Assembly (NCBI GenBank): GCA_964543385.1
Contig: CAZIYE010000002.1
Span: 96,715 to 128,714 of the forward strand
Direction of reading: 5' to 3'
Source: an uncultured Candidatus Saccharibacteria bacterium
Lineage (GTDB): Bacteria > Patescibacteriota > UBA1384 > XYA2-FULL-43-10 > 1-14-0-10-43-13
DNA length: 32,000 nt
In this document: positions 1 to 32,000 of the stretch, piece after piece
Layout: each line of letters starts with the position of its first letter
Numbering within the stretch: the stretch's first letter is position 1
Made by a program: the position numbers and the translations under genes
Notes under the pieces: generated by a model
The model's database searches: none
Told to the model about the DNA's origin: nothing
What the model saw: only the letters and a program-made list of their open reading frames with translations

Positions 1-306
1 CATTGGAGAAACATGAGGAACAAGATATTGGACTAGTTCTGGGTATCTGGACTTAACCAATGATACGCAGGTAGGGCAGGGAGATGTTATATAATATTTT
101 TGATCCGGATGGCTTTTTACATATTCCACATAAGAATAATTTACCATTCTGGCGCCAAAGGTCAGTTCGCATACCTTGTCAAATCCCAGCTTTTTAAGAG
201 CTCCAATTATTTGAGGATACTCAAAATCAATCGGGAAACTTGGGGCAAGCATACAGATGGAGGGTTTCTTTAGCAGTTCCAATAGTTCTAATTGTCTGGG
301 ATTCAT
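1..306 (-). CDS. [FeFe]-hydrogenase H-domain-like protein, N-terminal 102 codons (gene continues beyond the left edge)
   Basis: Absent from the ORF track because it runs off the window. The reverse complement of 1..306 reads MNPRQLELLELLKKPSICMLAPSFPIDFEYPQIIGALKKLGFDKVCELTFGARMVNYSYVEYVKSHPDQKYYITSPCPTCVSLVKSRYPELVQYLVPHVSPM with no stop (ATG = complement of 304..306). The GFDKV.E..FGA and ITSxCP......YPEL......SP segments resemble the start of the Fe-hydrogenase large-subunit C-terminal domain. Confidence 0.5.
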   Translation of the reverse strand, partial: MNPRQLELLELLKKPSICMLAPSFPIDFEYPQIIGALKKLGFDKVCELTFGARMVNYSYVEYVKSHPDQKYYITSPCPTCVSLVKSRYPELVQYLVPHVSPM

Positions 307-360
307 TTTTGTTTTGTAATTTAATTATTATAATTAAATTTTACACAAATCATGTCAATA

Positions 361-390
361 ACAAAAGCCCCTTTTGGGGCTTTTGTTAGA
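361..390 (-). terminator. Rho-independent terminator downstream of the KGG gene array
   Basis: Perfect 9-bp stem aaaagcccc (363..371) / ggggctttt (376..384) with loop tttt. On the minus strand it is followed by a T-run and lies 20 nt after the stop at 408. Confidence 0.7.
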
Positions 391-407
391 TAATCTATAT
401 AGTATCC

Positions 408-644
408 TTACTTCTCTGACTTTTTTCCTTCGTCTATCAGCTCTTTTACTCTCTGTCCACCCTTATGGCCGATTTCCTGATAGAAGTTTGGACCATATTT
501 ATCGCTTGTGGCCTGTCCACCTTTTTGTCCACCCTTATGGCCGATTTCCTGATAGAATTCTCTGCCATGAGTTTGACTGGTTTTGCTCCCGCCCTTGCGT
601 CCTGCCTCTTGGACTGTCATGCCACTATTTTTTTTCATTGCCAT
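408..644 (-). CDS. KGG-repeat general stress protein (YciG/GsiB-like)
   Basis: 78-aa ORF with three KGG motifs (GRKGGSKT, GHKGGQKGG, GHKGGQRV) separated by FYQEIG spacers. Hydrophilic, with no Cys or Trp. Confidence 0.85.
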   Translation of the reverse strand: MAMKKNSGMTVQEAGRKGGSKTSQTHGREFYQEIGHKGGQKGGQATSDKYGPNFYQEIGHKGGQRVKELIDEGKKSEK

Positions 645-672
645 CTAAACATCCTTTCAAATTTTTATCCGT

Positions 673-837
673 CTATCTTCTCTCTGTGGATTTACCTCGA
701 TTGATAAGATCTCTAACTTTTTGTCCACCCTTATGGCCGATTTCCTGATAGAATTCTCTGCCATGAGTTTGACTGGTTTTGCTCCCGCCCTTGCGTCCTG
801 CCTCTTGCACGGACATTTGACCTTTTGGCTCTTTCAT
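673..837 (-). CDS. KGG-repeat general stress protein, short paralog (54 aa)
   Basis: Below the track size cut-off and read by hand: MKEPKGQMSVQEAGRKGGSKTSQTHGREFYQEIGHKGGQKVRDLINRGKSTERR. ATG is the complement of 835..837 and TAG the complement of 673..675. It shares an identical 87-bp block with the 408..644 gene. Confidence 0.7.
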   Translation of the reverse strand: MKEPKGQMSVQEAGRKGGSKTSQTHGREFYQEIGHKGGQKVRDLINRGKSTERR

Positions 838-900
838 TGTGTTCCTTTAAAATTATTATTGTGAAATTTGATAATCAAAATTTAACAAATCTGCAAAGTG

Positions 901-1131
901 CTATTTCTCGCTTTCCTTGCCTTCATTGATTAATTCGCGGACCCTTTGTCCTCCTTTGTGGCCGATCTGCTCATAAAACTCGGGGCCATGTTCACGGCTA
1001 GTGGTTTCTCCTCCTTTGCGTCCAATCTGTTGGTAAAAATTATGATCGTGTGTTTCTTTGGTGCGCTCTCCACCTTTCCGTCCTGCATCCTGCACGGACA
1101 TTTGGCCTTTTTGATTTTGCATCTCTTTCAC
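901..1131 (-). CDS. KGG-repeat general stress protein (YciG/GsiB-like)
   Basis: 76-aa ORF with GRKGGERT, GRKGGETT and GHKGGQRV motifs. Same architecture and C-terminal ELINEGKESEK tail as 408..644. Confidence 0.85.
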   Translation of the reverse strand: MKEMQNQKGQMSVQDAGRKGGERTKETHDHNFYQQIGRKGGETTSREHGPEFYEQIGHKGGQRVRELINEGKESEK

Positions 1132-1325
1132 CTCCCTTCGAAATTTTATATTATGTTTTTACTATCAAAACTTACACTACCGGCTGCTCCTCAGCCTTTC
1201 AATGATAATCTTGCCAAAACAATAGAGGTTAAAGCATAAGGATTTTTGCTATATATCACAGTACCTTGCTTTGGGGATGAAAAATGTTAAAATATTAAAT
1301 ATAGGACTATAAAATAAGGATAAAA

Positions 1326-1946
1326 ATGAAAAGATTGTTTCTCGATATTGAAACCATTCCAGCAGATGGAGAGAAAATAGATACCCTGAAAAAACTCTGG
1401 GAGGAAATTAAAAAGAAAAACAATAACGGTATCAAAAAAGTTGAGTCTGATTTCGAAACTTTTTTCCGCAACACCTCATTTCAAGGGGAATTCGGTCGAA
1501 TATTGTGCATTGGATATGCCATTGATGATAACGATGTTGGGTGCTTAGTCGGTGACGAAAAAGAAATACTTCGGAAATTTTGGAAATTAGCTGGTGATAC
1601 GAATCTGTTTGTTGGACACAATCTAATGGAATTTGATTTAAGATTCATATATAAACGTTCGATTATTCACAATATTAGACCATCACGTGAGCTTAGCTTT
1701 GCTAGATATAGGTCGGAACCAATTTTTGACACAATGAAAGAATGGGAAAAGTGGGGCGCGCAAGGGGTTAGTCTTCATCGTCTAACTACAGCACTCGGTA
1801 TTACTTCTCCTAAAGAAGAGGGGATAGACGGATCAAAGGTTTATGACTATTTTCTTGCTGGTAAAACAGATGAAATCGCTGAATATTGCAAGAGAGATGT
1901 TGCCGCCACGAGAAGTGTCTATAAGAGAATGACTTTTCAGCAATAA
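1326..1946 (+). CDS. RNase H-fold 3'-5' exonuclease related to the PolB exonuclease domain
   Basis: 206 aa. It has LDIETIP (ExoI-like acidic motif), GHNLMEFDLRFI (ExoII-like) and YCKRDVAATRSVY (ExoIII-like Yx3D). Confidence 0.7.
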   Translation: MKRLFLDIETIPADGEKIDTLKKLWEEIKKKNNNGIKKVESDFETFFRNTSFQGEFGRILCIGYAIDDNDVGCLVGDEKEILRKFWKLAGDTNLFVGHNLMEFDLRFIYKRSIIHNIRPSRELSFARYRSEPIFDTMKEWEKWGAQGVSLHRLTTALGITSPKEEGIDGSKVYDYFLAGKTDEIAEYCKRDVAATRSVYKRMTFQQ

Positions 1947-1998
1947 CTGAGGGAAATAAAGATCTCTGTACTTTCATCTTCTTCTTTATCTGGACCAG

Positions 1999-2007
1999 TG
2001 TTATAAT
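1999..2007 (+). promoter_or_regulatory. Extended -10 promoter (TGtTATAAT) placed 6 nt before the ATG; candidate leaderless transcript
   Basis: tgt+tataat at 1999..2007, then tacatc, then ATG at 2014. No Shine-Dalgarno sequence is present. Confidence 0.4.
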
Positions 2008-2013
2008 TACATC

Positions 2014-2817
2014 ATGAAGAAGTTTTTTAGCTCGATTCTTATGGTTTTTGCCATCGTTAGCGCAATACTTTTTTTCGTACTCCTAAATATTTCCTTTTTC
2101 GTAAATGAGGGAAAAATAAAAAACATTTTAGAGAATGGAAACTTCTATGATAATATTGCTTTCTACATAAAAAATGAGATTGTTACAAAGTCTGATTTCA
2201 AGCTCAATGAAGGCAATAATTTTGAGGATCTAAATCAAAATGTTAATGCTGACAAGATTAAAATAACTATCAACAATGGTCTGCATGACATTTTTTCTTC
2301 CTTGGAAAATCCCAATAACTCGGAAAAGATTTTCCCTGTTAAATTTTCTAGCGAGAATACTGATGGTACAAAGTTCTATTTTGAGAAATATTTTAACATC
2401 CAGGATAATCCAGTTCTTGAATTGTTGTCAGAAAAAAATACAATATTATTGATCATTGGGGGATTGTCACTGCTGCTTCTACTATTCGGCATGCTATTTT
2501 TCTTGAAAAATCCAAAGGGTGGTCTAATGTACTTGGGTGTTTTTGCTCTCAGTACTACATTTGTGTTAGCAATTATAGCGATATTGTTGAAATTATTTGC
2601 TAGCGAGTATATGCAGACATTTGCTAATAATGTCCACCTTTTTAGAGATGCGAAGCTATTGTCGATATTAAAAAGGATTTTGTCCGTGATCGTTAGCAAT
2701 CAATTTTACTATTATCTGATTGAGATAATTAGTCTATTTGTTCTTGCTATAACTTTTTTCTCCCTTCGCAGAATGATAGTCAGAGAAGATCTGCAAGAGA
2801 TTGACAAGAAAATATAG
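2014..2817 (+). CDS. Hypothetical integral membrane protein
   Basis: 267 aa. It has an N-terminal TM helix, a ~110-aa Asn/Glu-rich extracytoplasmic segment, then about 4 hydrophobic helices. No recognisable catalytic motif. Confidence 0.6.
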   Translation: MKKFFSSILMVFAIVSAILFFVLLNISFFVNEGKIKNILENGNFYDNIAFYIKNEIVTKSDFKLNEGNNFEDLNQNVNADKIKITINNGLHDIFSSLENPNNSEKIFPVKFSSENTDGTKFYFEKYFNIQDNPVLELLSEKNTILLIIGGLSLLLLLFGMLFFLKNPKGGLMYLGVFALSTTFVLAIIAILLKLFASEYMQTFANNVHLFRDAKLLSILKRILSVIVSNQFYYYLIEIISLFVLAITFFSLRRMIVREDLQEIDKKI

Positions 2818-2830
2818 TTTGTTGGTAAAA

Positions 2831-3268
2831 TTAACTAGTTCCTATTTTGGACAAAAGCCAGTTTCTTGAATCTTCTAGAATTTGTCTAGTTTCCTTGTAG
2901 GTGATCTTTTCAAGTGCATTCTCATATGTTAGCCATTTGGCATCAGTAATTTCTTTCCCATCAATTTTGATCTCAAGGTTCTCGCAAAAACAAGGGAAAA
3001 ATTTGACAGTTTTATCTACCATTGTGCCGTGGTCATTCCAGCTATATTTTTCTATGAAATAAGTATCGGTAATTATCTTGAGAGGTCTTATCCCGGTCTC
3101 TTCGTAAAGTTCTCTTTCTGCTGTTTCAATTTCTGTTTCGCCAACCTCGGGATGTCCCTTTGGAAAGCTCCAAAATTGTCCATATTGTTCTATCAACAAA
3201 AAATAGATAGTACTTGGATCTTTATATTTTTGAAATATTGGCACAACGCCGTAAGAGAAATCCTTCAT
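2831..3268 (-). CDS. NUDIX hydrolase (Ap4A-hydrolase-like)
   Basis: Canonical Nudix box GHPEVGETEIETAERELYEETGI (Gx5Ex7REUxEExGU), preceded by W.FPKG. I prefer the ATG at 3268 (MKDFSYGVVPIF...), 1 nt after the kinase stop, over the track start at 3298, which overlaps the kinase. Confidence 0.85.
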   Translation of the reverse strand: MKDFSYGVVPIFQKYKDPSTIYFLLIEQYGQFWSFPKGHPEVGETEIETAERELYEETGIRPLKIITDTYFIEKYSWNDHGTMVDKTVKFFPCFCENLEIKIDGKEITDAKWLTYENALEKITYKETRQILEDSRNWLLSKIGTS

Positions 3269-3269
3269 A

Positions 3270-4919
3270 TTAGTGGAGGACCTCGCCTTCGCCGTCATGG
3301 GCGTCGTAAGGCTTTTTACTTAGAATTGGCATCGAGAAAAAGAAGGTTGTGCCTTTGTCAGCGCCATCGGAGTGAAACCAAATTTTACCTTTTTGCAATT
3401 CAACAAATTTCTTAGATATATACATGCCAAGTCCGGTGCCCTTGACTTCGTCTTTAAGCACATCTACCTGAGTGAATTTCTCAAAGACTGCCTGCTGGCG
3501 ATCTTTTGGTATTCCCTTGCCATTATCCTCAACCGATATAACGATTTTTTGATCATCGTTCATAACTCTGACGACTATTTTGCCGCCATCGGGAGTGTAT
3601 TTTATCGAGTTTCCGATGACATTAATAAGTACTTCAGTAATACGAGTAACGTCAAACCAAGTAGGTGGCATTTTGTGCTTAGGCTCTTCGAAAGTCAGTG
3701 TATGTTTGGCTTCTCGTGCCTTCGACATCACTTCAGTGATTGCTTGACTTATAACATCCTCGACAGGCTTTTGTTCCCAGATGATATGGATTCGTCCAGA
3801 CTCAATCCTGGAGACATTTAGGAGGTCTTTTACCATATTTGCAAGCCTTGTAGCGGATTGAAATACGCTATCGAGGTAAGTGCGAGCTTTATCAGGGATC
3901 TTGCCACCAAGACCCTCGATCAAAATCATAGAAAGGTAACCCTTGATCGCAGCGATAGGGGTATTGAGTTCATGCGATGCCATGGACAAAAAGTCATCTT
4001 TCAATTTATCCACTTCCTTTAGATGATCATTGGCAGTCTCAAGATCTTTGGCAAGTTTTTGAATTTGTTCTCGACGTTTTATTTCCTGCTTGACAGACTT
4101 AATAAGTAAATATCCACCAATGGAAACCAAACAAAAGATTGTTGCATTGATCAAAAATTGGTTAAACGTTTTCGATAATATAGTTTGAGTTCCTATGGCA
4201 ATAATTACGATTATAGCACTGGCTTCTGTTAAAATTACTTTTATATCAAAAAGTCCCTTTGCTACCATTGCATAGGTTGTGAATCCAACAAATGGTAGAA
4301 CGAAATATGTGCCGAGGTATACAAAATTATCGAGCTTAAATACCAAAACGAGTATGAGATTAAAGAATATCATTAAAAAGAACATTGATGAAACTCCAGT
4401 AAAGATAAATTTTATTTGTTCTCTTATAAAACCTTCGGCCTTTAGAAATTTTTTTATTAATAAATAAAATCCTGTTCCTATAGAACCAACTGCAGTAACT
4501 AGAAACAGTAACATGCCAGGGCCAACTTTTGGGCTTCTAGTATTGTTCACGGCATCGATTTCAACTCCAGGGAAGAATATAGGGGACATCACAACCGCAA
4601 TAGTTGCAACAACTACGATGGAATAAATAAAATAAAATTTACGTTTAAATGGCAGTTTTCCCTCTGGGAAAGCTTGAGCAAATAGAAAGAAAAAAACGGA
4701 CTGAAGTACAGCGAAAACCATTACTAATCGCATGAGAATTAAAATAGTATTATAATCTTGGGCAAGCACAGAAAAATAATTTGAAACAGACCATAAAACT
4801 AGTGAAAGGGTCAAGTAAAAAAATAAAGTTCTTAGGGTTTTGTTTTTGGACTTTGTTAATGCAATTATGCCCAGGACTAGATTTAGGGCTGCACCCAGAA
4901 TAAGTATCAGCGCGTTCAT
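3270..4919 (-). CDS. Sensor histidine kinase with N-terminal multi-TM (7TM-type) sensor; no response regulator in the window
   Basis: 549 aa. About 280 aa of TM helices and a coiled-coil linker precede the H-box SHELNTPIAAIKGY. The N, G1 and G2 boxes are present (NSIKYTP, EDNGKGIP, GTGLGMYISKKFVELQKG). The SD AGGAGGG lies 5 nt upstream of the ATG. Confidence 0.9.
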   Translation of the reverse strand: MNALILILGAALNLVLGIIALTKSKNKTLRTLFFYLTLSLVLWSVSNYFSVLAQDYNTILILMRLVMVFAVLQSVFFFLFAQAFPEGKLPFKRKFYFIYSIVVVATIAVVMSPIFFPGVEIDAVNNTRSPKVGPGMLLFLVTAVGSIGTGFYLLIKKFLKAEGFIREQIKFIFTGVSSMFFLMIFFNLILVLVFKLDNFVYLGTYFVLPFVGFTTYAMVAKGLFDIKVILTEASAIIVIIAIGTQTILSKTFNQFLINATIFCLVSIGGYLLIKSVKQEIKRREQIQKLAKDLETANDHLKEVDKLKDDFLSMASHELNTPIAAIKGYLSMILIEGLGGKIPDKARTYLDSVFQSATRLANMVKDLLNVSRIESGRIHIIWEQKPVEDVISQAITEVMSKAREAKHTLTFEEPKHKMPPTWFDVTRITEVLINVIGNSIKYTPDGGKIVVRVMNDDQKIVISVEDNGKGIPKDRQQAVFEKFTQVDVLKDEVKGTGLGMYISKKFVELQKGKIWFHSDGADKGTTFFFSMPILSKKPYDAHDGEGEVLH

Positions 4920-4946
4920 TTCCCTCCTATGATTAGCAATCAGATA

Positions 4947-6065
4947 TTATTTTAATTTACTCAAAAATTCTTTGGTATGATCAGCTCTTTTCTTTACGGA
5001 ATCGTCTGAATAATAGTTTGGTATTAAAGCGCCATCTATAGAAACATGTAATCTTCCGTCCATAATAGGATTGTTCATGGCTATATTTCTAATAATATAT
5101 GAGCCTACTGATCCTGCTAACATTGATGCTGTAGATAGCTGGGGCCATGTCTTTATTGTTTTGCCCACCTCGAGTAATGAGTCTTGCATACGGCTGACGG
5201 CGTTTTGGGGTTGAACAATTTTTAGAGATAGAGTTACGCGGTCCTGCGGCGATAGTTTGCCATGACTATTTTTGATAAGTTTGATGTCTTCTTCTGATAT
5301 TAAGCCGTGGAAAGGTTTCAAGCTAGATTTCAAGTCATATCTTTCTATGTCAACCATAACATTATCACCATTATCGGTAATCATTATTAAAGGTATTTTT
5401 TTATCTTTAGCTATTAGGCGCATATGAAGCTTCAGATGCAGGCTGTCTATCTCGTCAAAAACTATATCAGAATCTTTTACAAATTCATCAATATTGTCTT
5501 CACTTATACCATCAGAGAAAATTTGAACATTTATATACGGATTTATCTCATAAATTCTTCTTGCTAGAGCGATGGTTTTCTTTATATTAACGGATAGTAG
5601 CTCTGTTACAATTCGATTCATATTCGATGTGGAAATTGAATCACCATCAGCAATCTTAATGTTTTTGCATCCGCCTTGCATAACAGTAGCTAATACAATA
5701 TTACTGCCAACGCTTAGGCCGGCAACTGCAAGATTTGTATTCCGATATTTATCTTGTTCGGCGTGGTTTATTAAATATTTGTTGCGCGATGTTAGAAGAG
5801 TATAAAAGTCATTCTCTTCTAATGCCCTTATGACTGTTTTTCTCCATGGATAGACCACCAATGTCCCCAAGGTCTCTTGTTTAAACTCTGACAATGTCAA
5901 TTGTAGGTCAGCTTCTTTGCCTATACATGTCAGTTCAACCAATTCTTCAGCTTGGCACTCAAATATGTCGCTATAAACATATCCTTCGGAATTGAGTTTC
6001 AGCAAAATACTATCAAGCTCTTCTTTTGAGAAAAAATTAATTATATCTGGTTTAAATTGATCCAT
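4947..6065 (-). CDS. ThiF/E1-like adenylyltransferase (Rv1355c-like ThiF module) with a ~100-aa N-terminal extra domain
   Basis: 372 aa. The Rossmann nucleotide loop NLAVAGLSVGSNIVLATVMQGG is followed by IKIADGDSISTSNMNRI (the D..D....N.NR signature of the ThiF/MoeB/E1 family). The start overlaps the upstream gene by 25 nt, with a GGGAG SD inside it. Confidence 0.7.
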   Translation of the reverse strand: MDQFKPDIINFFSKEELDSILLKLNSEGYVYSDIFECQAEELVELTCIGKEADLQLTLSEFKQETLGTLVVYPWRKTVIRALEENDFYTLLTSRNKYLINHAEQDKYRNTNLAVAGLSVGSNIVLATVMQGGCKNIKIADGDSISTSNMNRIVTELLSVNIKKTIALARRIYEINPYINVQIFSDGISEDNIDEFVKDSDIVFDEIDSLHLKLHMRLIAKDKKIPLIMITDNGDNVMVDIERYDLKSSLKPFHGLISEEDIKLIKNSHGKLSPQDRVTLSLKIVQPQNAVSRMQDSLLEVGKTIKTWPQLSTASMLAGSVGSYIIRNIAMNNPIMDGRLHVSIDGALIPNYYSDDSVKKRADHTKEFLSKLK

Positions 6066-7591
6066 TGCTGTTTACTCCCTCTATCGTTACTAATTGATCC
6101 ATAAGGCATGAATACAACTCTAGGCTTAGCCTTTTCTTGGCCAATTTTTTCAACAAGAGTTTTGTATTCATAGTTGTTCTTTAGAAGATTCGAATAAATC
6201 TTTTCTCCAACATTTTTTTTTAATTCATCATTTGGTTCGATATTCTTATTCAATTCAACGGCTATTTCAATATATTGATTTCTTAAATCATCATACTTCG
6301 TGGTCATCGACATTCTAGTTGTCAATTTATCTATAATAGCTTGATCTTCAAGCCCTTTTCTAACTGTCTGCGGATAGATATTCAAGCCGTAGAGAGTAAT
6401 CGTTTGGTCTGATTTCCCGTAGAGGACAATGAAAGGTAATTTCCATATGGGAAGATTTAGTTTCTTGGCCTCTTCTAAAATATCTATACCTTCATTTTTA
6501 AATAAATTAATCATTTCATGGAAGCTATAGATAGTTCCATAATCGTGGAGGTTATAATCTAAAAGTGGCATTCCACCGACAGTAGAGCAAATTAATTCAT
6601 TGTCTACGCATTCAAAGTGTTTTAAATGTGGATGATATTGAACAAAAGTAGAAACCGTTCTGCCATTGAAGAGTTTTTCAAGCAGCTTATCATTTTTGGC
6701 ACATAGTCTTTTTATCATGATGCTAATAGGGGTCTCATGTCCAAGAATTGCTGCGTCAGCTGATCCATATGTATTCACGCTAGAATTGTAGTAGTCTTTA
6801 ATCTTTGCTTTCTTGTACAAATATTCGCGCCAATCTTCACTTATTGCCTCTGCGCCAAAGATGAATTTAAGGTTATACGAACCCCAGTCAAATCCCCTGG
6901 AAATACCTTCTTCAATTGTATCCTTTACAAAAGGAGGATATCCGCAGATCACTATTTGCTCATAGTTGTTTCCTATTTCGCTAATAATTCTTAAAATGCT
7001 GTCCATGGAAATACCTGGAGTTATGACGGAAAGATCATACCCTCTCTGTGCTATTCTTAGGCAGGAATTTAGCGTAAATACACCGGCAACATACATACCC
7101 ATTGAATAGGCATCGACTATTAATGTTCTTTTCTTGTCTATGTGAAAAAAATCCTTCAAGATCATCTCATAAATAATCGTTGTTTCTAGCTCCAAGTAAT
7201 TGCCTCTAGGCCAAAAATACGGTTTTCCGCTTGAACCAGAACTGACAGAAACCATCTTAATGGAGTCCATATAATTGCCGGGAAGTAGTTCTGAAATAGG
7301 ATATTCGTGCAGGTAATTTTTTTTGTCTATAAAACGGTTCGATTTGTTTGCTGAAAATTGCTTATAGGCGGGGACACTATTTTTTATTTCGGCCTCAAGC
7401 TCTGAGTATATTTCTTTCGAATATTTCTCGATCTCTTTAGGGTCAGTATTTTTTAGATAATTTAAAGAAAAATCAACGTCATAAATTTTAAGAGCCTCAA
7501 AAAAAGGATTGCTTGAATTGTTAATCTGTCCAATTGCTTGGTCTTTAAAATATGGTTTTAATGTTGTATAGTTATTAAAGATACTTTTCAT
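6041..7591 (-). CDS. Adenylate-forming enzyme of the ANL superfamily (PaaK / coenzyme F390 synthetase-like)
   Basis: VSSGSSGKPYFWPRG matches the (S/T)SG(S/T)TGKP AMP-binding loop of PaaK-type ligases. A later YGSADAA segment and a C-terminal lid-like region are present. I use the ATG at 7591 (MKSIFNNY...). The track's GTG at 7624 would overlap the divergent gene start. Confidence 0.65.
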   Translation of the reverse strand: MKSIFNNYTTLKPYFKDQAIGQINNSSNPFFEALKIYDVDFSLNYLKNTDPKEIEKYSKEIYSELEAEIKNSVPAYKQFSANKSNRFIDKKNYLHEYPISELLPGNYMDSIKMVSVSSGSSGKPYFWPRGNYLELETTIIYEMILKDFFHIDKKRTLIVDAYSMGMYVAGVFTLNSCLRIAQRGYDLSVITPGISMDSILRIISEIGNNYEQIVICGYPPFVKDTIEEGISRGFDWGSYNLKFIFGAEAISEDWREYLYKKAKIKDYYNSSVNTYGSADAAILGHETPISIMIKRLCAKNDKLLEKLFNGRTVSTFVQYHPHLKHFECVDNELICSTVGGMPLLDYNLHDYGTIYSFHEMINLFKNEGIDILEEAKKLNLPIWKLPFIVLYGKSDQTITLYGLNIYPQTVRKGLEDQAIIDKLTTRMSMTTKYDDLRNQYIEIAVELNKNIEPNDELKKNVGEKIYSNLLKNNYEYKTLVEKIGQEKAKPRVVFMPYGSISNDRGSKQQWINLNQI

Positions 7592-7615
7592 GATTCTAAT
7601 ATAGCATATTAAATT

Positions 7616-8740
7616 ATGAGCCACAATAATAAAGAGGCAGCGCTTGTCCTGGGGGGACTAGGCTTAATAGGTGGGTCACTAGCCCAAGAACTTACAAAGA
7701 ATTTTGACGTGTTTGTTGTGGACAGAAGAGAGCCTAAGGAAAAAAATGGAAGTGTGAAATATTATGTATCCGATGCGCTAAGTGTCTCAAGCCTTGAGAA
7801 GTTAATAATTGAACATGAGCCAAGACTAATCGTTAATTCAATAAATATAGCCACTATTTTTTCAGATAACCCTGAGGCAAACTATAAAAAGCTTGTTAAG
7901 TTTTACTATAGTTTGTATCAGATATTTAGTAAGATCTCACATCCGATACATTTCATTCAGATGGGGACAACTGGTTCTGGTGGACTAGGCTTTGATATTC
8001 CTTTTACTCATGGGGACAGAATAGAAGATCTCCCGATCATAAACAAGGCTGCTTTTGCCGGTGTTTCGACGGCAATGCTGACCCTTATGTCCAGGTCTTT
8101 TGGCCATAGAGTAAAAGTGTCGGAAATTAAACCAGGCTTGTCAATTTTTCGAAAAGATATTGTTAAAGAAAAATTTGATGGCAGTAACCTTATCCTTATA
8201 GATGGTGGTGAAAGTGGTTTTTATACATACAATGAACTAGCGCTCCTCACATGTTATATGGGTTTTACAACAGTAGACACGATCATTGATAAAGTTATGA
8301 AAATTATTGGTGGCGATAAAAGCTTCCATAATCACTGTGTTTATGACACGATAGGCAGTCTCAATGGTGCTATTATTACGCAAAATCACCTAGACCATTG
8401 GCGTTTGGTTAAATATCTTAATATTATGAAAAGACTGTCTGGCAAAGACTATATAATAGCTACGGGCAAACTTGGCCCTCCAAGCATCACAAGAGACTTA
8501 ATTCTTACATACCTAAAAAAGGAAAATCCTGATGTCGACGAGGAATCTTTTGCTAAGAAAATCAAGGGTGATGCAAATATAGTCAATACAATAAAATTCA
8601 TCAAGAAGAATGATAAAACTCTTTATGAATATCTATTAACTGAATTGAATTACGAAAACTATCTCAAAGCTATATATACTAAAGATGAGCCGTGGGAAAA
8701 CGTTAAAGCTATGTTGGCTAGACAGAAACTGATAGTATAG
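7616..8740 (+). CDS. NAD(P)-binding Rossmann-fold protein, atypical (no clear SDR YxxxK seen)
   Basis: 374 aa. N-terminal ALVLGGLGLIGGSLAQEL (GxxGxxG) is followed by VVDRR at the end of beta-2. It is divergent from the ANL/ThiF operon with only about 24 bp between the start codons. Confidence 0.6.
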   Translation: MSHNNKEAALVLGGLGLIGGSLAQELTKNFDVFVVDRREPKEKNGSVKYYVSDALSVSSLEKLIIEHEPRLIVNSINIATIFSDNPEANYKKLVKFYYSLYQIFSKISHPIHFIQMGTTGSGGLGFDIPFTHGDRIEDLPIINKAAFAGVSTAMLTLMSRSFGHRVKVSEIKPGLSIFRKDIVKEKFDGSNLILIDGGESGFYTYNELALLTCYMGFTTVDTIIDKVMKIIGGDKSFHNHCVYDTIGSLNGAIITQNHLDHWRLVKYLNIMKRLSGKDYIIATGKLGPPSITRDLILTYLKKENPDVDEESFAKKIKGDANIVNTIKFIKKNDKTLYEYLLTELNYENYLKAIYTKDEPWENVKAMLARQKLIV

Positions 8741-8760
8741 ACTAATCCACAGTTTTTCTT

Positions 8761-8789
8761 TTGACAATCTATGTGATCGCAGCTAAACT
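8761..8789 (+). promoter_or_regulatory. Sigma70-like promoter TTGACA-N17-TAAACT inside a 410-nt non-coding gap
   Basis: ttgaca at 8761..8766, a 17-nt spacer and taaact at 8784..8789. It begins 20 nt after the stop of the upstream gene. Confidence 0.45.
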
Positions 8790-9035
8790 ATATCAGTTCG
8801 CCATACTCTTATAGTTTATAGCGGACCTAGCTAATCATGGTCGTGCATTTATCTTGCTAGAAAGTGATGTGGCAACATCACAATAATCAATCAATCCTCA
8901 AGGACTGATTTTTATTTTGGGCAGATTCCGGCTGCTCTTGCCAATCCAACCGTCTGGTTGTGTATTCCGGCAGAACATCACTGACTATTTTATTGCACGT
9001 ATTAGTCAACTAGATGTTAGCACTTTTCTATCCCT

Positions 9036-9150
9036 CCTGATCCACCCTGTTTGTAAAAAATGTGCAGATGGATCAGGATAGCGGTTTGTTCACTGTATAA
9101 CCGCTGATAACAAATCAGCGTGTTGACAAAAAATCACACGCTGATTTTTG
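9036..9150 (+). promoter_or_regulatory. Attenuator-like leader: three hairpins with mutually exclusive 2:3 pairing, ending in a terminator
   Basis: Hairpin 0 is cctgatcca (9036..9044) / tggatcagg (9069..9077). Segment 1 agcggtt (9080..9086) pairs with 2 aaccgct (9099..9105). Segment 2' cgctgat (9102..9108) pairs with 3 atcagcg (9114..9120). Segment 3 atcagcgtgt (9114..9123) pairs with 4 acacgctgat (9136..9145), followed by tttttgttt. Confidence 0.55.
9112..9150 (+). terminator. Strong rho-independent terminator immediately upstream of the 9152/9176 ORF
   Basis: 10-12 bp stem (a)atcagcgtgt / acacgctgat(t), a 12-nt loop and the T-run 9145..9149 followed by gttt. Confidence 0.7.
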
Positions 9151-9151
9151 T

Positions 9152-9751
9152 TTGATGTTTATGTATAATTTACTTATGAAAATTTTATCCAAAGAAAAAT
9201 CTCGGGAGATATTAATCAAATTATTATCACTTTTCCAATGCGATCAGTTTGAGAAGATGGATAAATATCTCAATTCAAAGCCATTCAGATTCTTCAAATT
9301 CTATGCAAGCAATTCTTGCGAGCTCCCATTTTTATTTTGGGATGAAAAAGAAGCCAAGAAGATATTTGATTCCGCGATTAGTATTAGTGGTGCGGTAAAG
9401 GATAGTGATGGTGGTGTATACGGTATTGGTAATTATGATTATTTAGATAAATTAGCAAACTTTTTGAAAACACAGGGCTTTGTAAATATATACGGCGCTG
9501 GTAATTGGGATCCCTTCGGCAATGTTGGTCACAGTGCCATTGGCCTAAATGTTAATGAAATTAGGGGTATTAGCAGACATAACTACGATGACATCTATTT
9601 CTTTGATGAAAATTTTACCTGGATGCTCGCATTTAATCATCATAGAAACGGATTTTTTGCCGGATCAAAAGAAATGATAGAAGATTTTTCATATTCAGTG
9701 CCCGAATTTCGCAAATACCTCAGAGAAGAATGCTCCTGCTGCGGGCTTTGA
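9152..9751 (+). CDS. Hypothetical protein ending in a Cys-rich tail ...FRKYLREECSCCGL
   Basis: 199-aa ORF with no recognisable domain. A more likely start is the ATG at 9176 (MKILSKEK...), 6 nt after tataat (9164..9169). Its last ~25 codons recur twice downstream as remnants. Confidence 0.6.
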   Translation: MMFMYNLLMKILSKEKSREILIKLLSLFQCDQFEKMDKYLNSKPFRFFKFYASNSCELPFLFWDEKEAKKIFDSAISISGAVKDSDGGVYGIGNYDYLDKLANFLKTQGFVNIYGAGNWDPFGNVGHSAIGLNVNEIRGISRHNYDDIYFFDENFTWMLAFNHHRNGFFAGSKEMIEDFSYSVPEFRKYLREECSCCGL

Positions 9752-9771
9752 CTTATCCGCTAAGTTGACAT

Positions 9772-9800
9772 TTGACACCCTTTAATTGCTTCTGTAGAAT
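9772..9800 (+). promoter_or_regulatory. Near-consensus sigma70 promoter TTGACA-N17-TAGAAT (left repeat copy)
   Basis: ttgaca at 9772..9777, a 17-nt spacer and tagaat at 9795..9800. A second overlapping ttgaca lies at 9765..9770. Confidence 0.6.
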
Positions 9801-9885
9801 TTATGCATGGATACGTTATGGACAAAATTTAGACCCAAACGCAAGTTGCGGGCTAAGTGTGTCTTTGAAGAACTCCAAATAGATA

Positions 9886-9908
9886 GGACCCCTCTGGGGC
9901 CCTTTTTT
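9886..9908 (+). terminator. Hairpin plus T6 inside the leader of the HD gene (left repeat copy)
   Basis: ggacccc tct ggggccc gives 4 GC pairs, one A-C mismatch and 2 further GC pairs, followed by tttttt (9903..9908). It lies about 80-100 nt downstream of the promoter and 45 nt upstream of the ATG. Confidence 0.5.
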
Positions 9909-9952
9909 GTATCCTGTACACTCACAATCTAACGAAAGGAGGACTCCGGAGA

Positions 9953-10153
9953 ATGGGAGCAATGTTGGTACACGTTTCTGCATTAGAATATCTCTCAGTG
10001 CTCGCTCTTCGGAGATTCTCCGAAGAAGACCTGCGAAGGATTCAAAAAGCAGAGGATTTCGCTACTGAGAAGTTGCAAGGCATATTGCGGCGTGATGGTG
10101 CCGCGGTCAATATTGCGAGATTTATCTATACTGCCTTTCAAAATTCGCTGTAA
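9953..10153 (+). pseudogene. Truncated 5' copy of the SpoT-like HD hydrolase gene (49 authentic codons + 17 unrelated codons)
   Basis: The first 146 nt are identical to 13741..13886 (MGAMLVHVSALEYLSVLALRRFSEEDLRRIQKAEDFATEKLQGILRRDG). The sequence diverges at 10099 and stops at 10153, before the HD motif. Confidence 0.8.
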
Positions 10154-10173
10154 ATGCCCTGACCCCCTATAGC

Positions 10174-10515
10174 CTAAGTGCTGTGGGGGGTCTTGATATT
10201 AGTTCTTTTAAAGCTGCCGCGGACAAGTTTAAAAGCCAAGCGTCCGTCCTTGTGCTGCATCGGTGTACCGATTAATTCTCCGCAATCACAAGTTAGATTT
10301 TTCAGGGTTGATTCGTCATGTTCATTGGAACTATTAAAACTATCGGATATTATCCGGTTTATATAACAACGTTTGAGCCAACCAGGACCATCTTTCTGGT
10401 ATAAAAATATCTTTTTTCCACATTTAGCGCACCTGACGCGGGTAATCTTAGCAGTGCCGCCTCTGGCAGCCAGATATTTATCTCTTTTGATTTTGAATTG
10501 GTGTGACTGTTCCAT
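10174..10515 (-). CDS. Hypothetical zinc-ribbon protein (CxxC ... CxC)
   Basis: 113 aa, basic. RVRCAKCGKK and LTCDCGEL form a putative 4-Cys knuckle pair. A GC-rich hairpin gaccccc (10161..10167) / gggggtc (10186..10192) spans its 3' end. Confidence 0.6.
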   Translation of the reverse strand: MEQSHQFKIKRDKYLAARGGTAKITRVRCAKCGKKIFLYQKDGPGWLKRCYINRIISDSFNSSNEHDESTLKNLTCDCGELIGTPMQHKDGRLAFKLVRGSFKRTNIKTPHST

Positions 10516-10569
10516 TATAAAAAATTATTCGAATCATTATTATATCAATAAAGATTTTTTTTCTCAATT

Positions 10570-10659
10570 ATGAGAGAGCAAGATGATTCAAAATTCTCAT
10601 ATTCAGTGCCTGAATATCGCAAATACCTCAAAGAAGAATGCTCCTGTTGTGGGCTTTAA
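10570..10659 (+). pseudogene. Diverged remnant of the ...CSCCGL gene tail (reads as a 29-codon mini-ORF)
   Basis: atg at 10570 gives MREQDDSKFSYSVPEYRKYLKEECSCCGL then taa. It is about 85% identical by eye at the nucleotide level to 9671..9751. Downstream, 10690..10715 also retains the tttgaca...aattgctt...tagaat promoter-like module. Confidence 0.55.
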
Positions 10660-10837
10660 ATTTTTTAGTTCTGCATTACAGTAAAGCCAATTTGACAAAA
10701 CAAATTGCTTAGAATATCATCATATGAAACAAGCTTTATAGAAAGAAAAATATCTCCCAGACAAGTAAAATGTTGTTAGGGGATCATCTTTTTATAGGAC
10801 AAAATATAGAATTTAAAATCCAAGCAAGAATCAAAAA

Positions 10838-12238
10838 ATGAATGCCAATAATCAAAGAGTTGCTATAGCTGGACTTGGACCTCATGCCAAACGTATCTAT
10901 ATTAGGGTTCTCGCAAATTATGAAATTCAACCAAAATTAGTAATAGATATACAGTCTTCTGAGGAAAGTGTTAGGAAATTTCTAAGAGAGCATAAAATCA
11001 AATGTGATCTATATTTTGTACCGGATAAAAACAAAGATCTTAGGCGTCTTTCCGGAGAAGACAAGAAAAATATTGCACGTCTCCTCAAAAAAAATAAAAT
11101 CAATAAAGCAATAATATCTACAGAACCAAAATCTCATGTCGCATATGCGGAATTTTTTTTGAAACAGAAGTTGCCAGTTCTAATGGATAAGCCAGTTACG
11201 GCCATAAAAAATGCATGTTTCGATGATCGCCTTGCCCAGCAAATCTATAAAGAATATAAGCATCTGAGAGATATGTCTATTCAAAATGATGTTCCTCTAG
11301 TAATCCAATCTCAGAGGAGATATCACGGTGGATATATCTTTATCAGGGAATTACTTAAAGATACCATATTAAAATATGGTATTCCGGTTACGCATATGGA
11401 TATTTATCATTGTGATGGTCAATGGAATATGCCAATAGAATACATTACTAGGGATAATCATCCTTTTAATTATGGGTATGGTAAGGTTTTACATAGTGGC
11501 TATCATTTTGTTGATTTCATGAGTTGGATAGTAGCTCTTAACAATTTATTACCAGACAAAAAGCCGGATTGTTTCGATGCTATTCACAAGACAGTTAAAC
11601 CTCAAGATCAACTCTTTCAACTTAATGAAAGCTATGAAAAACTTTTTGAAAAAGAGTTACCAGGATTGCCAGAGAAAGATTTTTCCAAAATGGGTGAACT
11701 AGATTCTTACTCATTTATGCAATTCAAAAGAGAGGGCAAAGTAGTCACTTCTGTAAATCTGAATATGTTGCACAGTGGATTTTCTCGACGGGCTAGTTCT
11801 GAATTGGCCAAGGATGTTTATAAAGGTAATGGCAGGGTAAGGCATGAGAGAATAAATATCCAGATTGGTCCGATACTCAATATACAAGTTCATAGTTATC
11901 AATCTTATGAAATCAAAGATAGCAGTTATTCAAAGAAAGAGATTGAACCTGGCGGTTTAGACCACTTCGATATTTATATATTCAGGAATTCTGGTATTAT
12001 CGGTGGCAAGTCGTTCGAAAAAATTCAGGTCTCCAACCGGAGCCGTATCAATAGGAGAACGCACATGGGCCATAATGAGGAAGCCAGGGAAAGGTGCACA
12101 AAAGATTGGTTACAAGGAAATGAGAGTGAGAATGATGTGTTAAAACACAAGCTCACTAATTTAGTTATGTCTACCCTATATCGCTGTTCTGCCAAGGAAA
12201 ATTTAGGCAGATTCCCATATATGGAAGTTAAACTGTAG
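10838..12238 (+). CDS. Gfo/Idh/MocA-like oxidoreductase-fold protein
   Basis: 466 aa. N-terminal RVAIAGLGPHAKRIY (Rossmann GxGxxA-type), then AIISTEPKSHVAYAEFFLKQKLPVLMDKPV (the ..TP...H......AL..GKHVL.EKP pattern). HSGYHFVDFMSWI lies in the C-terminal domain. No SD is visible. Confidence 0.6.
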   Translation: MNANNQRVAIAGLGPHAKRIYIRVLANYEIQPKLVIDIQSSEESVRKFLREHKIKCDLYFVPDKNKDLRRLSGEDKKNIARLLKKNKINKAIISTEPKSHVAYAEFFLKQKLPVLMDKPVTAIKNACFDDRLAQQIYKEYKHLRDMSIQNDVPLVIQSQRRYHGGYIFIRELLKDTILKYGIPVTHMDIYHCDGQWNMPIEYITRDNHPFNYGYGKVLHSGYHFVDFMSWIVALNNLLPDKKPDCFDAIHKTVKPQDQLFQLNESYEKLFEKELPGLPEKDFSKMGELDSYSFMQFKREGKVVTSVNLNMLHSGFSRRASSELAKDVYKGNGRVRHERINIQIGPILNIQVHSYQSYEIKDSSYSKKEIEPGGLDHFDIYIFRNSGIIGGKSFEKIQVSNRSRINRRTHMGHNEEARERCTKDWLQGNESENDVLKHKLTNLVMSTLYRCSAKENLGRFPYMEVKL

Positions 12239-12276
12239 TTTGACAATCAAATCCAAGTACGAGGGGGAGCTGAAAG

Positions 12277-12969
12277 ATGCCGGTTACTGTGGCGTTTGAC
12301 GGTTTGAATCGATGCGGTAAAGGCACCCAGGCAGCATTGCTGCAGTCTCGCCTTCGCGAGATGGATGTTTTTTCCGTGATCATCAGAGGCGACGGTTCGA
12401 GGGATGGCTTGGGATTGACACCAGGTGATCCAGAAGACCTCTGGTGGCAAGGCTTCAAAAGCTGTCTAAAGGGCAGCGAAGGGACAACGCGCTGGTTCGA
12501 TAAATGGAATGAAGCAGCGTGTCGCTTAGCGCATGAATTAATTTGCTGGCAGGGAATAACATTCCCTCAAATGCTGAAAGATTCAGGGCGTAAAAGCGGA
12601 GTCTTACTTATCGATCGGAGCATTATTTCCAGAATTATGGTTATGCGGCAAGCCGGAGAGTATAACGGTTTAAACAGCCTGTATACTGTCGGAGGCGAGC
12701 CACAAGACATTGACTGGGAAGAGGTGCTACCCACAGTGCTGTTCAATTTCCATGTGCCCCAAGAGGTACTTCTGGCACGGTTGGATCATGATGATCCAAA
12801 GTATCAGTTCCGAAAGGGCATTATCGAACAGCATTTCCAACTCCATGTCTCTGTTTCTAGGGAGCTGCCAGAAGAAATTTTAGGCAGAACAATCCCTTTG
12901 AACGGCGACAATGAGCTTGAGGTTATCCACGAAGAAATATCTGCGGTAGTGGAACCTCTATTGCATTAG
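12277..12969 (+). CDS. P-loop kinase, thymidylate-kinase-like (divergent)
   Basis: 230 aa. VAFDGLNRCGKGTQAALL is a Walker A motif in the dTMP-kinase context (.EG.DG.GKsTq). LLIDRSIISR resembles the DRY/DR motif. It is visibly GC-richer (first 60 nt are 55% GC) than both neighbours, and its SD GGGGGAG is unlike the local style. Confidence 0.6.
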   Translation: MPVTVAFDGLNRCGKGTQAALLQSRLREMDVFSVIIRGDGSRDGLGLTPGDPEDLWWQGFKSCLKGSEGTTRWFDKWNEAACRLAHELICWQGITFPQMLKDSGRKSGVLLIDRSIISRIMVMRQAGEYNGLNSLYTVGGEPQDIDWEEVLPTVLFNFHVPQEVLLARLDHDDPKYQFRKGIIEQHFQLHVSVSRELPEEILGRTIPLNGDNELEVIHEEISAVVEPLLH

Positions 12970-12979
12970 TGCGGGCAGA

Positions 12980-13002
12980 GTGTGGGGCAGGACGCCCCAC
13001 AC
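12980..13002 (+). other. GC-rich 9-bp hairpin between the kinase and Nudix genes
   Basis: gtgtggggc (12980..12988) / gccccacac (12994..13002) with loop aggac. No clean T-run follows, so it is not a classical terminator. Confidence 0.5.
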
Positions 13003-13032
13003 CATAATTTGAAAAAGTAATAAAAGGAGTAT

Positions 13033-13461
13033 ATGAGGCACAGTTTTGATTCAGTGAATGTCAGTACAATAATTTTTAATAGAAAAGGACAGGTTCTTTT
13101 GGGAAAAAGAAGTATGGACGAGGATGTATATCCCGGACTTTGGTGTGTGCCTGGAGGCAAGATAGATGTGGAAGCCTGTGAAGGTGAAATTATCGAGAAC
13201 AATTTAAAAAGAGAGGTGAAGGAAGAGATAGGGATAGAGATAGAACCTCTCTTTTATCTTGCTAGCAATTGTCTTATAAAAGGAGACGAGGCAAAATTAT
13301 ATCTGATGTTTGTATCAGAGCATGTTGCCGGTGAGCCATTTGCACTTGACGGTACCGAAGAAGTTAAATGGTTTGAAATCGATGAACTAACACCAGAAAT
13401 GCTAACGCCTAAAACCTATGACAATATTCAAAAAGCGAGTGACAAAAGAATATCTCTCTAA
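13033..13461 (+). CDS. NUDIX hydrolase
   Basis: 142 aa. GGKIDVEACEGEIIENNLKREVKEEIGI contains the REVKEEIGI core of the Nudix box, with a longer than usual loop. The SD AAGGAG lies 5 nt upstream. Confidence 0.8.
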   Translation: MRHSFDSVNVSTIIFNRKGQVLLGKRSMDEDVYPGLWCVPGGKIDVEACEGEIIENNLKREVKEEIGIEIEPLFYLASNCLIKGDEAKLYLMFVSEHVAGEPFALDGTEEVKWFEIDELTPEMLTPKTYDNIQKASDKRISL

Positions 13462-13539
13462 AAATATCTAGACAATTTCGAAATCTTAATTTATTTCCGC
13501 AAATATCTCAGAGAAAAATGCTCCTGCTGCGGGCTTTGA
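13462..13539 (+). pseudogene. Remnant of the ...CSCCGL gene tail, in frame with the Nudix ORF after its single TAA
   Basis: Codons after the Nudix stop read KYLDNFEILIYFRKYLREKCSCCGL then tga, with no start codon of their own. The last 7 codons lie inside the perfect repeat. Confidence 0.6.
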
Positions 13540-13559
13540 CTTATCCGCTAAGTTGACAT

Positions 13560-13588
13560 TTGACACCCTTTAATTGCTTCTGTAGAAT
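13560..13588 (+). promoter_or_regulatory. Near-consensus sigma70 promoter TTGACA-N17-TAGAAT (right repeat copy), driving the intact HD gene
   Basis: Same sequence as 9772..9800, shifted by 3788. Confidence 0.6.
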
Positions 13589-13673
13589 TTATGCATGGAT
13601 ACGTTATGGACAAAATTTAGACCCAAACGCAAGTTGCGGGCTAAGTGTGTCTTTGAAGAACTCCAAATAGATA

Positions 13674-13696
13674 GGACCCCTCTGGGGCCCTTTTTT
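13674..13696 (+). terminator. Hairpin plus T6 in the HD gene leader (right repeat copy)
   Basis: Same sequence as 9886..9908. It could also serve as the terminator of the Nudix gene. Confidence 0.5.
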
Positions 13697-13740
13697 GTAT
13701 CCTGTACACTCACAATCTAACGAAAGGAGGACTCCGGAGA

Positions 13741-14376
13741 ATGGGAGCAATGTTGGTACACGTTTCTGCATTAGAATATCTCTCAGTGCTCGCTCTTCGG
13801 AGATTCTCCGAAGAAGACCTGCGAAGGATTCAAAAAGCAGAGGATTTCGCTACTGAGAAGTTGCAAGGCATATTGCGGCGTGATGGCACACCAGCCATTG
13901 AGCACTCAAGAGCACTTGCACTCAAAGCATGCGAGCTAAAACTGTCAGCAAACGCTATAGCGATTGCCTGGTTGCACGATGTGTTGGAGGACAACCTCAA
14001 TGTCACATCGTGGGACCTGTACTGTTTGTTTGGAGTCGTCCATGGGGCGATCATCACCAACGGCGTAATAGCCTTGACACAATGCGACTGGATGTCTGAC
14101 GAAGTGTACTTCAATAGGATCGAAGTTGCATCCTCAGTCAACTGGGAGATTGTAGTCGTCAAATTAATTGATCGCTGGCATTTCCATTCGGACTTTTACA
14201 ACGGTCCGGAGAAGAAAGAGCTAGCCAAGATTGACCAGACACAGAAGATCTTCCAGCAGACTATCAGAAACTGTGAAGTATTAGTTCCGGAAGATTTCCG
14301 GTCGACATACAATCAGTTGCTGGATGAAGTACTGGAGCTTGCAGAAATCCGGCAAGCTGAACTAATGGCCGCATAG
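13741..14376 (+). CDS. Small alarmone hydrolase-like HD-domain protein (RelA/SpoT hydrolase family)
   Basis: 211 aa. RRDGTPAIEHSRALA...AIAIAWLHDVLEDN...LFG...GVIALTQ and later VVKLIDRWHFH parallel the SpoT/Mesh1 hydrolase pattern (R.sGePy..Hp..VA....AALLHDv.EDT...FG...V.GVtKL...KLADRLHN). GC-richer than the surrounding housekeeping genes. Confidence 0.7.
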   Translation: MGAMLVHVSALEYLSVLALRRFSEEDLRRIQKAEDFATEKLQGILRRDGTPAIEHSRALALKACELKLSANAIAIAWLHDVLEDNLNVTSWDLYCLFGVVHGAIITNGVIALTQCDWMSDEVYFNRIEVASSVNWEIVVVKLIDRWHFHSDFYNGPEKKELAKIDQTQKIFQQTIRNCEVLVPEDFRSTYNQLLDEVLELAEIRQAELMAA

Positions 14377-14451
14377 GCTCTGTCCACGATGGACCGAGCC
14401 TATTGCATTTTTATATTAGAAAAATTAATCAAGTTATGCTATAAAAATAAT

Positions 14452-16623
14452 ATGAAAGAAATTGCAAAAGCCTACGACCATCAACAATTTGAAGAACCCA
14501 TCTATAAGCACTGGGAAGACTCTGGTTATTTTAAGCCTGAAATAAATATGGGCAAAAAGCCAGAATATGACAGAGAAATTGACGGTAAGCCTTTTGTTAT
14601 CTCTATGCCACCGCCGAATGTAACAGGTAAGTTACATGTTGGCCACTCGTTGTTTATTACATTGCAAGATATAATGATCCGATATCATCGCTTGAAAGGC
14701 GAACCAACTCTTTGGCTGCCAGGAACAGATCATGCAGGTATTGCCACTCAAACTGTAGTCGATAAAATGCTTAAGAAACAAGGAATCGACAAGCGAGAGC
14801 TTGGCCGTGAAAAATTCATTGAAGAAGTGTGGAAATGGAAAGAAGAGTACGGAGGTACTATTACTAGACAACTCCGTCGTATGGGCGCTTCTTGTGACTG
14901 GTCAAGAGAGAGATTTACGCTTGATGAAGGCCTTAGTTTCGCTGTTCGTAAAGCCTTTGTTGATCTCTATAAAAAAGAGCTGATATATCAGGGGCTTAGA
15001 GTTGTGAACTGGTGTCCTCGTTGTCGTACAGCTATTGCTGATGATGAAGTCGAATATCAAGAACAGAAATCAAAATTATATTGGATCAAATATGGTCCCT
15101 TTGTATTGGCGACTACTCGTCCTGAAACTAAATTAGGTGATACTGCAGTTGCGGTCAATCCAAAAGATAAAAGATACCTTGATATGGTTGGCAAAAAGTA
15201 TATGATTCCGGGAGTTTTAGGTGAATTTGAGGTCATAGTGGTTGCTGACAATGCGGTTGATCCCGCGTTTGGTAGTGGTGCGGTAAAAGTCACTCCCGCA
15301 CATAGCTTCGCGGACTACGAAATTGCTCAACGTCATAACCTTTCAATGAAGCAGATAATCGATGAAAATGGTCGTATGATGGCTAATACTGGTAAATATG
15401 CCGGAATGAAGACCTCTGAGGCCAGAGAAGCCATAGTGGCGGACATGGACAAGCTGGGATTAATTGATCATGTAGACGAATATGATAACAGTCTTCCGAC
15501 TTGCTATCGTTGTGGAGGAACTATCGAGCCGATTCCATCGAAGCAATGGTTTGTTAAGATGAAAGATCTTGCCAATAGGGCAAAGAAAGTTGTTGAAGAT
15601 GGAAAAATGGATATAATTCCTGATCGTTTCAAAAAGTTGTATATCCAATGGATGGAAAATATTCGCGACTGGTGCGTGTCTCGTCAAATTTGGTGGGGTC
15701 ATCAGATCCCAGTTTGGTATAGGGGTGATGAGATCTATTGCGGCATGGAAGCTCCCGATGGTAAGGATTGGAAACAGGATCAAGATGTGCTCGATACTTG
15801 GTTTTCCTCTGCCTTGTGGCCTTTTTCAACCCTTGGTTGGCCAGGGGAGACAAAGGACTACAACTATTTTTATTCCACAACAGTAATGGAAACTGGTTAT
15901 GATATTTTGCCTTTCTGGGTAGCTAGAATGGCTACTTTTGGTCTCGAATTTACCGGCAAGGTACCTTTTGAAACTGTTTATTTTCACGGCCTAGTTCGCG
16001 ATGAAAAGAATAGGAAAATGAGCAAATCTCTTGGCAATGTTTTAGACCCTCTCGATATTATTCCAAAATATGGCACGGATGCTCTTAGGATGGCGCTTGT
16101 AGTCGGTTCAGCTCCTGGTCAAGATTTAGCAGTAGGGGAGTCAAAGATTAAGGGCTATCGTAATTTCTCTAATAAAATATGGAACGCTTCCCGGTTTGTT
16201 CTGCTGCAAGTTTCAAATGGGGATTTAAGAACCGGTGAAATTGGTGCAGCAAGGTTAGATAGTTTAGACATAAACAAAGCAACTCTAACTAATCAAGACA
16301 AAGCTATACTAAAGGATTTAGAAAATGTTAAAAAGTCCGTCACGGAGAAATTAGACAAGTTCAGATTCTCTCAAGCAGGAGAGGAATTGTATGAATTTTT
16401 CTGGCATACATTTTGTGACATCTATATAGAAAAAGCAAAAGAACAAATTGCAGATGAGAAGTTCAAGGATAATACTAAAAAAATATTGATAAAAATCCTC
16501 TCTGAATCCCTAATCCTTCTTCATCCTTTTGTGCCTTTCGTCACTGAGGCTGTATGGCAGGAGCTTCGGAAGGTATATCCAGATCTCTCCAAATCCATCA
16601 TGATTTCAAGATGGCCTCTATAA
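14452..16623 (+). CDS. valS: Valyl-tRNA synthetase
   Basis: PPPNVTGKLHVGHSL (HIGH motif), GTDHAGIATQ, the WCPRCRTAI editing-domain zinc motif and KMSKSLGNV (KMSKS). I use the ATG at 14452 (MKEIAKAYDHQQFE...), not the track's upstream extension from 14389. Confidence 0.95.
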   Translation: MKEIAKAYDHQQFEEPIYKHWEDSGYFKPEINMGKKPEYDREIDGKPFVISMPPPNVTGKLHVGHSLFITLQDIMIRYHRLKGEPTLWLPGTDHAGIATQTVVDKMLKKQGIDKRELGREKFIEEVWKWKEEYGGTITRQLRRMGASCDWSRERFTLDEGLSFAVRKAFVDLYKKELIYQGLRVVNWCPRCRTAIADDEVEYQEQKSKLYWIKYGPFVLATTRPETKLGDTAVAVNPKDKRYLDMVGKKYMIPGVLGEFEVIVVADNAVDPAFGSGAVKVTPAHSFADYEIAQRHNLSMKQIIDENGRMMANTGKYAGMKTSEAREAIVADMDKLGLIDHVDEYDNSLPTCYRCGGTIEPIPSKQWFVKMKDLANRAKKVVEDGKMDIIPDRFKKLYIQWMENIRDWCVSRQIWWGHQIPVWYRGDEIYCGMEAPDGKDWKQDQDVLDTWFSSALWPFSTLGWPGETKDYNYFYSTTVMETGYDILPFWVARMATFGLEFTGKVPFETVYFHGLVRDEKNRKMSKSLGNVLDPLDIIPKYGTDALRMALVVGSAPGQDLAVGESKIKGYRNFSNKIWNASRFVLLQVSNGDLRTGEIGAARLDSLDINKATLTNQDKAILKDLENVKKSVTEKLDKFRFSQAGEELYEFFWHTFCDIYIEKAKEQIADEKFKDNTKKILIKILSESLILLHPFVPFVTEAVWQELRKVYPDLSKSIMISRWPL

Positions 16624-16909
16624 ACAGTCTTTAGTAGTAGTCAGCTGTTTGTCGATTAAATAATTTCTATTTGGTCTTTTCTATATTGTTTTAGTTGTCA
16701 TATTCTAGGATTATTTTGTTAAATATCATTAATCAACATTATTGCCACAAATGGTTGGATTTTTAGCAAAAACAAGTAGTAAACAGCATAAAAAAGAACA
16801 GATAGCTCAAAAAAGAAGGCAAAGATTTCGAGCTAAGCTTTGGCAGCACAGTAATAAATATGTTGACATGTGGTTTAAAAAAATTAAAAGTTTTTTTAAC
16901 AGGAGATAG

Positions 16910-17413
16910 ATGGCTGGAAGAAGAAAAAAGCAAATAGCAATCGGTACAATCATGGCCCTTATAATTATTCTTGTAGTTGTATTCTTTTATGGAATTAAGG
17001 CAGATAATAGGCAGGATAATCCAGAAATAACAAGTATACGGACTGATAGCTTTGATGAGAAAGTACATAATGTAGAGCCCGACAAAGCGTATTTAAGAAG
17101 TATAGATACAGAAGGGTTTGGTTTAACAAAAAGGATCTATGCAAACGGCAAGTTTATGCATACTGTGAGTGCAAGTTTGCCGCTAGTAGAGGATCCGGAG
17201 TTTTACCAGGGATGGCTTGTTAAGCCTGGCAATGATGTTGATAAAGAAGAATTTATTGCGACAGGAAAACTTATTTATACTGAGAGTGAATTTTTTCTCT
17301 TTTATGAATCGGATCAGGACTTGAAAGATTTCTCAAAAATTATAGTTTCGAAACAGATTCAAAATGATGCTGTTCCTAATAGCTATGTTCTAGTCGGATC
17401 ATTTGCAAACTGA
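16910..17413 (+). CDS. Hypothetical membrane-anchored extracytoplasmic protein
   Basis: 167 aa. A basic N-terminus and one TM helix (IAIGTIMALIIILVVVFFYGI) are followed by a soluble domain. The SD AGGAG lies 6 nt upstream. Confidence 0.6.
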   Translation: MAGRRKKQIAIGTIMALIIILVVVFFYGIKADNRQDNPEITSIRTDSFDEKVHNVEPDKAYLRSIDTEGFGLTKRIYANGKFMHTVSASLPLVEDPEFYQGWLVKPGNDVDKEEFIATGKLIYTESEFFLFYESDQDLKDFSKIIVSKQIQNDAVPNSYVLVGSFAN

Positions 17414-17484
17414 TTTTGACAAAATAGCAGATATCGCCTAATATAAATGTATTAAATTATTTAGGCAAAAACCAAGGAGAGCAT

Positions 17485-17949
17485 ATGAGTAACAATTTAA
17501 AAACTTTTCTATTCATACTTTTAGCAGTTTTCTTAGTTTCTGGAGGGCTTATCTTTATAAGCGCAAAGTCAAAGAAAAGTGCTGATAGCAATACAACTAC
17601 CCAAAGCGAGGACGGCGGAGTAGCTGGTGCGTCGACTCAGGACGAAAAAAGTGAAGGGAAAAAAGATAGCGCTTATATTGAAAAGTTGGCAAAGTTTATG
17701 GCTGAAAAGGGTATGGTCATGTTCGGTGCATATTGGTGCCCGCACTGTGTCGACCAGAAAAAGCTTTTCGGTGATGCCTTCAAATATGTTGACTATGTTG
17801 AGTGCGATGAGAAGGGTCCAAATGCAAATCCAGACGAATGTGTGGCAAATGGAATAGAAGGATACCCAACGTGGGTTTATCAAGGTCAGCAATACGGTGG
17901 CTATAAATCTTTCTCCGAGCTTGCAAAAATAGTAGGATTTAACGAATAG
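17485..17949 (+). CDS. Membrane-anchored thioredoxin-fold protein (CPHC active site; VKOR-partner-type Trx domain)
   Basis: 154 aa. An N-terminal TM helix and a Ser/Thr/Glu-rich linker precede FGAYWCPHCVDQKKLFG, which resembles the Trx-like domain fused to bacterial VKOR homologues. The SD AAGGAG is present. Confidence 0.65.
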   Translation: MSNNLKTFLFILLAVFLVSGGLIFISAKSKKSADSNTTTQSEDGGVAGASTQDEKSEGKKDSAYIEKLAKFMAEKGMVMFGAYWCPHCVDQKKLFGDAFKYVDYVECDEKGPNANPDECVANGIEGYPTWVYQGQQYGGYKSFSELAKIVGFNE

Positions 17950-17970
17950 TATTATAAAGGTCTCTTAAGG

Positions 17971-17998
17971 AATGTCCCAAGAAATTGGGACATTTTTT
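17971..17998 (+). terminator. Rho-independent terminator
   Basis: 9-bp stem aatgtccca (17971..17979) / tgggacatt (17986..17994), a 6-nt loop and a T-run to 17998. Confidence 0.8.
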
Positions 17999-18091
17999 AA
18001 ATAATAGTTCTTGTTATCTGTGCGATGTTGTTATTCGGATTGCAAAAGCAGCGCAATTAATGGTAATTGCTTGGGGATAACCCGTGTTATT

Positions 18092-18117
18092 AATTTAAAA
18101 TTTAAAATTTAAAATTT
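18092..18117. repeat. AT-only 7-nt tandem repeat (aatttaa x ~3.7)
   Basis: Read directly: ttt recurs at 18094, 18101, 18108 and 18115 with period 7. Confidence 0.8.
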
Positions 18118-18293
18118 CAGCAAGTGCGTTTGACAAGATAAAATTAACAGCTTCAGCATTTACTATTTTATATGATTACGGATCGTTAATTATAGATTAT
18201 TTAATTTCGAGCACATATTTGTTGACAGTTGAGCTTAGACACGAATAAAATATTAATTAAGTAATCGATTATAAGGCTATCAATATTTTCTGT

Positions 18294-18340
18294 CTCCTTC
18301 TGTGAGCTGAAAGTAGAGGCGCCAATATATACGGAAGGAG
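18294..18340 (+). promoter_or_regulatory. SD-sequestering helix in the leader of the zinc-ribbon mini-gene
   Basis: ctccttctgt (18294..18303) is complementary to acggaaggag (18331..18340) with one G-U pair. The latter contains the GAAGGAGG Shine-Dalgarno of the 18351 ORF. Confidence 0.45.
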
Positions 18341-18350
18341 GTGAATTAGA

Positions 18351-18494
18351 ATGGAAGCATATTGCGTAAAATGCAAGGCTAAGGTTGAGATCAAAAATCC
18401 TCAATCAATTACTATGAAAAATGGTAAGCCAGCAACATCAGGTGAGTGTCCAGTTTGTGGCACAAAAGTTTTCAGAATTGGCGCTGCTAAATAG
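18351..18494 (+). CDS. 47-aa zinc-ribbon mini-protein (CxxC...CxxC)
   Basis: Below the track cut-off and read by hand: MEAYCVKCKAKVEIKNPQSITMKNGKPATSGECPVCGTKVFRIGAAK. A strong SD GAAGGAGGTG lies 8 nt upstream and a terminator follows. Confidence 0.75.
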   Translation: MEAYCVKCKAKVEIKNPQSITMKNGKPATSGECPVCGTKVFRIGAAK

Positions 18495-18530
18495 TTTTCG
18501 AATAAATTTTTGTTTTTGATAAACGCAAGA

Positions 18531-18557
18531 GTGTCCCCGTACATCGGGGGCATTTTT
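18531..18557 (+). terminator. Rho-independent terminator
   Basis: Stem gtccccg (18533..18539) / cgggggc (18545..18551) with one G-U pair, loop tacat and T5 at 18553..18557. Confidence 0.7.
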
Positions 18558-18603
18558 GTGGAGAATTGAAAAAAGTCGGCAGAAGTATTATATTTTATAT
18601 ATT

Positions 18604-20019
18604 ATGAAAAGATCAGAATTGTTTTTTGCCTTTCTACAAGTGCCCGTTGACGCAGCCATGATGGTGTTCGCTTTTGTCGCCTCCTATTATTTGCGAATGG
18701 GGCTAGAATCAGTACCTGATTTCAACAACATTGGCGTTGATGATTATTTGAGATACGCACTATTTTTGATTCCCGTATGGATACTAATTTTTGCTGCCAA
18801 TGGGCTGTATTCAATAAAAAACACGACTGGTTTTTTGTTTGAGTTATATAGAATAGCCATTGCTACATCTGCAGCTATCTTATTTTTTATCATGATAATT
18901 TTTTTCACCAAGACACTATTCTTTTCTAGATTAATTTTAGGATTCATCTGGATCATCAGCGTTGTAGCTCTCATGACGGGGCGTTTATCATTGAGATTAG
19001 TAAGAAAATATTTGTTAAAAATGGGTTTGGGCGTAAGGAATGTATTAATTATTGGCAATAACATTGTTTCCAAAGAAATCAATTACGAGCTTTCGCGTAC
19101 TTACTCCGGGTTCCATGTTGTCGGTGTTCTAGGAGAAGAGGATCATCTTTCTACGGGTCTTAAAGTTGTCGGTGATCTTGATAATCTTCCGATGATTATC
19201 AAGAAGTATGGGATTGATGAAGTTATTCTAACTGAAAGCAAGATAAGTGAAACTAAAATGATTGATATCATCGAGAGTTGTTATGACCTAAAAGCTGGGT
19301 TTAAATATATTCCAGATGTCTTTGCTCTTATGTCGGCTAATTTTAAACCAGGATTAATAGGGTCTATGCCTGTAATGGAATTAAAATCTATCCCACTAGA
19401 CGGTTGGGGAAGAATTATCAAAAGAATTTTAGACATAGCTCTCGGCCTAATTGCCTTAATTATCCTTTCGCCGTTATTTATAATTATCGCAATAATTATA
19501 AAGCTTTCTTCTAAGGGCCCTGTGATGTATCTGCATCAACGTGTTGGTCGGGATGATAAAGTATTCAATTTTTATAAGTTTCGCTCGATGTATTATGACC
19601 AGTGTGATTTTAAGGGCGGAGTCTATTGGACTACTAAAGAAGATGAAAATACTAGAATAACGCCTGTAGGTAAAATACTACGAAAAACCAATTTGGACGA
19701 ATTGCCACAGCTTTGGAATATAATAAAAGGAGATATGAGCTTTGTCGGTCCAAGGCCAGAGCTACCAAAACTGGTTGAAAAATTTGAAAAAGAAATTCCT
19801 GAATATTTCAGACGACACAAGGTAAAATCAGGACTAACAGGATGGGCTCAAGTGAATGGATTAAAAGGGGATACTTCAATAAAAGATAGGGTAAGATATG
19901 ATATCTATTACATAGAGAACTGGTCTTTGTGGTTAGACTTCAAAATTATTATTAAGACGATATGGCTGGTTATTTATGAAATCTTCAACGGAAAGTTTGA
20001 ATATCGCTCTCGTTCATGA
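18604..20019 (+). CDS. Polyprenyl-phosphate glycosyl-1-phosphate transferase (WbaP/EpsB-type bacterial sugar transferase)
   Basis: Four to five N-terminal TM helices and a central Rossmann-like region precede the C-terminal sugar-transferase signature KRILDIALGL...SSKGPVMYLHQRVGRDDKVFNFYKFRSM...DELPQLWNIIKGDMSFVGPRPE. I prefer the ATG at 18604 over the track's TTG at 18556, which lies in the terminator T-run. Confidence 0.9.
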   Translation: MKRSELFFAFLQVPVDAAMMVFAFVASYYLRMGLESVPDFNNIGVDDYLRYALFLIPVWILIFAANGLYSIKNTTGFLFELYRIAIATSAAILFFIMIIFFTKTLFFSRLILGFIWIISVVALMTGRLSLRLVRKYLLKMGLGVRNVLIIGNNIVSKEINYELSRTYSGFHVVGVLGEEDHLSTGLKVVGDLDNLPMIIKKYGIDEVILTESKISETKMIDIIESCYDLKAGFKYIPDVFALMSANFKPGLIGSMPVMELKSIPLDGWGRIIKRILDIALGLIALIILSPLFIIIAIIIKLSSKGPVMYLHQRVGRDDKVFNFYKFRSMYYDQCDFKGGVYWTTKEDENTRITPVGKILRKTNLDELPQLWNIIKGDMSFVGPRPELPKLVEKFEKEIPEYFRRHKVKSGLTGWAQVNGLKGDTSIKDRVRYDIYYIENWSLWLDFKIIIKTIWLVIYEIFNGKFEYRSRS

Positions 20020-21103
20020 GTGGATTACAAATGTGGCAGGCGCTGAAAGAGTTCTTCTCGCACTAAAAGAGCTTTTTCCTAAAGCACCTATTTATACGGC
20101 GGTGTTCGATCCGGAAAAAGCAAAACCATTCAAAAAATTTGATGTTAGAACATCTTTTTTGCAAAATGTTCCAATGATGAAAAGTAAAAGAGAATTATTA
20201 GTTCCCCTAACGCCGTTTGCTTTTGAACAATTTGACTTATCTGAGTATGATCTTGTTATATCGAGTACCACTGTTGCTGCCAAAGGGATTATAACTAAGC
20301 CAGATACTTTGCATATTTCATATTGTCATACTCCTCCAAGGTATTTATGGGAGCCTGATACCGACCCCAGAGCTCGTAAAGGCAAGTTTAGTTGGCTTCG
20401 TGAGGCTACTATTCACAATATGCGTCTTTGGGATAGAGTAGCGGCTGATCGTGTTGATAAGTTTGTTGCAAATTCTAAATATATAGCAAAGCGTATTAAG
20501 AAATACTACGGCCGGGATGCGGCAGTAATATATCCTGGGGTTGATACTAATAAATTTACTCCTGGGGATATCACTGATGTTAAGGACTACTATCTTTTTG
20601 TCAGCCGTTTAGTCGATTATAAGCGCTGTGATATCGTTGTCGAGGCTTTCAATAAACTCAATATACCCTTAAAAGTCATAGGAAGAGGTCCAGAGAGAGA
20701 AAAATTAATGAAGATAGCTAATGATAATATTGAATTTTTGGGGTATCTTTCTGATGATGATATGAAAAAGTATTACCGCGAGGCTAAAGCATTCATCTTT
20801 GCTGCAGAAGAAGACTTTGGTATCGTTCCCGTGGAGGCTATGGCCTGTGGGCGTCCAGTGATTGCTTTTGGTAAGGGAGGAGCAACAGAATCTGTTGTTG
20901 AAAATGTCACAGGAGTATTTTTTCCAGAACAGACCGCTGCGAGCGTTATCGAGGCTGTAAACAATTTCGACTCTTCCAAATTCAACCCTGACCTAATCAG
21001 AAAACACGCCGAGAAATTTTCAGTCGATAGATTTAAAAAGGAAATTCTTGATTATATAGAAAAAATTATTGAAACTAAAAAAATAGCAAATAAAGGAGAG
21101 TAG
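19976..21103 (+). CDS. Glycosyltransferase, GT-B fold, family 4-like
   Basis: 375 aa. EDFGIVPVEAMACGRPVIAFGKGGATESV is the EX7E-region signature of GT4 enzymes. It overlaps the upstream gene by 44 nt. Confidence 0.85.
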   Translation: MKSSTESLNIALVHEWITNVAGAERVLLALKELFPKAPIYTAVFDPEKAKPFKKFDVRTSFLQNVPMMKSKRELLVPLTPFAFEQFDLSEYDLVISSTTVAAKGIITKPDTLHISYCHTPPRYLWEPDTDPRARKGKFSWLREATIHNMRLWDRVAADRVDKFVANSKYIAKRIKKYYGRDAAVIYPGVDTNKFTPGDITDVKDYYLFVSRLVDYKRCDIVVEAFNKLNIPLKVIGRGPEREKLMKIANDNIEFLGYLSDDDMKKYYREAKAFIFAAEEDFGIVPVEAMACGRPVIAFGKGGATESVVENVTGVFFPEQTAASVIEAVNNFDSSKFNPDLIRKHAEKFSVDRFKKEILDYIEKIIETKKIANKGE

Positions 21104-22242
21104 TGAAAAAAGTATTAATCACAATTGCATTCATGATGGTCGTTGTATTACCTGTTTCTGTCAGAGCTGCTTTTCTTGAGGCGGCTGATGACGTTAACGG
21201 AGGAATAGAGAATATTAGCAAAGATCAAAATGTCGAGAATGCCTATTTAGCTGGGGAGACCATAAATGTTGATGGAGATGTTAAAAAAGATTTAATAGCC
21301 GCCGGTTCAGTTATAAACGTTAATGGTAAAGTTGAAGACGACTTGATTGCCGCCGGTTCAAGCTTGAATATCAAAAATTCCATTGGCGGTTCTGCTAGGG
21401 TTGTTGGATCGACTATTACTATAAGTGAAAATATCAATGAAGATCTGTTTGCAGCTGGGGCTGAAATTCTAATCTCCGAAAAGGCAAAAGTTGCTGGCGA
21501 TTTTATATTTATGTCTGGCAAAACGGATATAAAAGGCGAGGTTGGCGGCAGTATTAAGGCTATCGGCGGGGACGTTGTGATTTCTGGAAAGGTCAAAGGA
21601 GATATATTATTAAGGAATATCAATAAACTAGTTGTTGAGGATACTGCCGAGGTATCAGGAAAAATCGTGTATTACTCGCCAAATGAAGCATTGATTGAAA
21701 GCGGCGCAAAAATTGTTGGTGGAGTTCAATACAATAAAATAGATCAACAACTGGATAGCTGGGGCTCATACGCAAAAAAAATGACATGGGGGATAACCCT
21801 TTATCAGATCATAGGATCCTTATTGCTATTGCTCATTTTCATCTATTTTGCACCAAAGATATCCAAAAAGATTGTTGAAGAGTTTTACGCAAATTCATTG
21901 TTAAATATGGGTTGGGGTATCGTTACTTTTATCGTTTTACCAATAGTGTCACTGATATTGCTCGCTCTTTCCTTTAAGCTGACGATAGTTTTGATGTTAT
22001 TCTACTCTCTTTACATGGTTCTTGGATCAACATTTACATCTCTAGCGGCTGGTAGCTGGGCTTGGAAAAGTATTACTAAAGCTCAAGAGTATGAAGTTAA
22101 TTGGCAATCAGTTCTTTTGGGTGTAGTCCTTACAACCTTGCTATCTTTTGTGCCAATTATTGGCAGTTTTGCGCTATTTGTACTTTTAATAATCTCTTTC
22201 GGTGTCCTTATTAGACTTACATTTGTCTCTCTGAGAAAATAG
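21103..22242 (+). CDS. Secreted beta-helix-repeat (bactofilin-like) domain fused to a C-terminal polytopic membrane domain
   Basis: GTG start overlapping the previous stop by 1 nt, with SD AAGGAGAG. A signal-like N-terminus is followed by about 8 degenerate repeats of the type DLIAAGSxInVnGkV, then about 5 TM helices. Confidence 0.65.
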   Translation: MKKVLITIAFMMVVVLPVSVRAAFLEAADDVNGGIENISKDQNVENAYLAGETINVDGDVKKDLIAAGSVINVNGKVEDDLIAAGSSLNIKNSIGGSARVVGSTITISENINEDLFAAGAEILISEKAKVAGDFIFMSGKTDIKGEVGGSIKAIGGDVVISGKVKGDILLRNINKLVVEDTAEVSGKIVYYSPNEALIESGAKIVGGVQYNKIDQQLDSWGSYAKKMTWGITLYQIIGSLLLLLIFIYFAPKISKKIVEEFYANSLLNMGWGIVTFIVLPIVSLILLALSFKLTIVLMLFYSLYMVLGSTFTSLAAGSWAWKSITKAQEYEVNWQSVLLGVVLTTLLSFVPIIGSFALFVLLIISFGVLIRLTFVSLRK

Positions 22243-22262
22243 GCAAATAATCTGTATTTAAA

Positions 22263-22310
22263 GAAATACCGCCTGCTGACCTTGTCTGGGCGGTATTTCT
22301 GTCTTTTGGA
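22263..22310 (+). terminator. Rho-independent terminator
   Basis: 11-bp stem gaaataccgcc (22263..22273) / ggcggtatttc (22289..22299), followed by tgtctttt. Confidence 0.7.
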
Positions 22311-22386
22311 CTTGCGACCCTCTAGCAAAAAATGCTAAAATCAGTTTAGGAGAAAAATCACAGTAGTTGTGATTATTTGTTTGTGA

Positions 22387-24519
<2,133 letters not shown>

Positions 24520-24567
24520 TCGTATAAGAATAGCGAATAAGTGAATATTTAGAATAGGAACAACGAT

Positions 24568-27500
24568 ATGGACGAAGAACAAGATACAATCAATGAGAAC
24601 GTTTCAGAAGAAATGGATGAAGTTGCAGAAAATCAACAGACCAATTTACCTGATGAACAGGTAATAGATAGAGAGGCAGATGGTTCTAGCTCTAGCTCCC
24701 CATTTCAGAAGCTTGACTCTATGAGTGATAAGTCAATTACTGAGGACGTCTATGATCCTCTGATTGGTTTTATGAAGCCACGTGAATTGGTGACTGAGAT
24801 GGAGACATCTTATCTTGATTACGCTATGAGCGTGATTGTTTCTCGTGCTTTGCCTGATGTTCGTGATGGCTTAAAACCGGTTCATCGCCGTGTTCTATAT
24901 GCCATGTATGAGACAGGACTTCGTCATAATGTTAAATATAGAAAATCCGCTAAAGTTGTTGGTGAAGTTATGGGTAACTATCACCCTCACGGTGATACTG
25001 CTATATATGACACACTTGTCCGCTTGGCGCAGGACTTTTCCATGCGCTATCCAATGGTAGATGGGCAAGGAAACTTTGGTTCAATGGATGGTGACTCTGC
25101 TGCTGCTATGCGTTATACAGAGTGCCGGATGTCATCAATTGCCGAAGAAATGCTTATAGACATCGATAAAGATACTGTCAATTGGGCCGATAACTACGAT
25201 GGCTCGACCCAAGAACCAGTTGTTCTACCGGCCAGGGTTCCAAATTTACTTTTGAATGGTACTGTTGGTATCGCTGTCGGTATGGCAACAAACATCCCAC
25301 CTCATAATCTAAATGAGCTTTGTGATGGTGTTATTGAGTTGATTGACAATCCTGAGGCGACAGTTGATGACTTGATGAAGCATGTTAAAGGCCCTGACTT
25401 TCCGACCGGTGGTATTATCTATAATATTGAAGACATCAAGATGGCTTATGCAACCGGTAAGGGTCGCATAATGATGAGGGCTAAAGCTGATATTGAAGAG
25501 ACTAAGCGCGGCTTTCGTATTGTTGTCAACGAAATACCCTATCAAGTCAACAAATCAACATTAATAGAAAAAATTGCTGATCTAGTTAAAGAGAAAAAGA
25601 TCGAGGGCATCTCTGATCTTCGCGATGAGTCAGATCGTAATGGCGTTCGTGTTGTGATCGAGTTAAAAAGCAGTGCATACCCAAAGAAAATATTAAACCG
25701 TTTGTTTGAATTGACTCCGCTACAAACAGCATTTCATGTAAATATGCTAGCTCTTACTCCTGATCTAGAGCCAGTTGTTATGACTCTTAAAGATGTTTTT
25801 GGTCACTATATCGATCATCGTAAAATTGTGATCGAACGTCGTACTAAGTATGAACTTCGAAAAGCAGAAGATAGGGCTCATATTCTTGAAGGATTACGCA
25901 TTGCTCTTGACCATATTGATGAGGTTATTAATACTATTAGAGCCTCGGCTAATCGTGATGAGGCAAAGAAGAATTTAATAGCTAAATTTAGCCTCTCTGA
26001 ACGGCAGGCTGATGCGATTCTTGACATGCGTTTGTCTGCTTTGGCTGCTCTTGAACGCAAGAAGATTGAGGACGAATATAATGAACTGATTGCTCGCATT
26101 GCCTATCTTAAAGACCTGTTGGAGCATCCAGAGAAAATACTTGGGTTAATCAAAGATGATCTCAAATATGTTACTGAAAAATATGGTGATAAACGTCGCA
26201 CTGAGATTGTTCCCCATGCTCTTGGCCAGTTCAAGGCAGAAGATTTAATTCCTGATGAACAAGTAATAGTATCACTCAGTAGAAGTAATTATATTAAACG
26301 TCAGGAAATTGATACATATCGTCGTCAAATTAGAGGTGGTGTAGGTATTGTAGGGATGACCACCAAAGAAGAGGATATTGTGGATCATTTGGTCTGTGCT
26401 AGAACTCATGATGATATCTACTTCTTTACTAACAAAGGCCGTATTTTTGCTAGCAAAGTCTATGAATTGCCGGCAACCTCTCGCCAATCAAAAGGCACAC
26501 CAGTAGTAAATATTATTCAGATCAGCCAAGACGAAAAAGTGACTGCAATACTTACTGTAGCCAAAACCCATAAAGACAGCCTAAAATACTTTATTATGGG
26601 TACCGTTCAGGGACAAATCAAGAAGACTGAGATTGAAAAGTATGAAAATATAAGAAAAACCGGAATTATAGCAATTGGCCTTAAGGGCAAAGATGAATTA
26701 AAATGGGTAAAAATATCCTCGGGTAACGATGTTATTGTTGAAGTATCAGAAAAAGGTCAGGCGATCTGTTACCAAGAGGGTGACGTCAGACCAATGGGTA
26801 GAAGTGCTTCTGGCGTTACTGGAGTTAGACTTCGAAGCGGTGATAAAGTTATGGCAATGGATGTTGTTCCTGGAAATGTTTGGCCGTCCGAGACAGACAA
26901 AAAAACAACAATTGAGCCGAATATGCTAATCGTTTTGGAAAATGGATTCGGCAAGAGGACCATGTTAAAACATTTTCATATCCAAAAACGCGGTGGTATG
27001 GGCATTCGGGCAGCCAGCTGCACTTCTAGAACTGGTAACGTAATAGGTATGCATATTGTATATGATGAAAATGGAGATGTTGTTTTGGCTTCACGTAAAG
27101 GGCAATTTATCAGAATGGAATTGCAGAAGATTAAAAAACTTGGCCGTGATACGCAGGGCGTAACTTTGATGAGACTTAAAGATGGTGATAAGGTTTCTTC
27201 TGTTGCTCTTATACTATCCAGTGATGCAAATGATGACCAGCCAACTATTAATTTCGACCTTCCAAGTGATCCAACCGGAGACAAGAAGGACACAGTATCT
27301 ACCTCTAAAGAAACTTCAGCCAAGTCTGCTAAAACGCCAAAAGAAAAAATTTCAGTCCATAATTATAAGGGAGTCATTGCTAATTCTGACAATGTAGTAG
27401 AGAATAAGATAAGCAAGCCCATATCTGTGGTGAACAAACCTAATTTGACCGTCAAATTCTATAATAATGGTTTATCGGTCGATAAAGCCGTAGAGCCAGG

Positions 27501-27570
27501 ACAAAAAGAAAAAATGGACAAGATGGAAAAGTCAGATGACTCCAACTATTGGGGAAATGGCTCAAAGTAG
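24568..27570 (+). CDS. gyrA: DNA gyrase subunit A (with long N- and C-terminal extensions)
   Basis: [33 protein letters not shown], the active-site AAMRYTE, and a GyrA-box-like QIRGGVG at the start of the beta-pinwheel CTD. Confidence 0.97.
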
Positions 27571-27640
27571 AGGCTAATAACATTGTCATACGACCACATA
27601 TATGGTAAGATGAATAATCATACTAATTCATACGGTTATA

Positions 27641-29419
27641 ATGGAAGAAAAAAAGAAACAAACTTTTATACCAGAGGTTATCACGGTTAAAGAATTCGCT
27701 GAAAAGCTAAATCTTCCCGTTACTGCTGTTATTACTGAGCTAATGAAAAATGGTGTCCTGGCAACGATAAATGAGACAATAGACTTTGAGACGGCATCAA
27801 TAGTCGGAGAATATCTCGGGGCAGAGGTGATTTTACAAGAAAAGGAAGAAAAATCATCAAAGAGAGTTGCATCAAAGGTTTCTACTAAAGATCTTACTCC
27901 TCGGCCTCCTGTTGTTACAATCATGGGTCATGTAGATCATGGCAAGACTACTCTATTGGATAATATTAGACGCAGTCATGTTGCTCTAGGTGAATCCGGT
28001 GGTATTACTCAACATATTTCCGCATACCAAGTTACTCTTGAGGGCACTAAAAACAAAGAATTAAAGAATAAGACCATAACTTTTATAGATACTCCGGGCC
28101 ATGCTGCTTTTTCTGCCATGAGAGAACATGGAACAGCTATCACAGATATAGTGGTTCTAATTGTCGCAGCAAATGATGGCGTTATGCCTCAAACTGCTGA
28201 AGTAATCAGACAAACAAAATTAAATAATGTGCCAGTGATTGTTGCGATCAATAAAGTTGATTTGCCAGATTCGGACATTATGAAGGTCAAGCAGCAACTG
28301 TCAGACCAAGAATTAATACCCGAAGATTGGGGTGGCAAGACCGTTATGGTCGAGATATCAGCAAAAACTGGCCAAGGTATCGACAATCTTCTGGAGATGA
28401 TATTATTACAAGCTGAAATGATGGAGTTAAAAGCAAATCCAAAAGAGGATGCTGTTGGTATAGTTATAGAATCTCATATGCAAAAAGGTGCCGGTCCAAT
28501 GGCACTTGTATTGATAGATAATGGTACATTGCATAAAGGTGACCCAATTTCTATCGGCGCATCATACGGCAAGGTTCGAATATTAGAAGATTTTGCAGGC
28601 AAACCTCTTCTCCAAGCTATCCCAAGTACACCAGTTAGAATAGCCGGACTTAAATCATTGCCAGATTTTGGTGATAGACTATTAGCTTTTAGGTCAGAAA
28701 AAGAAGCCAGAGAAAATTCTATGAAGATGGAGACTGGTAAATCTCATTTAAGGATAGCCACAGCGAAGAAAATCGGTTCAAGCGAAGACTCTAATGAAGT
28801 TAAACGAATAGAATTTAATCTAATAGTAAAAGCAGATGTTCAGGGCTCGCTCGAGGCTCTCAAATCCTCTATTGAAGAAATAAACAGTCAAGAAATAGAT
28901 TTAAAGATTGTATCGGAAGGTGTGGGCGCTATTTCTGAATCCGAAGTAACCCTAGCCAAGGCCACTTCTTCCCAAGTGGTTGGCTTTCGTGTTCAGGCTC
29001 TGGGGGCAGCTAAAAAAATTGCGGACAAAGAAGGCGTTGAAGTGAAGGCTTTTGACGTTATCTATGAGTTGCTTGATTATGTGAAGGCTGAGATGTCTGA
29101 TTTATTGCCACCAGAAATTATTGAAGAGGAGCTTGGTCATGGTAACGTTCTGGCAATATTTCGAGATGACAAAAAAGGCTTTGTTGCCGGCGGCAATATT
29201 GATAGCGGCAAAGTAACAAACGGCGATGAAATCAAGTTTCTACAAAATGATAATGAGAAATATCGTGCCAAGATTCTTTCGCTCAGACGTGAAAAAAATG
29301 AAGTCAAAGAATGCGAATCCGGATCAGAGTGTGGCTTTAGTCTCCCTGCTGGCGCAAAGATAGCAGTAGGTGATAGGTTCATAGCATTCAAAACTATCCA
29401 CAAAAAACGGACAATATAA
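27641..29419 (+). CDS. infB: Translation initiation factor IF-2 (short form)
   Basis: IF2_N-like ITVKEFAEKLNLPVTAVITELMKNGV, then the G domain GHVDHGKTTLLD, DTPGHAAF and NKVD. The C-terminal beta-barrels are present. Confidence 0.95.
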   Translation: MEEKKKQTFIPEVITVKEFAEKLNLPVTAVITELMKNGVLATINETIDFETASIVGEYLGAEVILQEKEEKSSKRVASKVSTKDLTPRPPVVTIMGHVDHGKTTLLDNIRRSHVALGESGGITQHISAYQVTLEGTKNKELKNKTITFIDTPGHAAFSAMREHGTAITDIVVLIVAANDGVMPQTAEVIRQTKLNNVPVIVAINKVDLPDSDIMKVKQQLSDQELIPEDWGGKTVMVEISAKTGQGIDNLLEMILLQAEMMELKANPKEDAVGIVIESHMQKGAGPMALVLIDNGTLHKGDPISIGASYGKVRILEDFAGKPLLQAIPSTPVRIAGLKSLPDFGDRLLAFRSEKEARENSMKMETGKSHLRIATAKKIGSSEDSNEVKRIEFNLIVKADVQGSLEALKSSIEEINSQEIDLKIVSEGVGAISESEVTLAKATSSQVVGFRVQALGAAKKIADKEGVEVKAFDVIYELLDYVKAEMSDLLPPEIIEEELGHGNVLAIFRDDKKGFVAGGNIDSGKVTNGDEIKFLQNDNEKYRAKILSLRREKNEVKECESGSECGFSLPAGAKIAVGDRFIAFKTIHKKRTI

Positions 29420-29430
29420 ATATTCTAAAA

Positions 29431-29466
29431 AAAGCCTGTTCCAGATAGTCAAAACAGGTTTTTTTA
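29431..29466 (+). terminator. Rho-independent terminator
   Basis: cctgtt (29435..29440) / aacagg (29453..29458), extended by A-U pairs and followed by a T-run 29459..29465. Confidence 0.6.
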
Positions 29467-29495
29467 ATTTTTGTGGAAGAAAAGCCAATAAACAT

Positions 29496-29524
29496 ATTGC
29501 GCTAGTAAATTCCTTCCAGTAAAA
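29496..29524 (+). promoter_or_regulatory. Sigma70-like promoter TTGCGC-N17-TAAAAT for the giant surface-protein gene
   Basis: ttgcgc at 29496..29501, a 17-nt spacer and taaaat at 29519..29524. It lies about 35 nt upstream of the TTG start. Confidence 0.45.
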
Positions 29525-29560
29525 TGTAGAAGACAATTCATAAAATTCTTGGAGGGTGAC

Positions 29561-32000
29561 TTGGGCTCTTTTGATTCTTTTAAAAAATGGTTCCAAAATA
29601 GGGAAGAATCTACGGATTTTACTGTGAATACTGTTGATGGTTTGCTGCCAGAAGACAAGAAACAGATAGAAGAGCTAGCTCACAAAGAAGTTGATATTGA
29701 TATTCAAAAACAGAGGGTGGTTGCTCAGCTAGAGACACAAAAAGATAAACTTGAATCCCGAATCATCGCTATCCAACGTTCCACCCGTGTAGCTCTTCCA
29801 GCCTTTGCTAAAATACATAATGATCTACGCCAAAAGTACTCCTGGTACTACCGATGGCATATGAACCCATTCTCTAATGTTATCCATTGGTCTGCTATCT
29901 CCGGTTTCACATTAGGCCTTACTACCTTCATCTTCTCCTTCATCTTCTCTTTATCGGTAGCCCCAATCATGGCTGCCTCAGAACATAGCTGGGGTAGTGA
30001 AAGTGCATGGCAATCATGGACTATTGCAGAACTTTCTACTAAAGATAATGTTGGCGCAGTAACCCTTGCCAAGAAGACTACAGACAACGGACAACCGACA
30101 ATAGCTAGCAATAGTCAGTCAGCTGTCGTCAGTAGTCAGTCGTCTTACTCTCCCTCTGGTACTGCCTCTATTGTCTTTACTCCCAATAAGGAAGAAGTAG
30201 TAGACTGGTTGTCCTTTAAATCAGATGAAGTCCTAAACAGTCAAACCATTAAGAAAGAGTTCTCTACTGATGGTATTCTCTATACTGATAAACTAGAGGA
30301 TCTTGCTGACTCCAAATCTCTTCATATCAAAGTCTCTCTTTCTACAAATGATCAAAGCATCACTCCTATCCTTAACTCTATAGCTATCCAATATTCCAGA
30401 CTTCCTAACACCCCAGAAAACCTTTCTATTGGAATAGACAAAGATATCCTTAAAACAACCCAAACTCTTACCGCCAGCTCTTTCTCCGATCCTGACAATG
30501 ATCCTCACAGAGCCTCACATTGGCAGATCACTACTATCCCCGGCAACTACTCAAACCTTGTTCTCGATCAGGTCAATAATGATAATAAAGACAAAGAGTC
30601 CCTTACTAAACTAGAACTCACCAATCCTCTGAAAGATGGTACTTACTATCTAAGAGCCAGATACCAAGATTCTGCTGGAGCTTGGTCACTTTGGAGTAAA
30701 GAAACAACTATTACTATTAGCCAAGATAACAAAGACAATCCTAATCTAGTTGATAAGATCACTAAAAATACCATAGAGACCAAAGTAGTATCTCTTGGTG
30801 ATACCCAAATCCAACAAAACCCCAATGAAGATACTAATCTCAGAACTGAAACTACCAAAACCATAGATAACAAAAACAAGACTAAAACTCTAGAATCATA
30901 CTCTGGCATCATTCATTACAAAGAAGATTATACAGATCAATCAAACACATCTTGGAAAGATATTAACCCCAATCACTCTATAGATACTCCTACCTATGTC
31001 CTTTATGACCAGATGCCTTCCACTGTCAAAGTCTTCAAAGATAAAATTGGTTATGAGATAGAATCTCGTAAAACAGGTGACAAATACACCATAGAGCTAA
31101 AAGATGTAGATGGTAATCCAAAACTATCCAGAAACACTTCATCAACCCCAAACACAGTAGCTTGGGCTGATATCAATACTCCTGACATCAACCAAAAGAA
31201 ACAGCAAAACAACTTCTTCGCTAAATATCTAAATCCTAAAGCTTTAGCAGAAGACTCTCAACTCTCAACTCTAAACTCTCAACCATCCGATGGCTCTAAC
31301 CTTAAGTTTGAATTTGAGATAGGGGAATATGGAGTTAGACTTTGGAAAACAATCACAGGAGATGATGCCCCTAAGAACTTCAAATGGAACATTACCAAAA
31401 CTGAAGGCAATAAGGACACAGAAACCAATGACCTTAAATTCAGAGATAACCCTGAGGCTTTTGATGTAACAACTACTGGTGACATTATCAAAGATAACAA
31501 AGGCCAAGACAAACCAGTCCAAATAGAAGCCAAGAAAATAGATGGAGACATGAACTCTTCCTTCATCTGGCAAGAAACAGCCCCAACTACCAACATGAAG
31601 ATTGATACTGATGTAACATTAATCCCTGATTCTAATCCTGAAACAAGTACGGTTGATGGCTATATGTACTATTATGCTAATTCATATAATACTGATTTTA
31701 ATTTATTAAGAAATGCTAGCTCTACTGAGTATTTGTATGATCAGTGGGAAGGCGGAGATGCAGCAGCTATAAGTACATGGGAAGAATATGGTACTAGATA
31801 CTATAACTATTTAGCCCGTGGCATATATTTATTTAATACATCCATTGTTCCCGATGATGCCATATTCACTGCTGCTACCTTAAAACTAACTTCTGCTGGC
31901 GGTTGGTGCACTGATAGTAATAATAGTATTAATATTTATCAAGCGAGTACAGCTTCTAATACAGCCCTGTCAAGCCAAGACTTTGGTACATTTGGCAGCA
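29561..32000 (+). CDS. Giant membrane-anchored surface protein, N-terminal >813 codons (runs off the right edge)
   Basis: Absent from the ORF track because it has no stop in the window. The frame is open from the TAA at 29489..29491 to 32000. The best start is TTG at 29561, 5 nt after GGAGGG. It has an N-terminal coiled-coil segment, one TM helix (ISGFTLGLTTFIFSFIFSLSVAPI), then Thr/Asn/Asp/Lys-rich extracellular sequence. All listed minus-strand ORFs at 29848..31596 are its shadows. Confidence 0.8.
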   Translation, partial: MGSFDSFKKWFQNREESTDFTVNTVDGLLPEDKKQIEELAHKEVDIDIQKQRVVAQLETQKDKLESRIIAIQRSTRVALPAFAKIHNDLRQKYSWYYRWHMNPFSNVIHWSAISGFTLGLTTFIFSFIFSLSVAPIMAASEHSWGSESAWQSWTIAELSTKDNVGAVTLAKKTTDNGQPTIASNSQSAVVSSQSSYSPSGTASIVFTPNKEEVVDWLSFKSDEVLNSQTIKKEFSTDGILYTDKLEDLADSKSLHIKVSLSTNDQSITPILNSIAIQYSRLPNTPENLSIGIDKDILKTTQTLTASSFSDPDNDPHRASHWQITTIPGNYSNLVLDQVNNDNKDKESLTKLELTNPLKDGTYYLRARYQDSAGAWSLWSKETTITISQDNKDNPNLVDKITKNTIETKVVSLGDTQIQQNPNEDTNLRTETTKTIDNKNKTKTLESYSGIIHYKEDYTDQSNTSWKDINPNHSIDTPTYVLYDQMPSTVKVFKDKIGYEIESRKTGDKYTIELKDVDGNPKLSRNTSSTPNTVAWADINTPDINQKKQQNNFFAKYLNPKALAEDSQLSTLNSQPSDGSNLKFEFEIGEYGVRLWKTITGDDAPKNFKWNITKTEGNKDTETNDLKFRDNPEAFDVTTTGDIIKDNKGQDKPVQIEAKKIDGDMNSSFIWQETAPTTNMKIDTDVTLIPDSNPETSTVDGYMYYYANSYNTDFNLLRNASSTEYLYDQWEGGDAAAISTWEEYGTRYYNYLARGIYLFNTSIVPDDAIFTAATLKLTSAGGWCTDSNNSINIYQASTASNTALSSQDFGTFGS

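Follow-up and report, generated by a model that had tools for sequence, protein, structure and literature searches.

The present analysis concerns a structured intergenic region in the genome of an uncultured Saccharibacteria bacterium (G000; 0.90 Mb, 98.7% complete, approximately 38% GC), located in the window C2:96715-128714, by which is meant the whole 32,000-nucleotide stretch that was analyzed. The region lies between a reductase-like gene and a DUF6756-like ORF, and the individual sequence features that the first-pass annotation had listed for it were all present with their coordinates correct. The features discussed below are as follows.

7616-8740, plus strand, reductase-like gene upstream of the gap, weak Epimerase/Rossmann match
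8741-9175, intergenic gap of 435 nt between the reductase-like gene and the DUF6756-like ORF
8761-8789, plus strand, sigma-70-type promoter: TTGACA at 8761-8766, 17 nt, TAAACT at 8784-8789; predicted start near 8796
8796-8918, plus strand, part A, a candidate small RNA of ~122 nt colinear with stand-alone RNAs of G019, G022, G002, and G006
8796-8801/8821-8826, plus strand, helix P1 of part A, GUUCGC/GCGGAC, in the same alignment columns as in the relatives
8827-8831/8856-8860, plus strand, helix P2 of part A
8857-8863, plus strand, CUAGAAA motif of part A
8864-8881, plus strand, hairpin P3 of part A, -8.0 kcal/mol
8889-8918, plus strand, first terminator T1, a weak hairpin with U-run, -5.2 to -6.5 kcal/mol
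8919-9150, plus strand, part B, a structured 3′ extension with hairpins at 8919-8937, 8947-8960, 8970-9021, 9035-9078, and 9080-9105, then T2
9060-9107, plus strand, 15-codon ORF with product MCRWIRIAVCSLYNR, not a gene
9080-9086/9099-9105, plus strand, pairing 1:2, AGCGGTT/AACCGCT, -8.0 kcal/mol
9102-9108/9114-9120, plus strand, pairing 2:3, CGCTGAT/ATCAGCG, -8.3 kcal/mol
9112-9153, plus strand, strong intrinsic terminator T2, stem 9114-9123/9136-9145, 12-nt loop, U-run, -16.2 kcal/mol
9114-9123 and 9136-9145, plus strand, the two arms of T2, ATCAGCGTGT and ACACGCTGAT, then a T-run
9176-9751, plus strand, downstream ORF, weak DUF6756 match

The gap had been described as noticeably richer in GC than its surroundings, and the direction of the difference holds (38.4% versus 36.5% and 35.6% in the flanks, with 42% at the centre), but it is marginal, the window as a whole having 38.2%. 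No tRNA was found in the window, no further copy of the element was found in G000, where it is single-copy, and phage records and viral contigs gave no match to it. At the other end of the reductase-like gene, 7616-8740 on the plus strand and 6041-7624 on the minus strand are divergent ORFs whose 5′ ends share 9 nt (7616-7624), and because of this overlap the GTG start of the minus-strand ORF was probably called too far upstream.

The element was found in one genome of the same genus, G001, with homology that starts inside the upstream operon and stops at 9153, just past the U-run of T2. Identity between the two genomes reaches 95% at 8856-8918 and 91% both at 8919-8972 and in the terminator; the flanking upstream coding sequence has 81%. 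Purifying selection on the gap is indicated because its identity exceeds that of the flanking coding sequence, in which differences by codon position are 46/23/144 over about 375 codons. The corresponding counts are 10/12/10 in a 54-codon plus-strand frame and 4/8/6 in a minus-strand frame of the gap, and one of the longest gap frames has a stop codon in G001. A small protein on either strand was rejected on the basis of this substitution pattern and the G001 stop codon, and the first-pass view that the gap has no credible ORF is thereby borne out. At 9035-9078 identity with G001 is 67%, with the helix kept by compensatory changes. The two sequences gave an RNAalifold consensus of 91 pairs, of which 5 are altered at both positions, and a consensus fold of -85.0 kcal/mol on the plus strand versus -74.7 kcal/mol on the minus strand, while the G000 fold of 8796-9175 had z = -4.7 relative to shuffles. 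The covariation signal is thin because only two G000-type sequences exist (n = 2, G000 and G001).

Relatives were detected in other genera of the family. In G014, of a different genus (g14) in the same family, a reductase-like homolog is followed by a structured gap (z = -3.7) that ends in a terminator with the T2 stem ATCAGCGT/ACGCTGAT. This stem occurs in G000, G001, and G014 only among 162 genomes of the class, and in the G014 copy both bases differ in each of its top two pairs. The G014 core has its own promoter, TTGACC-17-TAAAAT, and an RNA of ~245 nt extends from it to the common terminator. A BLAST search with the G014 element found a ~50-nt core in G002 and G006, and a pattern search for the core added G019 and G022. 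In all four a near-consensus promoter immediately precedes the core and a terminator comes after it, which together define a stand-alone RNA of ~110-130 nt. Its parts are a 7-bp P1, with or without one bulged base, the loop AAAUGCUAGCCAC, and then UCGG; 3′ of UCGG come a variable helix that closes on the CUAGAAA motif, then a hairpin and the terminator. P1 of the stand-alone RNA has pair changes on both sides in 3 cells, and 7 of 500 shuffles attained as many.

A covariance model, R1, was built on the 5′ domain (P1 with the loop AAAUGCUAGCCAC, UCGG, and CUAGAAA) and matched 5 of the 23 family genomes, namely G002, G006, G014, G019, and G022; among 151 sampled genomes of the class it found nothing beyond those five. 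With G000 and G001 added, the distribution in the family is patchy. Searching species-representative genomes with the core pattern brought up three records, corresponding to G014, G002, and G006, and no new genome. One public record, L064, which is the G002 sequence, is labelled Candidatus Berkelbacteria, and in the genome set it falls in the same family as genomes labelled Saccharibacteria. Two metagenome matches to a core 20-mer were dismissed as chance occurrences in unrelated contexts, and matches in G005 and G021 were inside coding sequence or spurious.

How part A relates to these RNAs is a matter of several lines of comparison. R1 gave no match on the window with default filters, and with filters off the best hit was 10 bits (E = 0.07, 8829-8866), which is below significance; the P1 loop in G000 and G001 differs from the AAAUGCUAGCCAC loop. 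Because the R1 score is not significant, the case for homology of part A comes from colinearity, from its 3′ half, and from position. The segment 8755-8925 is colinear with promoter and RNA of G019, G022, G002, and G006, which represent four other genera of the family, with a start at AGTT, and the order of promoter, P1, P2 closing on CUAGAAA, P3, and terminator is that of the window element as well. The first-pass claim of a promoter belonging to the gap itself stands, since the promoter is present and is kept in G001 as TTGACA-17-TAAAAT; it aligns with those of the four stand-alone RNAs, the -35 being common to the aligned loci and the -10, TAAACT, identical in G000 and G019. T1 is identical to the G019 terminator at 28 of 31 positions. 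The RNA of G019 or G022 aligned to 8885-8917 with a local score of 38-39, against a null of 18 ± about 2.4, and the 5′ domain of G002 aligned to 8850-8877, around CUAGAAA, with p about 0.003. Taken together, the colinear order, shared terminator, and alignment scores lead us to read 8796-8918 as a diverged ortholog of the stand-alone RNA. The earlier suggestion of a ~120-nt RNA ending at 8918 is likely to be right, as the T1 hairpin is also the end point of the homologous stand-alone RNAs of G019 and G022.

An alternative explanation could be that the gap is a mosaic, hairpin-rich intergenic element whose modules were recombined at a variable site and are transcribed incidentally, with no RNA function. 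Such an origin would agree with the patchy distribution and with the observation that the modules have different relatives, T1 being shared with G019 and G022 and T2 with G014. It would not account for the occurrence as a single copy per genome, the conserved promoter directly in front in every genome, the retention of helices through compensatory changes, or a core better conserved than the neighbouring coding sequence, and we consider it rather improbable.

Neighbouring genes were also compared for association with the RNA. In G002, G006, G019, and G022 a gene for a 268-270-aa protein of the ThiF family always lies divergent to the RNA (L035 1630-2436, L040 578-1390, L048 and L049 1711-2520); its best NCBIfam matches, all below cut-off, include ThiF and Rv1355c-type models. 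The only relative of this gene in G000 is a 372-aa ThiF/E1-like cassette gene at 4947-6065, with 29% identity and ~2.7 kb away. An obligate link between the RNA and the 269-aa ThiF gene was rejected, as the gene is present and the RNA missing in G010 and G017. In G000, G001, and G014, the element is always positioned 3′ of the reductase-like gene on the same strand, with the RNA start 20-130 nt past the stop codon of this co-directional gene, and no terminator was noted between that stop codon and the start of the element. These positions are what would be expected of a long structured 3′ UTR of 7616-8740 that stabilizes or regulates the mRNA and is possibly released as a 3′-UTR-derived RNA. 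That explanation is quite unlikely, however, given that in 9 genomes of other families the homolog of the reductase-like gene is not followed by a gap of this kind, an observation on which a link to this gene was itself rejected, and that the related RNA in G002, G006, G019, and G022 is not adjacent to a reductase-like gene, having instead its own promoter and its divergent ThiF-family neighbour.

Part B has no promoter matching at least 9 of 12 positions in front of it. An octamer, ATTCCGGC, occurs twice in it, at 8925-8932 and 8964-8971, 39 nt apart, and both copies are identical in G001 and located in the best-conserved stretch of part B; the two copies might serve as a protein site or form a CCGG kissing pair. 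In comparison with the G014 extension, part B has the terminator and the position in common and nothing further (score 24, p about 0.04). Origin of part B as a tandem duplicate of part A was rejected, only the terminator tails being alike (p about 0.02), and a likeness by eye between its 5′ end and a canonical P1 was not significant.

The 3′ end of part B is where the first-pass annotation placed its principal claim, that the last 115 nt form a terminator, antiterminator, and anti-antiterminator controlling 9176-9751 through a leader peptide, a ligand, or a protein. The mutually exclusive 1:2, 2:3, and 3:4 helices that it described in G000 are energetically real (-8.0, -8.3, and -16.2 kcal/mol). 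Co-transcriptional folding windows favoured 2:3 in transcripts with a 3′ end at 9122-9140, whereas the full transcript favours 1:2 together with 3:4 (-26.0 versus -20.6 kcal/mol). An upstream segment complementary to the 5′ arm over at least 7 nt was found for 2 of 179 terminator-like hairpins genome-wide, T2 included, and the other of the two is an A/T run. A simple terminator scan missed the hairpin at 9114-9145 only because of its 12-nt loop; within that loop there is also a perfect TTGACA, at 9123-9128. Exclusive pairings that are real, nearly isoenergetic, and rare in the genome are consistent with an attenuator, as are the end of T2 26 nt before the ATG of 9176-9751 and the lack, for this ORF, of a Shine-Dalgarno sequence and of a promoter of its own matching at least 9 of 12 positions, such that its transcription may depend on read-through.

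Comparison across genomes argues the other way. The conserved block stops at 9153, and beyond it G001 has an unrelated gene for a 149-aa protein where G000 has the DUF6756-like ORF, so that the element does not appear to be a leader dedicated to the next gene, as had been proposed. G014 has a third unrelated gene, for a secreted protein, located ~330 nt past the terminator with a promoter-like site upstream, as judged by eye. Among the 7 genomes with the element or a relative, downstream proteins are unrelated except within one genus. The 15-codon ORF at 9060-9107 exists and lacks a Shine-Dalgarno sequence, as first described, but it is not a conserved leader, its ATG being ATT in G001. The three-way design is present in weaker form in G001, where 2:3 is weakened and has lost its place as the favoured intermediate, and is without equivalent in G014, whose terminator has a 5′ arm that pairs with another segment. 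In addition, there is no match to a known leader or riboswitch family, and part A has stand-alone homologs. The unlinked downstream genes, the lost leader ATG, and the state of 2:3 in G001 and G014 thus leave an attenuator of the next gene unsupported, and we regard that explanation as having little chance of being correct. Some read-through into 9176-9751 is possible, since that ORF has neither Shine-Dalgarno sequence nor recognized promoter. A perfect TATAAT lies at 9164-9169, its end 6 nt from the ATG of this ORF, and because of this spacing a leaderless transcript of 9176-9751 is also possible. Since in all three genomes the conserved block ends after T2 and unrelated genes follow it (from 9153 onward in the window, from 1913 in L002, and from 3110 in L019), the 3′ end of the RNA locus borders a variable gene slot.

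Known RNA families were searched as well. With Rfam 15 at gathering score there was no match in the window or in 5 related loci, and the scan that the first-pass annotation had recommended returned no riboswitch, T-box, leader family, or large ornate RNA; relaxing the cut-off to E = 10 brought only noise. RNase P RNA and tmRNA were rejected as identities for the element, both being found elsewhere in G000. SRP RNA and 6S RNA were rejected for want of resemblance, for the patchy distribution, and because the genome likewise shows no Ffh or FtsY domain. As observations on the genome itself, searches of G000 for small and large SRP RNA came back empty, for RF00169 even with the cut-off relaxed to E = 10, 6S RNA (RF00013) was not found in it, and its six-frame translation contained neither an SRP54 GTPase domain (PF00448, covering Ffh and FtsY) nor an SRP_SPB M domain (PF02978), with 14 of 14 controls matching. 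The SRP pathway thus looks absent or unrecognisably diverged in this 98.7%-complete genome.

The patterns detected are consistent with the gap being a family-restricted, putative small non-coding RNA locus with its own promoter and two successive terminators, as opposed to a cis-acting leader, and we think this is probably the correct account. The region has what would be looked for in a stand-alone small RNA gene, namely promoter and terminator of its own, a non-coding sequence, and conservation independent of its neighbours. Transcription would start near 8796 from the promoter at 8761-8789 and proceed first through part A, which at ~122 nt would be the diverged ortholog of the ~110-130-nt stand-alone RNA, with its P1 of 6-7 bp, of a few genera of the same family. 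The weak T1 may then stop part of the transcripts at 8918 as a short form, with read-through of ~230 nt of conserved hairpins to T2 at 9150 giving a long form of ~355 nt. That the long form matters is suggested by the best-conserved block, 8856-8972, which straddles T1. The RNA would act in trans, by base pairing or by protein binding, and a trans-acting regulatory or protein-binding RNA is most likely, being the most economical reading of the locus. No partner gene of the RNA was found, and complementarity to the 5′ regions of neighbouring genes gave no signal (z from -1.3 to +2). The 1:2, 2:3, and 3:4 pairings would be part of the 3′ domain of this RNA and may tune the stringency of T2 before the variable gene slot. 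A more elaborate version of the same idea is that the locus represents a two-terminator riboregulator, and a new RNA family, in which the ~122-nt and ~355-nt forms differ in activity and 2:3 gates read-through of T2 into a slot of exchanged cargo. No promoter belonging to the cargo genes after T2 is recognisable in G000 or, apparently, in G001; this version is speculative, and we would give it only a slim chance.

The element was also compared with characterized systems. Spot 42 and RsaE are stand-alone bacterial sRNAs with a sigma-70 promoter and an intrinsic terminator. Like them, the element has its own promoter, a length in the range of 100-350 nt, several hairpins, and a Rho-independent terminator, and it is conserved independently of flanking genes within a narrow taxonomic range. 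It departs from them in belonging to an uncultured CPR lineage, in combining two nested terminators with a long structured extension on the 3′ side, and in being a candidate RNA with no recognised target, seed, or partner protein. Classical attenuators include those with a trp-type leader peptide, the T-box, and protein-mediated antitermination. The element resembles these in its overlapping 1:2, 2:3, and 3:4 pairings and in a 3:4 terminator located just before a co-directional ORF. It differs in having no conserved leader ORF, T-box, or Rfam match, in the gene that follows not being conserved, and in a design that is not conserved beyond the genus. DapZ and MicL are 3′-UTR type I sRNAs, positioned behind a gene and transcribed from their own promoter. 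The arrangement in G000, G001, and G014, with the RNA behind a co-directional gene and no terminator seen between the two, is similar, whereas the related RNA in the four other genomes is not behind the reductase-like gene.

A literature search returned nothing on small RNAs of Saccharibacteria themselves, nor any paper on a small regulatory RNA from other CPR bacteria. The reach of the finding is limited, the RNA being seen in only 7 genomes of one family. It also carries a caution for annotation, in that a terminator with an upstream complement does not amount to an attenuator unless linkage to the downstream gene has been checked. For the biology of these organisms, the element is a candidate small regulatory RNA in an ultra-small, host-dependent bacterium, better conserved than the neighbouring gene and with stand-alone relatives in sister genera.

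Follow-up and report, generated by a model that had tools for sequence, protein, structure and literature searches.

The whole 32-kb stretch of DNA that was analysed (the window) carries two identical 370-bp direct repeats, R1 and R2, on either side of a 3.4-kb segment (X), and we give about an even chance to the reading that this arrangement is a genuine segmental duplication, specific to its lineage and made by host recombination with no mobile element in a rearrangement-prone region of a Saccharibacteria-like (CPR) chromosome. Comparison with a relative showed the right copy to be the ancestral one and the left copy to be secondary, and what looks young here is this left copy rather than the 3.4-kb segment. 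Feature coordinates are given in Table 1.

Table 1. Positions of the features in and around the duplicated segment, with the basis of each assignment
Feature	Position	Strand	Basis and remarks
199-aa gene, ends ...RKYLREECSCCGL	9152..9751	+	ORF list
Left repeat copy R1	9729..10098	+	Base-by-base identity with 13517-13886; the secondary copy
Promoter-like site, left copy	9772..9800	+	Right copy 13560-13588; 11/12 consensus
Leader, left copy	9807..9909	+	Right copy 13595-13697; folding
Truncated HD gene H', 66-aa ORF	9953..10153	+	49 N-terminal hydrolase residues + 17 unrelated
Right-hand breakpoint of the left copy	10098..10099	.	Abrupt end of homology
Zinc-ribbon protein, 113 aa (CxxC...CxC, YQKDGPGWLKRCY motif)	10174..10515	-	Homologue family
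Tail copy B, decayed leftover of the final ~27 codons of the 199-aa gene (..FSYSVPEYRKYLKEECSCCGL*)	10581..10662	+	Alignment to the L025 gene end
DNA that ancestrally followed the 199-aa gene, with promoter-like site P2 (TTGACA-N17-TATCAT, 10692-10720)	10663..10769	+	Orthology to L025; promoter scan
GFO/IDH/MocA-like oxidoreductase, 466 aa	10838..12238	+	Pfam PF01408, E 6e-6; host-like composition
P-loop kinase-like protein, 230 aa	12277..12969	+	Weak thymidylate-kinase matches; GC3 0.50, compositional outlier
Nudix hydrolase, 142 aa	13033..13461	+	Pfam PF00293, E 2e-18; MutT-like NCBIfam matches below cutoff
Tail remnant T', 45 bp (FRKYLREKCSCCGL*), no start codon	13495..13539	+	Alignment to copy A
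Right repeat copy R2	13517..13886	+	Continuous with the intact HD gene; the ancestral copy
Intact HD gene, 211 aa, stand-alone Rel/SpoT-type hydrolase-domain protein	13741..14376	+	Pfam HD_4 (below gathering score)
Valyl-tRNA synthetase (ValS)	14452..16623	+	Pfam tRNA-synt_1, Anticodon_1; marks conserved right-hand synteny

The sequence-only reading had proposed a perfect 370-bp direct repeat with about 25 bp of further imperfect match on its left, and a base-by-base comparison at offset 3788 bore out both: R1 and R2 have zero differences, and leftward of them an imperfect match, broken at 9706, 9709, 9718 and 9728, reaches about 9705-9707. From 10099 on, identity between the repeat flanks is at random level, and no residual similarity was found between the DNA from 10099 onward and that from 13887 onward, this abrupt loss of homology at 10098/10099 indicating an illegitimate join. 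Each copy holds, in the order that had been claimed, the last codons of a ...CSCCGL ORF (stops at 9749-9751 and 13537-13539), a promoter-like TTGACA-N17-TAGAAT found by a promoter scan, a ~100-nt leader that closes with GGACCCCTCTGGGGCCC followed by T6, an AAGGAGG Shine-Dalgarno (SD) sequence and the start of an HD hydrolase gene. The claim that the copies share exactly the first 49 codons of this gene holds for the 49 residues, which are identical, and not for the DNA, where the match covers 48 full codons plus 2 nt, codon 49 being GGT vs GGC.

As had also been described, the right copy continues into the 211-aa gene, and the left one into 17 unrelated codons. The word "decapitated" that was applied to the second copy was wrong, the left copy being a head without a body, and its standing as a non-functional fragment was confirmed, H' having no HD motif: the family-invariant H79 and D80 fall past residue 49. 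The 211-aa protein appears to be small alarmone hydrolase-like, that is, (p)ppGpp-hydrolase-like. A search of the PDB with the profile of its family hit Rel/SpoT hydrolase domains (1vj7, E 2e-13), and the protein shares with small alarmone hydrolases (Mesh1-type SAHs) a Rel/SpoT hydrolase domain (residues ~13-172) that keeps the HD..ED motif (WLHDVLED). Unlike these enzymes, it belongs to a tiny family (6 clusters in 5.8 billion proteins), it scores below the gathering score of Pfam HD_4 and its substrate is putative; its match to NCBIfam spoT_relA is also sub-threshold.

The duplicated leader is in itself a conserved hairpin-plus-terminator element, and a search of Rfam with it gave no match. 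In the left copy, an ATG lies 6 nt past the -10 box, and folding placed a long, imperfectly paired hairpin at 9820-9864 and a terminator stem, with T6 behind it, at 9885-9903. Identity between the window and L001, a contig of a relative, is 89% in the leader and only 61% at codon position 3 of HD, compensatory changes occur at 4/16 pairs, and the HD promoter site is conserved in L001, L023, L002 and L024. The order of promoter, structured hairpin, intrinsic terminator, SD and gene start is that of leader-peptide/hairpin attenuators and of terminator-type riboswitches, and at 3/5 loci a short ORF runs up to the terminator stem and stops there. Unlike in leader-peptide attenuators, the peptide is not conserved, and unlike known attenuators or riboswitches, this element has no Rfam family and is represented by just five sequences.

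The 199-aa gene that ends in R1 (191 aa from the gene-caller start at 9176) has a sub-threshold match to DUF6756 only in Pfam and three homologues in 5.8 billion proteins, one being the same gene from 9176 and the others 77% and 55% identical. Its tail was found three times. Copy A is the last 45-80 bp of the gene itself. Copy B, absent from the earlier reading, is 88% identical over 10594-10662 to 9686-9754 (12% diverged), and it sides with copy A, not with T', at three T'-specific sites. The third, T', lies immediately before the point where the promoter-leader-HD unit ancestrally begins on its left, and no further homology was found upstream of it (local alignment score 8, shuffle mean 9.5). 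Copies A and T' differ by 3 mismatches in their outermost 22 bp (14%) and then at 0/370 positions, and Fisher's test on a conservative 2/24 vs 0/370 (p = 0.004) shows this step in divergence. The difference between 14% outside and 0% inside implies that older tail repeats existed and that a later exchange began inside them.

Synteny was compared with L001 and L025, two contigs of one close relative from one sample, from which we infer the pre-duplication state of the lineage. L001 (HD 83% aa identity) carries a single promoter-leader-HD-ValS unit, and L025 carries a 189-aa homologue of the 199-aa gene with its downstream flank. Homology to L001 spans 13539 through HD and ValS onward, with a single gap at 16897-17412 that corresponds to an extra gene in the window, and the HD-ValS gene order is common to L001 and L021. 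Because L001 has one unit with homology from 13539, the right copy is ancestral and the left one secondary. Tail B and the DNA behind it (10581-10769) are 73% identical over 190 bp to the end of the 189-aa homologue in L025 and the flank behind it; they are the 3' end that the 199-aa gene originally had, now decayed, and its ancestral downstream promoter region.

The 3.4 kb, called an insert in the earlier reading, is not a simple foreign one, 10581-10769 being orthologous to the L025 junction and the composition being mostly host-like; on these comparisons, X is probably mostly resident DNA. The GC mosaic that had been estimated by eye was broadly right once GC was computed (kinase 48.6%, HD 47.5%, repeat 45.4%, GFO-like 35.5%, Nudix 38.2%, flanks 34-38%), and in tetranucleotide composition only two genes depart from the window, the kinase (z 2.3) and HD (z 1.7). 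The HD gene is GC-rich in every relative, which makes this a family trait and not a sign of recent transfer. Segment Z (10099-10580), at the left end of X, holds the zinc-ribbon gene, which was overlooked in the earlier reading and converges on the left repeat copy. With 127 homologues at 45-71% identity, it represents a real, conserved family; the homologues that bear taxon names are all from DPANN-type archaea (Pacearchaeota, Nanoarchaeota, 'archaeon'), and searches of Pfam, PHROG, NCBIfam and PADLOC assigned the protein to no family.

In a segmental duplication of this kind, segment Z (~0.5 kb, with its DPANN-archaeon-type gene) would have joined the locus earlier; copying would then have started inside the older short homology between tail copy A and the T' remnant before the HD promoter, run for 370 bp across promoter, leader and 49 codons, and ended by an illegitimate join at 10098/10099. 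During repair of a break or fork, one-ended strand invasion or template switching may have made the copy; equally, an older duplicate may have been converted very recently. Both the mechanism of repair and the sequence in which the older events took place are deduced from the arrangement. We know of no documented end-joining or template-switch repair in Saccharibacteria. Ectopic short-homology or template-switch duplications likewise give two identical copies in direct orientation, of which one is truncated, with one boundary in pre-existing homology (here tail A vs T') and the other without homology; they similarly lack element-encoded machinery and are unstable by design. Unlike in typical cases, the copy lies 3.4 kb upstream of its template and not in tandem, the repair pathway in Saccharibacteria is putative, and one gene tail is present in triplicate, which implies that events recurred at a single site.

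Independently built Logan assemblies (k=31) of SRR12261224 and sister runs served as the comparison set. Their contigs L022 (window 778-9758), L020 (10069-13546) and L021 (13857-26623), present in 4, 5 and 3 samples, respectively, are each 100% identical to the window and stop exactly 30 bases (k-1) inside each repeat end, as expected of a true repeat at k=31. All four unique/repeat junctions were recovered in Logan contigs from 3-5 sequencing runs, showing that the junctions are real. The sequence-only reading had seen in zero divergence either a very recent event or an assembly join: a chimeric join is contradicted by these contigs, and zero divergence dates the last exchange, not the architecture.

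The linear order (L-R-X-R-H) reflects how the assembler resolved a cycle in the graph and is not a direct observation. The chromosome might carry only one repeat (199-aa gene, R, HD), with R-X as a separate circle or at another copy number and the contig threading the cycle once, which we consider unlikely while ranking it among the strongest competitors. R is a two-in, two-out node at k=31, X is a single 3,478-bp contig with R at both ends, and the repeat is longer than k, so no k-mer separates L-R-X-R-H from L-R-H plus a circle; the MAG contigs of the same study have SPAdes-style NODE names, and SPAdes traverses simple loops. However, a 3.8-kb circle that lacks any replication gene would need to have been maintained, breakpoints unchanged, across five samples, its contents (a truncated HD head and a pair of dead gene tails) are the debris of an integrated duplication and not a replicon, and a circle born by excision requires the integrated form too.

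Just as unlikely in our estimate is an old architecture (tail A, R1, H', Z, tail B ... T', R2) that was formed once and in which repeated gene conversion kept R1 and R2 identical. The similar, older divergence of tail B (12%) and of the outer 22 bp of T' (14%) would fit such a history, as would an identity that begins within the tail homology, like a conversion tract. The tract nevertheless reaches the last homologous base (10098), where two-sided gene conversion is not expected to stop, and the relative does not have the architecture, which limits its age to at most the split at ~80% nucleotide identity.

Slightly less probable again, and with nothing that speaks for it specifically, is that a 3,788-bp circle was integrated in Campbell fashion, or was excised and then re-integrated (tail remnant, promoter, leader, HD', X), recombining with a chromosomal promoter-leader-HD. 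Such an event would yield the same topology as a segmental duplication, and this topology fits exactly, the left copy having an intact left and a truncated right flank and the right copy the reverse; in the same direction point the graph cycle from R to X to R, the archaeal-type gene and the compositionally odd kinase in X, and the absence of X beside HD in L001. If it were true, X would have been inserted recently and might be reversible or amplifiable as a unit. The single crossover of a suicide plasmid similarly leaves direct repeats flanking the intervening DNA, each with one native and one truncated flank. Unlike there, this locus has no replicon or integrase, its intervening DNA includes the ancestral flank of a neighbouring gene, and it is 14% diverged at the outer edge of homology and 0% inside. 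No integrase, replication or transfer gene was found in X or the 32-kb window, the earlier claim that integrases, transposases and recombinases are absent holding for every window ORF scanned for such domains, and searches for phage, plasmid and defence signals found none. X moreover bears the ancestral end and flank of the adjacent 199-aa gene, hence local DNA, and a foreign circle with a 14%-diverged tail should not carry a 0%-diverged 370-bp segment. A chimera, in which unrelated contigs or strains would have been wrongly joined at shared sequence and of which perfect repeats inside a MAG contig are a classic warning sign, is very improbable, since independent assemblies of the same runs match all flanks and X at 100%, X runs at either end into R alone, and synteny on the HisKA side and on the ValS side is that of one lineage (L025 and L001, one sample).

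Under the favoured reading of a segmental duplication by host recombination, the left copy would yield only a dead 66-aa fragment together with a second promoter and leader, and the two identical repeats would leave the 3.8-kb unit prone to being deleted or amplified by RecA-type recombination.

All 370 positions were found to be identical when the two repeat copies were compared base by base at an offset of 3788, as the sequence-only reading had claimed; to the left, imperfect similarity extends out to ~9705-9707 (mismatches at 9706, 9709, 9718 and 9728), and to the right identity drops to random from 10099. Its description of the repeat was also correct for both copies, each of which carries, in this order, the end of the ...CSCCGL ORF, a promoter-like site (TTGACA-N17-TAGAAT, 11/12 consensus matches), a ~100-nt leader whose 3' end is a GC-rich hairpin followed by T6, an AAGGAGG Shine-Dalgarno sequence and the codons for the first 49 residues of a hydrolase-like HD protein. 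Both versions of the gene are present as described, the left copy (R1) running on into 17 unrelated codons to give a 66-aa ORF and the right copy (R2) running on as the intact 211-aa HD gene. Two features had been overlooked: the last ~27 codons of the 199-aa gene occur a third time, in a copy that is 88% identical, and a minus-strand ORF (113 aa) is a real, conserved gene. The observation as a whole is thus confirmed, and the interpretation placed on it was partly right.

Coordinates of the repeat copies, gene tails, genes and leaders discussed in the text
Feature	Located on	Positions	Remark
199-aa gene	window	9152-9751	
Tail A of the 199-aa gene	window	9707-9751	in frame with the 199-aa gene
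R1, left repeat copy	window	9729-10098	
66-aa ORF	window	9953-10153	truncated HD head
X, DNA between the repeats	window	10099-13516	~3.4 kb
Segment Z	window	10099-10580	carries the 113-aa gene
113-aa gene	window	10174-10515 (-)	
Tail B	window	10581-10662	8 differences / 69 bp
29-codon ORF in tail B	window	10571-10659	MREQDDSKFSYSVPEYRKYLKEECSCCGL
P2, promoter-like site	window	10692-10720	
Kinase-like gene	window	12277-12969	
Tail T'	window	13495-13539	without start codon, without homology further upstream
R2, right repeat copy	window	13517-13886	
Intact HD gene	window	13741-14376	211 aa
HD leader	window	13595-13697, 9807-9909	
HD leader	L001	1399-1512	
HD leader	L023	~455-562	
HD leader	L002	~9868-9968	
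HD leader	L024	~275-375	

Contigs from single-run Logan assemblies that match the window at 100% come from run SRR12261224 and its sister runs. Three of them reproduce the locus without any mismatch: L022 corresponds to 778-9758, L020 to 10069-13546 and L021 to 13857-26623, and at the repeat each ends exactly 30 bases inside the perfectly identical part, the length of L020 (3,478 bp) being 3,418 + 2x30. Logan is built with k = 31, and a contig break 30 bases inside is how a k=31 graph behaves at a true repeat; the shared part begins exactly at 9729 in these contigs. L020 was found in identical form in five samples, and the contigs of the two flanks in four and three. Since 3-5 runs reproduce all unique/repeat junctions together with 30 bases of the repeat, every junction exists in the reads.

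The assembly graph leads from L to R, from R to X, from X back to R and from R to H (the HD gene), which is a cycle, and it is equally compatible with the order L-R-X-R-H, with L-R-H plus a 3,788-bp circle, with a mixture of both, or with X being present more than once. The repeat exceeds k in length, so k-mer graphs would show neither an empty site nor a circular form, and a deletion allele would add no k-mer to the graph. The cycle through R and X would suit a loop that was mis-resolved by the assembler, the true arrangement being L-R-H and a separate circle, just as well as the linear order in the window. MAG contigs from study SRP272421 bear names in the NODE style of SPAdes, an assembler that traverses simple loops; the Bin Chicken preprint names Aviary only, and no assembler.

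The unit to which the repeat belongs is present only once on L001, a contig of a close relative from another sample (SRR32414321; HD 83% identical), where a guanylate kinase gene (-) is followed by promoter, leader, HD gene and ValS and then by matching downstream genes. Homology of L001 to the window starts at 13539, directly after the stop codon of T', and is collinear with R2. Since the relative holds a single collinear unit starting at this point, R2 is the ancestral copy and R1 the derived one. The 199-aa gene also has a homologue (77% identity) in this relative. It lies on a separate contig, L025, followed by a promoter region and TruD, and the end of this gene together with ~110 bp of its downstream flank aligns to window 10581-10769, that is, to tail B and the following sequence including P2. 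The left part of what the sequence-only reading had taken for an insert thus belongs to the 199-aa gene that now lies left of R1, being its former 3' end and the flank that followed it. The 3.4 kb is largely resident DNA, mostly host-like in composition, and the young element is R1 rather than X.

The GC estimates of the sequence-only reading were broadly right. The only compositional outlier in X is the kinase gene (GC3 0.50, tetranucleotide z 2.3), whereas the GFO-like and Nudix genes, segment Z and the flank resemble the rest of the window in GC and tetranucleotide content. In each of the four relatives examined, the HD gene is richer in GC than the sequence around it, so that its composition is uninformative on recent transfer. 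The kinase-like P-loop gene has the most atypical composition at the locus, similar to that of the HD gene. No homologue of it was detectable next to HD in L001, and its candidate relationship to the genes upstream of HD in that relative was rejected, these being a guanylate kinase and a dihydroorotate-dehydrogenase-like protein.

The comparison with L025 also brought out differences in the neighborhood. Conservation covers P2 and the initial ~50 nt of the transcript from it (10663-10769 versus L025 10570-10683), with a different gene behind them, GFO-like in the window and TruD in the relative; for both P2 and the HD unit, the rearrangement breakpoints lie at the edges of promoter-plus-leader modules. 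Between a conserved HisKA_7TM histidine kinase and the 199-aa gene, gene content is wholly different (window 3270-9751 versus L025 1182-10570), with ThiF-like, 527-aa and 374-aa genes in the window and a decarboxylase-type gene, an acetyltransferase and several unknowns in L025, and this interval marks a variable region. The 199-aa gene itself (its family is listed with proteins P0008 and P0009) has two other homologues in 5.8 billion protein clusters, besides the same gene called from 9176, and the Cys-rich C-terminal tails of the family read EECSCCGL, EECSCC and DDDCPNCSL; its upstream neighbors encode a ThiF-like protein, a 527-aa unknown and an epimerase-like protein.

The three tails of the 199-aa gene allow the history of the repeat to be followed further back. 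T' differs from A at three sites (9709, 9718 and 9728) in the first 22 bp and then at none in 370 bp, a divergence step with a Fisher p of 0.004 on a conservative count of 2/24 versus 0/370. At these three sites, tail B agrees with A and not with T', and upstream of T' homology does not rise above the level of shuffled sequence. Judging from this pattern, B and T' are older remnants of similar age, and the perfect identity stems from a later exchange with its left end inside the A/T' homology and its right end at 10098/10099, where there is no homology at all. Zero divergence had been read as the mark of either a very recent event or an assembly join: the duplication is real and recent, but the step shows that the identity dates the last exchange and nothing earlier. 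The ORF in tail B has no obvious Shine-Dalgarno sequence. T' shares its reading frame with the stop codon of the Nudix gene (TAA, 13459-13461), and read-through would add ...KYLDNFEILIYFRKYLREKCSCCGL (read by hand, 13459-13539); with a 1 in 3 chance of a shared frame, this is probably a coincidence.

The most economical reading is a one-ended copy primed by homology: strand invasion, or a switch of template, would have led from tail A into T', synthesis would have run on through the promoter, the leader and 49 codons, and copying would have ended in an illegitimate join at 10098/10099. The left breakpoint does lie in pre-existing homology with a divergence step, and the donor can be identified as ancestral via L001. 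The duplication as such is an ordinary product of recombination, an event of a kind already known. The main variant, an older duplicate that was recently overwritten by conversion, fits less well, since the tract extends to the last base of homology. Campbell-type integration of a circle, as first suggested, would give the same topology, and exact direct repeats of 370 bp do flank the intervening DNA; the circle, however, would have to carry local DNA, would lack any replication or integration gene, and would be 14% diverged in 22 bp yet identical over the next 370 bp.

The reported absence of integrase, transposase and recombinase genes was borne out by domain scans with Pfam, PHROG, NCBIfam and PADLOC, which detected no integrase, transposase, resolvase, recombinase, replication or transfer domain in X or in the other window ORFs. 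The genes between the repeats gave no phage, plasmid or defense-system signal beyond generic Nudix matches; 9600-14000 had no match in phage records and a single 110-bp Nudix match in plasmid records, which was judged irrelevant, and no tRNA or tmRNA usable as an attachment site was found. The whole window has no inverted repeats of at least 30 nt, and those in 8000-16000 are only short 20-21-nt pairs (81-95%), none of them at a repeat or insert boundary. A composite transposon or insertion sequence was rejected, the transposase being absent, the repeats being 370 bp long and direct, and boundary inverted repeats being absent. The assembly join, understood as a chimera, is excluded by L022, L020 and L021, which were built independently and contain all unique/repeat junctions.

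A search of 5.8 billion protein clusters gave only five relatives for the 211-aa HD protein, the nearest in a named genome being 57% identical and belonging to a Candidatus Saccharibacteria MAG (study SRP272421); one run with window-identical Logan contigs also yields this relative. The window would thus probably come from a Saccharibacteria-like (CPR) MAG of this study. Its family profile matches Rel/SpoT hydrolase structures (E 2e-13), with an invariant HD..ED motif including H79 and D80, while Pfam HD_4 scores 23.2 bits, under its 27.2 cutoff. By homology, the protein is a stand-alone Rel/SpoT-type hydrolase domain, with putative (p)ppGpp hydrolysis activity. The sequence-only reading had described the left copy as a gene fragment, and rightly so: its 49-residue head lacks the HD..ED motif and should therefore be inactive. 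Look-ups by exact protein sequence gave no record of the HD protein or of the 199-aa protein with its ORF-finder start, in the case of the HD protein because Logan splits the gene at the repeat.

The 113-aa zinc-ribbon protein encoded in segment Z has 127 homologues (45-71% identity) in a tightly conserved family of members of ~108 aa with the invariant core CxxC...YQKDGPG.L.R.Y..RI...C.C. Its organism-named homologues are all from DPANN-type archaea (Pacearchaeota, Nanoarchaeota or "archaeon"). The window itself has a GC content of 38%, sigma-70-type promoters and bacterial housekeeping genes (ValS, GyrB/GyrA, IF-2). The closest homologue (66%) lies on the archaeal contig L026, which carries archaeal-type ribosomal protein genes; in this single context inspected (L026 430-2507), the gene sits between a small serine recombinase (Resolvase + Recombinase) and two Recombinase-only proteins, with overlapping stops and starts. 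Searches of Pfam and PDB with the family gave no significant match, only weak Yippee/beta-tent-like hints, and IMG/VR holds one distant locus. The 113-aa gene looks like an inter-domain acquisition by this CPR bacterium that would be older than the last exchange.

Two further regions of the window stood out. A cluster of 53-105-nt direct repeats (60-95% identical) overlaps a small ORF region at 444-1122, near the left end, where precomputed annotation gives a 73-aa minus-strand product faint KGG / LEA_5 matches. A long ORF of at least 836 codons (29492-31999, +) continues beyond the end of the window, lacks any Pfam match and shows the most deviant tetranucleotide composition in the window (z up to 4.2).

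The duplicated leader has the same layout at all five HD loci compared (the window, L001 and the contigs L023, L002 and L024): a -35/-10 promoter, an ATG, a long imperfect hairpin, an intrinsic terminator, and a Shine-Dalgarno sequence with the start codon. The ATG lies 6-7 nt after the -10 box in all five, at the predicted start of the transcript, and opens an ORF of 21-41 codons that ends at or near the terminator; in three of the loci its stop abuts the terminator stem. The encoded peptide shows no conservation, and close relatives differ in its frame owing to indels. An alignment guided by the structure has 4 of the 16 hairpin pairs changed on both sides with pairing kept. The leader retains 89% identity between the window and L001, compared with 61% at HD codon position 3, 80% for the whole HD gene and 79% for ValS, and it is more strongly constrained than the synonymous sites of the gene that follows. 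Rfam 15 gave no match in the window at gathering thresholds and a permissive scan of 13480-13800 gave chance-level matches only (E above 4). With a covariance model from three distant leaders, the two hairpins of the window ranked top in 9000-14500, at only 6.8 bits and a non-significant E of 2.8, and two exact-pattern scans of JGI metagenome contigs with a conserved leader 23-mer and 28-mer found no match. From these few sequences, the leader is a candidate attenuator or riboswitch. The duplication gave it a second copy, which has only the dead HD fragment to drive and is oriented towards the converging 113-aa gene. It is conceivable, if rather unlikely, that the leader is an undescribed cis-regulator (a translation-coupled attenuator or a new riboswitch) of the (p)ppGpp-hydrolase-like gene and that the repeats make the 3.8-kb GFO/kinase/Nudix unit a cassette open to RecA-driven deletion or amplification.

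For work on MAGs, the locus advises caution on two counts: a perfect repeat can be genuinely present in the reads even though neither its order nor its copy number is settled, and zero divergence tells only when the last exchange took place, not how old the architecture is. For the organism, it illustrates the reshuffling of promoter-plus-leader modules in a reduced CPR genome, with breakpoints exactly at the module edges and a gene of DPANN-archaeal type taken up there, and the leader may offer a handle on the control of a stand-alone alarmone-hydrolase-like enzyme in these bacteria.

Follow-up and report, generated by a model that had tools for sequence, protein, structure and literature searches.

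Gene tails as possible scars of repeated recombination in an accessory-gene island of a Saccharibacteria genome

Introduction

The closest described likeness to the locus analysed here is the "sequential displacement" scar pattern reported for effector-immunity modules in the T6SS clusters of Vibrio cholerae (Kirchberger et al. 2017; PMC5361080), and a comparable scar pattern is found in the orphan 3' arrays of Rhs/CDI loci (PMC5361080). Work on naturally transformable bacteria has described homology-facilitated illegitimate recombination (de Vries and Wackernagel 2002; Prudhomme et al. 2002; Meier and Wackernagel 2003, as cited in PMC5361080).

The window, by which we mean the whole 32,000-nucleotide stretch of DNA analysed, contains an accessory-gene island with three same-strand tails of a single gene. 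The initial annotation took these to be three tail-promoter modules marking a junction at which cassettes had been inserted in series. All three tails exist. Comparison of their sequences, junctions and neighbours in relatives leads us to a different reading, to which we give about an even chance: the tails would be scars of repeated homologous and illegitimate recombination in the island.

Anatomy of the island

The island (Table 1) is bounded on the left by a 374-aa gene with a 410-nt leader and on the right by a leader, the HD gene and ValRS. Same-genus comparison was with one genome, G001; a third relative is strain S. Homology of the left leader to G001 is lost at about 9153, right ahead of the first island gene. 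This gene, gene a, encodes a 199-aa protein with a disordered, Cys-rich C-terminus, identified through a weak match, the only one obtained, as a distant relative of DUF6756. A Foldseek search of the PDB with its AlphaFold model (pLDDT 77) gave no match (best E-value 0.075), a profile search of PDB sequences returned nothing, and neither sequence nor fold matched any immunity-protein family. No close relatives of the protein were found in either contig collection, and the neighbours of its distant homologues include no toxin genes. There is likewise no toxin gene at the locus.

Table 1. Features of the island and its flanks (window coordinates)
Feature	Position	Strand	Remarks
Conserved non-coding leader, left anchor of the island	8741-9152	+	81% nt identity to G001 L033:3337-3748
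Intact gene a, 199 aa	9152-9751	+	probable start ATG 9176, giving 191 aa
Tail 1, functional 3' end of gene a	9686-9751	+	
Repeat R, copy 1	9710-10098	+	tail, HD 5' leader, HD codons 1-49; perfect core 9729-10098
Promoter-like site TTGACA-17-TAGAAT	9772-9800	+	again at 13560-13588
Leaderless small ORF of HD leader, 41 codons	9807-9932	+	again at 13595-13720
Truncated HD copy, 66-aa ORF	9953-10153	+	residues 1-49 equal the HD protein
GC-rich hairpin between HD fragment and convergent Zn-ribbon gene	10161-10192	.	
Zn-ribbon protein, 113 aa	10174-10515	-	promoter-like site 10567-10539
Tail 2, old remnant of another copy of gene a	10581-10662	+	1-nt deletion near 10592
Intergenic region i2	10663-10770	+	promoter-like site 10692-10720
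Cargo operon	10838-13461	+	466-aa GFO/IDH/MocA-like oxidoreductase, 230-aa dTMP-kinase-like P-loop protein, 142-aa Nudix
Unique spacer, 36 nt, Nudix stop to tail 3	13462-13497	+	junction 13497/13498
Tail 3, final 14 codons of a gene-a copy	13498-13539	+	non-coding here
Repeat R, copy 2	13498-13886	+	
Intact SpoT-like HD hydrolase, 211 aa	13741-14376	+	conserved right flank with own leader and ValRS
ValRS	14389-16623		right flank with leader-HD

The truncated HD copy contains an illegitimate junction at 10098/10099. In CPR genomes other than this one, members of the Zn-ribbon family are frequently linked to the trio of cargo genes. The cargo itself is matched by contig L067 at 72% nt identity from 3 nt 5' of the first ATG through the last stop codon, while its 466-aa protein has counterparts of 72-80% aa identity in other CPR contigs, with nt homology confined to the ORF limits. 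These boundaries mark the cargo as a portable operon. When the six island proteins were submitted to PADLOC, Nudix matched PDC-S07 and the other five matched nothing. The Nudix gene stops at its normal length, and the junction at the end of the following spacer shares at most 4 nt (ATTT).

No Rfam family was found within 8700-14500 and no recurrent inverted repeats or attC-like sites at the island boundaries. The window contains no transposase, terminal inverted repeats, mobile-element genes or recombinase, in agreement with the initial annotation as to recombinases and attC-like sites; the single tyrosine recombinase of the genome (a PF00589 match) lies on contig C1, a different contig from the island.

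One repeat contains tails 1 and 3

Tails 1 and 3 are parts of repeat R, a 389-nt direct repeat whose copies lie 3.8 kb apart and bracket a 3.4-kb block. Homology begins with a left shoulder of 19 nt containing two mismatches (9718/13506 and 9728/13516), continues through a perfect core of 370 nt, the last 146 of which extend into the HD gene, and is then abruptly lost. The tails are real, but tails 1 and 3 are the left edge of one duplication and not free-standing modules. Divergence in the shoulder is about that between tails 1 and 2; were two differences placed at random over 389 sites, both would fall in the first 19 with a chance of about 0.002 by simple arithmetic. As part of the best explanation offered below, repeat R may be a recent duplication, a view for and against which we find the balance roughly equal.

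An older duplication of the tail, leader and HD 5' end, its copies kept identical by intragenomic gene conversion whose tract does not reach the 19 nt at the left, would also produce a perfect 370-nt core beside a shoulder that is ~10% diverged. The absence of any difference in 370 nt fits such a process, RecA is present, and the copies are just 3.8 kb apart in direct orientation. We nevertheless consider it unlikely: the leader and HD fragment of copy 1 have no evident function to select for, direct repeats of such size also delete easily, and a conversion tract that finished precisely where homology ends on the right would be indistinguishable from a recent event.

Divergence and boundaries of the tails

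Over 69 nt (10594-10662), tail 2 is 88% identical to tail 1, i.e., ~12% diverged. Among the 21 codons that the two share, four changes are synonymous and two conservative, and the stop codon has changed from TGA to TAA. Tails 1 and 2 did diverge as coding sequence, as the initial annotation had concluded. Tail 2 is a frameshifted remnant and appears older than the duplication that links tails 1 and 3. The 29-codon mini-ORF noted there (10570-10659) exists as described within the tail 2 region, but its start arises from the frameshifted remnant and no ribosome-binding site precedes it. Tail 3 carries both repeat mismatches and indeed shares the frame of the Nudix ORF, from which one TAA separates it.

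Alignment of the copies, which had been recommended for defining a boundary, places the start of homology at 10581 for tail 2 and at 13498 for tail 3, different positions in the gene; truncation at different points speaks against the tail/promoter junction as a defined entry site. Upstream extensions of the tail 2 and tail 3 homologies were rejected, their scores being reached by 49/500 and 425/500 shuffles, respectively. The promoter region after copy 2 had been regarded as a diverged version of that following copies 1 and 3; this similarity is not above chance (142/1000 shuffles reach the score), and common ancestry of the regions was set aside as unproven. Region i2 is 73% identical to the region 3' of an intact gene-a orthologue in strain S. 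The 0.9-Mb genome holds only the three tails, and a degenerate tail pattern had no matches in the metagenome contigs and genome contigs of two large collections.

If three intact tandem 199-aa paralogues, each ahead of its own genes, had once stood here and two had decayed, all tails would share one orientation and tails 1 and 2 would have diverged under coding constraint, both of which hold. This scenario is quite unlikely, as no pseudogene body is left, the promoter-like site of the Zn-ribbon gene lies right next to tail 2, the Nudix stop falls 36 nt ahead of tail 3, and no relative with more than one copy of the 199-aa gene was found.

Assembly of the repeat

A perfect repeat of 370 nt breaks short-read assemblies; it also yields a truncated copy of the HD hydrolase gene that is still equipped with a promoter. 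Unitig L016 stops at 9758, 30 nt past the last variant base, and unitig L034 spans 10069-13546. Either topology agrees with the graph, as the unitigs are interrupted at the repeat. The chromosome could thus hold one repeat, the 3.8-kb unit being an excised circle or that of a co-occurring strain, and a 370-nt direct repeat is able to recombine out. Such an artefact is improbable given that the unit has no replication gene, the 4-contig assembly passes through it, and both novel junctions recur in unitigs from 4-5 sequencing runs. The exact HD protein has no record in the collections, since contigs break inside HD.

Gene content in relatives

The contents of the island vary among relatives. Both flanks are kept in G001 (86-89% aa identity for the 527-aa and the 374-aa gene, 86% for the latter; the 410-nt leader at 81% nt; HD and ValRS), and a wholly different gene set lies between them. 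In strain S, the leader-HD-ValRS flank is preceded by a guanylate kinase gene, and i2 drives TruD there versus the 466-aa gene here. The HD leader of strain S begins at the point matching the tail stop codon here, with no preceding tail; a candidate gene-a tail remnant upstream of it was rejected. The tail-leader junction thus appears to be the derived state. Of the proposed insertion hotspot, the turnover is borne out by the differing contents of G001 and strain S, but a serial cassette mechanism is not, tails 1 and 3 stemming from one apparently recent duplication. A cassette-capture platform with the tail plus promoter as its dedicated site of recombination might be argued from the three copies, which share an orientation and each precede a promoter and a different set of genes, and from i2 driving different genes in two strains. 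It is very improbable, as the cut points differ, inverted-repeat sites and a nearby recombinase are lacking, and neither the rest of the genome nor the two large collections yielded another copy of the module.

A candidate attenuator in the duplicated leader

Repeat R duplicates the leader of the HD gene. In this genome, its 41-codon ORF reads through a hairpin (9885-9903) and T-run (9903-9908). A clean mini-ORF/terminator layout precedes HD in 7/9 genomes: in relatives, an ATG 6-9 nt past the -10 box opens an ORF of 23-35 codons whose stop ends 12-19 nt ahead of the T-run. G003 is irregular, and in G019 no promoter was detected. A terminator match in G130 was discarded as generic and unrelated. 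Attenuators of the pyrBI-leader type have a small leader ORF with its stop at or in an intrinsic terminator; the HD leader is built likewise, is conserved among relatives and fits a candidate translation-coupled transcription attenuator. What the repeat duplicates is a conserved leader of SpoT-like HD genes that may be a regulatory device in CPR bacteria.

Proposed history of the island

The data presented above have led us to propose, with moderate confidence and as part of the best explanation, that ordinary recombination, not a dedicated cassette-insertion system, rebuilt the island several times. DNA from relatives would have come in repeatedly, one side of it exchanged homologously at a conserved stretch and the other attached through an illegitimate joint. 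With every such event, the incoming DNA would have taken the place of the body of the 199-aa gene then present, and the gene's last codons would have stayed beside the promoter that the downstream genes need. Tail 2 and i2 would represent the oldest-type order, gene a-tail-i2, as in strain S, the gene body having since been replaced. Tail 3 would be the leftover of the event that put the cargo operon (oxidoreductase, kinase, Nudix) ahead of a junction between a gene-a tail and leader-HD. Repeat R would be a recent recombinant of a short haplotype (gene a, tail, leader, HD) and a long one (Zn-ribbon, tail 2, i2, cargo, tail 3, leader, HD), requiring a single exchange where the two share sequence and a single illegitimate joint at 10098/10099. 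Neither haplotype was found in any collection searched, so these donors are hypothetical.

The anatomy, the junctions, the differences among relatives and the lack of mobile-element enzymes are observed; from them we infer both the order of events and a route by natural transformation. The order is not unique, with at least three or four junctions to explain, and the history accounts neither for the 75 nt after the HD fragment nor for the inverted Zn-ribbon gene. RecA is clear in the genome, and a ComEC domain match is present, its extended frame showing two in-frame stops.

On this history, a 0.9-Mb genome nearly devoid of mobile-element enzymes would still swap accessory operons at a fixed locus, a concrete, dated example in which leftover gene tails provide a stratigraphy of past events. 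A broader idea, that short conserved gene-end-plus-promoter stretches and conserved leaders act as reusable homology anchors in recombinase-poor, probably transformable ultra-small bacteria, making a few fixed loci recombinase-free cassette platforms, is highly speculative and doubtful; were it true, scars would record the order of acquisition.

Comparison with known systems

Transposons and insertion sequences are recognised by a transposase and terminal inverted repeats, which the island lacks. Integron cassette arrays resemble it in their serial same-orientation units at one locus. The island, however, has no adjacent IntI-type tyrosine recombinase, no attI, no attC-like repeats and no fixed crossover point, for its cut points differ, and its units have their own promoters. 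Campbell-type single-crossover integration likewise places an insert between direct repeats of the homologous stretch, and the variant bases of the island occupy the copy expected when the crossover falls to their right, but there is no known circular donor, replicon or integrase here.

Homology-facilitated illegitimate recombination, as represented by the works cited in PMC5361080, shares with the island one-sided homology, homology-free junctions and foreign DNA beside a conserved anchor. Conserved anchors (the left leader; leader-HD-ValRS on the right) stand beside variable DNA, and the joints at 10098/10099 and 13497/13498 have no or micro-homology; donor and recipient haplotypes were not found in the collections. 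RecA is present, as is a ComEC homologue with two stops in its extended frame. Here the process is read from scars alone, and its outcome includes a 389-nt duplication, which is not usual in the classical experiments.

The T6SS and Rhs arrays (PMC5361080) are without counterpart here in several respects: the island has no toxin, immunity gene or secretion system; its repeated piece is a conserved tail, whereas orphan arrays combine a conserved body with a variable C-terminal toxin tip; and in place of the immunity gene after each orphan stand an oxidoreductase, a kinase-like protein, Nudix and an HD hydrolase, the cargo being enzymes of nucleotide-metabolism type. In both, however, an intact gene upstream is followed by displaced same-orientation 3' fragments together with their former neighbours, and the mechanism proposed for displacement in those arrays is also the one proposed here: one homologous anchor and one illegitimate joint, with no dedicated recombinase.

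Tail copies and the direct repeat

The genome holding the window comprises 902,808 bases in four contigs (98.7% complete, ~38% G+C). Gene a, a 199-aa ORF, encodes a protein ending in ...FRKYLREECSCCGL; its true start is probably ATG 9176, the one used in database copy P0001. Its last ~66 nt recur as tail 2 with 88% identity, and its end is partly repeated as tail 3; searching the entire genome at the DNA and protein levels revealed no tail copies beyond these three places. The recurrence described in the initial annotation is real and far beyond chance. That description also holds for the 29-codon ORF over copy 2 and for copy 3 lying in frame with the Nudix ORF, past its TAA. The three copies had been read as separate tail-promoter modules; copy 2 is indeed separate and older, while copies 1 and 3 belong to one direct repeat with a 370-base core.

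The two units of this repeat lie in the same orientation at a spacing of 3788 nt, and their alignment shows mismatches only at 9718/13506 and 9728/13516, followed by 370 identical bases before the similarity ends abruptly past GATGG. Because it ends 49 residues into the gene for a SpoT-like HD hydrolase, the first unit closes in a truncated 66-aa HD ORF. Unitigs built independently from public runs end exactly 30 nt beyond the last distinguishing base on both sides (L016 ends at 9758 and L034 covers 10069–13546), so that the repeat and both novel junctions are present in the data of 4–5 runs. That the repeat-insert-repeat layout stems from a circle excised from the chromosome, or from mixed strains, is unlikely. 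In a genome self-comparison this repeat ranks second in size; the largest, outside the window, consists of two adjacent 729-nt copies with 96.7% identity. Near the start of the window, a further direct repeat has two identical units of 91 nt, spaced 196 nt apart.

Features of the locus and of related loci (window positions unless a contig or locus is named)
Feature	Coordinates	Strand	Content or remark
Gene a	9152-9751		199-aa ORF
Tail 2	10594-10662		confident homology 10581-10662
Tail 3	13498-13539		partial copy
Direct repeat	9710-10098 = 13498-13886		tail; TTGACA-17-TAGAAT site; ~150-nt leader; first 146 nt (49 residues) of HD gene
Truncated HD ORF	9953-10153		66 aa
HD gene	13741-14376		ValRS downstream
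Zn-ribbon gene	10174-10515	minus
i2			110 nt 3' of copy 2; own promoter-like site 10692-10720
Cargo operon	10838-13461; L067:5519-8972; L068:6001-8629		oxidoreductase, kinase-like, Nudix
HD leader layout	9772-9952; 13560-13740; L061:1343-1545; L033:9230-9408; L021 2190-2360	minus (L021)
G001 island, part 1			2-thiouracil-desulfurase homologue; Zn-ribbon homologue (63%, opposite orientation); DUF1846
G001 island, part 2			thymidylate-kinase-like gene; two ASCH genes; unmatched 364-aa ORF; HAD-like gene
91-nt repeat	521-611; 717-807 (C2:97235-97325; 97431-97521)
729-nt repeat	C1:186519-187247; 187331-188059		outside window
High G+C	12000-13000; 13600-14400		kinase-like and HD genes

Conserved flanks and a variable island

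The locus is a true hotspot of gene turnover, as G001 bears out, a genome of the same genus that keeps the flanks with a different gene set inside. It retains the 527-aa (89% aa) and 374-aa (86% aa) genes, the 410-nt non-coding leader 8743–9153 (81%) and ValRS (85–88%), and after its island genes carries its own HD gene, split by a scaffold gap. This gap of 100 N (L033:9588–9687) makes the G001 HD gene only look like a fragment. The Zn-ribbon protein excepted, none of the tested G001 island proteins has a homologue in this genome. The leader (8741–9152) precedes a 2-thiouracil desulfurase homologue in G001, not the 199-aa gene; a search of 21 further genomes from the family did not recover it.

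In a relative, strain S (SRR32414321), contig L061 carries a divergent guanylate kinase gene followed by the HD leader (86% identical to that of this genome), HD (83%), ValRS (86%) and genes 92–100% identical. Homology of the leader starts exactly at the position of the tail stop codon in this genome, and no tail-like sequence lies upstream of it in strain S. A second strain S locus (L015) encodes an intact 77%-identical gene-a orthologue, and the DNA 3' of it is 73% identical to i2, the intergenic stretch after tail 2; the next gene is TruD in strain S versus the 466-aa gene here, and this genome has no TruD homologue. Together, the two comparisons identify leader-HD-ValRS as a conserved right flank, the tail/leader junction as specific to this lineage, and gene a-tail-i2 as the shared, older arrangement.

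Copy 2 is accordingly an older remnant. Its 21 retained codons differ mostly by synonymous substitutions, which fits divergence from copy 1 while still coding, as proposed from the sequence. A 1-nt deletion near 10592 breaks the frame of what were once the ...EMIED codons, so that codons 1 to 8 of the mini-ORF do not derive from ancestral coding sequence; inspection revealed no Shine-Dalgarno motif before its ATG, and it adjoins the promoter-like site from which the divergent Zn-ribbon gene would be read. The proposal that the copy-2 promoter is a diverged version of that after copies 1 and 3 is unsupported, the similarity not exceeding chance.

Cargo operon and 199-aa protein

The 466-aa GFO/IDH/MocA-like, 230-aa P-loop kinase-like and Nudix genes form a portable operon. 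The trio occurs in identical order, with the 466-aa protein at 76–80%, in a Parcubacteria genome and a Logan contig, while a Saccharibacteria genome from a different family has it in rearranged form; oxidoreductase-Nudix fusions of ~650 aa are common in relatives. The nucleotide match to L067 runs from 3 nt before the first ATG to the Nudix stop, and hence the limits of the cargo are those of the ORFs. Since the Nudix has normal length, the frame shared with tail 3 is most simply a one-in-three coincidence, as originally allowed. In those other contigs, too, the trio has Zn-ribbon homologues as neighbors; the operon moves among CPR lineages, often adjoining a Zn-ribbon gene. On L067 the trio adjoins phage portal and capsid genes, and the cargo Nudix matches PADLOC candidate PDC-S07. 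The kinase-like and HD genes have 46–49% G+C, compared with 32–38% in profile neighbours (38–40% for the contigs overall), which suggests foreign origin or different constraints.

The 199-aa family is sporadic in the class (homologues 23–29% identical in four other genomes), its Cys-rich tail being limited to three close sequences. An immunity role, raised earlier, is unsupported: Foldseek matched the AlphaFold model (pLDDT 77, pTM 0.79, tail disordered) to no PDB structure, a profile run against PDB sequences was likewise without a match, no toxins neighbor the distant homologues, and DUF6756 matches four of seven family members weakly, below cut-off.

HD leader

Nine HD genes were examined. 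Seven (this genome, strain S, G001, G010, G008, G022 and G015) share a near-consensus promoter with an ATG 6–9 nt past the −10 box opening a basic ORF and, further 3', a GC hairpin with T-run, a ribosome-binding site and the HD gene, a layout common to several genera. Two deviate: G003 has the promoter and a small ORF, but irregularly arranged, and ahead of the G019 HD gene no promoter could be detected. In the six relatives the ORF spans 23–35 codons, its stop ending 12–19 nt ahead of the T-run; here the loss of one nucleotide present in strain S yields a 41-codon ORF reading through the hairpin. Comparison of these two genomes shows conservative or synonymous changes in the peptide, and at 86% nt the leader exceeds the HD gene itself (75–81% nt) in conservation. 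By its sequence layout, this leaderless basic mini-ORF with a stop abutting an intrinsic terminator, then a Shine-Dalgarno motif and HD gene, is a candidate translation-coupled attenuator.

Model for assembly of the locus

The tail/promoter junction had been proposed as a site of repeated cassette insertion. The tails are cut at differing points of gene a, which argues against a site-specific mechanism, and mobile-element genes, integrases and transposases included, are absent from the 32-kb window; the only tyrosine recombinase in the genome lies on another contig. The genome also has RecA and a ComEC homologue, the latter with two stops in its extended frame. The tail-plus-promoter is a scar and homology patch, not a dedicated insertion site. 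Junctions 10098/10099 and 13497/13498 show no or minimal homology, and at its left edge the repeat diverges by ~10% for 19 nt and then passes into the perfect core, as expected of an exchange that took place inside diverged tails.

The simplest consistent history has three steps, whose order and route we infer from the observed anatomy. Gene a would first have been placed directly ahead of the HD leader. DNA with a second gene-a copy, i2 and cargo would then have joined in, replacing the resident gene body but sparing its last 14 codons (tail 3), and the incoming copy would later itself have been cut to tail 2 beside the Zn-ribbon gene. Finally, a recent exchange with a haplotype still holding gene a-tail-leader-HD would have made the duplication and, within codon 49 of HD, a single illegitimate joint. 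This last step may have been a left-anchored homology-facilitated illegitimate event or single-crossover integration of a circularised fragment, which give the same product and are inseparable here. No donor haplotype occurs in any collection searched. The organism is unusual, but the genome mosaicism at this locus is of a common type, and its scar pattern is the one described as sequential displacement in T6SS effector-immunity arrays and Rhs orphans (PMC5361080).

Follow-up and report, generated by a model that had tools for sequence, protein, structure and literature searches.

A horizontally acquired dehydrogenase-kinase-Nudix cassette, probably nucleotide-modifying, and its resident HD neighbor in a Saccharibacteria genome

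Four adjacent, co-directional genes upstream of valS raise the question of which of them function together and on what kind of substrate. In the first-pass annotation of the window (the whole 32,000-nucleotide stretch of DNA that was analyzed), they were read as a four-gene nucleotide-centered system with an HD hydrolase as a possible off-switch. All four open reading frames lie on the plus strand exactly where that annotation had placed them, and no tRNA or other RNA genes are present in the window. The features that bear on the question are as follows.

9710-10095, plus strand: left copy of a 386-bp direct repeat (ORF199 tail, promoter-like site, leader hairpin, and HD codons 1 to ~47)
9953-10153: ORF of a decapitated HD copy that arises from the left repeat copy
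10174-10515, minus strand: zinc-ribbon ORF (CxxC...CxC), 113 aa
10594-10662, plus strand: second copy of the ORF199 3′ tail, 88-92% identical
10692-10720: promoter-like site TTGACA-17-TATCAT, after the second ORF199 tail copy
10838-12238, plus strand: gene for a divergent Gfo/Idh/MocA-fold dehydrogenase, an NAD(P) oxidoreductase of 466 aa
12277-12969, plus strand: gene for a thymidylate-kinase-like NMP kinase of 230 aa, from a distinct small family
13033-13461, plus strand: gene for a MutT-like Nudix hydrolase of 142 aa
13498-13883, plus strand: right copy of the 386-bp direct repeat (tail relic, promoter-like site, leader hairpin, and HD 5′ end)
13560-13588: HD promoter-like site, inside the right repeat copy
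13673-13700: HD leader hairpin and T-run, inside the right repeat copy
13741-14376, plus strand: gene for a predicted stand-alone RelA/SpoT-type HD hydrolase of 211 aa that resembles a small alarmone hydrolase
14389-16623, plus strand: valS, the conserved right flank of a variable hotspot

Products of the three cargo genes

The dehydrogenase scores 27.3 bits against PF01408 (GFO_IDH_MocA, cut-off 24), a match confined to the N-terminal Rossmann domain. Its motifs include a GLGPHA Rossmann sequence, DKP as the equivalent of EKP, and HSGYH, along with many invariant Arg and Lys residues. The AF2 model (pLDDT 88) predicts a two-domain fold with a C-terminal α/β substrate domain, and Foldseek matches it to 8qc5, GFOR, 8tdi, and 6ktj with a probability of 1.0, an E value of 2.6e-16, and TM-scores on the target of 0.64-0.76. 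The Rossmann score and the modeled two-domain fold together place the protein in the Gfo/Idh/MocA superfamily. The closest structures are sugar/cyclitol dehydrogenases and NAD-dependent glycosidases, which score alike; the substrate could therefore also be a nucleotide-sugar or a free sugar phosphate. The family comprises >800 sequence clusters, keeps ~40% identity between distant lineages, and spans Patescibacteria (including Saccharibacteria), Bacillota, Chlamydiae, Chloroflexi, Cyanobacteria, Mycobacterium, and Verrucomicrobia. No family model extends past its Rossmann domain, none of its relatives has a solved structure, and the collection searched yielded no paper on it.

The kinase resembles Tmk (PF02223) in its fold (Foldseek E 2e-8), DR motif, and LID, and an Arg sits in its P-loop, a feature shared with type I TMPKs (GLNRCGKGTQ versus FEGLDRSGKSTQ of Plasmodium TMPK). 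The P-loop, D113, and R114 are invariant in the family, and the GKGT that ends the P-loop is akin to that of adenylate and UMP/CMP kinases. All of the top 50 Foldseek matches are thymidylate kinases, and a profile search matches Plasmodium TMPK (E 1e-6). The protein differs from Tmk, however, in its PF02223 score of 17.9 bits, which is under the cut-off of 27 (there is no NCBIfam match either), and in a conserved RGDGSR...WW insert. The genome also has a tmk of its own at C2:36032-36613, which scores 81.4 bits in the same search that gives the cassette kinase 13.3 bits. Because of this separate, bona fide gene and the sub-cut-off score, the cassette kinase is neither the housekeeping tmk nor the only one in the genome, an identity that the first-pass annotation had named as fatal to its proposal.

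That annotation had also called the kinase gene foreign-looking. Its GC content is indeed higher (48.6% versus 35.5% and 38.2% in the partner genes) and its Shine-Dalgarno sequence, GGGGGAG, is strong, but the reading of the GC difference as mosaic composition does not hold. The kinase is the higher-GC gene in all six triads examined, so the skew belongs to the cassette itself and is discarded as evidence of recent mosaic assembly in this genome.

The Nudix protein matches PF00293 with 67.4 bits (cut-off 21.1), retains an intact REx2EE signature (REVKEEIGI), and has a 4-residue insertion in the loop of the Nudix box. Its score against the MutT (8-oxo-dGTPase) equivalog TIGR00586 is 52.4 bits, under the cut-off of 97.9. 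By sequence, it is a MutT-like hydrolase and not one of the NDP-sugar type.

Recurrence of the triad and origin of the HD gene

Among metagenomic loci that encode kinase relatives, the dehydrogenase adjoins in 10 of 10 informative cases, with variable gene order; the triad is kept with its genes permuted while kinase identity ranges from 39 to 67%. With ~264 clusters at 50% identity, the kinase family is small, and those of its members that were examined adjoin the dehydrogenase. Viewed from the dehydrogenase, the partner Nudix is adjacent or fused in 42 of 77 loci, and 19 of the 77 hold an NMP-kinase-like P-loop gene; these genes belong to three separate families. The called genes of one triad (L019) overlap by 8 nt, and natural fusions join the dehydrogenase to the Nudix protein (~650 aa), to the kinase (in P0157), and to APH, as well as the kinase to APH. 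Chance falls far short of explaining how the three cargo genes occur together. Conserved co-occurrence, on which the first-pass annotation had made its proposal depend, is thus found in other genomes, and its description of a nucleotide-centered, uncharacterized, accessory gene set is borne out for these three. Sequence comparison identifies the dehydrogenase, kinase, and Nudix genes as a horizontally acquired cassette that recurs in several bacterial phyla. The promoter-like site at 10692-10720 probably drives it.

Relatives of the zinc-ribbon ORF also adjoin the triad in L015, where they occur twice, and in L016 and L099, but the family is common across CPR bacteria and DPANN archaea. No paralogy to the dehydrogenase was found for three ~459-aa genes that lie upstream in L016.

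The HD protein aligns to the Rel/SpoT hydrolase domains in the PDB (E 1.5e-8; H55, H79-D80, E83-D84, and D144-R145 aligned) and keeps the H...HD...ED...DRxH pattern, a likeness to small alarmone hydrolases. It differs from them in that this predicted hydrolase scores 23.2 bits against HD_4, under the cut-off of 27.2, and is unlinked to the triad in other genomes. Cooperation of the HD hydrolase with the triad in a four-gene system would accord with the adjacency and common direction of the genes and with the lack of a terminator from the Nudix gene to the HD leader. An analogy is offered by cordycepin synthesis (Cns1-3), where an HD phosphohydrolase is found together with a kinase and an oxidoreductase. 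Comparative data largely refute this arrangement: (i) no HD homologue lies near the cassette relatives in about 100 related loci, (ii) a relative in which the cassette was not found nevertheless has an HD orthologue, (iii) a 3′ relic of the HD gene abuts valS in a sister genome, which implies that the HD gene is older than the insertion, and (iv) DNA homology to the closest cassette (L015) spans 10835-13461 only, i.e., the three genes, and stops at the Nudix stop codon. On these four grounds, the HD protein is rejected as a cassette partner, the HD off-switch of the first-pass annotation is lost with it, and a four-gene system is very improbable. Its distribution marks the HD gene as a resident of the flank and not a cassette member.

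The terminator/promoter module that the HD gene was thought to share with the cargo likewise dissolves, as there is no terminator between the Nudix stop codon and the HD promoter-like site (13560-13588); the hairpin and T-run are located instead in the HD leader. A riboswitch in this leader was considered and rejected, as an Rfam search returns no match even at E ≤1.

The repeat-bounded insert and the partial HD duplication reported at first pass are real. Positions 9710-10095 and 13498-13883 are 99.5% identical and include the first ~47 HD codons, and the tail/repeat element, sought elsewhere in the genome and in related loci, was found at this locus only. The cassette occupies a variable hotspot that has a conserved 374-aa gene on one side and valS on the other. 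The sister genome carries different cargo at the same hotspot, namely genes for a 2-thiouracil desulfurase, two ASCH proteins, and a HAD hydrolase, along with a DUF1846 gene partnered by a further TMPK-like kinase. We infer that 10835-13461 is a three-gene operon that would have been gained horizontally and inserted between the 374-aa gene and valS; the flanking 386-bp duplication fits single-crossover integration of a circle bearing that homology. The insertion would have brought the cassette next to a resident gene that resembles (p)ppGpp hydrolases and has a promoter and a leader to itself.

Proposed pathway and competing explanations

Judging from the predicted activities, the triad probably modifies a nucleotide. 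The best-supported reading, which is built on analogy, is a pathway that oxidizes the sugar of a nucleotide with a Pur10/Pur7-like logic, in which the Nudix protein and the kinase would set the phosphorylation state. The three products would share this one pathway, with their steps in no set order or direction: (i) the MutT-like Nudix protein would convert a (d)NTP or NDP-X to a monophosphate, (ii) the Gfo/Idh/MocA-fold enzyme would carry out an NAD(P)-dependent oxidation of a hydroxyl group of the sugar moiety, for which Pur10, acting on the 3′-OH of ATP, is a precedent, and (iii) the TMPK-like kinase would raise a monophosphate to a diphosphate, either feeding the pathway or re-activating its product. 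As a complete explanation, a horizontally acquired operon whose Nudix protein, dehydrogenase, and kinase form one nucleotide pathway beside a resident HD gene has slightly less than an even chance of being correct. One observation that runs against a nucleotide pathway is that a Nudix protein taking NTP to NMP and an NMP kinase would seem to work to no purpose side by side, unless each is specific for a different form of the nucleotide.

In Chlamydiae, Chloroflexi, and Mycobacterium, the dehydrogenase gene neighbors GT2 glycosyltransferases, a sulfotransferase, an aminotransferase, and a MatE transporter. The glycosyltransferase, sulfotransferase, and MatE neighbors, like the sugar/cyclitol-type structural matches, are also at odds with a nucleotide pathway. 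Such neighborhoods, together with the sugar 3-dehydrogenases among the structural neighbors, would suit a role in nucleotide-sugar or envelope glycan metabolism, where the dehydrogenase oxidizes an NDP-sugar (cf. WbpB, GnnA), the Nudix protein trims the pool, and the kinase recycles NMP. The CPR cassettes, however, contain no nucleotidyltransferase or glycosyltransferase, and the partner Nudix is MutT-like rather than of the NDP-sugar type. The nucleotide-type partners of other lineages are a CYTH protein, a LysR-radical-SAM protein, and MazG; the CYTH, MoaA-like radical-SAM, and MazG partners point to NTPs. A glycan role is accordingly distinctly unlikely.

Salvage or house-cleaning would have the Nudix protein lower an aberrant NTP to NMP, the dehydrogenase repair or convert it, and the kinase return the nucleotide to the pool. 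The MutT-like character of the Nudix protein agrees with this, as does the cargo of the sister hotspot described above, and such a function would be useful to an ultra-small bacterium (genome of 0.9 Mb) that lives on scavenged nucleotides. The cassette is rare, however: the kinase turned up in none of 40 relatives and in 0 of 400 genomes sampled from the phylum, and the dehydrogenase in 6 of 400. In larger genomes, the dehydrogenase resides in clusters that look biosynthetic, alongside adenylating enzymes, carrier proteins, and exporters. Salvage is consequently considered unlikely.

An anti-phage or anti-host function, in which the triad produces a toxic analogue of a nucleotide or drains the pool while the Nudix or HD protein protects the producer, is compatible with the sporadic, horizontal distribution, the variable hotspot, the SU10-like phage genes that adjoin the L015 cassette, and the match of the Nudix protein to the candidate defense model PDC-S07 of PADLOC-DB 2.0. 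Natural 3′-modified nucleosides are, moreover, chain terminators (PMC9239236). The dehydrogenase, kinase, and HD proteins, on the other hand, match no PADLOC-DB 2.0 defense model, the HD gene neighbors the cassette in no other locus among ~100 related ones, and the defense neighborhood is anecdotal. The dehydrogenase was also not found in 50,697 phage records or in IMG/VR, and a phage-borne module is rejected on these searches. We place this function below both salvage and a glycan role in probability. A bolder and rather improbable proposal treats the triad as a self-contained minimal unit for producing a nucleoside di- or triphosphate with a modified sugar, used by ultra-small epibionts against hosts, competitors, and phages, with exported nucleoside products in larger genomes. 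The product might be, for example, a 3′-oxidized or 3′-epimerized antimetabolite made by a radical-free NAD-dependent route.

The link of the dehydrogenase to Nudix proteins and NMP kinases is supported by natural gene fusions. Its substrate, once defined, would annotate hundreds of genes and might expose a new way in which modified nucleotides or nucleoside antibiotics are made. In the present genome, a true three-gene cassette is told apart from a resident HD gene that is adjacent through the insertion site only.

Comparison with known systems

Phage nucleotide-modification trios, such as the T4 dCTPase, dCMP hydroxymethylase, and dNMP kinase or MazZ and PurZ with their kinases, proceed from an NTP pyrophosphatase through modification at the NMP level to a dedicated NMP kinase, a logic that can be likened to that of the cassette. 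The cassette differs in that its modifying enzyme is a Gfo/Idh/MocA dehydrogenase and in that it was not found in phage collections.

Pur10 is a dehydrogenase of ATP that depends on NAD, is described as RifL-like, and acts on the ribose 3′-OH of an NTP, and its partner Pur7 is a Nudix protein that converts NTP to NMP; the pair is found in the puromycin, A201A, cystocin, and 3′-amino-3′-deoxyguanosine clusters (PMC11641026, PMC9239236). Unlike these clusters, the cassette has a TMPK-like kinase and no Pur4-type aminotransferase or Pur3-type monophosphatase, neither of which occurs in the cassette or its flanks, and its 466-aa dehydrogenase belongs to a divergent family with large insertions. 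Streptomyces plasmid homologues were discarded as well; they are located in a different APH/PIG-L/Ldh cluster and are not Pur-like. The oxidoreductase-kinase-Nudix triad appears new to the literature, no description of it having been found in the collection searched. Its described relatives by logic would be the Pur10/Pur7 pathways, with which, going by the descriptions of Pur10, it would share the clustering of an NAD-dependent oxidoreductase gene with a Nudix gene.

Gene content and predicted folds

The genome holding the window is 0.90 Mb in size with a completeness of 98.7%; this size and the names of related proteins place it in the Patescibacteria. ORF calling bears out the four genes of the first-pass annotation at the same coordinates, all co-directional:

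10838-12238 (+), dehydrogenase, 466 aa; Pfam GFO_IDH_MocA match confined to the N-terminus, 27.3 bits (cut-off 24)
12277-12969 (+), kinase, 230 aa; Pfam Thymidylate_kin, 17.9 bits, below the cut-off of 27
13033-13461 (+), Nudix hydrolase, 142 aa; clear Pfam NUDIX match, 67.4 bits
13741-14376 (+), putative RelA/SpoT-type HD hydrolase, 211 aa; Pfam HD_4, 23.2 bits, below the cut-off of 27.2

The AF2 model of the dehydrogenase (pLDDT 88) has a Gfo/Idh/MocA fold and best matches NAD-dependent glycoside hydrolases, glucose-fructose oxidoreductase, glucuronide 3-dehydrogenase, DgpA, and scyllo-inositol dehydrogenase. These score about equally, so the ranking gives no substrate; by sequence profile, even the best link to a solved structure is weak (E 5e-4). 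Its invariant residues include a DKP motif, HSGYH, and an Arg/Lys cluster, a pattern that suggests an anionic substrate.

The kinase model (pLDDT 88) matches PDB thymidylate kinases and, in a viral library, dTMP/deoxynucleoside kinases. Its P-loop (GLNRCGKGTQ) aligns to that of the Plasmodium type I TMPK, and a DR motif is invariant across the family. The Nudix protein belongs to a MutT-like subgroup (FPGLWxxPGGK) common to other kinase-bearing triads. The kinase, described as divergent in the first-pass annotation, is not the genome's tmk; the true one lies at 36032-36613 of the same contig (81 bits). Searches of 40 relatives and of 400 sampled genomes of the phylum found no copy of the kinase, and the dehydrogenase turned up in 6 of those 400.

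The cassette across lineages

Close relatives of the kinase are few (n = 10), and each one on a long-enough contig has a Nudix gene and a counterpart of the window's dehydrogenase beside it. The closest locus, L015, keeps the gene order of the window with identities of 80% (dehydrogenase), 67% (kinase), and 81% (Nudix). Others come from a Parcubacteria genome (L016-18) or have the order dehydrogenase-Nudix-kinase, with a kinase identity of 39% and called genes overlapping by 8 nt (L019-22). A scan with the kinase alignment found the dehydrogenase adjoining the kinase in 10 of 11 metagenome loci, in several gene orders; the eleventh locus is only 1 kb long. A full HMMER search extended the kinase family to approximately 264 clusters at 50% identity and did not reach ordinary thymidylate kinases. 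In each of the six triads compared, the kinase gene has a higher GC content than its partners; this is a trait of the cassette rather than, as first proposed, a mark of mosaic assembly in this genome.

The dehydrogenase family is large (>847 matches), with approximately 40% identity kept across the records found from Patescibacteria, Saccharibacteria, Clostridia, Bacilli, Chlamydiae, Chloroflexi, Cyanobacteria, Mycobacterium, and Verrucomicrobia. In a neighbourhood survey of 77 genome loci whose dehydrogenase gene is full-length, a partner Nudix is fused or within three genes in 42, and a P-loop NMP-kinase-like gene occurs in 19. The latter come from three different families: that of the window's kinase (10 of the 19), bona fide PF02223 in Chlamydiae, and AAA_17 in Paceibacteria-type genomes; kinase recruitment has thus occurred repeatedly and from different lineages. 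Components are also fused pairwise. Many family members are Nudix-domain fusions of approximately 650 aa, and one encoded on a Streptomyces plasmid carries an APH-type kinase as its fusion partner. Two hits of the HMMER search with the kinase are also natural fusions: P0157 (701 aa) joins kinase to dehydrogenase, the latter 31% identical to that of the window across 466 residues, and P0148 joins kinase to APH. Repeated recruitment and pairwise fusion argue strongly that dehydrogenase, Nudix, and kinase belong to one pathway.

Some loci carry further genes. In the Chloroflexi loci L052 (8142-9641) and L094 (3383-4843), a phosphopantetheine-carrier domain fused to a sulfotransferase is encoded after the dehydrogenase and kinase genes; longest-ORF calls give gene overlaps of 4 nt in L094, and L052 continues with a GT2-GT1 fusion. 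On a 250-kb metagenome contig (L138, 7925-9100), a xylose-isomerase-like TIM-barrel protein and a MazG-type NTP pyrophosphohydrolase follow the triad.

The HD gene and the site upstream of valS

The HD protein aligns with Rel/SpoT hydrolase domains (E 1.5e-8) and retains the catalytic His and Asp residues. Its proposed membership in a four-gene system does not hold. No HD homologue was found in any related locus (77 dehydrogenase genome loci and the metagenome kinase loci), and DNA homology between the window and L015 spans exactly 10835-13461, from dehydrogenase start to Nudix stop. The relative G008 has an HD orthologue (57% identical), and the kinase was not found there. In the sister genome G001, whose flanks share 77-82% DNA identity with the window, the stretch from a 374-aa gene to valS (locus L125 on contig C15, 3793-9201) holds different cargo, and valS is immediately preceded by a remnant of the HD 3′-end. 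The HD-valS adjacency is therefore ancestral, the site a variable hotspot, and the triad a later arrival.

The G001 cargo comprises a 2-thiouracil desulfurase, a zinc-ribbon gene, DUF1846 with a PF02223 thymidylate-kinase-like gene, two ASCH genes, and a HAD hydrolase; it is likewise nucleotide-related and brings its own extra kinase.

Partial duplication of the HD gene is confirmed, its first ~47 codons lying inside a 386-bp direct repeat (9710-10095 and 13498-13883, 99.5% identity). The duplication fits integration of a circle bearing that homology. Within it, 13560-13745 recurs at 9772-9957 with the promoter-like site of the HD gene (TTGACA-17-TAGAAT). Next comes a leader of approximately 100 nt, closed immediately ahead of the Shine-Dalgarno sequence by a hairpin that is GC-rich and has a T6 run. 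This could be an attenuator or small RNA; it has no Rfam match and a folding z-score of just -2.1.

The 3′ tail of ORF199 is present in three same-orientation copies (9686-9754, 10594-10662, and 13474-13542) and nowhere else in the genome. The copies encode a C-terminus ending in RKYLREECSCCGL before the stop codon, each is followed by a promoter-like TTGACA, and they may mark a site of serial recombination. The gene at 10174-10515 (-) encodes a zinc-ribbon protein of 113 aa (CxxC...CxC). Its family (~108 aa, 55-65% identity across CPR bacteria and DPANN archaea) has nearly all members unnamed; the triad has copies on its flanks in L015 and close by in L016 and L099, and one is in the sister genome's hotspot.

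Downstream, valS (14389-16623, 744 aa) is missing approximately the last 160 of the 860 positions of the ValS profile. The sister genome's copy stops there as well; the short form is thus a lineage trait, not a truncation by the insertion. The following segment of approximately 860 bp (16624-17484), between valS and the next conserved gene, holds a 167-aa ORF without a Pfam match and is missing from the sister genome, making it a second small indel at the locus.

A proposed pathway and its precedent

The gene set stands as uncharacterised, as first proposed: the literature and databases searched yielded neither a family model nor a solved structure or publication for the dehydrogenase family or triad. 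The triad could serve nucleotide salvage or repair, which is an unlikely reading. An NDP-sugar or glycan pathway, supported by GT2, sulfotransferase, and MatE neighbours of the dehydrogenase, is somewhat less probable than salvage or repair, and a defence or antimetabolite role is less probable again. Dehydrogenase partners that handle NTPs or transfer phosphate recur in other lineages (CYTH, LysR-radical-SAM, MazG, and APH-type kinases); Firmicutes loci add histidine and HAD phosphatases, accompanied by adenylating enzymes and exporters. These partners and the precedent below tentatively favour a nucleotide pathway, in which the dehydrogenase would oxidise a sugar hydroxyl of a nucleotide, while the Nudix and TMPK-like kinase would set its phosphorylation state.

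In the puromycin cluster, Pur10 oxidises the 3′-OH of ATP and Pur7 converts a modified NTP to the NMP; the pair also occurs in the A201A, cystocin, and 3′-amino-3′-deoxyguanosine clusters (PMC11641026, PMC9239236). Pur10/Pur7, a Gfo/RifL-like NAD-dependent oxidoreductase with a Nudix protein, is a documented precedent for the pairing of dehydrogenase and Nudix in the window.
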